In this document: positions 1 through 64,000 of the stretch, piece after piece
How the letters are laid out: every line of letters starts with the position of its first letter
How positions within the stretch are numbered: position 1 is the first letter of the stretch
From: an uncultured virus (IMG/VR IMGVR_UViG_2822368973_000001)
Taxonomy: Duplodnaviria > Heunggongvirae > Uroviricota > Caudoviricetes
IMG/VR virus record: IMGVR_UViG_2822368973_000001
Location: 1 to 64,000 of that record
Direction: 5' to 3' (one strand)
Length of the DNA: 64,000 nt
Made by a program: the position numbers and the translations under genes
Notes under the pieces: generated by a model
Told to the model about the DNA's origin: nothing
Databases searched by the model: none
What the model saw: the letters and a program-made list of their open reading frames with translations, nothing else

Positions 1-260
1 GTATTTAACACCATTTTCCAGCCCGTAATTTCTTTTTCTATGTTCATTACTTCTTGATCAACTAATACGGCATCAAACTCTAATACTTTTGAATCACGGA
101 TTTCCCAATGAGGTGCAAATAATTTGCATATTTCAACCGAACGATCAGTAGACCCACGATTAATAAGAATACCATGATCAAATAATTTTGTATGGTGCAT
201 TAACCACCACGGAAGCAGATACTCTTCGTTATAAAAATGAGAAATTAAAGTTGTATTCAT
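1..260 (-). CDS. Glycosyltransferase family 2-like protein, 5' part (runs off window start)
   Basis: Own translation from ATG at 260 with RBS GAAAGGAGG: MNTTLISHFYNEEYLLPWWLMHHTKLFDHGILINRGSTDRSVEI, a GT2-type N-terminus. Confidence 0.7.
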   Translation of the reverse strand, partial: MNTTLISHFYNEEYLLPWWLMHHTKLFDHGILINRGSTDRSVEICKLFAPHWEIRDSKVLEFDAVLVDQEVMNIEKEITGWKMVLN

Positions 261-691
261 AAAGAGTCCTCCTTTCAAAATTTTGTGGAATATATCCTTG
301 TCTAGTATGATATGCTACTTGATCTAAAAAGTTTTCTTTAAAATTTATAATGGATGTTGAGATTAAAAAACACTCAATGAAAGAATATAGCCCACCATAT
401 TCCGAATAATGCAATCCAAACAATCTAAGTAATATGTATTTCAAAATTTTCATAATTACTCCTTTTAGATATAAATTGCTCAATGAAGATGGATTTTATA
501 AAATTGTTACAAAATAATCTTTTTCAAATAAGAAAGTTACTAAAATGTGGAAAAATAATATAACAATATCTATAAATATAGTCCTACTGTAAGAATCAGC
601 GGACATCGAACTATAAGAGCATTAGTAATATTGCTCTATAGTTTGGTTTCCGCTTTTTTATTAACAAAATGTATAAGGGGTGTTTTTATAT

Positions 692-1006
692 ATGGCGCAA
701 TTAACTTTCTTACCTAAAATTGATCGCAAAGCAACGCAGGCTCGTTTAGAAGAGGTTCTTGAAAATGTTCGTATTTATAGACAATTTGGGATGATTAGAC
801 ATGAAATGAAGGTTACAGCATCTAGCGAGGTAAGATATCATGGTCCAACAAATATGGTAGGGAAGCCAGCAGAAGATATTGCTTTAGCAAATGTTGGTAT
901 GAGTGAGCGTACGTATAGACGAAATAGATCTAGTGCTTTTTATAAATTAGCTTTTGCTCTTAGATTAGAAGTATATGAGACTGAAGAAACTGGAGGTAAT
1001 GAATAA
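692..1006 (+). pseudogene. ArpU-family phage transcriptional regulator, internally deleted
   Basis: Paralog of 29575-30048 but lacks the central segment (IALANV joins directly to GMSERTY). Confidence 0.8.
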
Positions 1007-1549
1007 TGAATTTTGTTCAGCAGATACGTGATCCAGAAGAAATACAGCAGCTAAAAGAGTATTTTAAGGAGAAGTGTGCACGAAATTAAATTTTATTCAT
1101 TATGGGAATCAATACAGGCTTGAGAATCTCTGACATTTTAAAATTGAAGGTAGAAGATGTAAAAACGAGTCATATCTCTATGAGGGAAAAGAAAACAGGA
1201 AAACAAAAACGTATTCAAAATACTGCAGCATTAAAAAGAGAACTGAAATGGTTTATAGAAGAAAGAGAAGATCATGAATACCTATTACAAAGTAGACAAT
1301 GAAAGAATCGTCCTATCGGTCGTAGTATGGAATATAAGATATTAAGTATAGCCGCAGCAGAGTTTAGTTTAGATGAAATAGAACGCATACGCTAAGAAAG
1401 ACGTACGGGTACCATATGTACATGCAAACGAAAAACATAGCACATTAATCATGGAGATATTCAATCACTCTTCAGAGAAGGTCATGTTACGTTATATAGG
1501 TGTAAATCAAGATGCAATAGATAAAGCAATGACTAGGTTTGAAATCGAA
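1006..1549 (+). pseudogene. Small tyrosine recombinase pseudogene
   Basis: Near copy of 30048-30590 with in-frame stops TAA 1087-1089 and TGA 1300-1302 and downstream frameshifts. Confidence 0.88.
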
Positions 1550-1764
1550 TCATTGCTTTTTTCTTTTTAAATCTAGGGGTACCGTCACCGTTTTTGAAAA
1601 CCCCCATGCTAAGAGCATACAAAAATTTATACAGTTTTTGGATAATTCAGTAACAAAAGAGAACCCGAAAACCTGCGTCAGGATAGGAATGTATAAAATA
1701 ATGCATAAATCTGTAGAACAAAAAAAGGAAATTCCTTTGTCAGAGGATGGGCCCACCTTTCCTT

Positions 1765-1793
1765 GCTATCGATAATGAGACGTCATGTTAGCT
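1765..1793 (+). other. dif-like Xer recombination site (7-bp spacer)
   Basis: GCTATCGATAA-TGAGACG-TCATGTTAGCT; resembles the sites at 2430 and 63365. Confidence 0.6.
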
Positions 1794-1874
1794 TAACATG
1801 AATATAATATAAAAAAGGAATTTATAAGATTTGACGAGAATAAAATTGTACTAAAAGGATATCGGAGGTTTTTT

Positions 1875-2420
1875 ATGAAACTAGTAGGACAGCAAATATA
1901 TCTTCGACTTTACAAAATTTCTGACGCGAGCGAGTTAGCTAACTTACACACTAGAAATCGCGAATTTTTTCAACGAGTTTGTCCATTACTCCCAGAAGTC
2001 TTTTATACAGAAGAACATCAAAAAATACGCATTGAACGAGCATTAAAAAAGAAAGCTGAAGATCAAGTTTACGCTTTTGGAATCTTTTTAAAAGCAACTG
2101 ATAAACTTATCGGAGACATTTCATTAACTCAAATTGCTAGGGATCCCGCCCAAAGCTGTTATACGGGATTTACCTTAGATAGGGAGCATAGTTCAAGGGG
2201 CTATACAACAGAGGCTCTACAACTTGTTGTAGACTTTGCATTTAGAGAATTAAAACTACATAGAATTGAAGCAGGAGCTATGCCTAGCAATATAGCATCT
2301 ATTCGTGTATTAGAAAAAGTAGGATTTAAAAAAGAAGGTATAGCTAAAGAAAATGTAAAGATTAATGGCAAATGGACAGATCATCAAATATTAGCTATCA
2401 TCAACAGCCTGGATGTATAA
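1875..2420 (+). CDS. RimJ/RimL-type GNAT acetyltransferase
   Basis: RGYTTEAL, LHRIEAGAMPSNIASIRVLEKVGFKKEG motifs; RBS GGAGG. Confidence 0.88.
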   Translation: MKLVGQQIYLRLYKISDASELANLHTRNREFFQRVCPLLPEVFYTEEHQKIRIERALKKKAEDQVYAFGIFLKATDKLIGDISLTQIARDPAQSCYTGFTLDREHSSRGYTTEALQLVVDFAFRELKLHRIEAGAMPSNIASIRVLEKVGFKKEGIAKENVKINGKWTDHQILAIINSLDV

Positions 2421-2429
2421 GCACATTTC

Positions 2430-2458
2430 ACTTCCGATAATGAGACGTTATGTCAACC
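2430..2458 (+). other. dif-like Xer recombination site (7-bp spacer)
   Basis: ACTTCCGATAA-TGAGACG-TTATGTCAACC; same spacer as the 1765 site. Confidence 0.7.
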
Positions 2459-2593
2459 TAACATGTATAGGATATACACTGTTCCTTATTCAACTAACTG
2501 GCAGGTTAGTTGAAGTGTATTTTGGTTAATATAGGAATTTTTGGATGCCCCCTAGAATATAAAAAATATAGATTGTATTATAGGAGGTATATA

Positions 2594-3331
2594 ATGAAAC
2601 AAAACATTTATGATAATCCGTTTTTCTTTAAAAATTATAAGTCATTACGTGAAAATGGATTTACCTTTAATGATTTTGTTGAACAGCCAGCAATTAAATC
2701 TATAATTGCTAATCTTACAGATAAGTCTGTATTAGATTTGGGATGTGGAACTGGTCATTTTTCTATGTACTGTGTAGAAAATGGTGCCTCGAAAGTTATA
2801 GGAGTGGACATCTCAAGAAATATGATTGAACAAGCTGAAATGTATAACAAAAACGAAAAAATAGATTATATGTGTGTACCAATAGAAGAACTTAATTTGC
2901 CAAATCAAAAATTCGACTTAATAACAAGTTCTTTAGTTATACATTACATAGAAGATTACTCACATCTAATTAAGAAAATAAGAGATCTGTTAAAAAATGA
3001 TGGTGAATTTATCTTTTCAACAGAACATCCAATAGTAACAGCTCGAAAGGAAATGAATAATTGGTTTAAGGATAATAATGGAAACAGATTGCATTGGGCA
3101 TTAGATAATTATCAAGAAGAAGGAAAAAGAGAGGAACATTGGTGGATAGATGGTGTTGTTAAATATCACAGAACAATTTCAACATTAATTAATACTCTTA
3201 TAGACAACGGTTTTGTAATTGAGAAAATTATTGAGCCAGAGTCAACTCCAACAGGATTAGAAAAAATGCCAGAATTAATAAATGAAAAACGGAGACCATC
3301 TTCTATTATCATTAAATCAAGAAAATATTGA
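2594..3331 (+). CDS. Class I SAM-dependent methyltransferase
   Basis: VLDLGCGTG motif I, FDLITSSLVIHY; start placed at ATG after AGGAGG. Confidence 0.9.
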   Translation: MKQNIYDNPFFFKNYKSLRENGFTFNDFVEQPAIKSIIANLTDKSVLDLGCGTGHFSMYCVENGASKVIGVDISRNMIEQAEMYNKNEKIDYMCVPIEELNLPNQKFDLITSSLVIHYIEDYSHLIKKIRDLLKNDGEFIFSTEHPIVTARKEMNNWFKDNNGNRLHWALDNYQEEGKREEHWWIDGVVKYHRTISTLINTLIDNGFVIEKIIEPESTPTGLEKMPELINEKRRPSSIIIKSRKY

Positions 3332-3351
3332 GATTAAACCCTCGTTGATTA

Positions 3352-3399
3352 ACTTCCACTTTCGAGAATTATGTAAATAAGCTGTCCATATGGGCAGCT
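3352..3399 (+). other. dif-like site (6-bp spacer) fused to a terminator hairpin
   Basis: ACTTCCACTTT-CGAGAA-TTATGTAAATA then AGCTGTCCATATGGGCAGCT and a T-rich tract; repeated at 31958 and 63020. Confidence 0.6.
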
Positions 3400-3465
3400 T
3401 TATTTTATGTTCCCGCATAGCGTAGGTTATTTTGAAAAATGCTGGTGGTATCCCTCCCTATACAG

Positions 3466-3575
3466 CTACTCATAATTTTTGTACTGTGTAACTCAAAAGA
3501 GAAAGTTAAATAAAATTAATGATAGCAAGGGATTCAGTGATAGGATCAGTTACACACAATATAAGATAAGGGTAA
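3466..3575. other. Putative recombinase target (res-like) site, copy 1
   Basis: Two inverted 26-bp subsites, conserved at 32067-32176. Confidence 0.5.
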
Positions 3576-3608
3576 GTCTATGCTATTAACAAGAAAGTGG
3601 TGGTTGTG

Positions 3609-4562
3609 ATGAGGGAAAGATGTCCGGTTTGTCAAAACTCTATTGAGGAACCCCAATTAGTAGGAGTGGGAGGGGGACGTGCAGAGCAATATAAATGTGA
3701 GAATTGTGGCACATTTTCCATGATTGAAGAAGCGAGAATCGAATTAAATGTAGAGCAGAAGAGAAAACTTTCTGCAATTTTAAGAAAGAGAAACATTAGA
3801 GGGATGGGAAAAATAATGATTTTTCTTAATCGACCAGATGAAAATCTTTCAGAATTTCCGTATCCTATTTATCTTTTAGCGGATCTATTAAGTGAATATC
3901 CAGATAGTGCTTCTGATAGATTGGATGAGTCATTAATAAACTTAGCTAAATTGTCAAAATTTCCAGGTGACCCATTATATATTCGTGAATCAGATAAATC
4001 TCTATTTTTTGTACAGAGTGTTCATTTGTTGGAAATGAAATATATAGCGAACCAATTATTTCAGGACGAATTAATTGAGATATCTAAGCTATCTGCAGCA
4101 GATTTTCCTGCACATATTACAGTTACAGCAAAAGGGTGGAATCGTATTGCAGAATTAGAAAAGGGAAGAGAAGCGGATACTAAGCAGGTGTTTGTCGCTA
4201 TGTCATTTAGTCCAAAAATGGATAGTCTATATCAGAATGCAATTGCAACGGCTGTAAAAGAAGCAGGTTATGAGCCTATTCGAATTGATAAAGTGGAACA
4301 CAATAACAAAATTGATGATGAGATTATAGTTAAAATAAGACAAAGTAAATTTATAATTGCAGATTTTACTGAACATAGAGGTGACGTCTATTTTGAAGCC
4401 GGCTATGCAATGGGACTTGGTAAACCTGTAATATGGACTTGCAGGGAAAATGACTTAGCAAATCTGCATTTTGATACTAGACAATATAGCCATATTGTTT
4501 GGAAAGATGAGAGGGAATTAAAAGATTCATTACTTAATAGAATAAGAGCTACAATCAATTAA
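3609..4562 (+). CDS. Zn-ribbon protein with C-terminal nucleoside deoxyribosyltransferase/TIR-like domain
   Basis: CPVC...CENC N-terminus; QVFVAMSF, SKFIIADFT, VYFEAGYAMGLGKPVI C-terminus. Confidence 0.65.
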   Translation: MRERCPVCQNSIEEPQLVGVGGGRAEQYKCENCGTFSMIEEARIELNVEQKRKLSAILRKRNIRGMGKIMIFLNRPDENLSEFPYPIYLLADLLSEYPDSASDRLDESLINLAKLSKFPGDPLYIRESDKSLFFVQSVHLLEMKYIANQLFQDELIEISKLSAADFPAHITVTAKGWNRIAELEKGREADTKQVFVAMSFSPKMDSLYQNAIATAVKEAGYEPIRIDKVEHNNKIDDEIIVKIRQSKFIIADFTEHRGDVYFEAGYAMGLGKPVIWTCRENDLANLHFDTRQYSHIVWKDERELKDSLLNRIRATIN

Positions 4563-4567
4563 AGAAA

Positions 4568-4935
4568 GGTGGCAGATTCGTGATCGCTTTTTTGCAGTAA
4601 ATGTGCCGGTCGTTTTGGAGTTAACGTGATATATTTGTATTGTGAGAAGTGGACGAAAACATTGCTCATAAAATTCCTCTGAAAATGGATCTTCATAACT
4701 GGTGATGGTTGCAGGCTGGATGAATGGTTGTTCTTCATTTCACATTCAATTGCAATTTACGTTGTATAAACGGAGAAGGGGTTTTGCTCTTCTTTTAGTT
4801 ACTTAATATTGCTGAAACAGATAAATGTAAATAAGATTAGGTGATTGGAAGAAGAATAAAACTTCATTTACCATAATTGAAATGCAAATGTAATACTTAA
4901 TGAAAAAGCATCCATTCGGGTGCTTTTTATTTTGG
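4568..4935 (+). promoter_or_regulatory. Phage late-promoter region and conserved leader, remnant copy
   Basis: Aligns by eye with 33646-34000, including the GGCAG...GCAG direct repeats. Confidence 0.55.
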
Positions 4936-5512
4936 AGGGATGAAGGATGGATAAAGCCAAATTAACTAAACCAGCACAAGCGGTTATAATTGGTACATTC
5001 ATTTCAATGTTAGGACGGGATCTTGTAAATGAACGTATCGATAAAAAGAAATTAGAAAGTGTTATTCCAATCTTTAATGAGTTGGAAGATATACAACGCC
5101 AAAGTAAAAAATTCGATAACTGGGTGTTCAGATTTTGTTGTACCGGTCATTATTAATACAATAGAAATAATAAAAAAGATAACGGTAGGACGACCATATT
5201 GTTTTGTTTTTCCATTTTTCTTAAAGAAGGAAAAGGATACATAAGATTAAAAGAATAAAAGCAAATAGAAGTAATACGCCACCAATATTACTCAAAATAG
5301 CCATTTTCATACCTCTATTTGTAAGATTTTCTCTATTGATTATATAGGAACTTATTGGATAATACACGTTTTATATAAATTTCGAAAATTGATATTTTTA
5401 ATAGACATATAAACAATTAATTTGTATATAAGGAAAAATGTATATATTTCCTATTACTTTTTTAAAGAGATTTCATAAATTAAAGTATATCGATTGAAAG
5501 GAGGAGATTTGA

Positions 5513-5665
5513 ATGGAATTTCAATTGTTAGTGAATTGTATATTACAAGAAGGTAATGCGTACTTTTTAGTAACGAAGGTAGACGATGTAATTACGTTAA
5601 AAGTACCGATTACAGCAGGAGTAGCAGCATTATTTTTAGCTTTTGGTGTACCAAGATGTTCTTAA
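5513..5665 (+). CDS. Small protein, 50 aa (not in ORF track)
   Basis: RBS AAAGGAGGAG; MEFQLLVNCILQEG...AFGVPRCS; followed by a hairpin; C-terminus resembles 34200-34337. Confidence 0.7.
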   Translation: MEFQLLVNCILQEGNAYFLVTKVDDVITLKVPITAGVAALFLAFGVPRCS

Positions 5666-5873
5666 TTTAAATCTCTATAGTAGAAAGAGGAGGACAAGCC
5701 TCCTCTTTCTACTATTACATAATTATTTTATGTAAACTATAATGGTGTTTTATATTAGCACGTTTAAAATGGACATGCATATACTATAATGTTTCATTGG
5801 CGTTTGTGATGAACGATAGTTTTGATAAGTGATATTCTTTTAAGTTATGAAAATAAAAGAGGTGCTATTATAT

Positions 5874-6083
5874 ATGAAAAGAAGAACATTAGATATTCCA
5901 GTTTCATTGCGAAGAGAGTGGTTTTTAATAGAGTTAGCTCATTTAACGAAAAAATATGGAATTGAAATTGCAACTAGCAAAATGGAAGCCGCACCGTTTT
6001 TAAGGGATCAAGTTACGGAATCAAAAATAGGAGCAGGGCTACAATACGATAAATATGATGATGAGTATATAATTGAAATGTAA
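5874..6083 (+). CDS. Hypothetical protein
   Basis: ORF with RBS AGAGGTG. Confidence 0.6.
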   Translation: MKRRTLDIPVSLRREWFLIELAHLTKKYGIEIATSKMEAAPFLRDQVTESKIGAGLQYDKYDDEYIIEM

Positions 6084-6227
6084 GTAATACATGGCACAAA
6101 AAGAAATGCTTAATAATACTAGTCTTTTAAAAGAGTAACACTGATAAGGAATTACGCTATAAAAAATTATAAAATAAAGCAGATTCTATATATAGAATCT
6201 GCTTTATTATGAAATATTTTTAATCAA

Positions 6228-7067
6228 CTAGCCTCTTTCTAATATTTTTCCTACATATTTCTCTTGAGTGATTCCAAAAGATTCACGAAGAATGCGAGCA
6301 TATTCTTTAGAACCTATTGGTCGTTTATTTTTTGTGCCTTTAAAGGTTTCTGTATAATTTTTTTTCGTTAATGATATGTGACCATAATCAGTTAATTTAC
6401 AAGTGATAGCCCCTTTATTAAAAGGCGATTCGTTATGCTCTACAATTACTTTTTGAATGTTATTCACTTTTTTCTCATCTATTGGATCTATAGTGAAAGC
6501 ATAGCCTATTTTCCATTCGTTTGAAGGTTCAGATTGTAAGAAACTTGTAGATTCGCCGTTTGCGCCTTTTCGCATTTCTAAAATATGTGTACCTTTTCGG
6601 GTATTTCGTTTGTAAATTCGATATTCTCCCGTTTGAGAAGATATGATTTCGCCATTAAAAGGGACTGGATGTAAAGGGAGATGAGATGCAAAACCTGCAT
6701 CCACAATATAATCTGTATGATCATGACTTAAAATTATAATGACATGACCATCATCAGGTTTCCATTTATTATCGTAAAGATCGTATACAGTACCAGCTAC
6801 TTTGTATACTTGAAACCCACAATCAATTAAAAAGTAATACAATAAGGAATTTAATTCATAACAAAGACCGCCTCTTTTTTGAATAAGTAACTTTTCTACT
6901 AAGTTATTTTTTGAAATGTTTTTAATAGTACCAGCCATAATATCAAGATTTTCATAGGGGAAAATCATTCCCATTTTTAAGAGGACTTCATCTAAATCAT
7001 CAAATGTTAGTTCTTTTGCGGGAATTTTTAATCGTTTAAAAAACTCCTTTTGTAAATTGGTCATCAT
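6228..7067 (-). CDS. nat: Arylamine N-acetyltransferase
   Basis: PYENLD, RGGLCYELN catalytic Cys, GH and VDAGF triad motifs. Confidence 0.93.
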   Translation of the reverse strand: MMTNLQKEFFKRLKIPAKELTFDDLDEVLLKMGMIFPYENLDIMAGTIKNISKNNLVEKLLIQKRGGLCYELNSLLYYFLIDCGFQVYKVAGTVYDLYDNKWKPDDGHVIIILSHDHTDYIVDAGFASHLPLHPVPFNGEIISSQTGEYRIYKRNTRKGTHILEMRKGANGESTSFLQSEPSNEWKIGYAFTIDPIDEKKVNNIQKVIVEHNESPFNKGAITCKLTDYGHISLTKKNYTETFKGTKNKRPIGSKEYARILRESFGITQEKYVGKILERG

Positions 7068-7615
7068 AAAGCATTCTCCTTTCTTTTTACAGAATTTTCT
7101 TCTGCTTACCGATAGGTTAGTACTTCTAAAAACTTAATTCAAGTCTGCGAAAATTATCATAATATATGTTTCTGGAAATATGATTTTATATTTTGAAATT
7201 TCAGTTAAATATTTAGTCATAGGAAAGTCTTACAATACAAGCTCCTTTTAAATTCGTTTGTATGTAATGAAAAGAAAATACATATCTTCATTATGTTTTT
7301 AAATAACTAATTAATAATAAAATGTTTTTTTAATAAAATTTTTTCNNTTTGTATGCTTTATATAAACAATCATGATTTGAAAAACATCTTGATGTAGTGA
7401 AGTTAACAATTATTGAGAAATTTTTTTGTCGTGTTTACTCAAAAGGAAGAGATGGAAACGAAGAGAATAACGTGAGTTAAGGAAGAGGGTGTACGAGTAA
7501 TCACCTGAATATAGGGCTAACATCTTTTTCAAATAAAAAGATTAGCTATTATTAAGGGAGAAAATATAAATTATTACAAAGAGCACCTTCTTTCAAAAAA
7601 AGTGGGGGGAGTAAC

Positions 7616-9217
7616 ATGCGATTAATGAGAAGATGTGTTGCCTTACTAATTATATTTTTTATCATGGCTCCATCGATTAGCACAAATGTAAGGGCAGAAG
7701 TTGTAAAAGAGCTTGGAAAGGGGTTTCCTGATACAGAAGTATTTACACCTGGCGATTGGTTTTTAGGACAAAAACCAACTAATTATGATGAGAATAAGCC
7801 TCCAATTCTCTTTGTACAAGGCAGAAATGGTAATGCGGATAGTTGGTATGGAAAGACTGTATATCACGATATAAATGATATGTATGACTATGCTTTGAAA
7901 GCGGGATATCAAACGGTATTTATTCAATTATATGATGCGGCAGGGAAAGGATCGGCTAGTCAGTGGGACAACGGAAAATTGTTAGCACAAAAACTGGAAG
8001 AAATATATAATCATTTCGGTAAAAAGGTTACTATTGTAGCGCATAGTAAAGGTGGTATAGATACACAAGCGGCATTAGTTGGATATGGTGCGAATCGATT
8101 TGTTGGGAATGTTATTACACTTGCGACACCACATCACGGCTCAAATTTAGCGGATTTATCATATAGTTGGTGGGCAGGTTGGCTTGCTTCTATATTAGGT
8201 CAAAAAGATGATGGTACGTACGCGTTACAGATAGGGGAAATGGCAAAATTTCGTTCAACGATAGATAATAATCCAGCAGTTAAATTAAACCGTTACTATA
8301 CGGCTACTGGGACTAGCTGGGGACCAGTATTTTCTGCGTTATCTATGGGCGGATTATATTTGTCATCGTACGGCTCGAATGATGGATTAGTAAATGAATG
8401 GAGTGCTAAGCTACCATATGGCACACATTTATTTACAGATTCCAAATTTGATCATGACAATATACGAAAAGGATCAGCTGTTTTCGCACGAATTGAACCA
8501 TATTTACGTACTGCAAATGTAGGCGTGCCACCTTTAGTAGCACCAAGTAATAGTTCAGAAGAAAATATAGAGCAATTAAATACAACTTCTAATCAAAATA
8601 TTTTAGGGGGAGAATTGCCACAAAGTCAGTGGATAGAGCAAGCTGTGGCGGTTGATAAAAAGGCAGAAGGAATGGTTTCTGTATTAACAGCTGCTTCTGA
8701 TGTAGAAATACAACTAATATCTCCAAAAGGAAAAGTGTATACAAATAAAGATAGTACGATAACTACTGGTGAAGGTGAATCTTTCTTTAATGGGGCAACA
8801 ATTAGTACATTTAAATTTGACAAAATGGACGTAGGAGAATGGAGAGTTAAAATGATGGCGAAGCAGTCGAAAGATGCATACTTAATTGTAAGCGATCACA
8901 AAAGTGGCGCGCCATTCGTTCTTCAAATGCCAACAAAAGTCAAAATTAACAAATCAGAGTATAAACTGAAAAAATCACCTGCGGCACCTGAAATGAAAGG
9001 AAATCTTTCCATAACAGTAAGAGTTGTTAATAAAGAAGGGAAGCTAGTCTCTGAATTTAATGAATTACAAAATGTTAATACAAATACATTTACAGGTGCT
9101 TTGAAGGACATAAAGCAACCAGGGGTATATAACGTTACGATGGATATAAAAGGGATAAATAAAGAAGGAAAACCTTATAATCGTACGATTGTTAAGTCGG
9201 TTTATGTGGAGAAGTAA
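7616..9217 (+). CDS. Secreted alpha/beta-hydrolase (lipase/esterase)
   Basis: Signal peptide, AHSKGG nucleophile elbow, TLATPHHGS, NDGLV. Confidence 0.85.
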   Translation: MRLMRRCVALLIIFFIMAPSISTNVRAEVVKELGKGFPDTEVFTPGDWFLGQKPTNYDENKPPILFVQGRNGNADSWYGKTVYHDINDMYDYALKAGYQTVFIQLYDAAGKGSASQWDNGKLLAQKLEEIYNHFGKKVTIVAHSKGGIDTQAALVGYGANRFVGNVITLATPHHGSNLADLSYSWWAGWLASILGQKDDGTYALQIGEMAKFRSTIDNNPAVKLNRYYTATGTSWGPVFSALSMGGLYLSSYGSNDGLVNEWSAKLPYGTHLFTDSKFDHDNIRKGSAVFARIEPYLRTANVGVPPLVAPSNSSEENIEQLNTTSNQNILGGELPQSQWIEQAVAVDKKAEGMVSVLTAASDVEIQLISPKGKVYTNKDSTITTGEGESFFNGATISTFKFDKMDVGEWRVKMMAKQSKDAYLIVSDHKSGAPFVLQMPTKVKINKSEYKLKKSPAAPEMKGNLSITVRVVNKEGKLVSEFNELQNVNTNTFTGALKDIKQPGVYNVTMDIKGINKEGKPYNRTIVKSVYVEK

Positions 9218-9976
9218 GAGTGAATAGATTTTGATATGAAAATTGCCGAAACCTTGTGTTAGAAGGGGACGGCAATTTTTTATGTTTATTAGGTTAACAG
9301 AATAATGAAATAGGGGTTTACGTTCTATAATGGGAAAGAACCACCAAAAGGAACAGTTATAAACTCAGTTTTCCAGAAAGTACCGTAAGCTGGCTTTGAT
9401 GGTTTATGTGAATCGTGGCAGGAACATCTTTTATACGAGTTTGAAGAACGATAGTATGAACCCAATATATTACCTCCTGATGATTAATAAATGTAAGATA
9501 CATAGTAGTATATGTAAATGAACTACTATTGGCATGTATGCCTATCCTGTATAAGGTGGTAGATTTGGAATATAAAGCACTCAAATGGTGAAATATAGTT
9601 TATTAGAATAATATGTATAACGATTTTTGAAGACGAAAAAATTAATAATTTGGTAGAAAAATGAACTGAAGTTCTAAATAAATTGAATTATTGATGAAAC
9701 GCTTATTATACGAATTGCACCTGAAAAAGTAGCATTGTTATTTTTTGGTGCGATAATGTTGTCGTTTAGCGAATTGTTCCTATTTAAACGTTTGTATATT
9801 AGAGTCTTTATTCGTTACTTTTTATTTGTGCAGTTGGGCAGGAAGAAGACGAAAGGTATCGAATTCATTTACATAGGAAGCATTGTTTGCTTTTGGTGTG
9901 AATAATAGTTAAAGATACGTTGAAATATTTAAAACTGTAACGAAAGAGCTATTAAATAATAGAGGGAGCAACTTAC

Positions 9977-10252
9977 ATGGAAAATATATTAAAGGTATCT
10001 TCAAAATCAAGTCCAAATTCAGTTGCAGGTGCAATAGCAGGTGTACTAAGAGCAAATGGCAATGTGGAAATCCAAGTAATTGGGGCAGGTTCTTTAAATC
10101 AAGCAATTAAAGCAATTGCGATTGCAAGAGGATTTGTTGCTCCAAGTGGTGTTGATTTGGCTTTTGTTCCAGCATTTCAAGAGATTTCTATCAATAATCA
10201 AGAAAGAACAGCAATTAAATTAATTGTAGGTCCTAGAAAGAGAAGATCCTAA
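9977..10252 (+). CDS. spoVS: Stage V sporulation protein S
   Basis: LKVSSKSSPNSVAGAIAG...GAGSLNQAIKAIAIARGFVAPSG signature. Confidence 0.93.
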   Translation: MENILKVSSKSSPNSVAGAIAGVLRANGNVEIQVIGAGSLNQAIKAIAIARGFVAPSGVDLAFVPAFQEISINNQERTAIKLIVGPRKRRS

Positions 10253-10567
10253 TAGAGTGCCTTTATAGGATGTGATTTGAAAAGTGCGATAGAAATCGTC
10301 CTTTTCTTTTTTTATTTATATTTTAAAGTTGAATTTTTAGTAATAAGCATTAGTGTAGTTAATAAAAAGTGTCGCAAATGCTTGTATGACAGGCACTTGT
10401 GACACTTTTGTAGTTTTATATAATATAAAATGAACAATTCTAAAACTGCTCATTCTTCTCCCAAGATTCAACGATATAGTATGAAAACCCTTATTATATC
10501 AAGGTTTATAAGGGTTGGTTTTCCTCGATGCTCACATTTTGCTCACATTAAATCTTTTCATTTGTTA

Positions 10568-11704
10568 TCAGGTGTTTTCATTAGATTTAATTATGCTCTC
10601 GAAGTTTTCCGCTGCTTGTTGCTGCATGTTCTGTGTGATGTGGCTATACTTGTCTAATGTCATTTGAATAGATGAGTGTCCTAAGCGATCTTGTACGATT
10701 TTAGGGTGTTCTCCAGCCTGAAGCATGAGTGTAGCGTGAGTATGTCGTAAGTCGTGTATACGAATTCGGGGAACACCAGCTTTTTTATAGTGATCATTCA
10801 AAAAGCGATGGGGAGCATCTATATGTAAGGGCGAATGTATCGTATTGCCGGTGAAAATATAGGCCTCTTCATCCAAGTGTATACCCCAACGGAAAAATTC
10901 TTTCTTTTTATAGGAACAGTAGGATTGTAACTTCCTTATAACAAAAGAAGAGATACTAATGCTTCTATTTGAAGACTTAGTTTTTGTAGCAGCTTTAAAT
11001 AGTCCTTTTTCTGTTTTTACAAGCGATTTATTAACCAGGATACGTTTATTATCAAAGTCAATATCTTTCCATGTTAATGCAAGTAATTCTCCGCGTCTCA
11101 TACCTGTATAGATTGCAAGTAAGAAGAACATATGGTACTTAATATTTTTTTCTTTTAGATACTGGAGGAATCGATTACATTCTTCACTAGACCATGTTTT
11201 CATTTCGCGTTGTTCTTCACGTGGTTTTTTTACCTTATTCATTATATTATCATGTATGATTTCCCATTCTACAGCGTGCTTGAAAATGCATCTTAGGCAG
11301 CGATGGATATTGCTGATTGTACCATTTGATAGTCCTTTTTCCTTAAGTTCAGCATAGTAGCTTTGAATCATTACGGGTTTAATACTTTTAATTTTTTTAT
11401 AACTAAATGGGGGAAGGATATAGAGCTTAACTAAGCTCATGTCTTTTTCATAAGATGTAATTTTTAATTCAGCTTTACGAAGAGGCTTTAACTTTTCCCA
11501 TACATCTAAAACAGTTAATTGTTTGTCATCAAAATATATTCCTTTCTCTATCTCTGTAATCATCGTTGCAGCAGCATTTTGGGCTTCTTTTTTTGTTCTA
11601 AATCCACTCTTACTTTTTTGCTGGCGTTTTCCTGTGGCCGGATCTATACCGATATCTATTGTAAAAGACCACGTATTTCCACGTTTACGAAAACTTCCTT
11701 TCAT
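10568..11704 (-). CDS. int: Prophage tyrosine integrase
   Basis: Arm-binding N-terminus (GFRTKKEA), TGMRRGELLAL, HDLRHTHAT, RLGHSSIQMTLDKYSH. Confidence 0.95.
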   Translation of the reverse strand: MKGSFRKRGNTWSFTIDIGIDPATGKRQQKSKSGFRTKKEAQNAAATMITEIEKGIYFDDKQLTVLDVWEKLKPLRKAELKITSYEKDMSLVKLYILPPFSYKKIKSIKPVMIQSYYAELKEKGLSNGTISNIHRCLRCIFKHAVEWEIIHDNIMNKVKKPREEQREMKTWSSEECNRFLQYLKEKNIKYHMFFLLAIYTGMRRGELLALTWKDIDFDNKRILVNKSLVKTEKGLFKAATKTKSSNRSISISSFVIRKLQSYCSYKKKEFFRWGIHLDEEAYIFTGNTIHSPLHIDAPHRFLNDHYKKAGVPRIRIHDLRHTHATLMLQAGEHPKIVQDRLGHSSIQMTLDKYSHITQNMQQQAAENFESIIKSNENT

Positions 11705-11724
11705 ATTCCATACCTCCTGAATCG

Positions 11725-12243
11725 TTATTTTTGAAAATTACAGTATTGTGATATTTGATTCTGTAATTTACTTGCTAATAATTGATTTTTATAATGTAAA
11801 AGCCTATTTTCAGCAAATTTTGTTGTTACATTGAATGTTTCTGAGATTATATATGTCTTTAACTGTAGGGGAGGAAGCTTTCGTAACATAAAAGTAGGTA
11901 CGCAAAATTGTTGTGCGAAGTTTTTAGCCTTTGCTTCTTGATAATTTAGAAACATTTGATGCATTAATAATTGATTACCTGAATGAAATAGGATATGACA
12001 AGTCTCATGGCCAAAATCCTCCCATTGTTCTTGCTGAGAGATACGATTATCAATAACTAAGTTAGCTATTTGATTTCTTTCCATTGCATGACTTCCAAAC
12101 GGAGCAAAGTACAGCCAAATGTTTAGCTTTTTCGCAATCTCTATCATATCTATTTGTTCAGGAACAATAATAGATATGGATTGGTACAAGTGCTGGATAT
12201 AGTCTTCAAGTTGTGTTGTGTAGTAGGGTTGCGATTGAAACAT
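11725..12243 (-). CDS. ImmA/IrrE-family metallopeptidase (anti-repressor)
   Basis: FGHETCH (HExxH) and EAKAKNFA; adjacent to the integrase. Confidence 0.85.
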   Translation of the reverse strand: MFQSQPYYTTQLEDYIQHLYQSISIIVPEQIDMIEIAKKLNIWLYFAPFGSHAMERNQIANLVIDNRISQQEQWEDFGHETCHILFHSGNQLLMHQMFLNYQEAKAKNFAQQFCVPTFMLRKLPPLQLKTYIISETFNVTTKFAENRLLHYKNQLLASKLQNQISQYCNFQK

Positions 12244-12266
12244 ATTTTCACTCCATTCGTATATTA

Positions 12267-12280
12267 AGAACGTATGTTCT
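12267..12280. promoter_or_regulatory. LexA/DinR SOS box
   Basis: AGAAC-GTAT-GTTCT just upstream of the ImmA-integrase genes. Confidence 0.75.
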
Positions 12281-12513
12281 TAATATACAACAAAAATAAA
12301 AAACTTGGAAGAGTAGCTAAGAAGAGACAATAGATAGATAAATTAAGAAATCTTATTTCTAATAGATCTACAATACGACAGTAGTATTTTAGGTTTAGTG
12401 GGGAAATATCGACGAATATATACAATAGTATCTGTTTATGTTTTAAAAAATAAGTTAAAATATATATGGTAAATTATTCATTACTTTTCGTTTTTTACCG
12501 TAGGAGTGAGAAT

Positions 12514-13566
12514 GTGATTAAAAAAGCAATTAACTTTATTTTATCTGAAGTAGACGTACCAGCACTTAATCACCCTGGGATAAGTAAGGAGATTAAGTAT
12601 AAAGTTACAAATACTAAGGTTAGAATTAAATCTTTTAAGAAGATAGGTGATTTGAAAATTTATATGAATAGATTTTCGGATTCCTCTGAGAGTGGAAATA
12701 ATTTAGTTTATAACTCGCTAAAGAATAAAGGACTGAAAACTTACGAGGATATATATCCTGAGTTCAAAGAGAAGTTTCAACGTTATTTTGATGATATTAC
12801 AGTCTTAAATGATTTTGTTATAGGGAAGACATATACATCGTGGGATATCTCTAATTTTGCTAGAGATTATGATAATAGAAAAGGTATTTATTTAATAGGA
12901 GAGCCCTCTAATTTAAGCGCAATTTTTATTAAAGTGACTTTAGAGAATGGGAAATATGCTAATGAATGGTTAGAAGAAAATAGAGTCCTGAAATATTATT
13001 TTAAAAATAGAGCAAATAAGTTTAAGTTAGAGTACCAAGATAATTTTGCTATTTATAGTACGAAAAACACCAATATACCAATCTATGTATTTATTAAAGA
13101 AGGTACAAGCTGTGTATTACATGGTGTATTTAAATATGTGCAATATATTGAAGAAGTAGATGGTTCAAAGTGGTTTGAATTAGAGAAAATTGACCATTAT
13201 GAAACTTTACATACTTTAACTAATCAAGAATATGAGAATGACTTGGATATAAAAGTAACGAAATCTCAAATTATAAATAGCTCTGCTCGTAAAGAGCGCT
13301 TAAAACAGGCGGTCAGGAAACCTGAAGTAGTTGAAGTGGTTACTACTCAATATAAAAGAAATCCAGACGTTATTGCTGAAGTATTAGAGAGAGCGAACGG
13401 ATATTGTGAGGAATGCAAACAAGAGGCGCCATTTAAAAGAGCTAAAGATGGTACGCCGTATTTAGAGGTCCATCATGTTGTTCCTCTTGCACAGGGAGGA
13501 GAGGATTCAGTAGAGAATGCTGTAGCCCTATGTCCAAACTGTCATAGGAAAGCGCATTATGGTTAG
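12514..13566 (+). CDS. HNH endonuclease, McrA-like C-terminus
   Basis: CEEC...LEVHHVVPLAQGGEDSVENAVALCPNCHRKAH; GTG start after AGGAG. Confidence 0.85.
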   Translation: MIKKAINFILSEVDVPALNHPGISKEIKYKVTNTKVRIKSFKKIGDLKIYMNRFSDSSESGNNLVYNSLKNKGLKTYEDIYPEFKEKFQRYFDDITVLNDFVIGKTYTSWDISNFARDYDNRKGIYLIGEPSNLSAIFIKVTLENGKYANEWLEENRVLKYYFKNRANKFKLEYQDNFAIYSTKNTNIPIYVFIKEGTSCVLHGVFKYVQYIEEVDGSKWFELEKIDHYETLHTLTNQEYENDLDIKVTKSQIINSSARKERLKQAVRKPEVVEVVTTQYKRNPDVIAEVLERANGYCEECKQEAPFKRAKDGTPYLEVHHVVPLAQGGEDSVENAVALCPNCHRKAHYG

Positions 13567-13609
13567 AAAAATGTATTGTAAATGGATATAAATATAAAGG
13601 AGAGGGAAA

Positions 13610-14374
13610 ATGGCAGACAGAGATGAAAATGATATTAGGGATGGGAAATTTGAAGACACAGCTGAATTTTTCATAGCAGAAATGTTGTTTCATAGACACT
13701 CAGATTCATTTTTAGATAAATATAATCATATAAGAGAAGATATTGAACAAGCAATAAGTAAAAGAATGGGAGAATTAAAATTCAAGGTATCTGAACCGGA
13801 GAAGAAAAGGTTGGAAGCAGGATCTTTGAATAAAGCTTTAAAGTCAAGTTTGAGAAGTGTAGAGGGGCTAAAATTTGAAGTTGAATGTAAAGAGGGAGTA
13901 TTATATGACTCACCCAAAACAGGAGGTTTCGATTTTGCAATATTTGACAATCAATACAATGTAGTGAATTTTAGAAATTTTTGTTTTGGAAGAAGAGCAA
14001 TATATAAAGGTGAGGCTGAATGGAATAGACAATTACAAAATAGAGAAGAATGGAAAGATGTTGCTGAAACATTGGAATTACCTGAAATGAAGAGACGAGG
14101 TGAGGATTTATATCATAAAAAAGCAAAGCCTACAGTAGTTGGCGAAATTCAATTTGGGAACTGGGGTTTAGGCTATTATGACATAATTAAAGTAATTCAT
14201 TTAGAAGAATCTCTAGAGGTTGATCTTTTAATATATATTACAGCAACAGGTAATTTACAAACTTATTTAAGTAAAAGTATAGTAACCTTTAATAGAATGA
14301 AAAAAACCTTGGAGCAATATGGAGGAATTGTAAAGGTCCCAGTATGGCTTATAGGACTTGATATAAGGGAGTAA
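13610..14374 (+). CDS. BglII/BstYI-like restriction endonuclease fold protein
   Basis: GGFDF...VGEIQFGN (D...ExQ active-site pattern). Confidence 0.6.
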   Translation: MADRDENDIRDGKFEDTAEFFIAEMLFHRHSDSFLDKYNHIREDIEQAISKRMGELKFKVSEPEKKRLEAGSLNKALKSSLRSVEGLKFEVECKEGVLYDSPKTGGFDFAIFDNQYNVVNFRNFCFGRRAIYKGEAEWNRQLQNREEWKDVAETLELPEMKRRGEDLYHKKAKPTVVGEIQFGNWGLGYYDIIKVIHLEESLEVDLLIYITATGNLQTYLSKSIVTFNRMKKTLEQYGGIVKVPVWLIGLDIRE

Positions 14375-14482
14375 GTTGCTAAAATGTAAATGTTAAATAT
14401 GCTAAATAAGTTCATCGCTTTATAAAGGTTTTTATTTTATATAATGAGATTTGAAAAATATAAATATAGGTGGAGATGAAAC

Positions 14483-15952
14483 ATGACCAATTCATCAGTA
14501 AATATATTGACAACAACCATTACTGTTAATCCCTCAGATAATATATTTAAAGAACTGGGTAACAATACATATGATTTTAATGATTTGATTTCGGAGTTTA
14601 TTGATAATTCGATAGGAGCTATGGATTCAGAAAGAGTTCTTGAAGTTTATGTAGAAATTGGATTATCTAAAACAAGAGAAGAAGAATCATATTTTCTAAT
14701 TAGGGATAATGCTAAGGGAATTGTAAGGGAGTTTTTAGGGAAGGCACTTTCACCAGGTGGAACATCTGGTGGGAGAACTCTTAACGAGCATGGGTTAGGT
14801 ATGAAACAAGCTATTGCAGCATTAGGGGAATTAGAGCATCTAATTACAAAAACTAAAGAAGATAAACAGGCAGTTTGTATAAATAAGTTGAAATTTGGGG
14901 ATATAGAAGGTACTTTAATCGATGTACCTTGGAATCATGGAACTGAAATTAAAGTTAAAAGAATTAATAATATAGTACCAACTTCATCACAGAAATTTAC
15001 ACAATCAGTACAAGTTTATTTGGGAGCTAGATACAGAAGATTTTTACGCGAGAATAATAAGAAAATGCAATTAAATATTAAGTTATTAAACCTGGATGTA
15101 AACAATGGGACACCAAAGATTACAAATGAATGGGAAATCAAAGAAATTAACCCTGTTTATTTTCATCCCAATAGGAGAATAAATGAGCCAGTAACTAATA
15201 GAAAGATAATTAAGGGAAAAGGTTGGGAAGCAGCATTTACGTTTGGTTATGCTCCTACCGACAAACAATATGAAGATTTAGGACTAGAGCCTCCTAAAAA
15301 ATATGAGCCATACTATGTATCTATCAATAAACAAGGTTTTGATATTTTAAATAACGATAGAGTAATTAAATTTCATCAATTAAGTGAAATAGGAGTGGTA
15401 GAGACTAGACATAATCGATTTAATTATATTAGAGGAGAAATCGATTTAATTAGAGGATTTACTACAGCAATTACTAAGAATAATATAATAATGGATAATC
15501 ATTTTTCGGAACTTATACAGGAAGTTAAAGATATTTTAAATAAAAATGATTTCTTTGATAGAAAAAGTTATCCAGATGAAATACCCGAAGTGTTATTAAG
15601 AGATAGACTAGTACATCATTTTAAAACCAGTAAACTTTATGGGAAAAAAGATGTTAGAACAGAGTACCCAGTTCAAGCTTTAGGGGGATTTATAGATATT
15701 TTAGCAGATAATGAAGCATGGGAATTAAAAATAGGAGATGCTGATGGGTTAGCGGTATACCAATTATTTGCTTATATGGACATGGGCAAGATTGATAATG
15801 GCTATCTTGTAGCGAAATCGTTTAAGACAGGTGCAGAATCTGCAGCTAAATTTATAGAAGAAAACCATAATAAAAAAATTGATTTAATTTTAAGAGATGA
15901 ACTGCCAATAAATCTCCCTCCGACTGAAGAAGAATTGAAAAAATATTACTAG
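14483..15952 (+). CDS. GHKL (MORC/HSP90-like) ATPase with C-terminal PD-(D/E)xK-like domain
   Basis: ISEFIDNS, RDNAKGI, HGLGMK, HGTEI; C-terminal IDILADNEAWELK...YQLFAY. Confidence 0.75.
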   Translation: MTNSSVNILTTTITVNPSDNIFKELGNNTYDFNDLISEFIDNSIGAMDSERVLEVYVEIGLSKTREEESYFLIRDNAKGIVREFLGKALSPGGTSGGRTLNEHGLGMKQAIAALGELEHLITKTKEDKQAVCINKLKFGDIEGTLIDVPWNHGTEIKVKRINNIVPTSSQKFTQSVQVYLGARYRRFLRENNKKMQLNIKLLNLDVNNGTPKITNEWEIKEINPVYFHPNRRINEPVTNRKIIKGKGWEAAFTFGYAPTDKQYEDLGLEPPKKYEPYYVSINKQGFDILNNDRVIKFHQLSEIGVVETRHNRFNYIRGEIDLIRGFTTAITKNNIIMDNHFSELIQEVKDILNKNDFFDRKSYPDEIPEVLLRDRLVHHFKTSKLYGKKDVRTEYPVQALGGFIDILADNEAWELKIGDADGLAVYQLFAYMDMGKIDNGYLVAKSFKTGAESAAKFIEENHNKKIDLILRDELPINLPPTEEELKKYY

Positions 15953-16292
15953 TATACTAACTAACCTGGCATTATGGAATTAGAAAAAAGGTAGGTTAGT
16001 TAATATGAATACGTTTTAAAACAGTATATGCAAAATGAAAATTAATCAAAAAGGATTTCCCAATAAATAAGAATCGGTTATGTAATAAAAATAAAACACG
16101 CATAATAGTGTGTTTTATTTTTATTGTTCAAATTATTTAAATAGTATATACAGTTATATCATAGTTGTATTTACGAATCCAGTTATAGTTGCAATTACTA
16201 ATGATAGTATTGTATTCAAAGAAACACATACNNGTATGTGTTTCTTTGAATACTTTTTAGAGTAGTAACTTTGATATACTGAAATGAAAAAA

Positions 16293-16466
16293 CTAATTTT
16301 TATCACGAGTGATTTCTTTGCTATCAGATTTTTGTTCTGAAGCTTCACTAAACTCTGTATATCTAGTACCTTCATCTAATAATCTGAGGGGTGTACTATC
16401 ACTTTTAGTTGAAGTTTGATCCCCCTGTAGATGTTTGAGTAAATCAATTTCCTCGTTGTCTCGCAT
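16293..16466 (-). CDS. Small hypothetical protein
   Basis: RBS AGGAGGTG before MRDNEEID. Confidence 0.55.
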   Translation of the reverse strand: MRDNEEIDLLKHLQGDQTSTKSDSTPLRLLDEGTRYTEFSEASEQKSDSKEITRDKN

Positions 16467-16479
16467 AAATATCACCTCC

Positions 16480-17049
16480 TTATAAGTTAATAAATATAGC
16501 ATAAGAAATTAAAGTAGTAATTAACGCGACGAATAAGCAATAGGTACCAACTTTATATGCTTTGGTTTTATTATTGTTATGTATTTCATTTTTTTTAATA
16601 GCCTCTACAATAAGACTCACAATGGACATAGCAGTCTCGTCTTTTGGGTATTCACCATTCTTATTTGTAAATATTCCTAATGATATATGAGCATATTGAT
16701 TAGTTAAAAAAGTCTTTAAGAGATAAAAAATCGAGAAACCTAATGTTATAAAAGACATTATTGTAAAAAAAATGTACGAGGAGTATAAAACCATCGGTTT
16801 TATACTTTCTACAGGAAAGCTGATTTTTTTGAATTCTAAATTGCTAGTTAAAAAAGTAAGAAGAGCAGCAGCTAGTGTTAAAAGAATACCAGATTTTGTT
16901 TCTAAGTGGTTTTTTCTTAAAAATTCGGTGTCATATTCTTTTTGAGCTAAAGATAATAATAATTCACTGGATGGATAAGTTTCTACAGGAGTAGCCGTAT
17001 GTAACTCTTCTGTTGCATTTTCTTGTAACTGTTCTGGATTTCCCGACAT
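16480..17049 (-). CDS. Membrane protein (about 3 TM segments), prophage cargo
   Basis: Hydrophobic segments in a 189-aa ORF. Confidence 0.7.
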   Translation of the reverse strand: MSGNPEQLQENATEELHTATPVETYPSSELLLSLAQKEYDTEFLRKNHLETKSGILLTLAAALLTFLTSNLEFKKISFPVESIKPMVLYSSYIFFTIMSFITLGFSIFYLLKTFLTNQYAHISLGIFTNKNGEYPKDETAMSIVSLIVEAIKKNEIHNNNKTKAYKVGTYCLFVALITTLISYAIFINL

Positions 17050-17273
17050 GGAGAGCCCCCTATTCTAAATTTTATATAAATATAATACTATATAAGATTA
17101 AAAAAATGAAACGATTTTATGATTTATCTAGGTGTAAAATTATTTCACTGCACTATAGAAAGTTATGTAATTTAATTATATAAAATTAAGCTTCTTTAAT
17201 GTATCAATAAGAGCAGGTATATGCATCAACTATATGATTCAATCTCAAAAAAAATAAAAAACAANNTTGTTTT

Positions 17274-17663
17274 TTATTTTTTTTGATTCTGTTCGTTTTG
17301 CACTATAAATTTCCAAAAGCGTTTTAGCTCCTCTTGTTTCTCAGGAGAGGCTTCCTTAATATCTTTAAACCACAGACCTAATTCAGGATCATCCATTATG
17401 GTATTTACGTCAGATGATTTATTTTGTGTACAATCAGATACTCTGCCCAATAAAAAATCAGTAGAAACAGAAAAAAGATTAGCTAGTCTCAAGATAGTCT
17501 CCATAGGTGGTTGTTTGGTCTCATTTTCATATGCGGTATATGTAGTACGGGCAACACCTATTTGGTTCGCTACATATGTTTGTGTCCATATATTGTTTTC
17601 TTTCTTTTTCTCTTCGCGTAAATGCTTTAATTTTTTACCAAAGGTATTCAAAGGAGTCACCAC
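17274..17663 (-). CDS. XRE-family prophage repressor
   Basis: WTQTYVANQIGVARTTYTAYE HTH, FSVSTDFLLG; divergent from cro. Confidence 0.9.
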   Translation of the reverse strand: MVTPLNTFGKKLKHLREEKKKENNIWTQTYVANQIGVARTTYTAYENETKQPPMETILRLANLFSVSTDFLLGRVSDCTQNKSSDVNTIMDDPELGLWFKDIKEASPEKQEELKRFWKFIVQNEQNQKK

Positions 17664-17706
17664 CGTTATATTTAAATCTTATTTTTAATTATAAACGAAT
17701 TTCTTT

Positions 17707-17808
17707 GTTACTAATAGTAACTCTATAAAATGTTACCTTTAGGAACTTTTTGGTTGAATTGTTCCTTAAAGTAACTTATAATCGTTTTAAGATGTTCTTT
17801 AAAGAAAT
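17707..17808. promoter_or_regulatory. Lysogeny switch: operator palindromes and rightward sigmaA promoter
   Basis: GTTACTAATAGTAAC 17707, GTTACCTTTAGGAAC 17732, GTTCCTTAAAGTAAC 17761, weaker copies at 17794 and 18011; TTGAAT-17-TATAAT at 17754-17782. Confidence 0.8.
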
Positions 17809-17820
17809 GGAGGAGGAGCC

Positions 17821-18009
17821 TTGAGAGAATGGTTAAAAGAATTCAGGTGTATAAAAGGTTATACTCATGAAAGTCTTGCAAATAAATGCAGGATATCTAG
17901 AAGTTATTACACTCATATTGAAAACGGAACAAAAACCCCTTCTGTAGAAACAGCTAAAAAAATAGGAGGAGTCTTGAATGTAAATTGGACAATTTTTTTT
18001 GAAAAATAA
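17821..18009 (+). CDS. Cro-like HTH protein
   Basis: Short XRE HTH (ISRSYYTHIENG) with RBS GGAGGAGG. Confidence 0.85.
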   Translation: MREWLKEFRCIKGYTHESLANKCRISRSYYTHIENGTKTPSVETAKKIGGVLNVNWTIFFEK

Positions 18010-18047
18010 TGTTCCCTTAAGGAGCTTAAATGAAAGGAAGTGATATT

Positions 18048-18347
18048 ATGATTAACTTTGACATCAAATCATTTCGTCAAATCATCCGAGAAGAAGTACA
18101 AAGAGCAACCGAACATCTTCAACCAATGAAAGAATTACCACCATTTTTAACTATTACAGAATTAATGGAACTATTACATATTAAACGTACTAAAGCATCA
18201 GAGTTATTAAATCGTTCTGACTTCCCAGTATGTCGTGAAGCAGGAGTTCTTATTCCTACACATTTACTTTTTAAGTGGATGGAAAACCATACTGACTGGG
18301 TAGAAAACAATACAGAGTATTACAATCCATTTAAAGAATCTGTCTAA
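18048..18347 (+). CDS. Excisionase-like DNA-binding protein
   Basis: LTITELMELLHIKRTKASELL winged-HTH pattern. Confidence 0.65.
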   Translation: MINFDIKSFRQIIREEVQRATEHLQPMKELPPFLTITELMELLHIKRTKASELLNRSDFPVCREAGVLIPTHLLFKWMENHTDWVENNTEYYNPFKESV

Positions 18348-18414
18348 TACTAAGTTACCATGTTGGGTTGTCACAAATAAATAATGCTTTAGGTACGAAT
18401 GGGGGAAGTAAACG

Positions 18415-18930
18415 ATGTCCATAGGAAAAGAAGTTGCTATGGCACGAAAACGAAAGGGAATCACCCAAGAACAACTCTCCTTAGAAATCCCCGTGAGTCG
18501 TGAGTCACTAGCAAAATATGAAACTGAACAACGACGTTTACCAGAAGATTTACGAAAGTGTATTACTGAAGGAATTGATGATCCACAGTTGTTTTTTAAA
18601 ATGTGGAGTGAAGCAACAGGGCATGCAAGTATCCCGTTCTTCAATGGAGAGCATATAGACCTTCATCCTACAAGTATGAGATACATGGTTTATCAAGAGA
18701 CAAATGAAGCTTTGGAACAACTCGATACAGTATGTTGGTTTAAACCTTCACAAACTTGGTCCGAAAGTGAGAAAGAGGAATTGAAAAAGGTAATGCATGA
18801 AATCTTGGATGCTACAGGTTCGATGATGAGCCTCGTAGCGGTCCTATGTGATCAAAATGGTATTTCAATGAAAGAAGTCTTTAAGTATTGGAAAGTATCA
18901 TTACGAGCTAGGAAGTATATAAAAGGTTAA
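18415..18930 (+). CDS. XRE HTH protein
   Basis: ITQEQLSLEIPVSRESLAKYE. Confidence 0.8.
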   Translation: MSIGKEVAMARKRKGITQEQLSLEIPVSRESLAKYETEQRRLPEDLRKCITEGIDDPQLFFKMWSEATGHASIPFFNGEHIDLHPTSMRYMVYQETNEALEQLDTVCWFKPSQTWSESEKEELKKVMHEILDATGSMMSLVAVLCDQNGISMKEVFKYWKVSLRARKYIKG

Positions 18931-18960
18931 TTTAATTATTTTATTGGGGAGGTTTAAGTT

Positions 18961-19182
18961 ATGACAATTGATTATGCAAGTCCAACTTTAAATCAATATA
19001 AAACGCTAATTCGTAAGGAAGCAAATTTATATGGTGATATTCGAATTGCATCAGTTTGTGGGGACTATATAAAAGCTAGGGATTTAAAACAAGAGAAGAA
19101 ATTAATGGAGATAAGAATTCGAATTATAGAAGCAGCATTTGTTTTGAAAAACAAAAAGAAAAAAGGAAAGGCTACCGCGTAG
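18961..19182 (+). CDS. Phage hypothetical protein
   Basis: ORF with RBS GGGGAGG. Confidence 0.7.
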   Translation: MTIDYASPTLNQYKTLIRKEANLYGDIRIASVCGDYIKARDLKQEKKLMEIRIRIIEAAFVLKNKKKKGKATA

Positions 19183-19360
19183 CCTGCGGTAGCCAATCAT
19201 GACAGTAGATAAATTATAGCATATAACAATTTAGTGCGACAAGCTGTTGTGCTTGTCGTTATGACCAGAAAGATTTGTTAACTCTAACCGCTTAATATAC
19301 ATTACCTTCTGGTCATAACGATGCGTACAGTATCAAATTATAAAAAATGGGGAGCAAATT

Positions 19361-19645
19361 ATGAAAGTAGAATGTAATCGTCTGTTCGACTTAGTTCTAC
19401 CAGGTGATTTTGCTTTTGCAAATGAATTACATAACTGCATGGTGACATGTATTCATAACATGTTCAATGCTGGTTCATTAGATGAAGCAAATCATTGGGA
19501 GAAGGAATTAAATAGATGCGCAAAAGAATTCAAGAGCCTTCGTAATGAAAAAGAGGATCACGATGTATCAAAGAGTTATCGTGTAGTTGTTAAAAGCCTT
19601 CAAGGGCAGGGGATCAATGCATCAGTAGTTAGTCGAAGAAAATAA
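19361..19645 (+). CDS. Phage hypothetical protein
   Basis: ORF with RBS GGGGAG. Confidence 0.7.
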   Translation: MKVECNRLFDLVLPGDFAFANELHNCMVTCIHNMFNAGSLDEANHWEKELNRCAKEFKSLRNEKEDHDVSKSYRVVVKSLQGQGINASVVSRRK

Positions 19646-19753
19646 AAAATCTATCACTTGGCAGAGTGATAGATTTTAGACTCTTATAGAGAGTCTTTCT
19701 AAAAATAGAATTGGATTAAGTATATCAAAGCAAATCAAGTAAAACAATGGAGG

Positions 19754-20740
19754 ATGAATAATATGGCAGTTTATAGACCTGTTCAAGTTTCATATTGGCA
19801 AGATGCTTTCGTTTTAGATCTTACACCGGAGGAAAAATACTTCTACTTGTATTTGATGACTAATAGCAAAACTTCTCAGAGTGGTATCTATGAGCTTCCA
19901 TTACGAGTGATAGAAATGGATACAGGGTATAACCGTGAAACGGTTGAGAAGCTGCTAGAGCGTTTTGCTGATTACGGGAAAATTTATTACAACAAAAAGA
20001 CAAAAGAAATTATGTTGATTAATTGGCTTAAATTCAATGCTATTACAAATATGAATATTGAAAAATGTGTGTTAAAAGAAATCCAGAATATTAAGTGCGA
20101 GGATTTTTTAATTGATTTTTATGAGACATGTTTAGAGTTAGAGCAGCAGCAAGATTTTAAAATTCCTCGTATTAAGGAATACTTCCAAGCTCGTTTTGAG
20201 TGGCTTATAAGGGGCTTCGAAGACCCTATGAAGGAAAAAGAAGAAACAAAAACAGAAACAAAAGAAAAAGAAGAAACAAAAACAAAAGAAGAAGCAGCAA
20301 GCTGCTCAAGAGATAAAAAAGTTGCAGAAGAAAATCCAATAGCATTTTATGAGCAAAACTTTGGAGTTCTTAAACCATTTGTGGCTGAAGGGATTAATGC
20401 GTGGATTGAAGATTTGAATGCACAGCTTGTTATTAAAGCAATGAAAATAGCTCTAGAAAAGAATGCACCTAATATGTCTTATGTACAAGGTATTTTAAGA
20501 GATTGGCATGCTAAAGGGTATAAAAGCATTAATGATGTTGAAGCTGCACAAACTCAATTCCGTAAGAAATACCAATCTCGTGGCGGGAGAAGTAATGCTC
20601 GAAAAGAAATTGTTCCTGATTGGTTACATACACAAGATACGGAAACACATTCTCAGTCAGTAGAGCATAGTGAAATCGAATTAGAAGCTGAACGGAAACG
20701 TTTAGAACAAGTGTTATCTAAATATAAAAAAGAGGCTTAG
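19754..20740 (+). CDS. Phage replication initiator (DnaD-like C-terminal domain)
   Basis: LTPEEKYFYLYL N-terminus, SYVQGILRDW DnaD motif. Confidence 0.88.
   Translation: MNNMAVYRPVQVSYWQDAFVLDLTPEEKYFYLYLMTNSKTSQSGIYELPLRVIEMDTGYNRETVEKLLERFADYGKIYYNKKTKEIMLINWLKFNAITNMNIEKCVLKEIQNIKCEDFLIDFYETCLELEQQQDFKIPRIKEYFQARFEWLIRGFEDPMKEKEETKTETKEKEETKTKEEAASCSRDKKVAEENPIAFYEQNFGVLKPFVAEGINAWIEDLNAQLVIKAMKIALEKNAPNMSYVQGILRDWHAKGYKSINDVEAAQTQFRKKYQSRGGRSNARKEIVPDWLHTQDTETHSQSVEHSEIELEAERKRLEQVLSKYKKEA
20232..20296. repeat. A-rich direct repeats inside the initiator gene (probable origin iterons)
   Basis: AAAAAGAAGAAACAAAAACA repeated; encodes KEETKTE repeats. Confidence 0.55.
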
Positions 20741-20750
20741 GAGGATTGTA

Positions 20751-21113
20751 ATGCCAAAGCAGTTAACAATATTTGATGTTGAGCCTGTAGTAGCATTCGA
20801 TACTGAGAAAGCACACATTCATCGATTAAATTCTAAAGTTCGTTTTACGGATGTAGTTGTTCAAGTACCAAAGCAAGTAAGAGCTACTGATGAATTAAAA
20901 CCAACAACAGCGCCAAATGATCAGTATGAATTATTTGAGGAATATACAATTGGAATTTGGAGATTTAAGCGAGTGGAAGATAAGCAGTTCGATTGGGAAG
21001 AAGCGGAGGAGCTTTGCAAGTCTGCGAGAGATAATAAAGAACCGATTTCAATACGGCTTTATTTATCATTAGAACAATCATTTGTTCCAGAAAATGTTGT
21101 GGAATATCTATAA
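20751..21113 (+). CDS. Phage hypothetical protein
   Basis: ORF with RBS AGGAGG. Confidence 0.7.
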   Translation: MPKQLTIFDVEPVVAFDTEKAHIHRLNSKVRFTDVVVQVPKQVRATDELKPTTAPNDQYELFEEYTIGIWRFKRVEDKQFDWEEAEELCKSARDNKEPISIRLYLSLEQSFVPENVVEYL

Positions 21114-21175
21114 CAAAATAAAAAAGTCGAGATTGCTCCCGACTTACTTCGACAAAATAATCATAACATACGGGA

Positions 21176-21376
21176 GTGGTCTTAGTGGGAATTATTAAAG
21201 AAAAACTTGAAGAAATGACAGCTGAAATAGATTTGAAAATAAACGGAATATATGTTGTTAAAAATGGTCAGGTCCAACTAATAGAACCACCCCAAGGTGG
21301 ATTTGGTGAACAATCATTTGTATATCAAAGTGGAAAAGTAATTCGTATGGAAGAACGAAAAACACAGTTACTTTAA
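21176..21376 (+). CDS. Small phage protein (DUF3954-like)
   Basis: IDLKINGIYVVKNG...PPQGGFGEQ. Confidence 0.6.
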   Translation: MVLVGIIKEKLEEMTAEIDLKINGIYVVKNGQVQLIEPPQGGFGEQSFVYQSGKVIRMEERKTQLL

Positions 21377-21441
21377 TCAAATTTGAATTTTATTATAAAA
21401 AAGGAAGAGGTTTTGAGAGTATGTATAAGCCCCTTCAATAT

Positions 21442-21867
21442 TTATAGGGACTTTATAGCGAAATGTATATCTAAACAGAATTTTCCGCTTGCACTGCCAG
21501 GTTCTAAGAGACGAATAGTAACTGATTGTGTATCTTCAATTGTTTTGGAAATTGAATTTCCAGGAGGGACTATGAAAAGGATGGACTTACTCATGCTTTG
21601 TTGTACGCTAACTTCAATTAGTGAACCTTGTAAACTGTTAAAGACTGTGACAGTAGCAGTAACAGGTTGTTCTATTCTCTTTTCCCAAACTTCTAGAAAG
21701 GTAGGGTTGTCATTAAGTAGAAAGTTACCACAAATTTCATTACATACAAGTTTTTGTTTTTCTTTTGGTATTGGTAATGAATCACAGGTTGGTATTGGAA
21801 AAGCACAGGGTATTGGAAATAGATATTTAAAATCCAAAGAATTTTTTTTCATAATATAATGCCTCAT
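21442..21867 (-). CDS. DUF3992/Ena-like endospore appendage protein with exosporium-leader-like N-terminus
   Basis: FPIPCAFPIP leader; VCNEICGN, IVPPGNSISKT, GKFC motifs. Confidence 0.65.
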   Translation of the reverse strand: MRHYIMKKNSLDFKYLFPIPCAFPIPTCDSLPIPKEKQKLVCNEICGNFLLNDNPTFLEVWEKRIEQPVTATVTVFNSLQGSLIEVSVQQSMSKSILFIVPPGNSISKTIEDTQSVTIRLLEPGSASGKFCLDIHFAIKSL

Positions 21868-21945
21868 TTCAATAGTATAAGCGTTGTATATAAATTAAGA
21901 AAAAGATATTAAATCCAAAATGAATTAATATCTTTTTCTGACAAT

Positions 21946-22287
21946 CTATGCTACTTGACGTGCAGCTTCAACACAAACTCTACCACTAACAGGTTGACCA
22001 GCGGTGCCAGAAAAAGCAACCAATGTTCCTATGTTTGACACAAAAACAGTTTGGCTATTACCTGGAGTTATTGGGCCAATAATATTTGTACCATTGTTCG
22101 CTAAAAAGGCAGTAATTGCACCACTTGCAGGGTTATTAGTAAGAGTGACATAGCCGGAAAGAACTGGACCTCCAGTATTGTTAAATACTGTAGCTCCACC
22201 AACTACATCACCTCCTGTTGTCGTGAAAGAATTGCATGTAGAAATAGAGACAAACTGAGGGTCTGTACAACAACACATATACAACAT
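21946..22287 (-). CDS. DUF3992/Ena-like endospore appendage subunit
   Basis: Cys-rich N-terminus (MCCC), ITPGNSQTVFV, SGRVC. Confidence 0.6.
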   Translation of the reverse strand: MLYMCCCTDPQFVSISTCNSFTTTGGDVVGGATVFNNTGGPVLSGYVTLTNNPASGAITAFLANNGTNIIGPITPGNSQTVFVSNIGTLVAFSGTAGQPVSGRVCVEAARQVA

Positions 22288-22475
22288 CCTTTCATTTGTT
22301 AAATAATACTTATCGAAATATAAAAATACTTCACCTTATTAGATGCTTGTTTTTATTAAGGGGGCACGGCTCATAGGAAGTAATTTTAATTGAAGGGATA
22401 ATTGTAACAAGAGGATTTTATTAAGAGAATTTATTACAAAAGCGTTATTTGAATACAAAGAGGGGGAAATGAAAA

Positions 22476-23078
22476 ATGGAATACGTTGAAAAAGCAACTA
22501 AAGATATTAGAGAGAATTGGTTTGTAGATCATGTAGCTGAAATTCAAGGTGAAGAAGGGTTACAGGTTGTTTATTGGGGCAAGCCTGGAACAAATATGTA
22601 TCGTACTAAATTTGTTCTTGCAGGATATAACGTATTTATTTCAGGGGATATTGGCGAAGCGGTGTATAACCTTACATGTCCAGCAACATTAGAAAATATT
22701 AAAGGATTCAATTTAGGGTATTTTACTGAAAAGTTAACGGCTTTTTGTGAAGAACGTTGGAATTTTGATGAAGAAAAGGCAAAAAGGGGACTTGATGAAT
22801 ATTGGAAGGACTACGATATAAACGAAACAAGAGAAGACGGACAGGAAGTATATGATCGTATTATTTCAGCAATTGATGAGAGTTCATCTATGGAAGGTTA
22901 CCATTTTTGGTTAAGTGACGTTTATCATAGCAGCTCCTTAGATTCTGACACGTTGGAAGACATTTGGAATTTCGGTAAAAGGTTGCCACGTCGTTTAATT
23001 GGTTACTGGTTAGGATTGCAAATGGCAATTGAACAATTAGAGAAAAGCAAACCGGCAGCAGAAGCAGTTACTTTATAA
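22476..23078 (+). CDS. Phage hypothetical protein
   Basis: 200-aa ORF with RBS GAGGGGG. Confidence 0.75.
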   Translation: MEYVEKATKDIRENWFVDHVAEIQGEEGLQVVYWGKPGTNMYRTKFVLAGYNVFISGDIGEAVYNLTCPATLENIKGFNLGYFTEKLTAFCEERWNFDEEKAKRGLDEYWKDYDINETREDGQEVYDRIISAIDESSSMEGYHFWLSDVYHSSSLDSDTLEDIWNFGKRLPRRLIGYWLGLQMAIEQLEKSKPAAEAVTL

Positions 23079-23136
23079 CAAAATAGTTATTTGAATTAGT
23101 TTTATCAATAAAAAAAGAGCCGTATTAAGACTCTTT

Positions 23137-23448
23137 TTAAAAAGGTTTATTAATCATTTGTTCTCTAACCAAAACAAAAACTGTGCCTGCAACAACACAG
23201 GTTGCATAGATTTTGCCACTTATGCCGCCGAAAAATTCAAGTCCGAAAGGTAGTAAAAAAGTAGCAATTCCTACTATATAAGCAAATATGCCGAGTAATT
23301 TAGCTAGTTTATTTTTATCACCAATAAAAGTAGCATCTTGGTATCCAGCAATAAGAAATAATTGTTTTTTAATATGAATCAGATAACCCATTATTACAAT
23401 GATTAGACTAACAAGTGTGCAAACTACAAATCCACTCATTATATTCAC
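23137..23448 (-). CDS. Small membrane protein (DUF3784-like)
   Basis: Three hydrophobic segments, LIAGY motif. Confidence 0.65.
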   Translation of the reverse strand: MNIMSGFVVCTLVSLIIVIMGYLIHIKKQLFLIAGYQDATFIGDKNKLAKLLGIFAYIVGIATFLLPFGLEFFGGISGKIYATCVVAGTVFVLVREQMINKPF

Positions 23449-23691
23449 CTACCTTATTTAAATTTTACCATATTTAGGTTGTTTTTTATAGGGTTAACAA
23501 AGGAGCTCATCTTGTTATAAGGAGGAAGGTAGAATCAAAATGACGGAAATAGAGGAATTGAAAGTGAGCATTTTTTTATAAAATTCTTATTTTAAAGCTA
23601 AAGAACGCCTTGTAGAGCGCTCCTTATGCCTAATTATAAATGCTTATGTTCGTTCTTAGATTGATTTCTTGCTTGAAAGAATAAAATGCTC

Positions 23692-23784
23692 TTAAACAAA
23701 GTTTAGATAGACAATACAGCCAATAATTACAATATAATACATCGCACAAAAGAAGATTAAAATGTATTTTAATGTCTTGTTCAA
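23692..23784 (-). CDS. 30-aa hydrophobic peptide (not in ORF track)
   Basis: TTG start after AGGACGGT; MNKTLKYILIFFCAMYYIVIIGCIVYLNFV; upstream GTATA-16-CATACCA. Confidence 0.45.
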   Translation of the reverse strand: MNKTLKYILIFFCAMYYIVIIGCIVYLNFV

Positions 23785-23900
23785 ATTAGTACCGTCCTAA
23801 AAGAGAATTATTTGGATTTTAATATGGTATGTAAAAAAAGGTGCATTTATACAAGGGAAGGGTAGCTAGCAAAAGTAAAACAAAATCTTTATTTAAACAT

Positions 23901-23990
23901 AAAAAGAGCGCCCGGGAAAGCACTCTTTGACCAAGGCTCATATCGAAAAGTGGTAACAATATATCCTATGTGTATTTTTAACGTATGTGC
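23901..23990 (-). ncRNA. Candidate sRNA unit, sigmaK-type promoter
   Basis: GCACA-15-CATAGGAT, short core, AAAGAGTGC/GCGCTCTTTTT terminator. Confidence 0.55.
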
Positions 23991-24025
23991 AAATTCTAAA
24001 CAAAATCTTTATTTCATAACAAGCG

Positions 24026-24127
24026 AAAAAGAGCACACATATAAGCGTGCTCAGAGACAAGAAAGGTAGATTTCCATGAGTGGAGAGTCTCCATACAATA
24101 ACGTATACTTGTCAGGTATAAATGCGA
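24026..24127 (-). ncRNA. Candidate sRNA unit, sigmaK-type promoter
   Basis: TCGCA-15-TATACGTT, core antisense to GAAAGGTAGATTTCCATG, GAGCAC terminator. Confidence 0.55.
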
Positions 24128-24146
24128 CAAGTTTTTATTCCATGAG

Positions 24147-24253
24147 AAAAGAGCACTTACTTACGGTGCTCTTTAGGGAAAAAGTGAAATGTTGAAAAGT
24201 AGATTAGGGTTTCTTGCTTCGAAATAATATATGACCATTTCATCGTAATGTGA
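24147..24253 (-). ncRNA. Candidate sRNA unit, sigmaK-type promoter
   Basis: TCACA-15-CATATATT, core antisense to AGGGAAAAAGTGAAATG, GAGCAC terminator. Confidence 0.62.
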
Positions 24254-24332
24254 CAATGAATCGCTAATGCTAACTACTTGTTGAAAAAAGAATCCCCTCT
24301 AGATTATTGAATGCCAGAGCTTCAAGAAATAA

Positions 24333-25649
24333 TTAATTTAACTTTTCAATTACAATCGAAGCATTTATATTTGTTTGTGTTCCACCTGCTAAAGTTTGCA
24401 AAGTAACTGCAGCAGCGGAAGTATGATTATTAAGGGTAATAATATCACCTGCGGCTAAAGAGAGAATTGTTTGCCCATTGTTTTGCTGAGTTCCTGCACC
24501 TGATCCATAAACTGCGCTGGTAACCGGAGCACCATTTAAAAAAAGTGTGAATTGATTAGGCTCAACTCCTGATACAGAAAAAGAAATTTTATAATCTCCT
24601 GCATTAAGAACCATTAATTGAGAAGTTCCCAGTGTATGAGTAAAACCAGATGTCATTCTACCATGTGAATTAAAAAGAATAGGTGCTTCTAAGGCAACAA
24701 CTTGAGCTGCTGTATTGAAAACATAAGCATAATGAGATAACCCAGATACTGTAAGACCGGTAGGCCCAGTAGGTCCGGTAGCTCCAGCGGTTCCTGGTAA
24801 TCCAGTAGGCCCAGGAATGCCTTGGATGCCTTGGATACCTTGAAGCCCAGTTGGGCCAGTCGGGCCGATAGGTCCAATAAGTCCCGGATCACCTTGAATA
24901 CCTTGGATACCCTGAATTCCAGTCGCCCCAGTTATTCCAGTGGGTCCAATAGGACCAATAGGCCCCGGATTACCTTGAATCCCCTGAATCCCTTGACTTC
25001 CTTGAGGTCCAGTGGGGCCAGGAATGCCTTGGATCCCTTGGATACCTTGAAGTCCGGTTGGTCCTGGTGACCCAGAAGGTCCAGTGGGGCCAGTCACTCC
25101 GGTTGGTCCTGGTGGTCCCCCAGAAGGTCCGGTCGGGCCCGTTGGTCCTGGCGGTCCCCCGGAAGGGCCGGTAGGTCCAACAGCTCCAGAAGGTCCAGTT
25201 GGACCTACAGAACCAGGAATGCCAGGAATCCCTTGAGGGCCGGTCGGCCCAGGAATCCCTTGAATCCCTTGAATGCCAGGAATCCCTTGAATGCCAGGAA
25301 TCCCTTGAATTCCAGTGACCCCTGTTATTCCAGTGGGTCCAATAGGACCTTGAATGCCAGGAATGCCTTGGATCCCTTGGATACCTTGAATTCCAGAAGG
25401 TCCAGTTGGACCAATAGATCCAGAAATCCCAGGAATCCCTTGAGGTCCAGAAATACCTTGAGGCCCAGTAGGTCCCAGGCTACCTTGAATTCCAGTAGGC
25501 CCGGTAGGTCCCCGAGGTCCACCTGAAGGTCCGGTAGCTCCAGTAGGTCCCGAAGGTCCAGTAGCACCGGTTAATCCAGTAGACCCGATTTGAGGTAAAG
25601 GAAAGGCACATGGAAAGGGTATGTGACAATTCTTTTTAAATTTACTCAT
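24333..25649 (-). CDS. Collagen-like exosporium protein with BclA-type C-terminal domain
   Basis: IPFPCAFPLP leader, long GXX (GPT/GIQ) tract, C-terminal NASIVIEKL. Confidence 0.88.
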   Translation of the reverse strand: MSKFKKNCHIPFPCAFPLPQIGSTGLTGATGPSGPTGATGPSGGPRGPTGPTGIQGSLGPTGPQGISGPQGIPGISGSIGPTGPSGIQGIQGIQGIPGIQGPIGPTGITGVTGIQGIPGIQGIPGIQGIQGIPGPTGPQGIPGIPGSVGPTGPSGAVGPTGPSGGPPGPTGPTGPSGGPPGPTGVTGPTGPSGSPGPTGLQGIQGIQGIPGPTGPQGSQGIQGIQGNPGPIGPIGPTGITGATGIQGIQGIQGDPGLIGPIGPTGPTGLQGIQGIQGIPGPTGLPGTAGATGPTGPTGLTVSGLSHYAYVFNTAAQVVALEAPILFNSHGRMTSGFTHTLGTSQLMVLNAGDYKISFSVSGVEPNQFTLFLNGAPVTSAVYGSGAGTQQNNGQTILSLAAGDIITLNNHTSAAAVTLQTLAGGTQTNINASIVIEKLN

Positions 25650-26072
25650 TTTTACACCTCCCTTATAAATTAACTAACAATTTATATTTATACTTTAACA
25701 ACTTATGAGTAAACAGACACACGGGTGTAAGGAAAAACCCTACAATAATTACATAAAAGGTTTTAAGAGCAAGCCTTTATTTCACATTCCATACCAAAAA
25801 GAGCACTATATAAGTGCTCTTCGGATCAAAGCTCTTAGTGTAAAAGAGTACGTGATACCAAATGTAATTTTTTCATGGCGTGAAGTATTTGAACAAAAAG
25901 CTATTTGATACTGAAATTATCCACTTTAAAAAGAGCACTATAAAAAGTGCTCTTTCAAAAAATATTGTTATTTACTTAATTTTAATAATAACTAACAAAA
26001 AGAAATTGGAGTTTGCTTACTGTTATATAAGTTGCGAAAAATTTATTACGGCTGGGGTTACTGTAAATATTC

Positions 26073-26558
26073 TTAGTGAAATTGTTGCTGACCTTGTTGG
26101 TTACCCATTTGTTGACCTTGTTGGCCACCCATTTGCTGACCTTGTTGGTTACCCATTTGTTGACCTTGTTGACCACCCATTTGCTGGCTCACTTGATCAA
26201 CCTGTGTTTGGGCCTGTGCAATAGCTTGATTAATTTGACTTAATGTTTGATTAGATTGTAGGTACTGTAATCCTTGATTTAATGTTTGAATAGCTTGTTG
26301 GATAGTTTGCTGTAATTGTTGATCCGCTTGTTGCATTTGTTGTTGAGATTGATGACTAAATTGTTGAAGTTGTTGCATTAGTTGATTAGCTTGTTGTAAT
26401 CCTTGTTGTTGACCTTGTTGTTGACTTTGAGTTGTTTGAGATAAAGATTGTTGTAACTGTTGAATTTGGTTTTTAAGGCTAGTTAATTCTTGTGAAACTT
26501 CTAAATCAGCAGCTTTACGTGCTACTGCTTCAACTTTTTTCTCAGTACGTTTGTCCAT
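26073..26558 (-). CDS. Gln-rich low-complexity protein, probably forespore-expressed
   Basis: MG(G/N)QQGQQ 7-aa repeats; RBS TAGGAG; GTATC-17-CATTATA upstream; GAGCAC terminator at about 25928-25956. Confidence 0.75.
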   Translation of the reverse strand: MDKRTEKKVEAVARKAADLEVSQELTSLKNQIQQLQQSLSQTTQSQQQGQQQGLQQANQLMQQLQQFSHQSQQQMQQADQQLQQTIQQAIQTLNQGLQYLQSNQTLSQINQAIAQAQTQVDQVSQQMGGQQGQQMGNQQGQQMGGQQGQQMGNQQGQQQFH

Positions 26559-26687
26559 TTTAACTCCTACTTATGTAACCACATCATTGTGTGGAACATT
26601 TTTATAATGTACAAATTCTTATTTTTGATACTAAAAAATAAAATTTAAAGACTAGGGAGGAGAGGGATATGAATAGTACTTTAATCG

Positions 26688-26802
26688 AAAATAGGACAAG
26701 CAATTTTGCTTGTCCTAGAAGGAGGAAATTTCAAAACACCAAATTGACTCGTATTGGTAAACAGGTTCCTGCATAGTATGATTCAAATTAAGAAAGTTAT
26801 AC
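26688..26802 (-). ncRNA. Candidate sRNA unit, sigmaG-type promoter
   Basis: GTATA-17-CATACTA; UUUCCUCCUUCU next to the AGGACAAGC hairpin terminator. Confidence 0.65.
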
Positions 26803-26952
26803 AAAAATAGCAGGCAAAGAAACTTTGCCTGCTTGTGGGTTGAATGAGTTAGCCAATTGTGATGAAACGCCTTCCCATCCTTTTACAGGAAGAGTGAAGC
26901 CACTAGTTCGAATGGCTTAGAAGTATCGTGTGTAGTTTAGTTGAAAAATATG
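26803..26952 (-). ncRNA. Candidate sRNA unit, sigmaE-type promoter
   Basis: CATATT-14-CACACGAT; AGCAGGCAAAG hairpin plus U-rich tail. Confidence 0.5.
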
Positions 26953-27091
26953 TAAAAGAAGATAAAGAATTTATTTTATAGCAAAAAAGAGCATTATTTG
27001 TAAATGCTATTGAAAGACGAGCATCAATAATTACAAGAGATTGGCTCAATAGAACTTAGGATTTTCTTATTTCAAGGTAAAAATTAAATGT

Positions 27092-27217
27092 AAAATAGGA
27101 GAACAGATACATAGACTGTTCTCCTAAGGAGCGGGAATACTGAATTTGAAGTGCATCTCAAATGACAATCAATCAAGCGTTTCATAAATAGTATGTACTT
27201 ATGTTGAGATTTAATAC
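27092..27217 (-). ncRNA. Candidate sRNA unit, sigmaG-type promoter
   Basis: GTATT-17-CATACTA; CCGCUCCUU next to the AGGAGAACAG hairpin. Confidence 0.62.
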
Positions 27218-27340
27218 AACAAAACAGCTAGCGTAGCTAACTGTTTTATCTTAGGAAGAATTCAAGAAAATCTGAGATTCATTATGGAATAGCTATTACC
27301 AACTTATTTATAGTATGTGGATGTTTTTGTAATATTATGT
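27218..27340 (-). ncRNA. Candidate sRNA unit, sigmaG-type promoter
   Basis: ACATA-18-CATACTA; CAGTTAGC/GCTAGCTG terminator. Confidence 0.55.
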
Positions 27341-27389
27341 ATGTGTTGAGAAGTTAATAAAAATTTCATTTTGTAGAAAAGAGGGAGCT

Positions 27390-27483
27390 AAAAAAGAGCA
27401 CTATATATAAGTGCTCTAGTCGAGAGTGAGTATAAATTCCTATCATTCTATATTAGTATATGCACTGTATTATGTAGTTGCTA
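27390..27483 (-). ncRNA. Candidate sRNA unit, mother-cell-type -10
   Basis: CATATACT -10 with weak -35; GAGCAC terminator with U6. Confidence 0.5.
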
Positions 27484-27551
27484 CTAAAGTTAATGTCAGT
27501 TTTTAAAATTAGAGGTTTCTTTTAATGAAACCTCTAAAAAGACAACTAAAG

Positions 27552-27821
27552 TTACGTTATAGTAAATTCAATTGCAATAGGAGTACCCCCATCTAGGACG
27601 GCTCCTCCTACAATAGTAGCAGCTGTAATAGTATCACCAGTTTGAATAACGCCATTAATATAAAGCGTAAAAAAAGCATAAGAAGCAGGGAATGTTGTTA
27701 CAGCACCAGTGTCATCAGTGAAGTCTGTGTTAGCAAAAGTTAAATCCGCTCCAGCGGCAGTTCCTGTTGCTGCTGTACTTACAAATCGTCTTCCAGCTAT
27801 AAATGGCTTAACGATAGGCAT
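27552..27821 (-). CDS. DUF4183-like small spore-associated protein
   Basis: DFTDDTG...FFTLYINGVIQ motif; RBS GAGGTG; terminator at about 27510-27540. Confidence 0.65.
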   Translation of the reverse strand: MPIVKPFIAGRRFVSTAATGTAAGADLTFANTDFTDDTGAVTTFPASYAFFTLYINGVIQTGDTITAATIVGGAVLDGGTPIAIEFTIT

Positions 27822-27959
27822 TTATGTTCACCTCTTTTTAAGAATTAACTCGGACAAGTTTTTAGAAAGCTTGGTCCTGTATTTTATACTATGTTGTATT
27901 TCAATGAAAAGAAACGGCTTGTAAACTAGTATACAAACGCTATTTTAGTAAGGAACATT

Positions 27960-28060
27960 TAAAAGGACCCGATTAGGGGGACGGGTCCTTTTAATGAAAC
28001 AATAACCTTTACAGAATTACCAATACATTACCATAAAAGGTAATTAGTTTCCATGATGTG
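27960..28060 (-). ncRNA. Possible sRNA unit, promoter type uncertain
   Basis: AAAAGGACCCG/CGGGTCCTTTT terminator; weak sigmaA-like TGGAAA-17-TAATGT. Confidence 0.35.
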
Positions 28061-28080
28061 GATATTGAGAAATCTTTTTA

Positions 28081-28117
28081 TAGCTACTTCAGCTAGCTAC
28101 TTCAGCTAGCTACTTCA
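28081..28117. repeat. 13-bp tandem repeat TAGCTACTTCAGC, about 3 copies
   Basis: Read directly. Confidence 0.85.
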
Positions 28118-28125
28118 TTCAGCAC

Positions 28126-28250
28126 AACAAAGCAGCTAGCTGAAATAGCTAACTGCTCTATTGTACAATTTTAGAAGTTTCACTGGATACAGATATAAGT
28201 TGTAACGAAAAGTTACAACTATAGTATAAACAGAATTCGAAAAAATATGC
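28126..28250 (-). ncRNA. Candidate sRNA unit, sigmaG-type promoter
   Basis: GCATA-17-TATACTA; 5' hairpin AGTTGTAAC/GTTACAACT; AGCAGTTAGC terminator. Confidence 0.62.
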
Positions 28251-28285
28251 AGGAAAGAAAACTAAATTAAAACTTCATTCAGCAC

Positions 28286-28406
28286 AACAAAGCAATCAGC
28301 CTAATGAGCTAACTGCTTGTTGTACAAAAGAAAATTAGGCCCTACAAGTTAAGATGTGTAACTTAGAGTTACAGTTATAGTGTTAGCAGGACTGGAAATG
28401 TTATAC
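28286..28406 (-). ncRNA. Candidate sRNA unit, paralog of 28126-28250
   Basis: GTATA-17-AACACTA; TGTAAC/GTTACA hairpin; same ACTTCATTCAGCACAACAAAGCA flank. Confidence 0.6.
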
Positions 28407-28452
28407 GGGGATTAATACAACAAAAATTTCATTTTGTAGAAATAAGAAAATT

Positions 28453-28550
28453 AAAAAAGAGCACCATGCATAAGTGCTCTTTAAGATAGGAGGTAACACT
28501 TTGAGCTGAGGCTAGGTTAGAAGTATATGGTGTAAAAAAAGAAATAAGAA
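28453..28550 (-). ncRNA. Candidate sRNA unit, sigmaE/K-type promoter
   Basis: TCTTATT-13-CATATACT; core contains UUACCUCCUAU; GAGCAC terminator. Confidence 0.62.
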
Positions 28551-28575
28551 CAAAATTTTATTATTAGTTCAATAT

Positions 28576-28705
28576 AAAAAAGCAGTTAGCAAAAAGCTAA
28601 CTGCTAAGCCCTCAGAGAAAGAGGAAAAGAACATTACAGAGGTCACTGTGAATTCAAGCTGTATCAGCCCATTTATAGTATTGGACAGAATTTAGAATTT
28701 TATTC
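28576..28705 (-). ncRNA. Candidate sRNA unit, sigmaG-type promoter
   Basis: GAATA-18-AATACTA; CUUUUCCUCUUUC; perfect AGCAGTTAGC hairpin with U tract. Confidence 0.62.
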
Positions 28706-28714
28706 GAATAAACT

Positions 28715-28834
28715 AAAAAGAGCAGCTAGCAAAAGCTAACTGCTCACCTCTCGACCAAGAGAGCTAGAGTGGGAAGAATTTAAAATAACCTTTTAAATTC
28801 TTGCATAGTATCGGAAAAAATTAGAATTTTATTC
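28715..28834 (-). ncRNA. Candidate sRNA unit, sigmaG-type promoter
   Basis: GAATA-17-GATACTA; 5' hairpin AAGAATTTAAAA/TTTTAAATTCTT; GAGCAGTTAGC terminator. Confidence 0.6.
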
Positions 28835-28983
28835 ACGTAAAACTTAAATTAGGAAGTTCAATAATTGAATGTATCTATAGCATAGACAAGGTTTAAAAAT
28901 TTATTCAAGGGAAATAAGGAATGGGTACTTATTGAAAAAAGGCAGTCAAGGAGTACTTCAAGAAGCAAGAGTTGGAACGCAAT

Positions 28984-29076
28984 AAAAAGCAGTTAGCAAA
29001 AGCTAACTGCTCGAATCATGGAATGTGTTTAAGAAATGGGTTGTCTACAGTATTGACGTAATGTTGAGTTTTATTC
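28984..29076 (-). ncRNA. Candidate sRNA unit, sigmaG-type promoter
   Basis: GAATA-17-AATACTG; AGCAGTTAGC terminator. Confidence 0.6.
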
Positions 29077-29101
29077 AGGCGTAGAAGGTCTTTTTCAAAA
29101 G

Positions 29102-29192
29102 AAAAACGCTAGGATTTCTCCTAGCAAGTCACAGGGTATTCGTGCATAGACGAATTTACTTATATTATAACGCAATAACTAACTGTTCAAGA
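29102..29192 (-). ncRNA. Candidate sRNA unit, sigmaA-type promoter
   Basis: TATAAT at 29164-29169 (minus strand); GCTAGGA/TCCTAGC hairpin with U tract. Confidence 0.45.
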
Positions 29193-29298
29193 TGTTAATG
29201 TTATTAATTTTTTTACGAGATAATTACATTTGCAAATTGAGAGTAAAGTTAGATTTGAACAAAATAATCCTTTGAAATGAATATCGTCCGGCTAGAAA

Positions 29299-29366
29299 AC
29301 TAGAGGACACCAATTCATTAAAGCAGCCATTAAAGCTGTTTTAGGAATAGGTGTCCTTTTTATTTT
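29299..29366 (+). terminator. Long hairpin terminator upstream of arpU
   Basis: AGGACACC...GGTGTCCT then TTTTATTTT; analogous hairpin at about 598-660 in the remnant. Confidence 0.6.
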
Positions 29367-29574
29367 GAAAAGGGAGATGGGGAAATATGAAGACACTAAA
29401 AGACCCATTACGCGAGTGGAAAAAGCAATCCAAGAAAGGAAAGAAGAAAAACAAGAAAAAACAAAAAGAGAAATTAAGTACTCGTGAAATTGAGCATTTA
29501 ATGGGGATGCATAGACCTTGTTATGAGCGTAGACGTGGAGCATTAAGACAAAAGTAATTTAAAAATAAAAAGGA

Positions 29575-30048
29575 GTGGTCTTACATGNNCCAAAAATTGA
29601 TAGAACAGCAACACAGGAGGAATTAGAAGGTGTGTTGGAAAGCGTACGTATACATAGACAATTTGGGGTGATGCGTAAAGAAATGAAAGTCACTCCTTCT
29701 TATGAAATACGTGAACACGGTCCTACACATACAGTTGGAAAACCATTAGAAGATGTTGCTATAGCAAATATTCAACAAAGCAAGCGAGAAGAGCGGCTTG
29801 AGAAAATGTCATTACGTATTGATCAGTTTCTAAATCGATTAGGGAACGGACGTGCAGGAAGCATTCAAAGAGATATTATTTATAAACGTTATTTAGAAGA
29901 AGAGGACGTATGTGATTACATGGTTTATAACGAAATAGGGATGTCAGAGCGTACTTATCGACGTTGGAAGTCTAAAGCATTTTATAAGCTCGCTTTTGCA
30001 CTTGGATTAGAAGTTTACGAGGCAGAAGAGACTGGAGGTAATGAATAA
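29575..30048 (+). CDS. arpU: ArpU-family late transcriptional regulator (start uncertain, Ns at 29588-29589)
   Basis: IYKRYL...VYNEIGMSERTYRRWKSKAFYKLAFAL. Confidence 0.85.
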   Translation: MVLHXPKIDRTATQEELEGVLESVRIHRQFGVMRKEMKVTPSYEIREHGPTHTVGKPLEDVAIANIQQSKREERLEKMSLRIDQFLNRLGNGRAGSIQRDIIYKRYLEEEDVCDYMVYNEIGMSERTYRRWKSKAFYKLAFALGLEVYEAEETGGNE

Positions 30049-30590
30049 TGAATTTTGTTCAGCCAATACGTGATCCAGAAGAAATACAGCAGCTGAAAGA
30101 GTATTTTAAGGAAAAGAGCTTACGTAATTACATCCTCTTCATTATGGGCATTAATACAGGCCTTAGAATCTCAGATATTTTGAAATTAAAGGTAGGAGAT
30201 GTCAAAAGCAGTCATATATCTATGCGGGAAAAGAAAACAGGGAAACAGAAACGAATACAAATTACTGCAGCGTTGAAAAGAGAACTTAAGTGGTTCATTG
30301 AAGAGCGAGAAGATAATGAGTACCTATTACAAAGTAGACAAGGTAAGAATCGCCCGATTGGTCGTAGCATGGCATATAAGATATTAAGCGGAGCAGCGGC
30401 AGAGTTTGGATTAGATGAAATAGGAACACATACACTGAGAAAGACGTACGGGTATCATATGTACATGCAAACAAAAAACATAGCATTACTCATGGAGATA
30501 TTCAATCACTCCTCAGAGAAGGTCACGTTACGTTATATAGGTGTAAATCAAGATGCAATGGATAAGGCAATGACAAGGTTTAAAATCTAA
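30048..30590 (+). CDS. Small tyrosine recombinase (catalytic domain only)
   Basis: NTGLRISDIL, GTHTLRKTYGY, FNHSS...TLRYIG. Confidence 0.92.
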   Translation: MNFVQPIRDPEEIQQLKEYFKEKSLRNYILFIMGINTGLRISDILKLKVGDVKSSHISMREKKTGKQKRIQITAALKRELKWFIEEREDNEYLLQSRQGKNRPIGRSMAYKILSGAAAEFGLDEIGTHTLRKTYGYHMYMQTKNIALLMEIFNHSSEKVTLRYIGVNQDAMDKAMTRFKI

Positions 30591-30700
30591 TCATTGCTTA
30601 TTTCTTTTTAAATCTAGGGTATTGCAGCATTTTGGAAAAAATAAAAAAGACTCGACCGTTTTTTGGTCAAGTCCTGTATTAAATTACAAACTATTTCCCT

Positions 30701-31840
30701 TTAAGCACCAGGAATATTTGGAACTAAATTCTGAACGATTTTGATAAGATTATTTGTGATATCTTGTTGTTGAGATGTAAGTGTATCGGATCCATCAGTA
30801 AATACTGTAACGCAGATTGGACAAGCTTCGATATGAATCCCCAATAGATTAATAGCTAGACCACCTGGTATATCCACAGTAAGAATCGATGTGGAACCTT
30901 CAGGAGGAGTACAAGTCTGACAGTTAGTTTCAAGAGCCATAGAGTCACCTTCTTTCTTGATAGAGTTATTATATAAATATGTTCGAAGATACTCAAAGGA
31001 CAAAGGTATTTGTACAAGCTTCGAAAATTGTGTTAGTGACTCAGATTTACCCCCAATGAACTCAAATCCTTCAGAAGATGTTACAATTATTGGATTAGTA
31101 TCGGTATCGTGTACAATGAAAATTCCACCAAGCTTGGTGAATTCATCAATGATTCCTCCTGGTTGCATTAATTCCATGACGTCCAGATCAGTAATATTCC
31201 CTTGAATTCCGATCCAAACACACCAGTAATCCGCTGCCAGTTGTTTACCTGTAGTGTATTGATCTTTGATAATTGATGGAGATATCTGCACAACAGTATA
31301 TTGAGTGAGTGACCAAAGTTGTTTGGCGAAGTCATAGGAAGCAACATCATTCTCAAGCAGTAAGACGCCCTTACCAAAAATGAAAGTGCTACTAGGACAA
31401 TTCATACTGGTTGTCTCAGTAGTAGAAACTGTTTTATTTATATCCAACGTATAATCATTGGATCCCTTTAAATTTGTCATTTGAACCACTGGTTCAGTAA
31501 CGGTGAGACAACTATCCGAACTCATGATTCCGTCTAATCTTGCAAAAATTTGAGCTTCCCCAGTATTAATTGCTGTAGTCAAACCTTTTGTTTCTTCCTC
31601 ATTTGAAACTATTGCACTTGAAAGATTGCTAGAGTACCACTCTACAAGTTTTGTAATGTCCCTAGTTGATTTGTCAGAATACGTACCTGTCGCAGTAAAC
31701 TGATGGCTCAAACTTGAACAAAGAGATAAAGTCTTAGGATCTATCTTGATGGAAACCAAGACAGATATTCTTTTTTCGTAACATTCTTTCTCTTTTGGGA
31801 TAAACAGAATAGGAGGGTTAAATTGATTGGAAGTGTTCAT
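30701..31840 (-). CDS. Ig-like (Big_2) domain protein, possibly fused to a downstream small ORF
   Basis: FTATGTYSD..RDIT..VEWYSSN Ig motif; internal RBS and ATG at 30940. Confidence 0.65.
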   Translation of the reverse strand: MNTSNQFNPPILFIPKEKECYEKRISVLVSIKIDPKTLSLCSSLSHQFTATGTYSDKSTRDITKLVEWYSSNLSSAIVSNEEETKGLTTAINTGEAQIFARLDGIMSSDSCLTVTEPVVQMTNLKGSNDYTLDINKTVSTTETTSMNCPSSTFIFGKGVLLLENDVASYDFAKQLWSLTQYTVVQISPSIIKDQYTTGKQLAADYWCVWIGIQGNITDLDVMELMQPGGIIDEFTKLGGIFIVHDTDTNPIIVTSSEGFEFIGGKSESLTQFSKLVQIPLSFEYLRTYLYNNSIKKEGDSMALETNCQTCTPPEGSTSILTVDIPGGLAINLLGIHIEACPICVTVFTDGSDTLTSQQQDITNNLIKIVQNLVPNIPGA

Positions 31841-31957
31841 TTGTGTTAGCCTCACTTTCTTTATCAATACATTTAATCAATATATGTTACATACAGAACT
31901 CGGTTTGGACTTGACCGCTCCCCTGATTATTTAGTTCATTTTAATCTGAAACTATTC

Positions 31958-32005
31958 ACTTCCAGCAACGATAATTATGTAAATAAGCTGTCCAAATGGG
32001 CAGCT
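31958..32005 (+). other. dif-like site plus terminator hairpin
   Basis: ACTTCCAGCAA-CGATAA-TTATGTAAATA then AGCTGTCCAAATGGGCAGCT. Confidence 0.68.
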
Positions 32006-32066
32006 TATTTTATTTTTCCTCATAGCGTAGGTTATTTTGCAAAATACTGGTGGTATCCCTATACAG

Positions 32067-32176
32067 TTACTCATAATTTTCGTACTGTGTAACTCAAAAG
32101 AGAAAGTGAAATGAAATCAATGGTACCAAGGGATTCAGCAAAAGGGGCAGTTACACACAATATAAGATATGGGTAA
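32067..32176. other. Putative recombinase target (res-like) site, copy 2
   Basis: TTACTCATA-N9-CTGTGTAA and inverted TTACACAC-N9-TATGGGTAA. Confidence 0.5.
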
Positions 32177-32392
32177 GTGAAGAAAAGGCATAAAAAAAGG
32201 AGCGTAGTTCGTCAAATAGATGTAATGCTCTATTACTATTAAGTTAAGAAATTCATTGTTTCCGATTAATAGCATCTGTTTATTGTGATTCTTATTGATT
32301 TTACAAAATAAAAAATCGCCTTATTAAAGGCGATTCATTTTTTATTCTTTTGATAAATAAATATCTTTTAAAATTAAATGCAATGTTCTAAA

Positions 32393-32698
32393 TTAACGTG
32401 TTTCTGGATCTTTGTCTTTTTTTCTAAGACCAAATAATCCTAGTAGTCCCAATAAACCAAGCCAAGTCCAATTATTATTTTTATCACGATTATCATTTAA
32501 ATCATTTGTCGTATTTACATTTCGAGTTCTCACATCATTATTAACTCTATTCATGTTATAGTCATTAACTCGAGTTGTAGTATTATTATTGTTAACTCTA
32601 TTCGTATTATATCCATCGTATTCAGCATGGACGCTTGTACCAAAAACCGTAATAGTTAGTAATAGGGCACCTAAAATAGATGAAAGTTTTTTCTTCAT
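32393..32698 (-). CDS. WGxxGxxG-CTERM-like secreted/membrane protein
   Basis: Signal peptide, Asn-rich repeats, WTWLGLLGLLGLFGLRKK. Confidence 0.8.
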   Translation of the reverse strand: MKKKLSSILGALLLTITVFGTSVHAEYDGYNTNRVNNNNTTTRVNDYNMNRVNNDVRTRNVNTTNDLNDNRDKNNNWTWLGLLGLLGLFGLRKKDKDPETR

Positions 32699-33044
32699 GG
32701 TTTTCCCTCCTTTCGTATTTAGTAATGTCTCCAGTTCCTTTAGACAATATTCGGTTGAAAATATATAAAACCATTTGAGTTCAAATTATGATAAATATCT
32801 TTAATTTTTATTATTAAAAGTACTTAATAATAATGGATTAAGTTAATTGAAATGTATTTATTCTTTATAAGCATAAATTTTTGGTAACGGTACATTCTAT
32901 GAGAGGTAATTACTATATTTGGGTAAGGTGTTCCATATGAGTTATAAGAACTTATTTTCTTTAATCAAGAACATGATTGGGAAAATTTTTTCTATAGTAA
33001 GTATTGTTGCTAAAAGTCTAATTTCTTTAAGGAGGAATATTTTT

Positions 33045-33560
33045 ATGGGTATTTTAAGTGGAAATCCACAAAATGAACCAATGCACTACGGAGAAGTCTT
33101 TGGGATTTGGAGTTATCTTGCAGCGGCACAAGGCGCGATTGCTGGATATCAAGTTCTTATTAACCATACAGGGGACGAGGATTTAAAGAAATTTTTAGAG
33201 AACCTTGTAGAGAATGATATCCAATCAGAAGTTGAAGAATTAAAAAATATCTTGAAATTGAATGGTGTTGCATTACCACCAGCACCTCCAGAAAGACCAG
33301 TCGCATCTATTGAAACGATTCCTCCTGGTGCTCGTATTAATGATGCAGAAATTGCAGCTAAAGTTTCTATGGATCTTGCTGCTGGCTTAGTAGCATGTAG
33401 TCAAGCTATGGGACAATCTCTTCGAGAAGATGTTGGAATGATGTTTGGTCAATTTCATATGAAAAAAGCACAAGCTGGAGCTATATTACTTCGTCTGAAT
33501 AAGAAAAAAGGTTGGATTATTCCGCCTCCATTACATGTTCTACAATCCGATCAAGCATAG
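33045..33560 (+). CDS. DUF3231-family protein
   Basis: MGILSGNPQNEPMHYGEVFG; RBS AAGGAGG; sigmaG-like GCATA-17-CATTCTA at 32871-32899. Confidence 0.8.
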   Translation: MGILSGNPQNEPMHYGEVFGIWSYLAAAQGAIAGYQVLINHTGDEDLKKFLENLVENDIQSEVEELKNILKLNGVALPPAPPERPVASIETIPPGARINDAEIAAKVSMDLAAGLVACSQAMGQSLREDVGMMFGQFHMKKAQAGAILLRLNKKKGWIIPPPLHVLQSDQA

Positions 33561-33645
33561 TTATTGAAAGAAAGTTCAATTTATTCAGTGTAGCTGTTGC
33601 AGTGAGGTAATCTAGGAAAATAAAGGTTATTAGCGAATTAAAATA

Positions 33646-34000
33646 AATGGCAGAATCGTGACCGTTATTTGGCAGTAAGTGTGCCGGTTGTTTTGGAATT
33701 AGCATGTTATATTTGTATTGTGAGAGGTGGCGGAAAACACTACTCACTATGTTTTTTCTAAAATTCTAAACGGTTCGTAATGACGGCGCATAAAATCCGA
33801 AACCAGCAGATGGTAGTGATTGAATGATACCGTTATTAAGGAGAGCTTTTGCTCTTCTTTCAGTTACTTAATAATGCATAAAAAGATTGTTGCAGCAACA
33901 TTAGGTGATTGGAAGAAGGGTAAAACTTCATTTACCGTAATTAAAGTACAAATAAATAATTGATATCAGAGCATCCATTCAGGTTCTTTTTATTTTGGAG
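33646..34000 (+). promoter_or_regulatory. Late promoter (probable ArpU direct repeats) and conserved structured leader
   Basis: TGGCAGAATCGTGACCG...TGGCAGTAAGTGTGCCG repeats, TGTTATATT extended -10; conserved at 4568-4935. Confidence 0.6.
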
Positions 34001-34199
34001 GAGATTGTACTTTGAAAATACCATTAAAGAAATGGTGCTTGAATAGAAGTTGTGGATTTGAAGAGGCTCTCATACGATACGTGATGGTTGTAAATGCCCT
34101 AAACGTTAATGGGTCAATGATGAATCAAATTGGTGCAAATGAAAGATAAGAAAAATAAAAAAAGAGGGCTGAATCCCTCTTTTTCTTTTGATATGCTAA

Positions 34200-34337
34200 T
34201 TAATCACAAATCGGTATTCCAAGCACTCTTAGAGCTAATGCTACTTGAAGAGAAATCTCTAATCTAGCAATCTCGATACCAGCTACTGTAAGAACTAAAA
34301 AAGGTTGGCCATTTACAAACACAACGCAACTTTCCAT
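34200..34337 (-). CDS. Small protein, 45 aa (DUF3956-like; not in ORF track)
   Basis: RBS GGGAGGCG; MESCVVFVNGQPFLV...LGIPICD. Confidence 0.7.
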   Translation of the reverse strand: MESCVVFVNGQPFLVLTVAGIEIARLEISLQVALALRVLGIPICD

Positions 34338-34694
34338 GGTTACGCCTCCCTTCTAGTAAACTACTACAGTATATGAGTTGAATATTAATATGTAATAGTT
34401 AAATTGATGGATTTAATAGAATTGATAGATTTACCTTGTTCTAACAAAACAAACTCAACACAAACCAAATATTGTAAAGGTGATTTAAAAACCATCTAAT
34501 GTAACACATCATATATTTTGTTACGTAAATTTCGATAAAAATAGAGATAGTTAACTAAGTGAAGTTTATACAAGGGAAAGCGGAGGTTTTAGGGGAATAA
34601 CAGCGTAAAATCAACGATGTATAAAACATGTTGTAAGTGGAAGTTCATGAAATTGCCACAAACGTTGATATGACGGCATATTTCCCGAAAGTCT

Positions 34695-34722
34695 TGTTTA
34701 CATAAGTAACCTTATCGGTAGT
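34695..34722 (-). other. dif-like site
   Basis: Minus strand ACTACCGATAA-GGTTAC-TTATGTAAACA. Confidence 0.65.
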
Positions 34723-34807
34723 GAATTTGAATATCTATTCATTTCCCGTGCATACAACAAATTTCGTTATGGATTTTTAAAAATATGATTCTTTTGAGGT
34801 GGTGTAA

Positions 34808-34984
34808 ATGGAAGGAAATATAAAAGTTCCTACATGTTCTGTTTGTAATGAACCCTGCATGTGGACATTAAAAATGCCATTAACTATTACTCATTTTGAT
34901 AAAACATATATCCGCGAAGCAAATACGGATAATGCTTATATATGCATTGAGTGTTTAGAGACGGAAGTACAAACAATTGGATAA
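34808..34984 (+). CDS. Small Zn-finger protein, 58 aa (not in ORF track)
   Basis: RBS GAGGTGG; CSVC...CIEC. Confidence 0.7.
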   Translation: MEGNIKVPTCSVCNEPCMWTLKMPLTITHFDKTYIREANTDNAYICIECLETEVQTIG

Positions 34985-35005
34985 GGGGGCAGGTGTTATG
35001 TAATT

Positions 35006-35833
35006 ATGGCCAGACAACGAAGTCCAGACCGCAACAAAGCGTATGAAATATTTAAAGAACATAACGGTGATATTACGAATCGAAAAATTGCTGAATTGTT
35101 GTCTACATCCGAAAAAACTGTAAGCGAAAAAACGGTTGGAGGATGGAAATCCAAAGATGAATGGATAGACAAATTAAATGGAGTACTCCATAAAAATGAA
35201 CGGAGTACTCCAAAGAAAGATACGGAGTACTCCAAAAAGAAACCAGGAGCACCCAAAGGTAATAGGAATGCTGTAAACAATCGTGGTGGAGCTAAAAAGG
35301 GCAATAAAAATGCTATCGGTAATCCCGGAGGTTCTGCTCCACTACGTAATGGTAATGCTGCTACTCATGGTTTATATAGAAAGTATTTACCAAAAGAATT
35401 ATATGATTTGAAAGAAGAGCTAGAGGAAGCGATTAACAATGATCCTTTATCGATTCTATGGGAAGGTATAATGTTGCAGCACGCTCAAATCATTCATGCT
35501 CAACGTATTATGTTCGTTAATAATAAAGAGGACATGACAAAGGAACTAAGAAAGAAAAAACTTAGTGAAAGCGGATTTGAAGAAGAGTGGGAAATTCAAT
35601 TTGCTTGGGATAAACAAGCGAGTTTCTTAAATGCTCAATCTAAGGCCCTTTCTACTTTGTCTGCTCTTATTAGAGATTTTGACAGATTAGCAAATATAGA
35701 TGATGAGCGACGTGCCAAACTTGAATTTATCCAGGTTCAAATCGACAAAATTAAATCTAATACTAATAATGATGATAACAATATTGATCCAGTTGTCATT
35801 GTAGATAATGTCAGTGGTGATTTAAATGTCTAA
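35006..35833 (+). CDS. terS: Terminase small subunit
   Basis: N-terminal HTH, GAPKGNRNA repeats, position before terL. Confidence 0.88.
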   Translation: MARQRSPDRNKAYEIFKEHNGDITNRKIAELLSTSEKTVSEKTVGGWKSKDEWIDKLNGVLHKNERSTPKKDTEYSKKKPGAPKGNRNAVNNRGGAKKGNKNAIGNPGGSAPLRNGNAATHGLYRKYLPKELYDLKEELEEAINNDPLSILWEGIMLQHAQIIHAQRIMFVNNKEDMTKELRKKKLSESGFEEEWEIQFAWDKQASFLNAQSKALSTLSALIRDFDRLANIDDERRAKLEFIQVQIDKIKSNTNNDDNNIDPVVIVDNVSGDLNV

Positions 35834-37103
35834 AAAGCAAATCGGTGAAATACTGCCACCGGCATTTCATCAAGTTTGGTTAGCTCGTAAATGTGAATCG
35901 ATATTAAAAATCGTTTGTAAAGGCGGGCGTGGTTCGGGTAAATCTACTGATATATCCATTTGTATTGTTATGGATCTTATTCAGTTTCCTATTACAGTGC
36001 TTTGCATACGTAAAGTAAAGGATACAATAAGGGAATCTTGCTATGAGCAAATAAAAGAAGCTATAGAAATACTAGGTGTAGAGCATTTATTTCGTTTTAA
36101 AGAAAGTCCAATGGAAATCATTTATAAGCCGCGTGGAAACAAAATGATATTCCGTGGCGCTGATGACCCTGCAAAAATCAAATCTATTAAGATAGCAAAA
36201 TATCCAGTTGCTATTGCATGGTTTGAAGAATTGGCCGAATTTAAATTAGAAGAAGATGTTTCTACAATAGAAAAATCTATTTTGCGTAAAGAATTACCGA
36301 ATGGATTGCGATATAAAATGTATTACTCATACAACCCACCGAAGAGAAAACAATCCTGGGTTAATAAGAAGTTTGAAACGCAATTCAGACCAAAGAATAC
36401 ATTTGTACATCATAGTACATACCATGATAACCCGCATATTTCTAAGCAGTTTGTAGAAGAAGCAGAAGAAACGAAAAGGCTGAAACCGCAGCAATACGAA
36501 CATGAATATGAAGGGAAACCGACAGGCAGTGGTGTTGTTCCATTTAGTAACCTTAAATTCAGACGTATTACAGATAAAGAAATTAAAACATTTGATAATA
36601 TACGTCAAGGAATTGACTGGGGTTATGGGAATGACGCGCTGTCTTTTGGTCGTATGCATTATGACAAAACACGCAGGAAGCTTTATATATTTGGTGAAAT
36701 ACATGGTGTTAAAATCAGTAATCGTTCATTAGCTGAAAAGATAAAGAAACTCGGCTGGGATGATGTTGAAATAATTGCGGATTCTTCTGAACCAAAATCA
36801 ATCGATGAAATGAAAAACGATCATGATATTAAGAAAATCAAGGGTGCAATTAAAGGGCCTGGTTCTGTTGAATACGGAGAAAAATGGTTAGATGATTTAG
36901 TAGAAATCATAATTGATCCTGAGCGTTGCCCAAAAACTGCAGGTGAATTTGAAAATATTGATTATGAAGTTGATAAAGATGGTAATCCGAAAAACAGATT
37001 ACAAGATAAGGACAATCATAGTATCGATATGACTCGTTATGCATGTGAGGACGATATGAGTAAACGTAAAGTAGTTATGGGTGGAAAGGTTAAAAGAATG
37101 TAG
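35826..37103 (+). CDS. terL: Terminase large subunit, PBSX family
   Basis: GGRGSGKS Walker A, WFEE Walker B, GIDWG, DNHSIDMTRYA. Confidence 0.95.
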   Translation: MSKKQIGEILPPAFHQVWLARKCESILKIVCKGGRGSGKSTDISICIVMDLIQFPITVLCIRKVKDTIRESCYEQIKEAIEILGVEHLFRFKESPMEIIYKPRGNKMIFRGADDPAKIKSIKIAKYPVAIAWFEELAEFKLEEDVSTIEKSILRKELPNGLRYKMYYSYNPPKRKQSWVNKKFETQFRPKNTFVHHSTYHDNPHISKQFVEEAEETKRLKPQQYEHEYEGKPTGSGVVPFSNLKFRRITDKEIKTFDNIRQGIDWGYGNDALSFGRMHYDKTRRKLYIFGEIHGVKISNRSLAEKIKKLGWDDVEIIADSSEPKSIDEMKNDHDIKKIKGAIKGPGSVEYGEKWLDDLVEIIIDPERCPKTAGEFENIDYEVDKDGNPKNRLQDKDNHSIDMTRYACEDDMSKRKVVMGGKVKRM

Positions 37104-37170
37104 TCGAGCATTTATTGTTCGGCTATTTATTTTGCTCTATTAATAGAAGAAAGGAGGACATACAAAGGAT

Positions 37171-38652
37171 ATGAGCGACAAGAAAACCATAAATAATGTA
37201 AAAGTAATTAGCGTTAATAAAGCTGCAGATGATCCAAAAAATAAGGAAGATAACAGCAAACAAATGGCAGTTGACCCATTCGCACAAATATATGGAGATA
37301 AGGGATTGGTTAAGCCCCCTTATGATATGAAGGTACTGATGGATATAAAGGAAAGTAACCCTATTCATTCTGCTTGTATTAGTGCCAAAGTGGATGATAT
37401 TGCAGGTGTCGGTTTTGACTTCGCACCTTTTGAAGAAGTGAAAGAAGCAGCGAGCCAGGAGCAATATGAGATGCTAAAAAATTTCATGCGGAAGTGCAAC
37501 CCAGAAATGACAAGTTCAGAAATTCTTAGAGCTGTATGGGAGGATTATGAAACAGTTGGCTGGGGCATTATTGAAGTTGTTCGTGATAATAAAGGTGAAA
37601 GTCCGGTAGAGCTTTATCATATACCAGGACATACAGTACGTGCTCATAAGGACAAAATACGCTTTGCTCAAATTGTAAACAATAAAGAAATCTGGTTTAA
37701 AAAGTTTAATTATCCAAATGATTATCATCTTGCTGATGGTAGGCCTTTAGGTGCAGATGATCTTGCAGGAAATGGAACAGAAAAAGCCGGAGAAGTAATT
37801 GTTATTCGTAAATTTGGTTCTCGTTCTTCTTATTATGGAATACCTAATTACGTTAGTTCTATAGGTTCAATAGTGGGTTCACAAGCAGCAAGAGATTACA
37901 ATATCGACTTTTTTACAGGTAAAACCATCCCGGATTCCATTTTATTTCTTGAGGGAGTCGATGAAGTAGATTCTGGAACAGAAAATGAACTGAAAGCATT
38001 CTTCTCTGCAGAAACAAAAGGAGAACATCATAAATTAGCCGTTGTACCTGTGCCAGATGGTGCGAAAGCAAGGTTAGAAAAGATTAGTCCAGATGTAAAA
38101 GAAGGTAGTTTCCGTTTATATAAACAGGATAGCGCAATGGAGATATGTGTGGCCCATCGTGTACCGCCTTATCGTATCGGCTGGGCTATGACAGGTTCAT
38201 TGGGGCAAACAACTGCTAAAGAAATGAACGAGATGTACAAGCGCTCTATTATAGAGCCTGGTCAAGAAATCCTAGAGCATCGATTGAACAATCAATTGTT
38301 CCGTGTATTCGCTGAAATACTAGGTAGTTTAGATTGGCATTTCAAATTAAATGAAATTGATACGGATGACCGTGAAGCGGATTTAAAGTATGCAAAAGAC
38401 AGTTATGAAGGTGGAATATTAAAACTGAATGAGTCCCGTAAGGTAGTAGGTTATGAACCTGTACCAGAAGGGGATAAATTCTTTGATGGTACAACTGAAT
38501 CTTCTCTACCGGAACCAATTGCAAAAGCTGCAGATAATGAGCAAGATAACTTAATTGCTATTAATACATTTAGGGAAAAGCATGAAGAAATAGAGAAAGC
38601 TATGCAAAAGAAGGTAGCTGATTTTTTTCTGAACAGGGAAAACGGCTCTTAA
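37171..38652 (+). CDS. Portal protein
   Basis: YYGIPNY, AHRVPPYRIG; position after terL. Confidence 0.9.
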   Translation: MSDKKTINNVKVISVNKAADDPKNKEDNSKQMAVDPFAQIYGDKGLVKPPYDMKVLMDIKESNPIHSACISAKVDDIAGVGFDFAPFEEVKEAASQEQYEMLKNFMRKCNPEMTSSEILRAVWEDYETVGWGIIEVVRDNKGESPVELYHIPGHTVRAHKDKIRFAQIVNNKEIWFKKFNYPNDYHLADGRPLGADDLAGNGTEKAGEVIVIRKFGSRSSYYGIPNYVSSIGSIVGSQAARDYNIDFFTGKTIPDSILFLEGVDEVDSGTENELKAFFSAETKGEHHKLAVVPVPDGAKARLEKISPDVKEGSFRLYKQDSAMEICVAHRVPPYRIGWAMTGSLGQTTAKEMNEMYKRSIIEPGQEILEHRLNNQLFRVFAEILGSLDWHFKLNEIDTDDREADLKYAKDSYEGGILKLNESRKVVGYEPVPEGDKFFDGTTESSLPEPIAKAADNEQDNLIAINTFREKHEEIEKAMQKKVADFFLNRENGS

Positions 38653-39284
38653 ACCTGCTTCCCGTAATTCGTATTAATAAAGCAGATGAAGAATTTGTTC
38701 CTGTAATTAATGAAGCAGAAGTTGATGAATTTCTTGATAGTATTGATTGGGATGAGGAACGACAAATGTTTGTCGATGAAGTCACGGACACACTACAGGA
38801 TGATGTAACAGAGTTTGTACAGAGTACTATAGCTTCTAACGGTTTAACCTGGATGGTATTAGATCCAATTGGTGACGTTGCTGCAAAATGGGTAGCTACT
38901 TACGCTTTTGAATTAGCAAAGGGAATCCATGAAACCACTAAAGATAGATTAAGAGAAACAATGCTAAAGAATCTTAGTGAGGGAATGGGTGTCGATGCAT
39001 TAAGTGTTTCCATTGCAGATGTAATGTCAGAAGCGAGCAACTACAGAGCGATGATGATTGCACGTACAGAAACTACATATGCAATGAATTACGGCAATTT
39101 AATTGCTTATAAGGGCGCAAATAGAAACAAGAAAACATGGCTTACAGGAAACGATGAGCGTGTTTGTAAAGAATGTGGTGGTTTACATGGGGAAACGGTA
39201 GATATTGATGATCTATTTAGTAATGGAAAGATGTGCCCACCAGCTCATCCGCATTGCCGATGTACTATGATTTCAGAAGAGTAA
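38628..39284 (+). CDS. MuF/SPP1 gp7-like minor head domain, open in the -1 frame from the portal T7 run
   Basis: IARTET, DERVCKEC, PPAHPHCRC; frame open from 38628. Confidence 0.8.
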   Translation, partial: SEQGKRLLNLLPVIRINKADEEFVPVINEAEVDEFLDSIDWDEERQMFVDEVTDTLQDDVTEFVQSTIASNGLTWMVLDPIGDVAAKWVATYAFELAKGIHETTKDRLRETMLKNLSEGMGVDALSVSIADVMSEASNYRAMMIARTETTYAMNYGNLIAYKGANRNKKTWLTGNDERVCKECGGLHGETVDIDDLFSNGKMCPPAHPHCRCTMISEE

Positions 39285-39397
39285 TAAAATACACCTATTT
39301 AATTGGGGTTTCATCGTCAAAACGTATAAGGCTTTAAATTGGCTGCTATGCGTTTTGACAGTGGAACCCCAATATTTATAGGGAAGGAGGTAAAACG

Positions 39398-40600
39398 ATG
39401 GGATACGAACTAAAAAACGCCAATATCAGCTATGTTTCATTAGTTACAAAAGGCGCTAATGGTCGTCAATTCGCCATTATGAAAAGCGAATCTGCTAAAC
39501 AACCAAATATATCAAAGCAAGTTCCAATCCTTAAAACAGAGGAAGAGAAGCAGCTTGTTACAGGTGTAGTATATGAACCTGATGTAGAAGATTCACACGG
39601 GGATAAAATGACAGCAGAAGAAATTGAAAAGGCTGCTTATACCTTTATGGAGAATTACCAACACATTGACAAGCAACATGATGAAATCGCTGGTAAAGGG
39701 ACAGTTGTTGAAAACTGGATTGCTAAAAGTGATATGACAGTAGGCGAACAAGAAGTACAAGCAGGAACATGGCTTATGACTGTTCGTGTTGATGATGCAG
39801 ACACCTGGGAAGAAATTAAAAAAGGTGAAGTTACCGGTTTTTCTATGGGTGGATTTGGTGAACGAGTAGAAATCGCCAAGACTGATGATTTTACTCATGA
39901 AGATAAAGGCCTTATTCGAAAGATGTTAGATTTCGTTAAAGGTGAAACTCACAAAATCACAAAAGGCGAAGTAAAAGACCGCTTTATTGATGAAAAACAA
40001 AAGCGTGATTTACGAGCTGTCTTTAATTTGTTTGAAGATGTGTTCTATTGGGAGATTTGGGAAAGTAATCCCGATATCGATCGTATGGTAGCTGCTCTTG
40101 ATGATATGAAGGACATACTTTCTTCTATTAAAGGTGGTTATACCATTGCGAAATCAGAAGACAGTGTACAAGCAGAAAGCATTGTTTTAGAAAGTATTAA
40201 AAAAGCGGGTAAAGTATTATCCCAAAAGAATCATACAAAATTAGATGAAGCATTAGCTTTAATTACTGAAATAAAAGAAGCTGCTTCACCACAGGAGGAA
40301 GATGAAATGAAAGCAGAAGATATTGCAGAGATTGTTAAACAAGCAGTAGAACCACTAGCTACTAAGTTAGAAAAGATTGAAAAACAGGTGAATGGTGAAG
40401 AGGTAGAACCGACGCCAGAAGAGCAAACAGAGGAAGAAAAAGCTGCAGCAGTTATTCAAAAAGCATTAGAACCAATTACAAAGCGAATTGAAAATATCGA
40501 AAATGCTGCTTCTATCCGTAAAGGTTTAGATCCAGATGAAGAAGTTACACCAGGACAACAACCAATAAAAAAATCAGTATTCTCAAATTTAAATTTGTAA
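39398..40600 (+). CDS. XkdF-like prohead protease/scaffold
   Basis: VSLVTKGAN, VYEPDVEDSHGD, TGFSMGG. Confidence 0.88.
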   Translation: MGYELKNANISYVSLVTKGANGRQFAIMKSESAKQPNISKQVPILKTEEEKQLVTGVVYEPDVEDSHGDKMTAEEIEKAAYTFMENYQHIDKQHDEIAGKGTVVENWIAKSDMTVGEQEVQAGTWLMTVRVDDADTWEEIKKGEVTGFSMGGFGERVEIAKTDDFTHEDKGLIRKMLDFVKGETHKITKGEVKDRFIDEKQKRDLRAVFNLFEDVFYWEIWESNPDIDRMVAALDDMKDILSSIKGGYTIAKSEDSVQAESIVLESIKKAGKVLSQKNHTKLDEALALITEIKEAASPQEEDEMKAEDIAEIVKQAVEPLATKLEKIEKQVNGEEVEPTPEEQTEEEKAAAVIQKALEPITKRIENIENAASIRKGLDPDEEVTPGQQPIKKSVFSNLNL

Positions 40601-40620
40601 TATAAGGAGGAATAAACAAT

Positions 40621-41604
40621 ATGAACAATCAACAATTATTAAATCGTTTATCTAAAATTGAAAAGACAATTACTACAGGTTCAGTTTCTTCTGGTTTATT
40701 AAATCCAGAGCAAAGCAAAGAATTCTTTAGAATGGCATTTGACGCAACACCATTCTCTCAATTACATCGAAAAGAGATGCGTAAAGCAAAACAAGGTGTA
40801 CTTGATAAAGTTGGTATTGGCGGCCGCATTCTACGTAAGAAAACAGAAAATAAAGATGAGGATTACCGTGCAGGTGTTACTACATCAACTATTCCATACA
40901 ATACAAAAGCACTCCGCCTACCTTGGGAAATTACAGAAGAAACTCTTCGTGAAAATATTGAAGGTGAAGGTTTTGAAGATACAGTAATGACTCTTATGTC
41001 ATCTCAAACGGGGGTTGATTTAGAGGATTTACACTGGAATGGTGATATTGAATCATCGGATCCATTCTTATCAATTAACGATGGTTGGTTAAAGAAAATC
41101 TTAAAATCTAAAGAATCGCATATTATTGACCACGCTAAATTAGTGACTGGTACAGGAGAAGAAGCAAAAGCAAAAGCAAATGGATTTGGTAAAGGTTCAA
41201 TCTTTGCGTTATCTGGTGTTATGCCAAACAAATATAAGAATAGTAATCTACGTTGGATCATGTCGCCAAATCGTAGAGAAAAATGGATTGAGTATTTAAC
41301 AAATCGTCCTACAGGTGCTGGTGACGCTGCATTACTTGGAGCAGGAGATCAAGTTAATAAACCGATGGGATACGGAATTGTTACAGTTCCTTCTTTAACG
41401 GATGATGTTATTATTCTTGCAGATCCACGTAACTTTATTGCTGTTAACACATACGAAACTCGTATTCGTAAAACAACAGAAGGTAAATCTGCAGTAATGG
41501 AAGATAAACGATTCTATGTAATTCACTTTGATGATGATGCTGTAATTCAAGAATTGGATGCAGTAGCAATCCTAATAAATATTCCGGATACGTTTGGAGC
41601 TTAA
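40621..41604 (+). CDS. Major capsid protein
   Basis: GLLNPEQS, ITEETLRENIEG; position. Confidence 0.9.
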   Translation: MNNQQLLNRLSKIEKTITTGSVSSGLLNPEQSKEFFRMAFDATPFSQLHRKEMRKAKQGVLDKVGIGGRILRKKTENKDEDYRAGVTTSTIPYNTKALRLPWEITEETLRENIEGEGFEDTVMTLMSSQTGVDLEDLHWNGDIESSDPFLSINDGWLKKILKSKESHIIDHAKLVTGTGEEAKAKANGFGKGSIFALSGVMPNKYKNSNLRWIMSPNRREKWIEYLTNRPTGAGDAALLGAGDQVNKPMGYGIVTVPSLTDDVIILADPRNFIAVNTYETRIRKTTEGKSAVMEDKRFYVIHFDDDAVIQELDAVAILINIPDTFGA

Positions 41605-41719
41605 TATCCAGGCGTATTTTTTATGGTAATAAACCCTTTGTTATTAGGGTTTTGAATGTATACTTTTTTAATATTTTCTTGTTTTTAACGGAAAACGAGA
41701 CAGAACCAATAAAACCAAC

Positions 41720-41878
41720 AATACGAATGTAAACTTTCATTGATTAGTTTACATTCGTATTTTCAATGAGAAAAAACACAGCAATGACCTAGGCTATATT
41801 GTGAATGCTCATAGTACTATATGTTGGATATCAAAAACGTGTTAAAAAGTAAACTTTTAATAATTAGTTTACATTCGT
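41720..41878. repeat. Palindromic GTAAACT-N10-AGTTTAC sites
   Basis: 16-bp perfect arms at 41720-41761; second copy at 41849-41878. Confidence 0.8.
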
Positions 41879-41894
41879 GAAAGGGGTGTTAATT

Positions 41895-42059
41895 ATGAAA
41901 GTAGTTACGCTGCGATTAGGTGGTACTTATACCGCTTATGGACAAAAGTTTAAGAATGGCCAAGAAGAAACAATAGCAAATGATAAAGCTGATTACCTTG
42001 TAAGTACTGGACATTTTGAACTTGTAAAAGAAGTCGATAAGAAGGAGAAAGAAACATAA
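41895..42059 (+). CDS. YqbF-like small head protein
   Basis: GGTYTAYGQKF...ADYLVSTGHFE. Confidence 0.6.
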   Translation: MKVVTLRLGGTYTAYGQKFKNGQEETIANDKADYLVSTGHFELVKEVDKKEKET

Positions 42060-42595
42060 TGGATATTACCTTGCAGGACATTAAAGACCGCGTAAATGTA
42101 CAGAAGATGCCTGATACAGTTATTCAAGAACTAATAGATTACTATGCGGTTATTGCTAGAAAGTATTTACGAGTAAAACCGGAGAATCCAATGAAAGAAG
42201 TCATTCAAACAAGCAAACTAGCTTGGATTTCTTTTCTTGCTGAATCTATAGCAAAAGTAACTCATGTTAGTTCGAAACAAGATATGACCGATTCTATTAC
42301 TGTAAATGGGCGTATTGTTTATGGTTTATCCGAAAATCAGTTATATGAATTCGAATATAAGATACAAGATTATGATGATCTGCAGGTACTTATGAAGAAA
42401 TGTATTATTGATTTGGTTGTTTCTGCAGTAGTTCGCGCTAACTTACAACGAAAAGGTATGAAGACATCGGAGAGTATAGGGGATTATTCGTACCAGATTA
42501 GCCCAGAAACGCTAGATGAACCAGCTACGAACAATAAGATACTCAATGGTTTAAAAGGCTTTAGAGCAAGAGTTAAGCCGGTGATGGCTACATGA
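42059..42595 (+). CDS. Head-tail connector
   Basis: SESIGDYSY motif; position. Confidence 0.75.
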   Translation: MDITLQDIKDRVNVQKMPDTVIQELIDYYAVIARKYLRVKPENPMKEVIQTSKLAWISFLAESIAKVTHVSSKQDMTDSITVNGRIVYGLSENQLYEFEYKIQDYDDLQVLMKKCIIDLVVSAVVRANLQRKGMKTSESIGDYSYQISPETLDEPATNNKILNGLKGFRARVKPVMAT

Positions 42596-42960
42596 ATACG
42601 TACTTCGATGATGGCGATATGGATGATTTATATATTCATGAGGTAGTAGTAAAACGAAAAATGAAAAAGAAACAATCCTCAGGTAATTATGCAGAAGTAG
42701 ATGAAGACGTTTATGAGAATATGACTTGTCGTGTAACTACTAATTCTGCTGCTGATAATGAGAGGTTTAAGCGTGATAAGCAAAATTTCGATACAACCTT
42801 TAAGATATATGCACCTGCTTCCTACAAAATTAAGCCTAATAACCGTATCCATTTCAAAAGTGATGAATTAGGCGTTGATTATATGTTTGAAGTAAAAGGT
42901 GAACCACGTAATCCTGCATTTATGAATCATCACATTGAAATTTATTGCGAAAAGGTATGA
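42592..42960 (+). CDS. Head closure protein
   Basis: Position, size, HHIEIYC end. Confidence 0.7.
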   Translation: MNTYFDDGDMDDLYIHEVVVKRKMKKKQSSGNYAEVDEDVYENMTCRVTTNSAADNERFKRDKQNFDTTFKIYAPASYKIKPNNRIHFKSDELGVDYMFEVKGEPRNPAFMNHHIEIYCEKV

Positions 42961-42966
42961 TTCTAT

Positions 42967-43377
42967 ATGGCGAATTCGGTAGAAATTGAGTACTCAAGCA
43001 ATATGGAGCAAGTAAAGACGCTTATTAATGCTATATGTGTTGAAAAAGTTACAGCAGCATCTATTCATTTACAAAATCAAGTGAAGAAGAATCTCACGGG
43101 TAGCCGTAGCGGTAAACAATACAAAATACCTCATACGAGTCGTAAATATACTGCTTCTAAACCAGGTGAAGCTCCTGCTGTTCGTACTGGTGACTTGTTA
43201 AATTCGATTAAATACAATGTTAAACGGTCACAATCAGAGGTATTGGGTGCAGTAGGAAGCGACTTGCAGAAAGCAATATGGCTTGAAACTGGTACAAGTC
43301 ATATGGAAGCCCGTCCATTCCTATTAAAAGCGTTTGAAAAAGAACGCAGAGAACTTAAAAGAATGATGGGAGGGTAA
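42967..43377 (+). CDS. HK97 gp10-like tail completion protein
   Basis: PAVRTGDLLNSI, LETGTSHMEARPFL. Confidence 0.85.
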   Translation: MANSVEIEYSSNMEQVKTLINAICVEKVTAASIHLQNQVKKNLTGSRSGKQYKIPHTSRKYTASKPGEAPAVRTGDLLNSIKYNVKRSQSEVLGAVGSDLQKAIWLETGTSHMEARPFLLKAFEKERRELKRMMGG

Positions 43378-43380
43378 TAG

Positions 43381-43803
43381 GTGTCTAACGCTATTGCAGC
43401 TATTAGAATGCTTGTAGAGAACGATGAAATAATAAAAGCTAATCTATCAGAATATGGTGAAGGCGAGGACAAAGGCCCTGCTCTTTCATTCCAGACTGCA
43501 CAAGATGATATGGAAATGCCTTATGTAGTTATGAGAATTGAAGCAGATAATCCGGATGATGTTGAAATTATAGATCGTATGATTCTAAATTTCGATGTGT
43601 ATTGTGATAATGGGGATTATGATAATGCAAAGTTAATTGCTACACGTATTGAAAAGTTACTAGATAGAGAAGTTGGTTTAAAAGATGATGGGATACTTTC
43701 TATACATCGTGCAGGTAAACTGCCGGTACCAGATGAAGACCCATCTATCATTCATATAAATGCGAAATTTCTTGTCCGAACCATGCGAACGGACTTGTAT
43801 TAG
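43381..43803 (+). CDS. Tail terminator-like protein
   Basis: MPYVV motif; position before tail tube. Confidence 0.7.
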   Translation: MSNAIAAIRMLVENDEIIKANLSEYGEGEDKGPALSFQTAQDDMEMPYVVMRIEADNPDDVEIIDRMILNFDVYCDNGDYDNAKLIATRIEKLLDREVGLKDDGILSIHRAGKLPVPDEDPSIIHINAKFLVRTMRTDLY

Positions 43804-43815
43804 GGGGTAGGGCAA

Positions 43816-44418
43816 ATGAGCTGGAAATTAATTAATGGTGTCCGTGAAGGGACTACAGATAATTTTGTTATCGGTCCTGGTGTCATGTACAAAGGGTTTA
43901 AAAGTGTAAAAGAATTAGGTGAACTTGTAGGAGCGACTACAGGCGGAACTAAAGTGGGTTTTGATCGTGAGTATTATGATGCAGATATTGATGGTGTACT
44001 AGGTAAAATGGTACGCGGTAAGTGGTTATTAAAAGATGAGCCGCATGTAGAACTTACATTAGTAGAGTTTACAAAAGAAAACCTGCAGTTAGCTTTACCA
44101 GGGATGACGGTAGATAGTACAACTGAAACAGATTACGATATTATGAAACCTTCAAATGATATTCCGGATTCAAACTATCATGATATTGCACTCATTGGTA
44201 TGATTTCGGGTAGTGAGCTACCAGTCATTTTTGTAATTCGTAATGCAATGGTAGTTTCATCTATTGAAGTAGATCTAAAAGACGGTAAAGGAACGGTTGG
44301 TTTGAAATGTAAATTTATCGGTCATTACAGTGAATCTGCACCAACTACACCACCATACGAAATCTATTTACCAAAGAAAAAGAAAGTAACAGTACAAAAA
44401 GCACCGGCTACCGCATAA
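43816..44418 (+). CDS. Major tail tube protein
   Basis: VGATTGG motif; position. Confidence 0.8.
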   Translation: MSWKLINGVREGTTDNFVIGPGVMYKGFKSVKELGELVGATTGGTKVGFDREYYDADIDGVLGKMVRGKWLLKDEPHVELTLVEFTKENLQLALPGMTVDSTTETDYDIMKPSNDIPDSNYHDIALIGMISGSELPVIFVIRNAMVVSSIEVDLKDGKGTVGLKCKFIGHYSESAPTTPPYEIYLPKKKKVTVQKAPATA

Positions 44419-44476
44419 ATGGTAGTCGGTTTTCTATTGCATAAAACGAGCTGAATACAAAAAAGGAGCGGACAAA

Positions 44477-44995
44477 ATGACTTCTATATTAGAAAAAATG
44501 ATGAATACCGGTACAGAAATTACAATCTTAGGTGAAAAAGTAACAATGCGACGATTAAATGTAACGGACGTTTGGCGATTCGCTAAGATTATTTCGAAGG
44601 TTGGACGCAACGCAATAGTTAACTTTGCAGATTTCGGCAAGGATAAGCAAGCAATGGATGAACTAACTAAAGCAGCAGAATCTCTTCCAGAAGAAGAAAA
44701 ACAAGCGCAATTAGTTGCACTTAAAGAAAAGCAGCAACAAAAAGGATTAGAATTTGCTTTCCGTGTTCTAACGATGATCCCTGCTTGTGAGGATGATTTT
44801 ACAGAGTTCTTTGCTAGTTTATTAAAAGTGAAAGCAGAAGAATTTAGACAGTTCCCTCCGGGAGCAATGGTTGCTGTTATACAGGGCCTATTAGAAAGTG
44901 AAGACTTAATGACTTTTTTCAACCAGGTCAAGGGACTCGTGAAAGTTCAGAGCGAGAAATGGAGCCAATCAGCAGCGGCGCCGAACCTAGCGTAA
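44477..44995 (+). CDS. Tail assembly chaperone (G-like)
   Basis: Position; slippery T TTT TTC at 44914-44920. Confidence 0.8.
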   Translation: MTSILEKMMNTGTEITILGEKVTMRRLNVTDVWRFAKIISKVGRNAIVNFADFGKDKQAMDELTKAAESLPEEEKQAQLVALKEKQQQKGLEFAFRVLTMIPACEDDFTEFFASLLKVKAEEFRQFPPGAMVAVIQGLLESEDLMTFFNQVKGLVKVQSEKWSQSAAAPNLA

Positions 44996-45378
44996 ATGAA
45001 AATTCAGATGAATATTTAGAGGAAGCCGAACAAAATATGTTACGTGCTTTCGATAAGATCCAAAAACGGTATGGATGGACAGATGATTATGTCTTATCCA
45101 TACCGTATTCGCGTTTAATGGACCTGTTTTCTTTAATTGCACGAGAAGAGCAGCAAGAAGAACTAAATGAGTGGAAGAAGATGGCGTTCATTGGCTTTCA
45201 AACTCGCCAACTTGAAGAAGGTACTACTTTTAATGATTATCTTCAAGCCTTTGGACTAACTGACACCCAGGACGATAAAGAATCATCTTATGAAATGGGT
45301 GAAGTATGGACGAAAGAAGAGTGTGAAGCGCATGTTGCTCAAATCATGGCTCACTTCCAAGAAGACGATGAAGAATAA
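44920..45378 (+). CDS. Tail assembly chaperone extension (T-like, -1 frame)
   Basis: -1 frame open from the slippery site into ORF 44959-45378. Confidence 0.75.
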   Translation, partial: QPGQGTRESSEREMEPISSGAEPSVNENSDEYLEEAEQNMLRAFDKIQKRYGWTDDYVLSIPYSRLMDLFSLIAREEQQEELNEWKKMAFIGFQTRQLEEGTTFNDYLQAFGLTDTQDDKESSYEMGEVWTKEECEAHVAQIMAHFQEDDEE

Positions 45379-45412
45379 AATGGTTATCGGCCCCGTGAAA
45401 GGGGGTGCGTAA

Positions 45413-48400
45413 ATGTTAGCTGAAATGTTCCAACTGTTCGGAACGATTGGTATTAAAGCAGAAGGCGCTTATAAAGATTTACAACAATTCGAGGATCGTG
45501 TACAAAAAACTGCAAATGGAATGCATGATAAGTTTCAAAAAGCAGGGGAATCAATTAGCCATGTAGGTAGTAAGATGCAAGAAACAGGCGCAAATATGAC
45601 TGCAGGTGTTTAATTGCCTTTAGCTGGTATTGGTGCTGCTGCTGTAAAAGTAGCGTCTGATTTTGATGCGTCTAATAGAAAGCTAGAATCTACACTTGGT
45701 TTATCAAAAGAAGCTACAAAAGAGCTTGGTAATGTTGCAAAAGATACCTGGAAAGATGGATTTGGAGAAAGTATTCAAGAAGTTGATGAAGCTGTAATAC
45801 AAGTAAGTCAAAACATGAAGAATCTTTCTTTCGATGAAATGCAGGGAGCTACGCAGAACGCTATGACTCTTGCGAAAACTTTTGACACGGATGTGAATGA
45901 GGTTACACGAGGGGCCGGACAGCTTATGAATCAGTTCGGTTTAGATGCAAAAGAGACATTTGACCTTTTAGCTTCTGGTGGACAAGCAGGCTTAAACTTC
46001 TCAAATGAAATGTTTGATAACATTTCCGAATACGCGCCTTTATTTAAACAAGCAGGATTTTCTGCAGAAGAGATGTTTACCATTATGGCAAATGGAACGC
46101 AAGATGGTTCATATAATCTCGATTACATAAACGATCTTGTGAAAGAGTTCGGTATTCGTGTACAAGATGGATCAAAAGGTGTAACAGAAGCTTTTGCAGA
46201 AATGAGCCCAGAAACTCAAAAGGTTTGGGACAATTTCAATAAAGGTAAAGGAACTTCTGCAGATGTATTTAATGCCGTCTTAGGTGATTTAGGTAAGATG
46301 GACGATAAAGTAAAAGCAAACCAGCTTGGTGTTGCTGTATTCGGTAGATGATACATTGTGCCGAAGTAAAATTGCGGTATTAAGCAAGAAGGGTGAGATT
46401 CCTAACTTGAACCGAAGGCTATACCAAGTATAGTCAGGGGCAGAGCATAGAAGGTGAAAAGATATAATCCTTCCACGAGACCGCGACACTTTAAGTGAAA
46501 ACATATGCCGAACTTGCACTAATATGAAGTGCAAGAAGTAGAGGATAAAAAGCCTTTACGATAACACATGACAAAATGGGAAGACATGGGTGCAGAAGCT
46601 GTATTAGGACTAAATAACGCCGATGGTGCATTACAAAACGTTGATGGCAGCATGAAAAAAATGCAGAAAACGCAGCAAGAAGCTTTTGGTGTTCGTTGGC
46701 AGAAACTTGCTCGTACCACAATGGCATCATTAGAACCGTTAGGACAAGCTATTCTAGATATTGCAGAAGTGGCACTCCCTCCAATCATTAAAGCAGTAGA
46801 AGTTGCTGCAAAGGCATTTAGTTCAATTCCTAAGCCAATTCAAATTGGTATTGTAGCAATTTTAGGTATGGTTGCTGTATTAGGACCGTTAATTGCCATG
46901 ATGGGCTTTATGACAAGTGGAGTAGGTGCATTTGTTGGCTCGTTTAGATTCCTTGTACCAGTATTAACAAAAGTACCAATGCTATTTACAGGGATACTAA
47001 AGGTTGGCCCTAAACTTATTGGTATGTTTGGTGGAATAGGAAAGGCCCTAGCACTGTTGGGCAGATCCATGATGACTTTACTGATGAATCCTTGGACGAT
47101 TGCCATACTAGCAATTGTAGGATTAGTATATCTGATTTATAAAAACTGGGATGACATCGTTAAATATACCAAACAAGCAGTTAAATGGGTTGGTGATGCC
47201 TGTTCTAAGGCTTGGGACGCAACCGTAAAAGGTGCGAAATCCGCTTGGAATGGTTTAGGTAAGTTCTTCTCTGGATTCTGGGAAGGTACGAAAAAATTAT
47301 TCAGTTCTGCAATGTCATTCATAGGTAAAATATTTTCTAAAGCTTGGGATGGTTATGTAAAAGTAGTTAAATTTTATTTTAGCTTAATGAAAAATATAAT
47401 TGAATTCGGTTGGAATGCTATAAAATTCATTTTCAAATTTGCCTTAGATGGATTAAAAAAAATTGTAGATGGTACATGGAAGTTCATTAAGAATAGTGTC
47501 CAAAAAGCTGTTAACACTTGGAAAAATATATTTAACACTGGATGGAATATTATTAAAAGAATTTTCTCTATAGCTTTAGCTTTAATAAAGCAGTACGTAA
47601 AAACCGAATTCGAAAAAATGAAAAATACAATTTCCAGTGTTTTTAATACGATTAAGGATATTGTAAAAAAAGCCTGGGACGCAATTAAATCAACCTTTAC
47701 TACAGTATTAAAATTCTTAAAAGATTTTGTAAAATCTTCTTGGGAATCTATTAAAGATACAATTTCTAGCGTTATGAACACAATTAAAAATGTGATTCAA
47801 TCAGCTTGGAATTTTATAAAGTTCATAATCATTAGTGCAGTACGTGAATTTGTTGGGTTTGTAATTACTAATTTCAACAAATTATATAACACAATAACCG
47901 ATGTTGTTGGCGGTATAAAAGAATTTATTGTTAGTAGCTTTAAAACTATAAAAAAAGCAATCACTGGTGCATTTACAGGGGTTGTAGATACTGTTAAAGA
48001 TGTATTTAGTAAGGTTGGTTCTATAGTAAAAAACGTAGCAAAAGATGCAATTAGTTGGGGAAAAGATATTATCGCAGGTATTGGTGAAGGTATGTCCGGC
48101 ATGGCAGATTGGCTTGTAAAAAAAGCTAAAGGCGTTGTTTCGGGAATACCTAAAGCAGTATTGAAGTTCTTTGGTATCCGAAGCCCATCCCGGTTAATGA
48201 TGGAATACGGGGGCTATATTACAGAAGGTCTTGGTGTAGGGATGGAAAAAATGATTCCTGCAGTAGACAAAGCTTCTGAACTATTAAATAAAGCTGTCGT
48301 TCCACCTAAACCAATGAAACTAGTGACCGATGTATCTAATCAAATTGGACAAATGGGCGCACGTTCTGCTGATTTAATTGGTAAAACTGCACATCCATTT

Positions 48401-48574
48401 GCTGGACAAACCCACGTTGAGAAGAAAACGGATAATGGCGTAACAATTCAAAATGCTACATTTAAAGTCTCTGTTGAAAAACTACAATCTGCAGACGACT
48501 TTGTAAAAATGAGAAAGCTGCTACAAAACGTAGTTGCTGATGATCTAATGGGAATGGCGGTGCGAAATGTATGA
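45413..48574 (+). CDS. Tape measure protein: exons 45413-46345 and 46571-48574, with in-frame TAA at 45611-45613
   Basis: Spliced junction reads GVAVFG-TKWEDMG; Trp/Phe-periodic repeats; GIRSPSRLM; 978 codons if the stop is corrected. Confidence 0.9.
46346..46570 (+). ncRNA. Group I self-splicing intron, no homing endonuclease
   Basis: Exon ends in U, intron ends in G; P1 UUCGGU/GCCGAA, P3 GCGGU/ACCGC, P7 GCAUA/UAUGC, P9 CUUGCACU/AGUGCAAG. Confidence 0.9.
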
Positions 48575-49254
48575 GTATATTAAAAACATTGCATAGAAGA
48601 GCTGGTTCATACCATCTCTTAGGAAAGGCTGCAGAGCTAAAAGACACAATACGATATACCATTAATTTCTCATGGCCTGGGACATATAACTTTTCGTTTT
48701 TGTCCCAGGTTCCTATTGGTTCTGATGGAATGCTACCGAATAAATACTTTGTTGTTCGGGTTAATGGGATTGAAAGATTCAGAGCACGAGGTCCTTATGA
48801 TTGGGAAGCGAGAGAAATCTTTGTTGGTGCAGGTCCACAAACGATTGAATTTACAACAATCGGTTATGGTTCTTCTGACGTAGCATATATACGCGACGTA
48901 CATTATTATGCTTTTGGACATGTACCTAATATCGAAAAGATTGAACAAACAAAATTACCGAAATCACTAGATGGCTTAAAAACTTATAATGTCATGCACG
49001 GATATCCTCGTTACCAAAGTGCAGGGAATAAAGGTTGTGAAGTAGAATTTACGGCTCTATTCAACGATATCAGTCATTGGCGTGAGTTCATGAGGGAAAT
49101 ATATCGCCCTCATATTATTACAGGTGATTACGGTACCTATGGGGGTATTATTCCACCAAATGAAGTAGATGCAATACGAAAAGGAACGCTAGTCATAGCA
49201 AAATGCAAATTAATATCTATGTCACAAGCAGGAGTAGGAGTTGATGGAATGTGA
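48571..49254 (+). CDS. Putative distal tail protein
   Basis: Position directly after the tape measure gene. Confidence 0.55.
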   Translation: MSILKTLHRRAGSYHLLGKAAELKDTIRYTINFSWPGTYNFSFLSQVPIGSDGMLPNKYFVVRVNGIERFRARGPYDWEAREIFVGAGPQTIEFTTIGYGSSDVAYIRDVHYYAFGHVPNIEKIEQTKLPKSLDGLKTYNVMHGYPRYQSAGNKGCEVEFTALFNDISHWREFMREIYRPHIITGDYGTYGGIIPPNEVDAIRKGTLVIAKCKLISMSQAGVGVDGM

Positions 49255-50795
49255 GAGAAGGATCTATTTCTTTAATTAGAATGTTGGGGAGCTATTTCCA
49301 AGTGGGGAATAACTCCCCTAATTTAATTGTTTATATGAAAAGAAGAGACTCTTCTTCTTACGTACAAATACAACACCGTGTAATAGGCTTAGAAGTGCAG
49401 GAGAACGCAGATCAGTTTGCTAGTACATTTACTATTACCTTTGCGAATGAATACGGCCAAATGGCTCCTGATAACTGGTATGGCAAGTTCTCTTCTATTT
49501 CAGAATGGTTTTATAACAGTGAGGTAACAAATACAAACCAGCTATATCCGCAGACTGAATTTAAAGTGTCTATTGGCTACGGTGAGGAATCATTACCTTA
49601 TATACATGGTTTTGTATCTGATGTGAAGGTAAATGCCGAAAGCGGCACGATTTCAGTTACCTGCACTACATCCTATAAGAAGGTTTTACATAAATCAGTA
49701 ATCCCAACACCTGGATCAGATGAAATTGTTGCACCTACCGGTAATGTTTATGATGTTGTGAAGTTCTTCTTCCAAAAAGCCGGAGTTGTCCTACACGGTA
49801 ACAGAGTAAATATTCCTGGAACCAATCAAAGCTGGATTGTGGAAGGAGCAACAGGAAAGAGATTTCAAAAATGGGATGAAATTGTCCGCGATATTATAGA
49901 TACAACATTCCACTATATTAAACACGAACCAGACGGAAGTTGTACATTTATGAAAATGCCAGACTATGCAATTAACGAACCTGCAAAGTTTAGTTTTAGA
50001 GAAGGGGAAAATCTTATCTCTTTAGATATGCAGCTAACTGACCAGGATATAAGTAATAGTATTGTTGTTAAATGTGGAGATTACGCAAACGGATTTCTTA
50101 ATTCGTTTCTATTAAAAAATGTATCGCAGGGTGATTTACGAGAGGAAATGATAGAAGTTCCCTGGGCGACAACGTTCTTTGCAAGAAGAGCGGTTGCTGC
50201 AGCTTATCATTTAAAAGCAATTCAGAAGTTCAGAACATTAACAGTAGCAGTAGTTGGTGATCCAAGGATTCAATTATTTGATGTTATTTCTGTTTACAAT
50301 AGAGATTCTGGTCAACAGTGGAATTACTTTGTTAAAGGGATTAATACAATGATCTCTGCAGATGATGGATTCTATCAAACTTTAGATTTAACTGTTAACT
50401 ATGGGTATGAACCTGCTCCCTATACAGATATCACCGGTATTACAGTAAATGTAGATACATTACGTTTAAAACTTTGGGATTGGGATTTAGAGGATGGCGA
50501 TTTATTAAATATTTACTGTAATGATAAATTAATCGAAGAGAATTATTTCATCCGGAACAATCCGACATATATAGATATTCCACTTGAATATGGCGTGAAT
50601 ATTATCGTATTTGAAGCAGTACGAAACCCAAAAGGGATTCTTACAGGACGTTTGCAAGTACTGGATACGCAAAATAATATCTTATTTGATTATGGTTCTT
50701 TACCAGATTTATCATTTCCTCGGGTAAATCAAGATGCAAATCACTATTATATCCAGCGTCCAGCCAAAACATGGTCTGTGACGCGCGTGAACTAG
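49251..50795 (+). CDS. Putative tail hub/Tal-like protein
   Basis: GENLISLD, VVGDPRIQLFDVI pattern; position. Confidence 0.6.
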   Translation: MREGSISLIRMLGSYFQVGNNSPNLIVYMKRRDSSSYVQIQHRVIGLEVQENADQFASTFTITFANEYGQMAPDNWYGKFSSISEWFYNSEVTNTNQLYPQTEFKVSIGYGEESLPYIHGFVSDVKVNAESGTISVTCTTSYKKVLHKSVIPTPGSDEIVAPTGNVYDVVKFFFQKAGVVLHGNRVNIPGTNQSWIVEGATGKRFQKWDEIVRDIIDTTFHYIKHEPDGSCTFMKMPDYAINEPAKFSFREGENLISLDMQLTDQDISNSIVVKCGDYANGFLNSFLLKNVSQGDLREEMIEVPWATTFFARRAVAAAYHLKAIQKFRTLTVAVVGDPRIQLFDVISVYNRDSGQQWNYFVKGINTMISADDGFYQTLDLTVNYGYEPAPYTDITGITVNVDTLRLKLWDWDLEDGDLLNIYCNDKLIEENYFIRNNPTYIDIPLEYGVNIIVFEAVRNPKGILTGRLQVLDTQNNILFDYGSLPDLSFPRVNQDANHYYIQRPAKTWSVTRVN

Positions 50796-50805
50796 GGGTG
50801 ATTCT

Positions 50806-51189
50806 ATGATAATGCAAAAAAACTTATATGATCCAATCATGTATTTGATGAAAGGATTAATTGACAGGCAAATATATACCGGTGGTAAACCAATGCCTGG
50901 TAATGACCCAAACGATGTATTTAAAGAAGGTATGACAGAAGGTTACACCCTCATTCGTGATGGTGCTCGTTTGTCTGCAGTTGATGGAGATAAATATTTA
51001 CACTATGATGTAGCCTTTAATTCACAAGGTATGCTAGAAAAAGTTCTTATCTCTCATAAAGTAACCGGAAAAGAGATGGAGATACAATTAATATATAATG
51101 CACAAAAACAATTGGAACGTGTGCAGCCGCGACTTCTTAATAAAGGTAACGGTATACTATCTGATTTACCAATTCCCGATGTGTCGTAA
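50806..51189 (+). CDS. Tail-region protein
   Basis: Operon ORF with RBS. Confidence 0.7.
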   Translation: MIMQKNLYDPIMYLMKGLIDRQIYTGGKPMPGNDPNDVFKEGMTEGYTLIRDGARLSAVDGDKYLHYDVAFNSQGMLEKVLISHKVTGKEMEIQLIYNAQKQLERVQPRLLNKGNGILSDLPIPDVS

Positions 51190-51227
51190 TGATGCACGGG
51201 AATTTTTTAATACAAGAAAAAGGGTGA

Positions 51228-51608
51228 TTGCTCTTGTTTGAAACAACCTATTTAGCCGGTGGCCGATTAGATCCACCTTTTCATCCGACTAAAACAGAAC
51301 CATTCATACCTGGTTTCATTATGGATTCTACATCATTTAAAACCGATGAAAAGAAATATACATTACCTGCAGACATGGAGATTTATGCAGTTAGTGTTAG
51401 TTCTTCTATTTACGAATTAGATGATAAATGGGATTTAATCGTGAACGGGCAAACCATTTGCCAAGATATTTATACAAAGCGGATCCCGGAAGGTATGCAT
51501 TTTATGGTTTATAAAGCAGTAAAAGCAGGAGACACAATTGTATTTCGATTCCATAATCAAGGAATTCTTGATAAAACAGTTTGGTTTGAATTGCACTTTT
51601 TAAGATAA
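51228..51608 (+). CDS. Tail-region protein, paralog of 51618-51998
   Basis: Shared YxAGGRxDxPxxPTKTEPFI. Confidence 0.75.
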   Translation: MLLFETTYLAGGRLDPPFHPTKTEPFIPGFIMDSTSFKTDEKKYTLPADMEIYAVSVSSSIYELDDKWDLIVNGQTICQDIYTKRIPEGMHFMVYKAVKAGDTIVFRFHNQGILDKTVWFELHFLR

Positions 51609-51617
51609 GGAGGCGTA

Positions 51618-51998
51618 TTGATGAGTTTTGCTGTTGCCTATATGGCTGGTGGAAGATTCGACGCACCTTACTTCCCAACAAAAACAGAGCCATTCATACA
51701 AGGGCGAAGAGTTGGTATACATGATGAAATTCATGTAGATAAGTTTTCATTACCATTCGAAACAGAAATGATTGCTTTTTCTGTAGCTGCTTCACATTAC
51801 AGTGACTCGGACTACTGGAATTTATTTATTAATGGCCAACAAGTATTTAAAGAGGTTTATGTAAAAGATGTGCCGGAGGGATTTAATTTCTCCATTGTAA
51901 AACCTATACCTGCTAATGCAGAGCTAAAGTTCGAATACCACAATGCATCCGCAGAGAAAAAGGCTATATGGCTTAATTACCAACTATTAAGAGATTAG
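51618..51998 (+). CDS. Tail-region protein, paralog of 51228-51608
   Basis: Shared N-terminal motif, same length. Confidence 0.75.
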   Translation: MMSFAVAYMAGGRFDAPYFPTKTEPFIQGRRVGIHDEIHVDKFSLPFETEMIAFSVAASHYSDSDYWNLFINGQQVFKEVYVKDVPEGFNFSIVKPIPANAELKFEYHNASAEKKAIWLNYQLLRD

Positions 51999-52011
51999 GA
52001 GCGTGTAATAG

Positions 52012-53364
52012 ATGGCATACGTTGAAAAAATGTATACAGAAGGCGAATTCCAAGACGAAATTGTTAAATTGGTAATCGCTAACGGATGGAAGAAAGTAAA
52101 ATCATTTTTCAGAGCTGTTTATCCAGATATGGAACAAAAATCTGACGATGATACAAAATTTGAATTTGGCATGAGTAAACACATGTTAGTGAAGAACAAT
52201 AGCGGTTCTATTTATGGAATTGCTCAAATTTCAAAATGGTCACTTAAAAAGTCAGAGATTAAATACAACTTCACAAATGAAGAAGGAAAGAAAGCTTTTG
52301 CCGAAGACGGTAAAAAACGTCTAGAAAGTGGCAGGGATCGTTCTTGTTTTTATGTTTATATGATTGAAAAAGAACCAAGCGTTGCTGATGAAGGTATACT
52401 TGTTCTTCCTTATGAATCTAATAAATTTGAAAAAATATTATTAGATGTGGAATTAACTAAGATAACAGTTACTACAAAAGTAAGTCCAGGTGGTGGCGGT
52501 AGTACTTACAAAATTTACTCTTACGATGAAGCGGAGACACAAGTCATGATGTCCCCTTGGGTAAAGGTAACATTACGAAATACGAATTTACAAGGTATCA
52601 ACGCTCAAACAAATTGGTGGCCGGATTCATTGGTCCGGATTAATGGCCAAGTTGATGAAAGCCGTGTTGTTTTATTAATACAAGCTGATAATACACCAGC
52701 CTTTGAAAACAACGTAGTTCCAGTTACACCGCTTTATATGGGCCAATTAGAAAGTTACGCTAATGATGATACATTAGGTGATGCATTATGGGCAGGAACA
52801 GCTTTTGATACAGGTAATGAAGAAGCATCACATAAATTCGATTTTAACGATACGAAACCATATAGAAATGTAGAAAACTACATGCCTGTCATGAAGTCTT
52901 ATCCACGTTCCCCTGGTAATGGTATTGATAACGTGATTATTAAACGTTCAAGATTAGGAGCAAGGTACCAGGCTCATTTTATTGCTTGGAATGTAGCGCC
53001 TAATGCAATGCCACCAGATCGCGTTGGTAAAGATGGCGGTCAATATTCACTAGCATGGCAATCACAAGATAATGACGAATACAAATATCAATTTAACCCG
53101 TCTGTTTATAGCAATAAAGTACATACTTCACGCGCTTATATTGTTCATCCAGATGAAGGTGTACGTGGATATTTACCTTATATGATCCTATTGTCTCCAC
53201 TAGGTCTATTAAATGGCGATAGATTAAAAGTTAGAAAGAATACTTGTCCGGATTCGCACGACATTTACAAATTCTTTAATGTAGATGCTATTTCACCAAT
53301 TACAAAAAGACCAGCTACTGCGTATCGTCCTGCTGGATTAGGTATTTTTGAGAAAACAGTATAA
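52012..53364 (+). CDS. Tail-region structural protein
   Basis: Shares FNPSVYS...YIVHP with 53379-55115. Confidence 0.7.
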   Translation: MAYVEKMYTEGEFQDEIVKLVIANGWKKVKSFFRAVYPDMEQKSDDDTKFEFGMSKHMLVKNNSGSIYGIAQISKWSLKKSEIKYNFTNEEGKKAFAEDGKKRLESGRDRSCFYVYMIEKEPSVADEGILVLPYESNKFEKILLDVELTKITVTTKVSPGGGGSTYKIYSYDEAETQVMMSPWVKVTLRNTNLQGINAQTNWWPDSLVRINGQVDESRVVLLIQADNTPAFENNVVPVTPLYMGQLESYANDDTLGDALWAGTAFDTGNEEASHKFDFNDTKPYRNVENYMPVMKSYPRSPGNGIDNVIIKRSRLGARYQAHFIAWNVAPNAMPPDRVGKDGGQYSLAWQSQDNDEYKYQFNPSVYSNKVHTSRAYIVHPDEGVRGYLPYMILLSPLGLLNGDRLKVRKNTCPDSHDIYKFFNVDAISPITKRPATAYRPAGLGIFEKTV

Positions 53365-53378
53365 AGGAGTGTACATAT

Positions 53379-55115
53379 ATGTGGTTTGATAAAGTCGTAT
53401 ATTTACAAACATTACCACAAGAATTAGAAAAACTATTTGCTGATAACGGTTGGAAACGAACGCTATTTTTCCAAATTAAGAGCGGCATTTCAAAATTTAT
53501 TGATGTAAGGTTGTTTGAATCATTAGGAAGTGATGGAGAACGCAGAAGATTCGGTATAGCAAATGCGTATGACACTGCTGATTCTGATTTCACTGATAGC
53601 CGGTTTATTTCTGCAGATTCTCCACTAGGTAAATTAGGGATGGGAGATGGAGTGAAGAAAGACTTCTCTATCCCTGTTTCTCCTGTTCTTGGCCCTTCTG
53701 TCATTGTATATGTAAATGGGTTTGAACAAGAGAAGAGTAAATATAAGGTGGATGCAACTACAGGAAAAGTAACATTTACTACCGCTATTGCAAAAGGCGA
53801 TAAAGTAACATGCGAATATAGATTAGCTACCAACACATACGAGCCAAACAATGACATGCTGCTATTTACTTTTAATCGATACTTTATTGAAAAAGAGATC
53901 CTTTCCGGTGATAAATCAGGGGAATTAGGAAAAGGAAATGGAACGAAAAAGAACTTCGCATTGCCATTCCCTAACTTTGACGAAAGCAGGACCATAGTTT
54001 ACAAGGATAATACTATTGTTGATCCTAGCGAGTATTCGTTCACTGAAACGGAAATTGTATTTAATAGCGCACCTGCAGCAGATACCACAATTAAGATTAG
54101 CGGTATTTATTTCTTATTACCAAAAGAAGACGGAACACTGGATACATTAACAGCAAAAACAAGTTTCGATGTACAAAAGATGGAAAGTATTATGGGCGAA
54201 GTATATTCTACGATCAATTTTGTGAACCCATCCCCTTATACATCAATTAGTTTTACACCGGAGCAGCGTTTCTCTAAAGAATTAAATCGCGACTCTGTTG
54301 TTTATCTGTATGGGAACGCAAACAAGGACCGCTTAATTATGTTTATGCGTGTAGATCCAACACCAAATCCAGTTCGTGCATTATTTGTTCCGTTGTATAT
54401 CGGTAAATTATATACATTCGATGTTGCACCAAGAAAAAACATGATTATTTTAAGCGGCTGCAGACCAGGCGACCAATTTGTATATTCACCAAATAAGAAA
54501 ATTGGTAATGCGCCACTTGATTACGGTTCTGATACATCAAACGGAAACGAAACGGTTCAATTATCACAATCAAGCACAGGAGCCATGTACCAACACCATT
54601 ATTTAGCTTTCATTACTCATGATATGTCAGTAGATAGTGGACAAGGACGCTTTAACCCATCGGTATATAGTGGTAAATATCATTTATCTCAAATTTATAT
54701 TGTTCATCCAAACGATGGATATGTTGGAAAGCTAGATGATGTTTATGCAGTTCATCCAAAGAATATCCAGCAAGCCGACGAACTAGAAATTGAAAAAACA
54801 GTCGTAGATGAAGTACTCGGACAAGGTGACGGACACCGTAAAGTATTTCATCTAGAACATAAGCCAAAGGGCGAAACGTTAAGATTATTCATTTCATGTA
54901 AAGAAGTAGAAAAAGCGGATTATGTATACAATGCAGAAGATAAGACCGTTACATTTAACGAAGCACCGGTTATTGGTTCTGAAATCACAGGCGCTTATGA
55001 AATGGCTCAATTATATCGTTACACATTACCGACAACGCCCGTTTGTCCTATGACACAAGCGAAAGCAACACCATTTAATCCAATTGGTTTAGCGATCTAC
55101 AAAGAAGATATTTAA
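53379..55115 (+). CDS. Tail-region protein with three GxG(D/N)G..K.F inserted domains
   Basis: GMGDGVKKDF, GKGNGTKKNF, GQGDGHRKVF repeats. Confidence 0.7.
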   Translation: MWFDKVVYLQTLPQELEKLFADNGWKRTLFFQIKSGISKFIDVRLFESLGSDGERRRFGIANAYDTADSDFTDSRFISADSPLGKLGMGDGVKKDFSIPVSPVLGPSVIVYVNGFEQEKSKYKVDATTGKVTFTTAIAKGDKVTCEYRLATNTYEPNNDMLLFTFNRYFIEKEILSGDKSGELGKGNGTKKNFALPFPNFDESRTIVYKDNTIVDPSEYSFTETEIVFNSAPAADTTIKISGIYFLLPKEDGTLDTLTAKTSFDVQKMESIMGEVYSTINFVNPSPYTSISFTPEQRFSKELNRDSVVYLYGNANKDRLIMFMRVDPTPNPVRALFVPLYIGKLYTFDVAPRKNMIILSGCRPGDQFVYSPNKKIGNAPLDYGSDTSNGNETVQLSQSSTGAMYQHHYLAFITHDMSVDSGQGRFNPSVYSGKYHLSQIYIVHPNDGYVGKLDDVYAVHPKNIQQADELEIEKTVVDEVLGQGDGHRKVFHLEHKPKGETLRLFISCKEVEKADYVYNAEDKTVTFNEAPVIGSEITGAYEMAQLYRYTLPTTPVCPMTQAKATPFNPIGLAIYKEDI

Positions 55116-55136
55116 GCATAAGGGGGTAGCAGAAGA

Positions 55137-57650
55137 ATGAGTGAAAAAGTTTATTCTATTGCTTCCCCTTCTATATGTACCAAAGAAAAAAGTCATGTTG
55201 TTGTCGTTGGTTCTGGACCAGATCGGAATGAAAAAGTTTATTCTTTTTCTATTACACCAGCGGATACAGAAAACAAAAATGATGTTGATTATCCAATTTG
55301 CATTGCTCCTTATGCGAGATATAAAGCTGTTAAAGAAGATAACGCAGGAGTAACCGCTACAAAAGTAAGAGCAAAAGGGATTTTAACAGATGTTGTAGAG
55401 AATGCATTGCGACAAATAGAGGTAGAAGCCTACATTTCAAATACAACTGATTTTGATTTAAATCGAAATATAAATGTGGCCAATATTGAAATGCAGCATT
55501 CCCAACGAATGGACAGTATTTCTGTTCAACTAATTTCTGCAGAAGAATCACCACAACATAGACGAATTTTCGATATAAACCATATCGAAGGGGTAGAGAG
55601 CGAAAAACCAAGTGAGATAGAAGTAATGGTACACGCTTCTGATGAAACAAATCTTATAACGAATGAATATGAAGTTGCACCGATCATAAAGCAGGATTTA
55701 CTAAAAGGTAAGTTACGTGAATTCGCTGCAGGTGTGGAAGTATTACCGGAATGGGTAAATGTTGCGCGTATTGTATACGGTGAGGGTTTTTATAATGATC
55801 TTATGGCCGACAGAGTTACAACGGATTATGAAGCTGTTTCAATGCATAATGATACGAGCGATATTGTTACCAGGGAGCTAAAAGCTACACATGCAGAAGT
55901 TACTTTATCTACTGCAGTTCCAAATATATATCCTGTATCTATTGTCGAAAATGAAACTGGTGATGTACAGCAAAAAGAAATACTTCTTCATGCCCCGGCA
56001 CAATTCGAATTTGGTACAAAAGAACGAGAAGTTAAAGGGATTATAGAAGAATTTGATTTGTTCAATGGTATGGGTATACCGGTTTATCTTCCTGATTATG
56101 ATTTATTTGCTCGTATGCAAAGAGACATTGGAACCTCTGTTGCTACACAATATGAATCGAACCGCTTAGAAGAAATAGAAAGCGTGAACCTGCTCCCTTA
56201 TGAAAATATAGAAAGCGCGTATTTAATTCGTGACATAGATGTAGAGCGAATTCACCTGGATCACTCTATTCGAACAAAGGAACTTGCTGCAGATGTTATT
56301 GCAAGTAATGAAGTAAGCAAGAAAATAAATGTATTTGATACTGAAAGAAATGAAGCTGCATCATTTACAAGAACAAAAGAACAGTATGCGAATGTAGATA
56401 CAACACACGCATTTGAACGTATCGTAGAAACACTTGATTCTGTTTATGCCGATCAACAAGAATTTGCAAATAAAGAAAATGTATTTACTGCAGCTGTAGA
56501 GGTAGGACAAGAAGTTAAAAATGCTTCACGGGTATTATCTGTTAAAGATATTTCCGGAACTGACGATGCAAATAAATCGCAAAACATATTCGAGATACAG
56601 ACAATTGTCGCAGAAGAAGCAGAGAGATTACATGAAATAAATGCCGGTATTTCTACTGCAGATTATTCTCATCGTATCTTAAAAGAATTACAAGGCGTAT
56701 CGCCAGACGTTACTTTTGCAGAAGTGAAAAATGAGTTGCAAGCAACTGTAGTTGAACTGGATCAAGCAGATATAGAAGATACTGCAGTACTTACACATGT
56801 AGATGAAATTTCTTCATTCGGATTAAAAGAACGCTTAATTATTACACATGTAGATACTAATGAAGTTGCCAATAAAACAGAAAAAGAATTTCAAGCTAAC
56901 ATAGAAGAGTTTGATTTATTTGAGGGCCTTGGTATTCCTGTATATCTTCCAGAATTCGATTTGTTCGGCCGTGTTCAAAAAGAACTAGAAACACGTATAA
57001 CTTTATTTAATAATTCATCTAAATCATTAAATGTGATGCAGATGAAACTAGATCAAACAATTGAATCTGAAAAAGCAATAAAAGAACATACAACTGCAGT
57101 AATTGGAGAAGTGGCTTCTGACATCGTTCCAGTTATCTTAGATACTGCACATATATCATTAGATATTTCTTATAAACAGGATACACAACAAGCTCTTATT
57201 ACAGAGCAAGAAGCCTTTACCGGTATACGTGAATTTGAAAGCGGAATTATCTCTGATATAACACCAGCCGATAAAGAAGTTATAACGAGAGATACAAATG
57301 TAATTGCAACTGTAGATGCAGCACGGGAATCTGAACGATATGCAATCGTTAGTGAACAAGAATTATTAGAGCGACAGGCTAGTGTAGACGCTGTGACTAA
57401 CGAAGTTGATACATTTGATAGGGAACATGAATTAGAAAGTGTTGCAGAGGAATATGAACAGTTTGAACGTATGCCAGAACGAGAATCAGTTCTAGAGGAT
57501 AATGCACTATTCAAAATGGAGAGAGTACTAGATACAGAAAAACCAGATGAATTACTAGTGATTGAAAAAGAGAATAATGATCCGAAGTTATGGCTGCGAC
57601 ATAGTCGCCAATCGTGGTGGACAAATTCAAACTGGAAGAAAACAAGATAA
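55137..57650 (+). CDS. Acidic repetitive tail-region protein
   Basis: EEFDLFxGxGIPVYLPxxDLF occurs twice. Confidence 0.7.
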   Translation: MSEKVYSIASPSICTKEKSHVVVVGSGPDRNEKVYSFSITPADTENKNDVDYPICIAPYARYKAVKEDNAGVTATKVRAKGILTDVVENALRQIEVEAYISNTTDFDLNRNINVANIEMQHSQRMDSISVQLISAEESPQHRRIFDINHIEGVESEKPSEIEVMVHASDETNLITNEYEVAPIIKQDLLKGKLREFAAGVEVLPEWVNVARIVYGEGFYNDLMADRVTTDYEAVSMHNDTSDIVTRELKATHAEVTLSTAVPNIYPVSIVENETGDVQQKEILLHAPAQFEFGTKEREVKGIIEEFDLFNGMGIPVYLPDYDLFARMQRDIGTSVATQYESNRLEEIESVNLLPYENIESAYLIRDIDVERIHLDHSIRTKELAADVIASNEVSKKINVFDTERNEAASFTRTKEQYANVDTTHAFERIVETLDSVYADQQEFANKENVFTAAVEVGQEVKNASRVLSVKDISGTDDANKSQNIFEIQTIVAEEAERLHEINAGISTADYSHRILKELQGVSPDVTFAEVKNELQATVVELDQADIEDTAVLTHVDEISSFGLKERLIITHVDTNEVANKTEKEFQANIEEFDLFEGLGIPVYLPEFDLFGRVQKELETRITLFNNSSKSLNVMQMKLDQTIESEKAIKEHTTAVIGEVASDIVPVILDTAHISLDISYKQDTQQALITEQEAFTGIREFESGIISDITPADKEVITRDTNVIATVDAARESERYAIVSEQELLERQASVDAVTNEVDTFDREHELESVAEEYEQFERMPERESVLEDNALFKMERVLDTEKPDELLVIEKENNDPKLWLRHSRQSWWTNSNWKKTR

Positions 57651-57665
57651 AGAGAAGGTGGTAAA

Positions 57666-59645
57666 ATGGCAAGTCAATTAGGAAAAAACCTATTGCAACC
57701 AGAACCAGGGTGGACTCGTGAACATTGCACTTTAGAGAATGCAAAGCCAGGTAAGTTTTTTTCAAATGTAGACTTAACCGGCAATATTACAGGAGATAAA
57801 TGGCGTGTAGTTGGGGATTCTAGCAGTTTAGAGCGGAATAGTTCCTGGTATGTCGGTGACTCTTTAGGTCGTTCATTTTATTTTAAATTTACAGGGACCG
57901 CATTGCGTATATTATTGAAAAATTTTACAACTCATGCATTTAACATTACTGTCACTATAGATAATATAAGATATGTTGGTTGGGTACCAGCTTATTCTGC
58001 TGAATACTCTCTTGTCGTATTTGAGCAACTTAATCTAATTAAGGGTGAACATAACGTTAAAGTAACTACAGAAGGAAGGGCTTCTGGTGCACCTGGATCT
58101 GCTTATACGTTTTTAACTGCTATTGATTACGCAGATTTAGGCGCTAAAGTTGGTGGTGTATTAAAAGAACCGGAACCTGGTTGGAAGCGATTTGATGATA
58201 CGGATAGCAATATTCGGTACACAGGTCCTTGGTTTCATAATAGTAATGCGGTAGGTGACTCTAATAATACGTTGTCATACAAGAACTCAGATCATGGTAC
58301 TGAACCTACAAAATGCGAGTTCGTATTTTCTGGAAAGGGAATTCGCATTATTTCTAAATACATCAATAGTACAAGTTACAGAGATCCAATAAAAATCACT
58401 ATAGACGGTTCTTCTGAAACTTACACACTTTCTCCAAAATCAGCTATTCTTCAATGTTTAGTTTATGAGAAATTGGACATTGCACCTGGAATTCATACAG
58501 TTGTAATTGAAGCTCAAGATAATATTATAGATGCTATTGACGTATTACAGGGAGAATTACTATCACCAGATTTAATTAAAAAGCCTAAAGTATCCTTGTA
58601 TGAAAAAGAAAGTGGAAAAATATTTGTAGATGATTTTGATTCTATAAATCCCAAATGGCTTATGTCACCATCAAATACATTTAACAATGTTGTTAAAAAA
58701 GGATTCCTACGTATGAATCATTCTGCAGATAAAGACGTTATGCTTTTAATCGATAAACAACAAAGTAACTTTGCAATCCAGATTATTGCGGACTACGCTC
58801 CTACAAAAGAAGGAGATGAAGGCGGCTTACTGATTTATCAAAATGAAAAGAATAAAGTTGAGTTTCTTGAATCCTATTCTTCTAATAGTTCACAAAGCAA
58901 TAAAGAGTGGATGGCGATATGTAAGGAAGATCAATGGGACTTTTACACAAAGACAGATACATTTTTTGATTATACGGATAACGATTCATTAGCAGCAAAA
59001 AGAATTGGTGTTGTTTTAAAAAGAGGAACTGCAGAGGGATTTGTACCGCTAGACATCAATAAAATTATTATGACAACAAGCAACATGTTACGTCTGCGCC
59101 AACTATATGAAAATTATAAGGTTGTATTAAAAGATACTGCAGATAATATCCTGTCTACTAACATTGTAGCTGCAGCTCATACAGGGATTGATATTCTACT
59201 TCCTTCTTTAGAGTTCGAGGGAATCATAGAAATATATGATGAAGAAAACGAACTACTAGCAAAGAAACAAGCTACCTTCTATGGTGGGGATATGTATTGT
59301 ATGGGTTCATCCCTACAAATCAAAATGAATAGTGCAGAATTAAATACAACAGATCCAACGAATTTAGGTTACATGGTGAATAATGAGCGCATTGTAAAAA
59401 TGACAATCGTAAATAATAACATCGGCGCTGCTACAAATATAAAACTATCCATACAGCAGTACATGGAGAAAATCGGTTACACCTGGGCGCTTATTTCATT
59501 AGATGGTATTAACTATTTGAATGAAATACAGATTGATTCAGTAGCTGCACAAAGTACTCGTGATTTTTGGGTAAAGGTTGTGAAGGATACAAATTTCCTA
59601 GCATTTGAACCAATTTATTTTAATATTCATCTAAAACATAATTGA
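57666..59645 (+). CDS. Putative receptor-binding/adhesin protein
   Basis: Two jelly-roll-like modules each starting PEPGWxR; DDTDSNIRYTGPW. Confidence 0.6.
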   Translation: MASQLGKNLLQPEPGWTREHCTLENAKPGKFFSNVDLTGNITGDKWRVVGDSSSLERNSSWYVGDSLGRSFYFKFTGTALRILLKNFTTHAFNITVTIDNIRYVGWVPAYSAEYSLVVFEQLNLIKGEHNVKVTTEGRASGAPGSAYTFLTAIDYADLGAKVGGVLKEPEPGWKRFDDTDSNIRYTGPWFHNSNAVGDSNNTLSYKNSDHGTEPTKCEFVFSGKGIRIISKYINSTSYRDPIKITIDGSSETYTLSPKSAILQCLVYEKLDIAPGIHTVVIEAQDNIIDAIDVLQGELLSPDLIKKPKVSLYEKESGKIFVDDFDSINPKWLMSPSNTFNNVVKKGFLRMNHSADKDVMLLIDKQQSNFAIQIIADYAPTKEGDEGGLLIYQNEKNKVEFLESYSSNSSQSNKEWMAICKEDQWDFYTKTDTFFDYTDNDSLAAKRIGVVLKRGTAEGFVPLDINKIIMTTSNMLRLRQLYENYKVVLKDTADNILSTNIVAAAHTGIDILLPSLEFEGIIEIYDEENELLAKKQATFYGGDMYCMGSSLQIKMNSAELNTTDPTNLGYMVNNERIVKMTIVNNNIGAATNIKLSIQQYMEKIGYTWALISLDGINYLNEIQIDSVAAQSTRDFWVKVVKDTNFLAFEPIYFNIHLKHN

Positions 59646-59657
59646 GGTGAATACAAT

Positions 59658-60038
59658 ATGGGAACTGTAATGAAATTATATAGATATACATCCGAAAGCG
59701 AGATTACACCGTCAATCCTTATTGAGAGGAATGTACAAATTACAATTGAACCAGGAAAAACTCTATATACTCCATTGGATGTAGGTTGTAACAAATACGA
59801 TATTCGCACGATTCAAGTTACAAATGATTCAAACGTAGAAGCAATGCTATTTATGTACGACCAAAAAGAGAATGGGAATCAAATCTATAAAAGCTTATCC
59901 GAAAAAAGAACGTATGATATTTTATCCATTCCTTGCGAGGATAAAGATCATACAAACAAGGCCCATCTTTATATAGAAAATAGGGGCGTAGCAAACTCTA
60001 CTTTTAATGTTTCTATGAAAGCCATACGTTTAAGTTAA
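59658..60038 (+). CDS. Tail-region protein
   Basis: Operon ORF with RBS GAGGTG. Confidence 0.7.
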   Translation: MGTVMKLYRYTSESEITPSILIERNVQITIEPGKTLYTPLDVGCNKYDIRTIQVTNDSNVEAMLFMYDQKENGNQIYKSLSEKRTYDILSIPCEDKDHTNKAHLYIENRGVANSTFNVSMKAIRLS

Positions 60039-60053
60039 GGAGGAACATATAAA

Positions 60054-61001
60054 ATGACAAATAAAATTTGTAAGTTACACAGACTAGAGCGAAGAGAAGT
60101 CTTTATGAAGATTATCGATGAAATGAAAAAGGCTGGATGGCAGCAATTAAATGCTGATGCGCCATCAAAAGATAAAATTTACGTCATGTACTCAAGCGGT
60201 AACGACGGTATGAAGAACCATTCTTTAGAATTGCGCCCATTCGATTACGTCACTGCAACTAGCAAAGATATTATAGCAGGGATATATAGAGATTATGATA
60301 TAAGAGACCCTGATAAGTATGCTACTGATGCAACCTTTAGATTAATTGAACGATATGATAAAGAGCAGGATGTTACTTTCGGAGGACCTGGTCCTTTCTA
60401 CCCTTTGTGTTTTCATCAAGGGAAAGTAACTAACAGCACTAGTGTTACTACTATTAGTAAACCAATTGCTATGGTGGACCTATATTTATACGTTGATAAA
60501 GACATTGTTATCTATTGTGTTTATGAAAACGATGATAATCTTCCAGAACGAAAAGGGAAGACTGTAATAGGATTATTCGGAATTCCAGATGAACTATATC
60601 AACAAGAACAATTCAAGCCTATATCTTCTCCTTTTAGTGTCTTGGTGAGTGTTTGTCCAAAGTCCCCTGGTGCAGCAATGGTAGCTGCTAGAAGTAAGCT
60701 TATATATGATGGATTAAATAGTATTCCTGTTAATACTTTCATTTGGGATAAGGTATTTTTAAAGGCACCTTCTTTAAAAGGAAATATAATATTCACATCA
60801 TTTTTTATGGGAGATAACGTAGATGGATTAAGGGCAAAATTTGATGGCCTTTACACATATAGAGGTTCAAATTTTGTAACTGGTGATATCGTTGAAATTT
60901 CTCAAGATGAAGAAGTGCAGAAATATAAATTATTTAACACCTACTACTCAAGTGTATGGAGTTCATTTCCGGAGTTCAACATTGCATTAAGGGTAGAATA
61001 A
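60054..61001 (+). CDS. Tail-region protein
   Basis: RBS AAGGAGG; N-terminal GW motif like 52012 and 53379. Confidence 0.7.
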   Translation: MTNKICKLHRLERREVFMKIIDEMKKAGWQQLNADAPSKDKIYVMYSSGNDGMKNHSLELRPFDYVTATSKDIIAGIYRDYDIRDPDKYATDATFRLIERYDKEQDVTFGGPGPFYPLCFHQGKVTNSTSVTTISKPIAMVDLYLYVDKDIVIYCVYENDDNLPERKGKTVIGLFGIPDELYQQEQFKPISSPFSVLVSVCPKSPGAAMVAARSKLIYDGLNSIPVNTFIWDKVFLKAPSLKGNIIFTSFFMGDNVDGLRAKFDGLYTYRGSNFVTGDIVEISQDEEVQKYKLFNTYYSSVWSSFPEFNIALRVE

Positions 61002-61014
61002 GGCTGGTGATTTT

Positions 61015-61263
61015 ATGACAATAAAAGGCATAATAATTCAACCGAAAACATTGTATCCACCCGTACAACGTAAACCACAAATACGTAAAGGTTCAAAATT
61101 AGAAATTAGTGACATGTATATTACAGGGGTTAGGAAAACTTCTATACGGAAAGGAGTTATGTTTAACTTCTCCCGAAACGAAAGCAAAACTACTGAAAAA
61201 GCAGTAATGAAACCACCACGTACTGAACCACTAGAATACGCGTGGACGAAAATGAACATATAA
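61015..61263 (+). CDS. Small basic protein
   Basis: Operon ORF. Confidence 0.6.
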   Translation: MTIKGIIIQPKTLYPPVQRKPQIRKGSKLEISDMYITGVRKTSIRKGVMFNFSRNESKTTEKAVMKPPRTEPLEYAWTKMNI

Positions 61264-61332
61264 CTTTATCGAAATCGAGCGTGCTGCAGCAGGCTTTTTT
61301 ATATTGGTCAAAATTTGAAAGGAGGTGAGAAC

Positions 61333-61830
61333 TTGGAAAGAATTCACGAACTCATCAAGGCATTGAATATAAGCGATGTTATTACAAGTACTCAATTTAA
61401 AGTAGGTGGTGCTATCGGTGGCGGATTAGGAACAATAATTAATTTACTCTATGGCAAAGCTAATTTAATTTGGATTTCAATTTACTGCTGGATTATCATG
61501 CTCGACTGGATTACTGGTAGTAAGGCTTCAAAACTAGATGGAACATACTCATCACAATATGGAATTGAGGGCATCACGAGAACCGTGGTGCTTTTATCAT
61601 TACCAGCCCTTGCACATTTATTTGATATTGCTCTTAAACTACCTGATTTCTTTTTCTTCATGGTAGTCGGTGGATTGAGCTACCACATTTTTAATAGTTT
61701 CGCAGCAAACTGTGCACGAATTGGCTGGGAAAAATGGATTCCTGCATGGTTATTAGAAAGTGTAGCATCCGAAATTCAAGCAAAAATCCAAAGAAGTGAT
61801 GCACGAAAAGAAAAACATAATACCAAATAA
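61333..61830 (+). CDS. Phage holin
   Basis: MLDWITG motif, TM segments, TTG after AGGAGGTG. Confidence 0.85.
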   Translation: MERIHELIKALNISDVITSTQFKVGGAIGGGLGTIINLLYGKANLIWISIYCWIIMLDWITGSKASKLDGTYSSQYGIEGITRTVVLLSLPALAHLFDIALKLPDFFFFMVVGGLSYHIFNSFAANCARIGWEKWIPAWLLESVASEIQAKIQRSDARKEKHNTK

Positions 61831-61908
61831 AAAATACACGCCTTACATAAGGAGAGCATTGTCAAAAGACGGTGCTCTTTTTGTTTGGCAAAAAGGGGAA
61901 AATACACA

Positions 61909-62967
61909 ATGAAAAAACCAATCAAACTATTTAGCTCATTATTTATGACTCTATTACTCTTATTTTCGTTTGCTACGGCTTCATTTGCCGATAGAGTACT
62001 AATCATCCAAGACTTACCGAAACAAGCATATCGCTACGGTGTGGGCGCTTATGAGGGCGTTGTAGCACATAGTACTGCAACACCAGAAGCACCAGCAATT
62101 AATATTAGAAATTACGAAGCTAGAACATGGAGAAATGCATTTGTACATTATGCTGTAGATTGGAACGAAACAATTCAAATTGCTGATACTAAATATGTTG
62201 CTTATGGTGCTGGACCAGCTGCAAATAAAAGATTTGTTCACGTAGAACTTTCTGAAACTAGCAACCCAGATAAATTTAAATCTTCTTACGAACGTTATGT
62301 AAAACTATTAGCTAAGATTTTAAAAGATAGAGGGATTCATCCAAGCAAAGGTTTATGGACACATAAAGATATTACTTACAAATTAGGTGGAACTGACCAT
62401 GAAGATCCGATTAATTATCTTCGCAGTCATGGTGTATCAGAATCACAATTCAGAGCGGACGTACAAAAGGCTTATGAAGGCGCAACAGTTATAGTTAAAC
62501 CAAAACCACAAGAACCATCTCAAAACGTTGTAGGCGCAACAGGAGTAGCTTACATTGATGGATTTAACGTAAATCTAAGAAGTGGACCATCAACAAATCA
62601 TGGTACTATCCGTCAATTAAATAAAGGGGAATCATATCAAGTGTGGGGAAAACAAGGTGATTGGTTAAATCTTGGCGGTAACCAATGGATTTATAACAAC
62701 CCTTCTTACATTCGATATGAAGGGGAACAAACTAATACTTCAAGTTCTGTAGTAGGAAAACGTGTTGTTTCTAAAGTGGACGACCTTCGTTTCTATGACT
62801 CTGCTTCTTGGTCTGATAAAGATGTAGCAGGAACGGTAGATGAAGGGCTTGGATTTACTATTGACGCTAAAGTATCAGTGAATGGTTCACCACAATACAA
62901 AGTACACAACAGTAAAGGCACAACATACTATGTAACTGCAAATGAAGCCTATGTGCATGTAAAGTAG
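61909..62967 (+). CDS. N-acetylmuramoyl-L-alanine amidase endolysin with signal peptide and SH3b domain
   Basis: VAHSTA, AFVH, TDHEDP; NVNLRSGPST; ATASFA cleavage site. Confidence 0.9.
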   Translation: MKKPIKLFSSLFMTLLLLFSFATASFADRVLIIQDLPKQAYRYGVGAYEGVVAHSTATPEAPAINIRNYEARTWRNAFVHYAVDWNETIQIADTKYVAYGAGPAANKRFVHVELSETSNPDKFKSSYERYVKLLAKILKDRGIHPSKGLWTHKDITYKLGGTDHEDPINYLRSHGVSESQFRADVQKAYEGATVIVKPKPQEPSQNVVGATGVAYIDGFNVNLRSGPSTNHGTIRQLNKGESYQVWGKQGDWLNLGGNQWIYNNPSYIRYEGEQTNTSSSVVGKRVVSKVDDLRFYDSASWSDKDVAGTVDEGLGFTIDAKVSVNGSPQYKVHNSKGTTYYVTANEAYVHVK

Positions 62968-63019
62968 GGGAACCGCCAGCATCTTGGAATAAAATCATGC
63001 TAAGCAAAAAAATAAAATA

Positions 63020-63067
63020 AGCTGCCCATATGGACAGCTTATTTACATAATTATCGTTATTGGAAGT
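63020..63067 (-). other. dif-like site plus terminator hairpin
   Basis: Minus strand ACTTCCAATAA-CGATAA-TTATGTAAATA-AGCTGTCCATATGGGCAGCT. Confidence 0.7.
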
Positions 63068-63078
63068 TACTTTTTGTT

Positions 63079-63261
63079 TTATTTTTTCTCACTAATTTTA
63101 AGTCGTTTTGCATTTATGAAAAATGCGCTCCCAATTACGAATATAACAGAAGAGATATACATTGTTATCCCTGAATATTCATTATCAAATATTGTAGTAT
63201 TAAGCAAATTAACAAACACCATCAATATAAGTGATATGTACAATCCATTAATATATTTCAC
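63079..63261 (-). CDS. Small two-TM membrane protein inside a dif-like cassette
   Basis: RBS GGGAGGG, GTG start, two hydrophobic helices. Confidence 0.7.
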   Translation of the reverse strand: MKYINGLYISLILMVFVNLLNTTIFDNEYSGITMYISSVIFVIGSAFFINAKRLKISEKK

Positions 63262-63364
63262 TTATGTCCCTCCCTTACTTTTTTCTTTTCTTCTTTTTCC
63301 CTATTTTACCATTTTAAAAAAGTGATATGTTGTTTGATTTTGGTTGTATATCGTATTCATGTAA

Positions 63365-63393
63365 AGTTAACATAACGTCCTATTATCGGTAGC
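63365..63393 (-). other. dif-like site (7-bp spacer)
   Basis: Minus strand GCTACCGATAA-TAGGACG-TTATGTTAACT. Confidence 0.7.
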
Positions 63394-63808
63394 AAGAAAA
63401 AGGCGAATTCCTCTTGAAAGTAGGGATTCGCCTTTTTCTTTAATAAGTTTTTATAACCCATAATAACATCTCCATTCATTTGAAAAAATTATGCTATTTT
63501 ACCGGTATTTTCTAGCACACTTCCGATACTAACTTACAGAAATCTTAAAATAAACAACTTTCAGATAAAAATATTTACAAAACAATTCGACACCCCTTCT
63601 AAAAACTATATCCTTACTGGGGTTATAATGATTTTTATATAAATAATTTTATTTTTACAATCTAACGATTTACCGATGTTTTTACGTCAATTGATAAAGG
63701 GAAAATTTAATATTCTGAATATTGTTTATAAAATTGTTTTTTACAACTTATTACAATTAAACTTTGTTATGATTGATTTTATATAAACTAAATAAAGGAG
63801 ATTGCGAT

Positions 63809-64000
63809 ATGATAATTCTGAATAATGAAAAAGTTACTAGACTATTAAATGAATGGTATAAAGTTATTTTATCTAAACAAATAACAAAAGCGACAAGAAT
63901 GAAAGAAGAAGTTGATGAAAAGATTAGTGTCTTAATGGTCGAACAAAACCGAGATCTACAAGATCAAAATCTCTTATTGTATTATTCTCTATTGGATTAT
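63809..64000 (+). CDS. rap: Rap-family TPR regulator, N-terminus (truncated by window)
   Basis: RBS AAGGAG; EKVTRLLNEWY...A..MKEEV...DQNLLLYYSLLDY. Confidence 0.85.
   Translation, partial: MIILNNEKVTRLLNEWYKVILSKQITKATRMKEEVDEKISVLMVEQNRDLQDQNLLLYYSLLDY

Follow-up and report, generated by a model that had tools for sequence, protein, structure and literature searches.

How single accessory genes come to stand in series between dif-like sites, and what carries such a series from one replicon to another, is the question raised by the left part of a Bacillus cereus-group prophage. The window analysed here, 64,000 nucleotides in length, comes from a 70.7-kb prophage contig. A preliminary description of it had reported three directly oriented dif-like sites that enclose genes for a GNAT and a methyltransferase, with a terminator at the end, and all of these parts are present. 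They are the inside of a larger unit, whose Tn4430-type carrier that description missed. Comparison with related loci makes it probable that the unit is a non-autonomous shell of Tn4430-type inverted repeats (IRs), in which the host XerC and XerD (CodV/RipX) would swap cassettes while a Tn4430-type transposase would move the shell in trans.

The whole unit occupies positions 1576-3454 and consists of a left IR, a leader, a start site (S), two cassettes with an internal hybrid site (B) between them, an end site (E), a terminator and a right IR. No transposase or recombinase gene lies within it. The left IR is a 38-bp repeat of the Tn3 family, Tn4430 type, at 1576-1613 on the plus strand (IR matrix score 41), and is 77% identical to the end of a 4149-bp transposon encoding TnpI and TnpA in locus L255; the right IR, at 3416-3454 on the minus strand (score 47), is 81% identical to that end. 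The leader (1614-1764, plus strand) belongs to a conserved class of about 150-190 bp, recognized by conserved blocks in 50 aligned leaders, and ends in a terminator-like hairpin that is degenerate in the window copy. Across 95 leaders the last 62 nt fold with a median z of -2.8 against mononucleotide shuffles, and 58% fall below -2. Its position on the XerC-arm side makes the leader a candidate cer-like Xer accessory region.

The three dif-like sites were confirmed, all on the plus strand. Site S (1765-1793), GCTATCGATAA TGAGACG TCATGTTAGCT, has a platform-type left arm, a 7-bp spacer and a XerD-type right arm. Site B (2430-2458), ACTTCCGATAA TGAGACG TTATGTCAACC, joins an end-type left arm to a start-type 7-bp spacer and right arm, and site E (3352-3379), ACTTCCACTTT CGAGAA TTATGTAAATA, has a cassette-type left arm, a 6-bp platform spacer and a XerD-type right arm. 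As had been described, the first two sites have in common both the spacer TGAGACG and the downstream TAACATG.ATA. Cassette 1 carries the gene for a RimJ/RimL-like GNAT acetyltransferase (1875-2420, plus strand; PF13302, E 1e-26), cassette 2 the gene for a class I SAM-dependent methyltransferase (2594-3331, plus strand, 29% GC; PF08241, E 2e-23), and an intrinsic terminator hairpin follows at 3379-3400 on the plus strand. The element sits at a fixed point immediately 3' of a truncated ArpU-like gene, so labelled from its homologue in L372, and a broken small tyrosine integrase gene (692-1555, plus strand), the remains of a decayed prophage. Just past the element, positions 3597-4562 encode a protein of 321 aa that has a zinc finger at its N terminus and, more weakly, a nucleoside 2-deoxyribosyltransferase-like domain, and a gene of comparable size and annotation also lies downstream of the element in L372.

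Motif scans that collected viral loci (49 and 44) together with 121 loci from genomes distinguish three classes of site. The S class combines a left arm GCTACCRATAA, a 7-bp spacer ending in CG, a dif-type right arm and a dyad TGWATA-N3-TATWCA. The E class has a left arm that starts with ACTTCC and continues in a variable part, a 6-bp spacer beginning with CG, a right arm and a terminator. In the B class the left arm of E is joined to the spacer and right arm of S. In some arrays the place of B is taken by an E site and an S-like site with a linker of 77-87 bp between them; gene-free linkers of this kind, with E-type and S-like ends, connect cassettes in L018, L046, L081, L116, L129 and L172, and an additional spacer class, GTGGGG, occurs at them. 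Arm pairs, counted mostly in loci selected by the motifs, are spaced by 7 bp in 211 cases and by 6 bp in 148, with none at 3-5 or 8-13 bp, and at spacings of 6 or 7 there are 359 C-D pairs versus one C-C and one D-D pair. Chromosomal dif was found in one copy in each of three of the five genomes searched, the two without it lying outside the B. cereus group. Measured against the B. cereus-group dif, with arms of 11+11 positions, the window sites match at 7+9 (S), 9+9 (B) and 6+8 (E), which bears out their earlier reading as Xer-type sites. Of the 11 positions of the right-arm consensus, 10 agree with the host dif right arm, which many copies reproduce exactly.

The dyad 3' of the right arm is degenerate in the window at 1798-1814 (plus strand, delimited by the logo of 169 S sites) and recurs 3' of site B as ATGTATA-N3-TATACA at 2463-2478 on the plus strand (sequence and logo). 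The same logo reveals no mirror covariation in it, and the dyad does not fit ArgR, PlcR or LexA boxes. A sigma-70 scan returned fewer promoters than shuffled sequences did.

The outer limits of the unit are set by the IRs. Homology between plasmids and the window begins at 1574-1577, that is, at the 38-bp repeat GGGG...TAAG, and an IR lies about 190 bp upstream of 67 of 115 S sites and about 100 bp downstream of 69 of 83 E sites with terminator, while none of 16 B sites has one on either side. Fifty complete elements of 487-2755 bp were recovered, too short for a TnpA gene of about 990 codons. The number of sites per element is two in 35, which thus hold one cassette, three in eight, four in five, and five and one in a single element each. 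Among four Tn3-family IRs, the Tn4430-like one is nearest to 97 of the 100 element ends. The IR consensus, built before transposase loci were collected, matches the end of the transposon in L255, a 4149-bp tnpI-tnpA element between IS231-like genes that we take, from its size and proteins, to be Tn4430. Tn3 transposase domains occur in 60 of 71 genomes of the genus set, and a TnpA of the Tn4430 type would act on the shell in trans. The IRs of the window copy are only 77-81% like those of Tn4430 and may be dead. No autonomous version was seen among 20 Tn3-transposase loci, all of which lack Xer-like sites. One of them, the copy in L255 that resembles Tn4430, was rejected as an autonomous parent, since it has only the IR in common with the leader.

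Polymorphism of insertion and content is seen at the prophage locus. Phage loci were selected by the small integrase alone, and of the best 80 out of 475 the element is missing from 43 and present in 29, with four arranged otherwise and four not scored; the 29 filled loci hold 16 different contents, in agreement with the variable cassette content that had been expected. At the chromosomal copy L169 the element is flanked by a 5-bp duplication, of which the relatives L348 and L354 have one near-copy and L344 none. When 82 complete elements were reduced to 49 flank pairs, 18 abutted IS231-like ends, 12 were the phage site and 19 were informative, and among these 19 perfect 5-bp repeats were found in four (at three places; null mean 0.58) and were missing from 15. 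The window copy has no clean 5-bp duplication at its flanks, and the empty phage site displays a 2-bp overlap only. The sequences abutting the IRs in the 18 pairs (L029, L105, L174, L255 and others), which we presume to be IS231-like, adjoin them as they do in the Tn4430-like L255 copy, so that some shells may also travel within IS231/MIC231-type composites.

Inside the shell, cassettes behave as separate modules. The methyltransferase cassette stands directly behind the leader, without the GNAT gene, in L218, a B. thuringiensis plasmid, and in L212, with homology from the site onward; a 73% identical methyltransferase homologue on a Niallia plasmid (L220) has no sites. The GNAT cassette has other neighbours in L081, L219 and L100: in prophage L081 different cassettes come after it, and on the B. 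cereus plasmid L219 an E-type site does. Outside the S-E interval, plasmid loci L371 and L380 have 99.3% identity on one side and 99.5% on the other; inside it they hold different genes. Loci L169 and L346 occupy the same place in the chromosome, and their alignment breaks at S and at E; the site-class scan left the S site of L346 unscored. In L042 an extra 719-bp cassette precedes the first cassette of L010, with left flanks that are only 88% alike.

The positions at which related sites diverge were compared over site pairs that are not independent and come mostly from loci selected by the motifs themselves. For 105 pairs of 7-bp sites alike on the left side only, left-arm identity is 0.96 versus 0.77 for random pairs, and identity at spacer positions 2-5 is about random. 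For 44 pairs alike on the right side only, the left arm is random and the right arm is at 0.94 versus 0.79; 6-bp sites follow the same pattern (29 and 512 pairs). Breakpoints in these alignments thus map to the junction of left arm and spacer. The preliminary description had proposed to look for them in the spacer, and their location at the sites is supported. It had also taken the identical spacer of the first two window sites as expected after integration of a circle, an argument that does not hold, as TGAGACG is the commonest spacer and adjacent 7-bp sites have identical spacers in four of 23 pairs versus 16.5% expected by chance. With identity at chance level, spacer identity is, to judge from these pairs, not needed for exchange. 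The same cassette has different spacers in different shells.

Filled shells have the form S-cassette-E or S-cassette-B-cassette-E, and the product complementary to B was also found. A search for empty products in the 71 genomes gave 15 matches in 12 genomes, comprising three complete shells of 287-293 bp, about four partial ones and, for the rest, ordinary sites. An empty shell has a single site, in which the left arm of S is joined to the 6-bp spacer and the right arm of E; B is the reciprocal of this site, and the E spacer behind the S arm is pure in two of the three complete shells. In viral contigs the search gave one match, which was unrelated. Free circles were not found, since none of seven short loci checked, several of them whole small contigs, has terminal repeats, and the joints seen in assembled contigs of four public runs, a source uninformative on excision and expression, are all explained by other copies of the element.

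We propose that excision releases a cassette as a circle closed by a B site at its junction, and that this circle may go back either into an empty shell or into a filled one, at its S or its E site. Strands would be exchanged at the boundary of XerC arm and spacer only, and the Holliday junction would then be resolved by replication, as for the CTX and VGJ phages. With one XerC exchange followed by replication, the 7-bp and 6-bp spacers would not have to match. The Tn4430-type transposase would, in trans, move the shell entire. Host XerC and XerD are the enzymes we infer, because the right arm follows the host dif, xerD is present in all four host genomes checked and no recombinase lies near 19 of 20 non-viral elements. 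CTX integration follows a short-homology rule, with which the present sites do not clearly agree, because the first spacer base is T in the 7-bp class and C in the 6-bp class, and 48 of 236 7-bp spacers start with TAG, unlike the CGA that starts the E spacer. Two other geometries, a crossover at the CG common to both spacer classes and an inversion by a single recombinase, were discarded, as no 11-bp products, two poor 2-bp products and hardly any C-C or D-D sites were seen. Strand exchange by XerC only, resolved by replication, is known from integrative mobile elements exploiting Xer (IMEX) such as CTX and VGJ, as reported in the accessible text of PMC9226527.

Host Xer could instead act by like-with-like crossovers only, S with S and then E with E, through a cointegrate and with neither circles nor S by E exchange. 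The one-for-one swaps at fixed places in L371/L380 and L169/L346, the prevalence of one-cassette elements, the missing circles and the occurrence of one left flank with three different right flanks all agree with such a route, which the accessible part of PMC13141974 describes for the pdif modules of Acinetobacter. It cannot yield empty shells or B sites, the reciprocal products of S by E exchange, both of which exist, and the same cassette is found with different spacers in different shells. As the sole route we therefore regard it as unlikely. Exchange between shells via cointegrates would also swap cassettes and scramble flanks, and it probably operates alongside circle exchange by host XerC and XerD.

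The recombinase might also belong to a mobile element rather than being host XerC: the 180-aa phage integrase, TnpI, or a XerC-like partner of host XerD as in Tn6022, a hybrid for which the accessible text of PMC11014353 gives an Acinetobacter precedent. The small integrase matches by tblastn within 3 kb of 23 of 30 viral elements, and left arms deviate from dif, agreeing at six to nine of 11 positions. Among 20 non-viral elements, four of which have short flanks, the match occurs near one only, a count that leaves room for action in trans; 43 of the best 80 of the 475 integrase loci are without the element, and the integrase copy adjoining the window element is broken. The link between integrase and element in viral loci reflects a single insertion point. 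We give this reading a low probability, and the phage recombinase suggested earlier as a driver is itself unlikely. We hold it very improbable that the sites are passive signals for binding or dimer resolution (XDS-like XerD loading, or cointegrate resolution), with cassettes swapped by homologous recombination in leader and trailer. Both leader and trailer are conserved enough for that, in B. subtilis non-dif sites are bound by XerD alone (accessible text of PMC9226527), and a replicative mini-transposon needs a resolution site, which may have been the ancestral role. Against this stand breakpoints within a few bases of the arm/spacer boundary instead of spread over the leader, internal B junctions without long homology, outer left-arm bases that are conserved, contrary to the description of XDS, and the empty-shell hybrid, which homologous recombination could not produce.

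The cargo is diverse. In all, 166 segments fall into 108 clusters, and 72 of the 95 segments that start at a 7-bp site contain one ORF (median length 702 bp), in keeping with the single-gene cassettes first described. Of 117 cassette ORFs, 93 are directed away from the leader. Searches with NCBIfam on 125 proteins and Pfam on 91 of these identified GNATs, methyltransferases, NUDIX, DinB and HAD proteins, alpha/beta hydrolases and many unknowns. A cassette of prophage L010 (4433-5284) encodes an alpha/beta macrolide esterase (NF052610, 503 bits against a cut-off of 420), and the related prophages L001, L006, L022 and L042 carry it as well.

Of the 71 genomes in the B. cereus-group genus set, 68 have the 7-bp site, at one to 17 copies each and with no hits for reversed-pattern controls. 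A tighter pattern occurred in 13 of 401 Bacillales genomes, all 13 among the 15 members of the genus and none among the 386 other Bacillales sampled. Outside the B. cereus group there are a few site matches, in Viridibacillus and Ectobacillus; related site rows come from L099, L102, L109 and L161, which are Viridibacillus, Bacillus sp. 165, Ectobacillus and a Bacillaceae MAG. The system is not one of Bacillus prophages in particular, as had been thought, for elements are found in prophages, on plasmids and on chromosomes, and of 520 plasmid records that match the window stretch 502 are from Bacillus. One of the plasmids, the 3.4-kb pBMYdx, carries an element next to annotated genes for rep and mob only. 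Among GenBank phages phBC6A52 is the only match.

Comparison with known systems places the element among several of them. Integrons have a platform site, an intI gene, mobile cassettes that are mostly single genes, attC hairpins and a Pc promoter. The present elements resemble them in the platform site, the single-gene cassettes, the transposon carrier and a cargo of GNAT, methyltransferase, NUDIX, DinB, glyoxalase and hydrolase genes. They differ in having no intI and no recombinase inside, in two-arm sites of 28-29 bp (by sequence) instead of attC hairpins, in arrays no longer than four inter-site segments, and in a terminator-like hairpin upstream where no Pc promoter is evident. The pdif modules of Acinetobacter Rep_3/OrfX plasmids, as far as the accessible text of PMC13141974 describes them, likewise hold short accessory genes between XerC/XerD-type sites without a recombinase of their own and are replaced singly in place, and the 11-bp arms resembling host dif are a further likeness. 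Sites of pdif modules are in inverse orientation, C modules alternate with D modules, and spacers are of 6 bp and near-identical, whereas all sites here are direct, no opposite site occurs in any of the 50 complete elements, 7-bp and 6-bp classes differ, spacer identity is at chance, and the carrier of the array is a Tn3-type shell in a group of Gram-positive bacteria.

TIMEs, Tn3-derived miniature elements that are speculated in the available part of PMC4133298 to hold res sites, also have 38-bp Tn3-type IRs and no transposase, and share with our elements a small core (about 290 bp when empty here). Of the 5-bp target duplication of TIMEs, perfect copies flank our elements at three places and do not flank the window copy. 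By its sequence features the element would count as a TIME; among Tn3-derived MITEs, MITEBth3 is named in the text available of PMC6199540. The core of the element differs from those of the described TIMEs in carrying a dif-like site that accepts cassettes, TIME cargo being, in the same portion of PMC4133298, composites or a resolvase module. IMEX (CTX, VGJ and TLC phages; accessible text of PMC9226527) are alike in their use of host Xer, and XerC exchange with replication would explain the spacer mismatch; unlike them, the target here is a dispersed mobile site, with up to 17 7-bp sites per genome, rather than chromosomal dif, and the cargo is genes, not replicons. Tn6022 offers another transposon-associated dif-like site that diversifies cargo, but it is Tn7-like, with its own XerC-like recombinase, a single site and no cassette array in the account accessible in PMC11014353. 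The dispersed repeats bcr1-bcr18 occur specifically in members of the B. cereus group, bcr18 being plasmid-enriched and bcr5 310 bp long and described without IRs; these details come through the accessible text of the citing papers PMC6542083, PMC3184786 and PMC6199540, and on such descriptions leader or shell may overlap a bcr repeat. The word 'xer' is absent from the accessible text of the B. cereus mobilome papers PMC6542083 and PMC6199540. No description of a Xer-cassette system in Bacillus was found in a search of main texts, few of them from subscription journals.

Within that literature, and with the bcr repeats represented by citing papers, this variant of Xer-site cassette systems, on a Tn4430-type miniature element, is real and widespread and has not been described. 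Such systems have so far been described mainly in Acinetobacter, and a differently built one is near-universal in a group that includes food-borne pathogens and biopesticide strains. We think the chances about even for a broader proposition, that it is the B. cereus-group analogue of the integron: a gene-free, transposable platform of about 290 bp that borrows a Tn4430-type transposase and the chromosomal XerC/D to load, stack and unload roughly a hundred or more shared cassettes, an antibiotic-inactivating enzyme family included, across plasmids, prophages and chromosomes by a single strand exchange in which 7-bp and 6-bp sites, unequal as they are, recombine. If true, these bacteria would possess an integron-like gene-collecting device, and it would account for many orphan single genes in prophage 'moron' slots and on plasmids. 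Empty shell and B site would offer a reciprocal substrate pair for asking whether XerC/D act on unequal spacer lengths without FtsK-type activation, and the question arises whether a dif-like site can stand in for a Tn3-family resolvase.

Two further elements lie in the same window, near 30617-32059 and 62967-63393. The former, decayed and on the plus strand, has a remnant left IR, an E site at 31958-31985, a terminator and a right IR at 32021-32059; it lacks an S site and contains an Ig-domain gene on the minus strand, and its host prophage is active-looking. The latter, on the minus strand past the endolysin gene, has an S site at 63393, an E site at 63067, a terminator and a right IR at 62967-63004, with a left IR that was not scored and a 60-aa gene at 63079-63261. 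Its cassette recurs in L016 and L026, where a B site and then another cassette come next. With a two-arm matrix the 70.7-kb contig yields seven sites, where 10 Markov simulations lead one to expect 0.2, an excess that is partly circular because five window sites were in the training set. Four of the seven lie outside the array at 1765-3399, at 31958, 34722, 63067 and 63393. The one at 34695-34722 (minus strand) is a lone, high-scoring 6-bp dif-like site without IR upstream of the terminase small subunit gene; a weaker look-alike lies 30 bp on, and the same spacer occurs in a few other loci.

Other features of the prophage were noted in passing. Genes for an HNH endonuclease, a BglII-like endonuclease and an HSP90-like ATPase stand at 12466-15952, between an ImmA-like gene and the repressor region, and are possible defence cargo. 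In the early region a hairpin-like motif of about 28 bp (AAAGCAG.TAGCAAAAGCTAACTGCT type) occurs about five times in a long ORF-poor stretch at 28100-29010. At the right end of the prophage (contig G000:C1, 63809-65121), a 366-aa ORF that we take to be Rap/AimR-like is followed by a secreted-looking peptide of 71 aa with a repeated HGRPPAP motif.

Follow-up and report, generated by a model that had tools for sequence, protein, structure and literature searches.

Background

No description of an array like the one reported here was found in the literature searched, in line with the first-pass annotation of this DNA, which knew of none. The sporulation promoters of Bacillus subtilis serve as the point of comparison. 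The consensus sequences of sigmaG and sigmaE resemble each other, so the compartment call is uncertain for the two promoter classes distinguished below: class 1, closest to what we take to be the sigmaG/sigmaF consensus of B. subtilis (forespore-type), and class 2, closest to what is presumably the sigmaK consensus of that species, with some promoters closest to that of sigmaE (mother-cell-type).

Layout of the locus

The window is a stretch of 64,000 nucleotides from a 70.7 kb contig (70,682 bases), in which we examined positions 23901-29192 (5,292 bases). The host phage is a temperate phage of the Bacillus cereus group, and the candidate small-RNA cassettes lie within a minus-strand 'moron' block, oriented opposite to the prophage's own genes. 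The span had been described as ORF-poor, but three minus-strand protein genes together occupy 2,073 of its 5,292 bases. These encode a BclA-like collagen protein of 438 aa (24333-25649; Pfam Collagen, E 2e-39, and BclA_C, E 6e-11), a Q-rich protein of 161 aa from the ORF list (26073-26558), for which a Pfam search returned zero families past the cut-off, and a DUF4183 protein of 89 aa (27552-27821; PF13799, E 8e-8). Homologues of the C-terminal part of the collagen protein occur in 9/80 related loci, and those of the Q-rich gene in 2/80.

Some 12 self-contained units, each 60-130 bp long, lie between the protein genes; in each, a sporulation-type promoter motif is followed by a short core lacking a ribosome-site-led ORF and then by a hairpin and U tract. 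This anatomy largely agrees with the first-pass annotation; its count of about 16 units is too high. Roughly 12 are well formed, and several other hairpin units are probably the 3' ends of mRNAs from the protein genes, which it did not mention. With somewhat better than even confidence, we read the dozen or so units as independent small non-coding RNA genes, modular and switched on in sporulation, that are 'RNA morons' of B. cereus-group temperate phage.

Terminators and promoter motifs in the window

Minus-strand terminators consisting of a hairpin and T tract are dense and strand-biased in the span. The interval from 21 to 31 kb contains 18 terminator-like sites (shuffled sequence: 6.2 +/- 3.0), of which 16 are on the minus strand. 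A separate scan placed minus-strand terminators at 29106, 28988, 28719, 28581, 28458, 28291, 28131 and 27395 in the upper part, and at 27224, 27095, 26807, 26691, 25800, 24030, 23905 and 23602 in the lower part.

The strict sigmaG-like pattern G[ACT]ATA-N17/18-NATACTA has four matches when both strands of the 70,682-base contig are scanned, all on the minus strand of this block (28834, 28705, 28250 and 26802). Eight units had been credited with sigmaG-like promoters: four of these are exact, and the other four appear only with one mismatch allowed, each being off by one base. The distance from the end of the -10 element to the hairpin is 35-70 nt in these eight units. The sigmaK pattern CACA-N15-CATAnnnT occurs on the minus strand at 24252 and 23989, and also on the plus strand at 62905. 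A scan for sigma-70-type promoters gave no excess (29 sites vs 32.9 in shuffles). Among seven SASP-gene upstream regions from one B. thuringiensis genome, none matches the class 1 motif (0/7) and none has ATACTA as its -10 element (0/7); by eye, GnATn-N17/18-CAnnnTA fits just 3/7.

Class 1 and related units

All units are on the minus strand. Unit 28984 (28980-29076) comprises a GAATA-N17-AATACTG motif (29076-29048), a 35-nt core and a GCAGTTAGC hairpin (29012-28987) with a U tract. Its fold z-score is -6.4; pieces of it were recovered from 63 loci, and its full-length copies fall into 34 distinct versions. The promoter (conservation 0.90-0.96, with a spacer conserved like the hexamers at 0.93) and the hairpin (0.98) are kept across the family, and the core (0.65) is swapped, with indels that are not divisible by 3. 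An orphan sigmaG/F-type motif (GAATA-N17-TATGCTA, 28878-28906), which had been proposed earlier, does match the looser form of the pattern, and has no terminator of its own ahead of the next unit.

Unit 28715 (28713-28834) has an exact GAATA-N17-GATACTA promoter, a core with two hairpins and a GCAGTTAGC terminator (28745-28720); its fold z-score is -4.3, and pieces are present in 64 loci, 6 at full length. Unit 28576 (28574-28705) joins an exact GAATA-N18-AATACTA to a GCAGTTAGC terminator (28605-28581). It also has a pyrimidine tract of 18 nt (28631), and its predicted fold (z-score -4.2) places UUUCUCU in the loop of a hairpin.

Two class 1 units form family A. Unit 28286 (28283-28406; GTATA-N18-AACACTA, one mismatch) has TGTAAC..GTTACA as its 5' hairpin and a long hairpin at its terminal end, 28322-28292 (fold z-score -3.7). 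Its paralogue, unit 28126 (28123-28250; exact GCATA-N17-TATACTA), is 85% identical and shares this layout of a 5' and a long terminal hairpin (fold z-score -4.5). The family A hairpin shows covariation, with 22 cells changed on both sides vs 5.7 in shuffles (0/500 shuffles as high). Some 50 of the pairs counted in the pair table are G-U, and on the opposite strand these would become A-C mismatches.

Unit 27218 (27218-27340) is a further class 1 unit, with ACATA-N18-CATACTA (one mismatch) and a AACAGTTAGC hairpin (27245-27225); its fold z-score is -3.2 and homologues occur in only 2 near-identical loci. Unit 27092 (27089-27217; GTATT-N17-CATACTA, one mismatch) has its own hairpin at 27126-27096, a fold z-score of -3.9 and homologues in only 2 loci. 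Unit 26688 (26686-26802), directly upstream of the Q-rich gene, combines an exact GTATA-N17-CATACTA with an unpaired UUUCCUCCUUCU and a terminator at 26717-26692 (fold z-score -4.4). Nine units in the window lack comparative support because their homologues occur only in 2-4 near-identical loci.

Class 2 units

In unit 28453 (28449-28548), the sigmaE/K-like motif is TCTTATT..CATATACT, the hairpin is of the GAGCAC type (28482-28456), and GUUACCUCCUAUCUU is invariant and unpaired. There are 15 distinct versions, in which conservation is 0.98 for the seed and 0.84 for the 5' core, and its ACCUCCU also occurs, letter for letter, in the 16S 3' tail. Sigma E/K-like promoters had also been assigned to units 26803 and 27390; only that of 28453 survives, with one mismatch to the sigmaE-type pattern.

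The sigmaK-like assignments hold for units 24147 and 23901. The former (24143-24252) has an exact CACA-N15-CATATATT and a GAGCAC hairpin at 24172-24150 (fold z-score -1.9), and the latter (23897-23989) an exact CACA-N15-CATAGGAT and a hairpin at 23928-23903 (fold z-score -2.0). At unit 24026 (24024-24140), a member of family C, the pattern fails: the family consensus is CAC-N17-CATATGTTA, from which the window copy departs in both promoter elements, with CGC and TATACGTTA in their place. Besides its GAGCAC hairpin (24052-24031), this unit contains CUACCUUUCUUGU and a 5' hairpin; its fold z-score is -4.7, and there are 15 distinct versions.

Doubtful units and probable ends of protein-gene mRNAs

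Unit 27390 (27389-27520), which closely follows the DUF4183 gene, has a GAGCAC hairpin (27417-27395) and U tract, and the motif scan found zero promoter motifs in it. Stranded reads from a related strain cover the DUF4183 gene; in run X17 their depth changes little from this gene through to 27392, and 15 reads end some 9 nt past that position. Rather than standing alone, unit 27390 probably forms the 3' end of the DUF4183 mRNA. Similarly, two GAGCAC-type hairpins (25952-25928 and 25820-25800, within 25796-25960), previously viewed as a degenerate unit, lie just downstream of the Q-rich gene with zero promoter motifs in the scan, and are likely its terminators.

Unit 29102 (29095-29190; full-length homologues in 3/82 loci) has a hairpin at 29126-29107 and a T tract. 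By eye, the two elements of the sigmaA-like promoter suggested for it, TTGAAC at 29190-29185 and TATAAT at 29169-29164, are 15 nt apart, and this promoter is absent from the sigma-70 scan list. Promoters are only putative for unit 27960 (27960-28122), which has a 13-nt tandem repeat (28077-28119), a hairpin near 27993-27965 and full-length homologues in 4 loci, and for unit 26803 (26803-26975), which has a strong terminator (26833-26809) and homologues in only 2 loci. The degenerate unit 26983 (26983-27085) has a weak GAGCAC-related hairpin, and a further unit-like element just beyond the span (23590-23760) has a hairpin at 23623-23603 and pieces in 13 loci; zero promoter motifs were found in either by the scan.

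Comparison across related prophages

We compared 80 related prophage loci, using for terminator counts the 64 with at least 7 kb upstream. The cassettes in these prophages lie upstream of an ArpU-type late activator. Counted over 6.5 kb upstream of the ArpU/integrase-like pair, minus-strand terminators have a median of 8 (range 1-20) and plus-strand terminators a median of 0, although such counts are not independent events because the loci are close kin. The regions upstream of 517 distinct terminators contain 121 occurrences of the sigmaG/F-type motif (opposite strand 0; shuffle mean 2.1, maximum 5) and 132 of the sigmaK-type motif (opposite strand 10; shuffle mean 18.2). Unbiased k-mer counts recovered ATACTA in 93/408 segments vs 3.3% in background. 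With ATACTA alone as the anchor, GAATAA emerged at -23..-18, the spacing being sharply peaked; in this anchored set, only 54/92 of the -10 elements begin with C.

Class 1 pairs the promoter tGAATAA-N16-cATACTAT with a GCAGTTAGC..GCTAGCTGC hairpin, and class 2 pairs AC-N16/17-CATAnnnT with a GAGCAC..GTGCTC hairpin, with no mixing between promoter and hairpin classes (101/0 and 0/76). The class 1 hairpin occurs at 128 genome loci, nearly all in the B. cereus group, and 75/135 of its T-tailed copies have the promoter motif. Some class 1 units are in non-phage-looking contexts, with a FabG-like neighbour in 5/49 loci.

The units could instead be relics, promoters and terminators left behind by deleted protein genes. 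Against this, the 28984-type promoter meets its own terminator within 30-87 nt in 59/66 copies, the remaining 7 hold two units, and a protein gene is enclosed in 0/66. Protein morons are present in only 2-9/80 loci, and units in most. Small RNA genes remain our preferred reading. Unit order varies from locus to locus, and read joints reveal loss of units between strains, unit 28286 being missing in a related strain (joint 28264>28419).

Cores and RNA reads

The cores are variable, pyrimidine-rich and often similar to the 16S 3' tail. As the first-pass annotation held, they lack ribosome-site-led ORFs; of 224 predicted RNAs, 2 have a Shine-Dalgarno-led ORF of at least 8 aa, against a mean of 3.8 in shuffles. 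Conserved ORFs are likewise absent from the units. Runs of at least 9 pyrimidines are found in 88/224 cores vs 21.8 in shuffles, and 16S-tail 6-mers in 38/106 and 28/102 cores vs 18.5 and 10.9; the enrichment of 16S-tail-like words is only two- to seven-fold, in about a third of cores. Predicted folds have z <= -3.2 for 9/12 window RNAs, and the pyrimidine stretches stay unpaired. A search of one host genome for extended target complementarity (16-mer, <=3 mismatches) gave 29 matches vs 43 for a reversed control.

RNA runs mapped to the locus come from related strains (88-99% identical), have no silent control stretch and may include DNA carry-over. In such runs, coverage is low, unstranded or gene-linked; over units 28124-28675 depth is low (about 2-17) and unstranded. 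The reported coverage shows no piling up of read starts or ends over the units in these runs.

Proposed function

In each cassette a promoter and a hairpin/U-tract terminator, both constant, flank a core that is short and exchangeable; the cassette would yield an RNA of roughly 55-120 nt during sporulation. Class 1 would be read from a forespore-type promoter and class 2 from a mother-cell-type promoter, if these sigma factors act as the motifs suggest. The unpaired pyrimidine-rich stretches of the cores, which often match a section of the 16S rRNA 3' tail exactly, may pair with purine-rich ribosome-binding regions of target mRNAs, and this pairing may damp translation in the sporulating cell. 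Recombination at the constant ends would account for the gain, loss and reshuffling of cassettes. Their recurrence in differing orders and numbers among the 80 prophages fits the earlier picture of a modular, expandable battery. Speculatively, a lysogen might use such an array to tune host gene expression.

Prophage context and gene content

The minus-strand array at 23901..29192 is real, non-random, strand-specific and widely conserved. It is best read as a phage-borne, shuffled set of two classes of putative small non-coding RNA genes, whose motifs predict sporulation-type promoters. Class 1 units have a GAATAA-N16-cATACTAT promoter motif and a GCAGTTAGC hairpin, and class 2 units have an AC-N16/17-CATAnnnT promoter motif and a GAGCAC hairpin. 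Units are named by their positions in the window.

The window is a Bacillus cereus-group prophage in integrated form, and pattern scans covered the whole 70,682-base contig. Host-like genes extend up to ~10 kb and are followed by an integrase (10568-11704), the repressor/Cro region and a DnaD-like replication gene (19754-20740). Further along are an ArpU-like late activator (29575-30048) and a small gene of the integrase family (30048-30590). The terminase, portal, tail, holin and amidase genes, which extend to ~63 kb, are all plus-strand. The replication genes and ArpU are separated by a minus-strand block that includes real protein genes. These are two genes of the Enas (endospore appendage) family (21442-21867 and 21946-22287), a DUF3784 gene (23137-23448), a BclA-like collagen gene with a BclA_C domain (24333-25649), a Q-rich gene (26073-26558) and a DUF4183 gene (27552-27821), all on the minus strand. 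The first-pass annotation described the array as ORF-poor DNA. This is not so throughout, because the BclA-like, Q-rich and DUF4183 genes occupy 2,073 of its 5,292 bases.

The spore-surface genes (the Enas-family pair, the BclA-like collagen and the DUF4183 gene) are opposite in strand to the phage's own genes. Their homologues occur in only 2-9 of 80 related IMG/VR prophage loci, always on the minus strand; these loci were gathered via the neighbouring integrase-family protein, and 21 units of the window were compared across them. Titles and abstract openings in the literature on endospore appendages and prophage contain no matching account of prophage-borne spore-surface genes. The cassettes adjoin such genes (Ena-family and BclA-like), an arrangement suggestive of a sporulation-phase programme that takes in the entire minus-strand block of the prophage.

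Elsewhere, a plus-strand trio (12466-15952) encoding an HNH endonuclease-domain protein, a BglII-like endonuclease and a HATPase_c_3 protein adjoins the integrase and an IrrE-like peptidase, and looks like a defence or restriction island within the prophage. Past the integrase-like gene there are further minus-strand or accessory genes (30701-31867, minus, and 32393-33560), encoding a 388-aa Big_2 protein, an Asn-rich 101-aa protein with a signal-like N terminus and a DUF3231 protein (plus strand). Four short N runs (7346, 16232, 17265 and 29588) total 8 bases. The ArpU-like protein was not usable whole because one such run falls inside the start of its ORF.

Promoter motifs and terminators of the array

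Between 21 and 31 kb we identified 18 terminator-like sites, 16 of them on the minus strand, compared with 6.2 +/- 3.0 in shuffled sequence. A second scan found ~16 minus-strand sites with a hairpin and T tract across 23.6-29.1 kb. The hairpins belong to two families, GCAGTTAGC..GCTAGCTGC and GAGCAC..GTGCTC. As had been claimed, every well-formed unit has a hairpin and T tract.

The sigmaG/sigmaF consensus of B. subtilis is GHATR-N17/18-CATXHTA, that of sigmaE is similar, and that of sigmaK is AC-N16/17-CATAnnnT(A). The class 1 motif matches the sigmaG/sigmaF form in four exact and four one-mismatch copies in the window. The strict sigmaG-like pattern is found at 28834, 28705, 28250 and 26802; these are its only occurrences when both strands of the contig are searched, and all four are on the minus strand. 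Thus, half of the eight units for which sigmaG-like promoters had been proposed carry the strict pattern, and all eight do if one mismatch is allowed, with the -10 element ending 35-70 nt ahead of the hairpin. Two of the three units described as sigmaK-like match the pattern (motif copies at 24252 and 23989), but unit 24026 does not, as both elements are changed relative to its family. Only one of three units labelled sigmaE/K-like matches a sigmaE-type pattern. The sigmaA-like promoters found no statistical support: the motif is not enriched in the window, and across the related loci it precedes 20 of 517 terminators (shuffle mean 11.4). Overall, about 12 of the approximately 16 candidate units stand as independent cassettes.

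Folding of 12 predicted RNAs of the window gave z <= -3.2 for nine, and each has a 3' hairpin and unpaired pyrimidine stretches. The Rfam search named in the first-pass annotation gave no match at the gathering score in the whole window, CsfG included; at E values up to 5, positions 23400-29400 gave only chance-level matches (microRNA models, tsr26, RsaA and ncr1241), all far under their cut-offs. We rejected a CRISPR mini-array, as the hairpin copies are irregularly spaced (118-910 nt apart) and every copy comes with a promoter motif and a U tract of its own. A type I toxin-antitoxin pair was also rejected, given that neither strand has a conserved small ORF. Just after unit 28126 there are three tandem copies (28077-28119) of a 13-nt unit, GAAGTAGCTAGCT on the minus strand, which is related to an arm of the neighbouring hairpin.

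RNA reads over the region in related strains

The run search gave only small shares in RNA libraries. The runs derive from strains related at 88-99% identity; neither start nor end pile-ups were reported, and there was no silent control stretch. Reads of one stranded run (X17) span the DUF4183 gene and extend as far as 27392 in the sense of the minus-strand RNA, and 15 reads stop ~9 nt beyond this position. These stops fit termination at the 27390 hairpin, which suggests that "unit" 27390 is the 3' end of the DUF4183 gene mRNA. A minority of the stranded signal over 27388-27847 is on the opposite strand. A second, apparently unstranded run (X12) has a depth of ~2-17 over 28124-28675, again with no silent control. 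RNA-library contigs (X1 and X2) also cover parts of the array, and they break at repeats.

The reads over 27390 and DUF4183 that stop just past the U tract are what would be expected if the hairpins were mostly terminators or 3'-UTR-derived fragments of minus-strand protein genes, with internal or fortuitous promoter-like motifs. Two other hairpins, 25952-25928 and 25820-25800, come after the Q-rich gene and lack a promoter motif, and one (24172-24150) lies ~160 nt after the BclA-like stop codon. However, this accounts for at most 4-5 of the 18 elements first described (16 candidate units and two degenerate ones). The run at 28123-29190 consists of seven units and no protein gene, and most of the 80 loci have units but none of these protein genes. 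As an explanation of the array it is very unlikely.

Strand bias and promoter motifs across related loci

Across the 80 loci, minus-strand terminators are densest 1-3.5 kb upstream of the ArpU/integrase-like pair, reaching 1.66 per 500 nt per locus, and plus-strand terminators in the same region number 0.01-0.09 per 500 nt. The 64 loci with at least 7 kb of upstream sequence have a median of eight minus-strand terminators (range 1-20), and a median of zero on the plus strand. A sigmaG/F-type motif precedes 121 of the 517 distinct minus-strand terminators, compared with none on the opposite strand and a mean of 2.1 (maximum 5) in shuffles. The sigmaK-type motif, which matches the sigmaK consensus, precedes 132 of them (10 on the opposite strand; shuffle mean 18.2, maximum 29). 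The -10 elements of these strand-specific bipartite motifs, which are putative promoters, end mostly 30-79 nt ahead of the hairpin.

The class 1 motif also emerges when no promoter model is used. ATACTA occurs in 93 of 408 non-redundant segments (background 3.3%) and is the most frequent of the top-enriched hexamers; GAATAA occurs in 24% (background 6%). Anchoring on ATACTA gives a logo with G-a-A-T-A-A at -23..-18, C at -1 (54/92) and T at +6 (74/92), with a sharp spacing peak.

By spacing, the class 1 motif fits sigmaG best, with reserve, and the sigma labels are predictions. We use "forespore-type" and "mother-cell-type" with reserve because the sigmaE consensus is similar, the first -10 base is variable and the SASP-gene upstream regions lack ATACTA. 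Specifically, none of seven such regions of one B. thuringiensis genome matches the motif or carries ATACTA, and by eye three of the seven fit a looser GnATn-N17/18-CAnnnTA; start-codon calls may be off in both counts.

Coupling of the two classes

Among 224 distinct units (L003-L082, the 80 related loci, and the window), a promoter class is never mixed with the hairpin of the other class. The sigmaG/F-type promoter is joined to the GCAGTTAGC hairpin in 101 units, to the GAGCAC hairpin in none and to another hairpin in 15, and the sigmaK-type promoter to these in 0, 76 and 32 units, respectively. Because the loci are kin, a Fisher P value for this coupling is not a true probability; the coupling is nonetheless complete. 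It may reflect common descent or a compartment-specific partner.

The array was proposed to be modular and expandable. Comparison across B. cereus-group prophages is consistent with this, as the order of unit clusters varies between loci. Family 28984 usually adjoins ArpU, and units 28453 and 28286 are often paired. One read joint from a related strain (28264>28419) skips exactly one unit, and another (27389>28454) links two related GAGCAC units through a 62-nt repeat, D6.

Unit families and their relatives

A blastn search against isolated phages placed pieces of the array in 42 records (40 Bacillus phages and two of the Staphylococcus phage SpaA1 record), mostly in unannotated DNA. The Wbeta-like phage AP631 has 1.2 kb with no annotated gene (2607-3808) that carries family A units (the paralogous pair 28126/28286) and 23901-type units. 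A few genes upstream of this stretch, the phage carries a gene whose annotation is RNA polymerase sigma subunit. The 113-nt gap between two co-directional plus-strand genes of phage 0105phi7-2 is taken up by a single complete unit.

The class 1 hairpin occurs in at least 128 genome loci, nearly all from B. cereus-group species, with a few palindromic chance matches in MAGs of unrelated organisms. Among the matches listed, 75 of the 135 T-tailed copies have a sigmaG/F-type motif upstream. The context of 49 such loci was surveyed by comparing the two longest neighbouring ORFs of each (87 ORFs) with PHROGs. This gave an ArpU-type activator (phrog_248) in eight loci, Holliday-junction resolvases in four, transposases in four and no hit in nine; therefore, units occur mostly, not solely, in this prophage context. 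A recurrent setting unlike the ArpU-type prophage was seen in five of the 49 (L088, L104, L109, L136 and L141), which come from five B. cereus-group species: there, a complete class 1 unit neighbours a FabG-like reductase gene as well as a phrog_11671 gene.

In every family the promoter elements and terminator are conserved and the middle is variable. Pieces of family 28984 occur in 63 loci, with 34 distinct full-length versions. Conservation is 0.90-0.96 in its promoter, 0.98 in its hairpin and 0.65 in its core, for which there are many alternatives that differ in length by amounts that are not multiples of three. Family 24026 was found in 18 loci and family A in ~20 loci. Unit 28453, present at full length in 15 loci and in pieces in 19, has a conserved unpaired seed, a 20-nt stretch that is nearly invariant (0.98), and the 5' part of its core varies. 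Family A RNAs are predicted to form a 5' hairpin and a long terminal hairpin, in which 98.1% of alignment cells pair. Both sides are changed in 22 cells, compared with 5.7 in shuffles (0 of 500 as high), and ~50 cells are G-U by our own count from the pair table. The compensatory changes and the G-U pairs, which on the opposite strand would become A-C mismatches, point to selection of this hairpin as a minus-strand RNA.

These patterns bear on whether the units are inert relics, either promoters and terminators of deleted moron genes or recombination scars that hitch-hike in a hypervariable region, with no functional product. In favour of relics, real protein morons lie on the minus strand of this accessory hotspot, and they need promoters and terminators of this kind. 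Clustering of 606 terminator-anchored units gave 185 clusters, 102 of them singletons. Nine window units occur only in 2-4 near-identical loci, and degenerate copies exist (26983, and the mutated promoter of 24026). Against this, none of 66 copies of the 28984-type promoter encloses a protein gene; 59 are followed by their own terminator within 30-87 nt, and the other seven comprise two units. Units are also far more widespread than the protein morons of the window, which are limited to 2-9 of the 80 loci. Compensatory pairing in family A, the seed of 28453 that stays constant next to a varying 5' neighbour, the strict coupling of promoter and hairpin classes and the complete unit inserted between two genes of 0105phi7-2 all argue against debris, and we consider relics unlikely.

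The units could instead act in cis. Their RNAs would be antisense to a putative phage transcript that runs on the plus strand from the early and replication genes to the ArpU-type activator, and sporulation-specific antisense transcription or duplexes would block read-through, keeping the prophage silent or pausing a lytic cycle during sporulation of the host. The fixed place of the arrays upstream of the ArpU/integrase-like pair in the 80 loci is consistent with this, as is the near-absence of plus-strand terminators there; a plus-strand transcript would therefore cross the units. The co-directional genes flanking the 0105phi7-2 unit and the minority of opposite-strand reads in X17 also fit. 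However, such a barrier needs neither variable, pyrimidine-rich, structured cores nor two constant scaffold classes, and the PHROGs survey places class 1 units away from ArpU-type genes as well. We regard a role in cis as doubtful.

Core sequences and coding potential

The 224 distinct predicted RNAs range from 51 to 119 nt, with a median of 74 nt. Single-linkage clustering of cores at 65% identity merges too much, and the numbers of core families, 9 and 15, are lower bounds only. Pyrimidine runs of at least nine occur in 88 of the 224 cores (21.8 in shuffles). The 16S 3' tail of one B. thuringiensis genome is GATCACCTCCTTTCTA. Its 6-mers were found in 38 of 106 class 1 and 28 of 102 class 2 cores, compared with 18.5 and 10.9 in shuffles, and its 7-mers in 14 and 19, respectively, compared with 4.2 and 2.5.

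The reverse complement of a pyrimidine tract is a strong Shine-Dalgarno sequence, so the units might encode tiny peptides on the phage-gene strand, or else on the transcribed strand. On the plus strand, eight of the 15 versions of family 28453 have AGGAGGT and then a start codon 7 nt on. Seven of these open a 12-15-aa frame (MSWMFRLKVYDVEKE and variants), and the eighth runs off the extracted stretch. A Shine-Dalgarno-led ATG is found at one place in 13 of 15 versions of family 24026. However, the other seven versions of family 28453, including the window copy, have no such frame (by eye, that of the window ends after two codons), and the family 24026 frames diverge after 3-4 codons because of 1-2-nt indels. 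On the transcribed strand, the claim that the cores hold no ORF led by a ribosome-binding site was upheld across the loci: a Shine-Dalgarno-led ORF of at least 8 aa is present in two of the 224 predicted RNAs (shuffle mean 3.8). Core length differences that are not multiples of three also speak against translation. We rejected the peptides on anatomy, as the opposite-strand mini-frames are not conserved, and consider them extremely improbable.

Candidate targets of the 28453 seed were sought by complementarity. The exact complement of the invariant stretch occurs only in the unit itself in the window, and only in the prophage copy in one host genome. With three mismatches, the same host genome gives 29 matches, compared with 43 for a reversed control.

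Discussion

Taken as putative small RNA genes, the cassettes can be compared with known systems. The available text of a survey of Bacillus sporulation sRNAs (PMC9147052) lists SurA, SurC (sigmaK), the polC-ylxS RNAs (sigmaG and sigmaK), the yocG-yocH RNA (sigmaE), and CsfG and Bvs196 (sigmaF/sigmaG), and indicates that few sporulation-specific sRNAs are known, most with no target. As far as that text describes them, these sRNAs resemble the predicted RNAs of the array in being small and non-coding, in having their own compartment-specific promoters (predicted ones in the array) and intrinsic terminators, and in targets and phenotypes that are mostly unknown or subtle. They are single, chromosomal and widely conserved genes in the same account, whereas the array consists of many short tandem prophage cassettes with constant ends and exchangeable cores. 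The unpaired or loop C/U-rich stretches, candidates for Shine-Dalgarno pairing, recall the C-rich or pyrimidine-rich seeds of RoxS/RsaE sRNAs of Firmicutes, as described in the accessible portions of PMC5419742, PMC10433868 and PMC4409812. Unlike RoxS/RsaE, the cassettes have predicted sporulation-type promoters, and there is no sequence or Rfam relationship.

Phage morons are autonomous promoter-gene-terminator modules that lie between phage genes. The cassettes are similarly self-contained, with their own putative promoter and their own terminator, on the opposite strand, in an accessory hotspot and patchy among relatives. However, the payload is a 25-70-nt non-coding core, where the usual moron has a protein gene, and the cassettes are tandemly arrayed in two classes with fixed ends. 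Enterobacterial prophages encode sRNAs such as DicF and the anti-sRNAs of Shiga-toxin phages. In these, too, small RNAs of prophage origin act on gene expression (putatively so here), but they belong to other hosts, are single genes with no sequence relation to the array and are not under developmental sigma control. The accessible portions of the literature on Bacillus prophage and phage sRNAs and sporulation contain no description of such arrays; subscription journals lie outside this scope, and absence from print is unproven.

One possibility, which we put forward tentatively, is that temperate phages of the B. cereus group possess, in such arrays, a library of "programmable" sRNAs, shuffled by recombination, that would act in the sporangium, each with a compartment promoter and matching scaffold around an exchangeable seed. 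A forespore or mother-cell promoter and a constant hairpin would frame an exchangeable pyrimidine-rich seed, and the coupling of promoter and scaffold would reflect compartment-specific partner proteins. With this library the phage might rewrite translation in both the mother cell and the forespore or, within the future spore, shut down genes of rival phages or of its own. Seed-plus-scaffold synthetic sRNAs would then have a natural counterpart.

Little is settled about how temperate phages handle sporulation of their hosts, and its post-transcriptional control has been poorly charted. If expressed as predicted, the arrays would amount to a large set of developmental sRNAs, borne by phages and diversifying rapidly, and their natural seed variants, which number in the hundreds on two fixed scaffolds, would provide a comparative data set for finding targets. 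They would also represent a new kind of lysogenic conversion, directed at the spore.

Follow-up and report, generated by a model that had tools for sequence, protein, structure and literature searches.

Arrayed promoter-core-terminator cassettes in a Bacillus cereus-group prophage include guides complementary to host translation starts

Small RNAs of prophages can act in trans on host housekeeping genes: DicF, from the E. coli Qin prophage, represses translation of ftsZ, xylR and pykA (PMC13492144). Tandem sRNAs of ~60 nt, each with its own cell-type-specific promoter, are described for NsiR1 of Nostoc, where variants regulate different targets (PMC9045159). In Bacillus, CsfG and Bvs196 are described as forespore (sigma-F/sigma-G) small RNAs, the former without a known target and the latter binding spo0A and sspN-tlp (PMC9147052). 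In the B. cereus group, the 51-nt BtsR1 of B. thuringiensis pairs over a ribosome-binding site (PMC5758910). Phages that encode sporulation sigma factors are known to tap the host sporulation programme (PMC9429907).

The locus described here shares a trait with each of these systems but is distinct from all of them, as far as the cited accounts describe them. DicF is one RNA family with several targets, whereas here more than 100 guide families share two scaffolds, one cassette each, under spore promoters; our units have no sequence relation to DicF, and Rfam gave no matches at gathering score in the window (the whole stretch of DNA analysed, 64,000 nt). NsiR1 consists of 12 near-identical chromosomal copies, whereas the guides here are mutually unrelated, phage-borne and swapped between phages. 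CsfG and Bvs196 are single, conserved chromosomal genes, not described in that account as arrayed or phage-borne (PMC9147052). BtsR1 is set apart as a solitary gene, flanked by lysR and merR and already expressed in exponential phase and later, in a paper whose text nowhere contains the word "prophage" (PMC5758910). Phage sigma factors are protein regulators of transcription, whereas here host sigma factors would drive the synthesis of RNAs that regulate translation. What is new is the candidate host targets for cassette guides.

Layout and promoters of the cassette array

A sequence-only reading had pointed to eight SD-like words on the plus strand (at 23945, 24061, 24175, 26718, 27126, 27422, 28486 and 28617). 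All eight are present at those positions, just inside minus-strand intrinsic terminators, and all are held by minus-strand promoter-core-terminator cassettes of this B. cereus-group prophage. Each cassette has a putative guide of 30-65 nt between promoter and intrinsic terminator, and the predicted RNAs are 55-95 nt long. In the 10 kb before an integrase-like gene, we counted 23 terminator-like hairpins on the minus strand and 4 on the plus strand. Eleven window units with a promoter score of at least 9 have their own promoter and intrinsic terminator round a short non-coding core, and two further family members in the window have promoter scores below 9. The 20 units of the window belong to 20 different core families, with no near-identical repeat copies. 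The array shares its accessory zone with the following genes:

21442..22287, minus strand: two endospore-appendage (Ena) genes (Pfam Enas), upstream in the same accessory zone
24333..25649, minus strand: BclA-like collagen spore-surface gene inside the array (Pfam Collagen and BclA_C), with a sigma-K-like promoter (K score 12.2)
26073..26558, minus strand: Gln-rich ORF of 161 aa inside the array, of no convincing family
27552..27821, minus strand: DUF4183 gene inside the array
29575..30590, plus strand: 157-aa ORF without a Pfam hit, which we take to be ArpU-like, and integrase-family gene, closing the zone

The architecture is conserved. Among related loci, collected with the integrase-family gene as anchor, we identified 107 promoter-bearing core families on two scaffolds, one sigma-G-like and one sigma-K-like, and different guides are borne on one scaffold among relatives. 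The cassette toolkit was found in 78 of 96 related loci, and at least one of four assigned guides (rplF, pdhB, rplQ and adk types) in 33 of the 96, these loci not being independent. Unit spacing is tight: of 508 spacings below 400 nt, 307 measure 100-159 nt. The array zone is also a cassette-swapping region with a junction motif, present in eight plus-strand copies, and joints in other strains are concentrated at cassette borders. No credible plus-strand ORF lies under the cores, where the SD-like words open only ORFs of 2-39 aa; hence, the overlap with a plus-strand target gene that marks a cis-antisense RNA or type I antitoxin is absent.

Two promoter motifs occur in 37% and 48% of 318 units, compared with 0-1% in shuffles and on the opposite strand, and each promoter class is bound to its own terminator type (35:0 and 0:36 families). 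One motif, GTATA-17-CATACTA, is classed as G-type by what we take to be the sigma-G consensus. Allowing one mismatch to the consensus, we found it before 6 of 15 host SASP genes and 2 of 55 ribosomal-cluster genes; the trained G matrix, at a score of at least 9, recovered only 1 of 15 SASP upstream regions (110 nt). The four assigned guides account for 47 locus records, every one of them G-type. The other motif (CAC-type -35, CATA---T -10) agrees with quoted sigma-K elements (PMC4383634), and some members of this class could be sigma-E. An attempt at a third promoter model yielded no seed set. Contigs from RNA runs, which carry no strand or end information, cover a share of ~0.2, mostly the collagen gene; stretches they leave uncovered are uninformative. 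The promoters suggest that the units are transcribed, and by which sigma factor.

Complementarity of guides to host start regions

The sequence-only reading had proposed that each unit guides against the start of a specific host or competing-phage mRNA. We searched 13 window cores against five to six B. cereus-group genomes, which are relatives rather than the actual host; one genome (G001), apparently without intergenic DNA, was dropped from later searches. The proposal is supported for three of the 13 cores, and for an adk-type cassette of related phages; the other ten cores, including all six of sigma-K type, gave no shared start-region match in these genomes, and among them are those at 23945, 24061, 24175, 27422, 28486 and 28617 that had been given as examples. 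The three cassettes with a match are:

26688..26802, minus strand: sigma-G-type cassette with rplF (ribosomal protein L6) guide; RNA ~26767 to 26688; promoter score 20.5
26746-26768, 26718-26725 and 26694-26715, minus strand: its pairing block, anti-SD tract and terminator
27092..27217, minus strand: sigma-G-type cassette with pdhB (PDH E1-beta) guide; RNA ~27182 to 27092; promoter score 14.0
27157-27178, 27126-27133 and 27098-27124, minus strand: its block, anti-SD tract and terminator
28286..28406, minus strand: sigma-G-type cassette with rplQ (ribosomal protein L17) guide; RNA ~28371 to 28286; promoter score 16.6
28329-28349 and 28292-28316, minus strand: its block and terminator

For these three guides, complementarity to start regions exceeds chance. 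Each is a shared top or near-top antisense match, and the start region is matched, on the antisense strand, in every genome searched by three of the six sigma-G-type cores. Start regions made up 101 of 4804 background sites (2.1%), giving binomial values of 0.0018 for 3/12, 0.00018 for 3/6 and ~0.002 for the true n of 13, with the caveat that conserved genes are likelier to yield shared matches than a random background allows. Individually, the E-values are only moderate (0.013-0.09), and the AT-richness of the genomes may have made them too low. Cofold gains range from -22.9 to -27.3, compared with shuffled means near -7, and were reached in 0 of 200 shuffles for each guide; among the three targets, each guide favours its own. 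The matches are 21-27 nt long and lie outside the SD. The duplexes cover the start codon or codons 2-10, often with the SD as well, and each has a central mismatch that is kept among variants.

The rplF guide matches the rplF start codon in 5/5 genomes (E 0.045-0.087; cofold gain -25.3, 0/200 shuffles), ranking second in one of them; by energy, it pairs equally well with the start of an EF-G-like gene (-24.3 vs -22.8). The pdhB guide is antisense to host pdhB codons 2-9 and the SD in 6/6 genomes (E 0.085-0.09, tied in one), and pdhB is the best of 68 start regions for it (z -4.8); a diverged variant of this type fits the host better than the window copy does. The rplQ guide, whose core (28292) has no classic SD word and was absent from the examples of the sequence-only reading, is antisense to codons 4-10. 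Here, rplQ is the top non-homolog match in 6/6 genomes (20/21 nt, E 0.013) and ranks first among 68 start regions (z -5.5). A different guide carried on the rplQ scaffold had no start-region target in the genomes searched. The adk start is matched by a commoner cassette type of related phages, scoring 37-38 in the best-matching relatives and 12 in the window copy at 28983..29041. In some genomes, other non-homolog matches outrank adk; two genomes have no more than a 14-mer, and one of the six lacks the match. With seed-selected loci dropped, the pairing block is conserved above the rest of the core for the rplF type (0.84 vs 0.69, 15 rows) and the pdhB type (0.91 vs 0.67, 7 rows). For the rplQ type, the block is not conserved above the scaffold (0.86 vs 0.91). 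Homologs were gathered by similarity, which favours conserved blocks. The host target stretches are nearly invariant, leaving no room for guide-target covariation to show.

In an out-of-sample test against 68 starts of the ribosomal and PDH clusters, a match at p<=0.05 was obtained for 6 of the 44 remaining G families (binomial 0.02), the adk match being at the floor p of 0.01, and for 4 of 58 K families. Control start sets run beside the G-family test gave 1/49 (114 starts, p<=0.06) and 2/50 (48 starts); one control region spans 32 kb and is not the exosporium cluster. K families were not enriched on 48 starts of what, from the N-termini of bclA, exsY and cotY, we take to be the exosporium cluster (4/59), nor on SASP/collagen neighbourhoods (7/58 at p<=0.06). 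Targets in competing phages were not borne out: 2,355 mostly phage starts scored like reversed controls in a wobble-tolerant scan (33.3 vs 32.6), and BLAST of 384 cores against 2,604 ORF transcripts did not rise above controls, the matches being mostly the units themselves. In one family, the core is similar to the beginning of a recU-like phage gene.

Anti-SD tracts and units without a shared match

For four of the quoted words (26718, 27126, 27422 and 28486), pairing to an anti-SD 11-mer yields -8 kcal/mol or better; the other four reach only -3.9 to -6.8. As a set, 17 window cores are no more SD-like than chance: their mean dG of -7.17 compares with -7.28 in dinucleotide shuffles, and among 300 shuffles of each kind, 183 dinucleotide and 27 mononucleotide ones reached it. 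The core at 28459 alone stands out (p printed as 0.00, 300 shuffles). Across the 107 core families, an enrichment does appear, the mean dG being reached by 0 of 100 shuffles. An exact anti-SD of at least 5 nt is found on the RNA strand of 50 families and on the opposite strand of 8, with 27.1 (mononucleotide) and 38.6 (dinucleotide) expected from shuffles. Thus, the family-wide anti-SD bias is real but modest.

The predicted tract next to the terminator was recovered: of 44 CCTCC occurrences, 33 are located 10-29 nt ahead of the hairpin. For the guides with a match, specificity resides mainly in pairing with the start codon and codons up to the tenth, and the tract beside the terminator would add a second, shorter contact with the target. 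An SD-like seed is common to several K families. Pattern searches centred on the SD gave counts resembling reversed controls and no shared target, and missed the pdhB target because its informative pairing lies downstream of the SD. The remaining units of note are:

27219..27304, minus strand: sigma-G-type unit, promoter 15.9; no shared start-region match in genomes searched
28576..28669, minus strand: sigma-G-type unit with CU-rich tract, promoter 18.9; shared matches only inside coding regions
28714..28799, minus strand: sigma-G-type unit beyond the span of the sequence-only reading, promoter 17.4; target not found in genomes searched
28983..29041, minus strand: sigma-G-type unit on the commonest scaffold, promoter 16.9; without the adk-matching guide of many relatives
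23900..23956, minus strand: sigma-K-type unit, promoter 15.1; target not found in genomes searched
24025..24095, minus strand: unit of a widespread sigma-K-type family (24 loci), low promoter score in this copy; target not found in genomes searched
24145..24219, minus strand: sigma-K-type unit, promoter 11.5; target not found in genomes searched
25795..25850, minus strand: sigma-K-type unit, promoter 11.1; no start-region target in genomes searched
27390..27448, minus strand: sigma-K-type unit, promoter 14.6; target not found in genomes searched
28453..28515, minus strand: sigma-K-type unit whose anti-SD is the strongest of all and is conserved (18 loci), promoter 7.1; weak likeness to rplE start
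26804..26925, minus strand: conserved unit adjoining the rplF-type cassette, no recognised promoter; no target in genomes searched

Three candidate targets were rejected: rplE for the core at 28459 (score 26, not among the best in the start-region test), the spoVD-murE hairpin for the same core (unsupported), and, for the core at 24031, a hairpin in the leader of a gene for a 149-aa membrane protein (unsupported). One cassette family is antisense to collagen repeats.

Possible function and alternatives

The best explanation is probably that forespore sRNAs of the phage block translation of host housekeeping genes. The units would be phage-encoded trans-acting small RNA genes in exchangeable cassettes under host sporulation promoters. 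Sigma-G-type cassettes would be transcribed in the late forespore, and their RNAs would base-pair with host start regions, those of rplF, rplQ and pdhB here and of adk in relatives. Pairing over the start codon or first codons, and often over the SD too, may block 30S loading or trigger cleavage. The targeted genes occupy inner positions in large ribosomal-protein and PDH operons, so repressing them would probably slow ribosome assembly and energy flow as the spore matures or, should the RNAs be stored, during early outgrowth. The sigma-K-type cassettes probably encode guides that act in the mother cell through short seeds centred on the SD. We infer that the targets are repressed rather than protected and that the phage benefits.

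The same complementarity would be expected if the RNAs were made and paired with starts but processed or protected mRNAs, for example keeping ribosomal-protein and PDH messages for quick outgrowth, and a B. velezensis sigma-G sRNA has been proposed to stabilise some targets while repressing others (PMC9147052). The kept central mismatch of each duplex fits such a role as well. However, pairing at the start codon, early codons or SD usually blocks initiation, and this is where the duplexes lie, making protection quite unlikely. Nor do we favour the idea that the units are expressed as low-specificity CU-rich RNAs, with many SD targets or as sponges for RNA-binding proteins, and that the three start matches are incidental. 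This would accommodate the family-wide anti-SD bias, the ten of 13 cores without a specific match, the seed common to several K families and their lack of enrichment on exosporium-cluster starts; it is unlikely given that the three matches are long, lie outside the SD and, in two of three cases, fall in the conserved part, and that one scaffold carries different guides. It may fit the sigma-K class even if the sigma-G guides hold.

Cassette swapping, with its junction motif and joints at cassette borders, could also have left non-functional remnants, namely promoters and terminators of lost spore genes, SD-like words derived from early genes of the plus strand, and host fragments that arose by chance or were captured in the past. 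The recU-like core and the window SD signal, which is not above shuffles, agree with this, yet unit length is tight, the promoters show no decay and match their class, the same guide blocks are kept in different phages and the antisense strand is used in all three target cases, so we consider it very improbable. It is harder still to credit the plus strand as the working strand, with an early phage transcript that encodes very short peptides or carries decoys of host starts: mini-ORFs exist, and one of 10 aa reads like the L6 N-terminus, but the SD words are at least 18 nt from mini-ORF starts, no start codon occurs within the block of the rplQ-type copy, and promoters and terminators point the opposite way.

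We suggest, tentatively, that B. cereus-group temperate phages may possess a programmable RNA-guide library, with two fixed scaffolds, one per spore compartment, and more than 100 guides swapped at the junction motif. The forespore set would silence ribosomal-protein, PDH and adenylate-kinase genes and so set spore shutdown or waking, and the mother-cell set would edit spore-surface genes. Few sRNA targets are known for late sporulation, according to the account drawn on here (PMC9147052); our analysis names four concrete predicted sRNA-target pairs for this stage. The cassettes would also provide a scaffold native to Bacillus for knocking down chosen genes. It becomes testable how a spore reduces translation as it develops, and whether strains differ in dormancy and outgrowth because of their prophages. 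If the proposal is true, prophages would reprogramme spore physiology post-transcriptionally, per compartment, by means of a modular RNA toolkit.

Cassette anatomy and setting

The virus record (70,682 bases) carries the integrase gene of a B. cereus-group prophage at 10568-11704 and terminase genes starting at 35006, and its accessory zone has replication genes on one side and an integrase-family gene, at 30048, on the other. The zone's minus strand carries spore genes, namely two Ena genes, one for a BclA-like collagen and a DUF4183 gene, and in 10 kb we counted 23 minus-strand versus 4 plus-strand terminator-like hairpins; no Rfam match was found in the window. Segments of the zone reappear in Bacillus phages, nearly always without annotation. 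An AT-rich junction motif has eight plus-strand and two minus-strand copies in the zone:

22436, 23078, 23578, 23880, 24000, 25959, 28420 and 29259: copies of the oriented motif where cassettes meet

The arrays of other strains are joined at or near cassette borders, in public RNA contigs that come without strand or ends.

The minus-strand units are oriented promoter-guide-terminator cassettes, with two scaffolds and exchangeable guides. Related loci (80 viral and 80 genomic; L numbers) were fetched with the integrase-family gene as anchor, and the terminator scan took in the window and L001-L118; two loci yielded no anchor. We identified 1,007 minus-strand terminators, 930 of which close no ORF of at least 40 aa. 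Where terminators are spaced less than 400 nt apart, the spacing is 100-159 nt in 307 of 508 cases. Within 8 kb, 828 non-coding units group into 242 core families. Among 318 units, 37% have the promoter motif G[AT]ATAA-N15-CATACTA and 48% have T-CAC-N13-16-CATA---T, as against 0-1% for both motifs when the units are shuffled or the opposite strand is read. The former is paired with a CAGTTAG-type terminator in 35/35 families, the latter with a GAGCAC-type terminator in 36/36. Promoter-bearing units (at least one) occur in 78 of the 96 loci with at least 6 kb upstream, with a median of 4 and a maximum of 16, some loci being near duplicates.

We read the two motifs as sigma-G and sigma-K promoters, respectively, the first name following what we take to be the sigma-G consensus. 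That consensus is displayed in figures only in the available parts of PMC7438776 and PMC5942855; the sigma-K elements quoted in the available part of PMC4383634 agree with the second motif. A one-mismatch scan placed a sigma-G-like motif upstream of 6/15 host SASP genes versus 2/55 ribosomal-cluster genes; a trained sigma-G matrix, applied to a shorter upstream stretch, matched 1/15 SASP genes.

Other features of the window were also recorded. Next to the integrase, at 12466-15952, lie genes for an HNH nuclease, a BglII-like endonuclease and a HATPase, possibly a defence island. Stretches at 1384-1500 and 3381-3450 are similar to sequence near 30450-30530, in the integrase-family gene, and to a hairpin region (31987), and may be left over from an older prophage. 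A Gln-rich 161-aa ORF with 24-nt repeats (26073-26558) has no convincing Pfam family. Duplicated, partly decayed copies of the terminator and 5' hairpin of the rplQ-type cassette lie at 28077-28317.

Complementarity to four housekeeping gene starts

SD-centred pattern searches for targets gave nothing above control. We searched 13 of the window's cores singly against five to six B. cereus-group genomes, assessing up to 30 listed loci per search; on this basis, three cores have a start-region match common to all genomes searched, and in all three the minus-strand RNA is antisense to the mRNA start. Unit 26694 matches the rplF start codon in 5/5 genomes (E 0.045-0.087), unit 27098 matches codons 2-9 of pdhB, the PDH E1-beta gene, in 6/6 (E 0.085-0.09), and unit 28292 matches rplQ codons 4-10 in 6/6 (20/21 nt, E 0.013). 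Among the matches listed, the rplF match was the best non-homolog in four genomes and second in one, the pdhB match was best in five and tied in one, and the rplQ match was best in all six. NCBIfam identifies the products as L6, L17 and PDH E1-beta, the last at one bit below cut-off. Of 4,804 random draws, 101 fall in a place that would qualify as a start region; the resulting probabilities are 0.0018 for 3/12 cores and 0.00018 for 3/6 sigma-G-type cores; with the actual 13 cores the former is ~0.002, and this background does not allow for conserved genes giving common matches more easily.

Folding predicts two-part duplexes, in which the RNA's 5' portion covers the first codons while the CU tract beside the terminator falls on the SD or close to it. 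Pairing gains are -25.3, -22.9 and -27.3 kcal/mol for the rplF, pdhB and rplQ guides, each reached by 0/200 shuffles; by energy, the rplF guide pairs equally well with the start of an EF-G-like gene.

We then scored other families against 68 starts from ribosomal-protein and PDH clusters, with p taken from each family's own dinucleotide shuffles. Six of 44 sigma-G families left out of discovery reached p<=0.05 (binomial 0.02), as did 4/58 sigma-K families; on two other gene sets, sigma-G families gave 1/49 and 2/50. The best out-of-sample match is the commonest guide of all (20 loci, e.g. L003:3546-3605), which spans the adk SD and start. Genome-wide, this guide matches adk with E 0.084-0.16 in three of six genomes, as a 14-mer in two and not at all in one, and ranks below other non-homolog matches in some. 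Window unit 28989 shares its scaffold and bears a different guide. Complementarity extends to four housekeeping starts (rplF, pdhB, rplQ and adk); all 47 locus records of these guides are G-type, and 33/96 loci have at least one.

Further candidate pairs with ribosomal-cluster starts (p 0.01-0.06) involve families 217 (L113), 42 and 93, the targets being presumably rplR-, fusA- and cysS-like genes, judging from their N-termini. Genes in one host-group assembly, G001 (L276, L279, L282, L285, L322), begin directly at the preceding stop codon; it seems to be an assembly without intergenic DNA.

Guides without a start-region target

The other ten cores searched comprise three of sigma-G type, every one of the six of sigma-K type and one lacking a recognised promoter; for these, no start-region target was found among the matches listed in five to six genomes. 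The sequence-only reading, that each unit is a guide against a specific host mRNA start, is supported for three of the 13 cores searched; six of its eight examples are among the ten without such a match. Its extension to competing-phage mRNAs found no support: start regions of phages had scores similar to those of controls.

The rplQ scaffold also carries another guide (L070:7329-7388, L014, L040), often in an array shared with the first; for it no target was found. Family 4, sigma-K-type and absent from the window, lies 3-5 kb ahead of the anchor gene in L005, L011, L012 and a further 22 loci. Its conserved core runs antisense to collagen repeats (Gln-Gly-Ile-Gln-Gly) within coding regions, so a ribosome-binding site need not be what a guide is directed at. 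Its best duplexes, with a 947-aa host collagen gene, reach -52 to -56 kcal/mol versus about -36 for shuffled sequence; the opposite strand scores equally well for the window's own collagen gene. In family 25 (L008, L021, L028; see also L271-L273) the core resembles the start of a phage gene that we take to be recU-like and, less closely, a host rplB-like gene start.

Proposed role

The cassettes would act like DicF, a prophage sRNA directed at housekeeping mRNAs of its host (PMC13492144), and their layout is similar to the cell-type-specific tandem sRNAs of NsiR1 (PMC9045159), but they are members of neither. the locus described for BtsR1 is of another kind (PMC5758910), Bvs196 and CsfG are single, chromosomal forespore RNAs (PMC9147052), and phage sporulation sigma factors offer a protein-level parallel (PMC9429907). 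We found no description of the cassettes in the open literature, the scope of our search; B. cereus-group transcriptome sRNA supplements may list single units. New here are the host targets.

The eight SD-like plus-strand words from which the guide idea arose are all in the window. Across 107 families SD-likeness exceeds shuffles: mean energy is reached by 0/100 shuffles, and anti-SD matches occur in 50 families on the RNA strand versus 8 on the opposite strand (38.6 expected). The window's 17 cores are not above dinucleotide shuffles (183/300 reach the observed value). The anti-SD bias, though real, is weak and would be too little by itself for the guide inference. That the units are generic CU-rich RNAs we consider unlikely, and that the plus strand is the functional one, very improbable. 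Pairing over a start codon or first codons usually blocks translation initiation; protection of the target mRNAs by pairing is slightly less likely still than generic RNAs. The pairing block is the best-conserved part of the rplF and pdhB families; in the rplQ family it is not, the scaffold being equally conserved. We doubt yet more strongly that the units are relics.

The cassettes are probably repressing guides against host housekeeping starts. Sigma-G would transcribe the G-type RNAs in the late forespore, and these, by covering the start codon together with the first few codons, would block initiation or recruit a nuclease. The targets being inner genes of coupled operons, ribosome assembly and the flux of pyruvate or adenylate would drop. 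The phage may benefit because the lysogen's spore shuts down earlier or because outgrowth is delayed in the phage's favour; either could apply.
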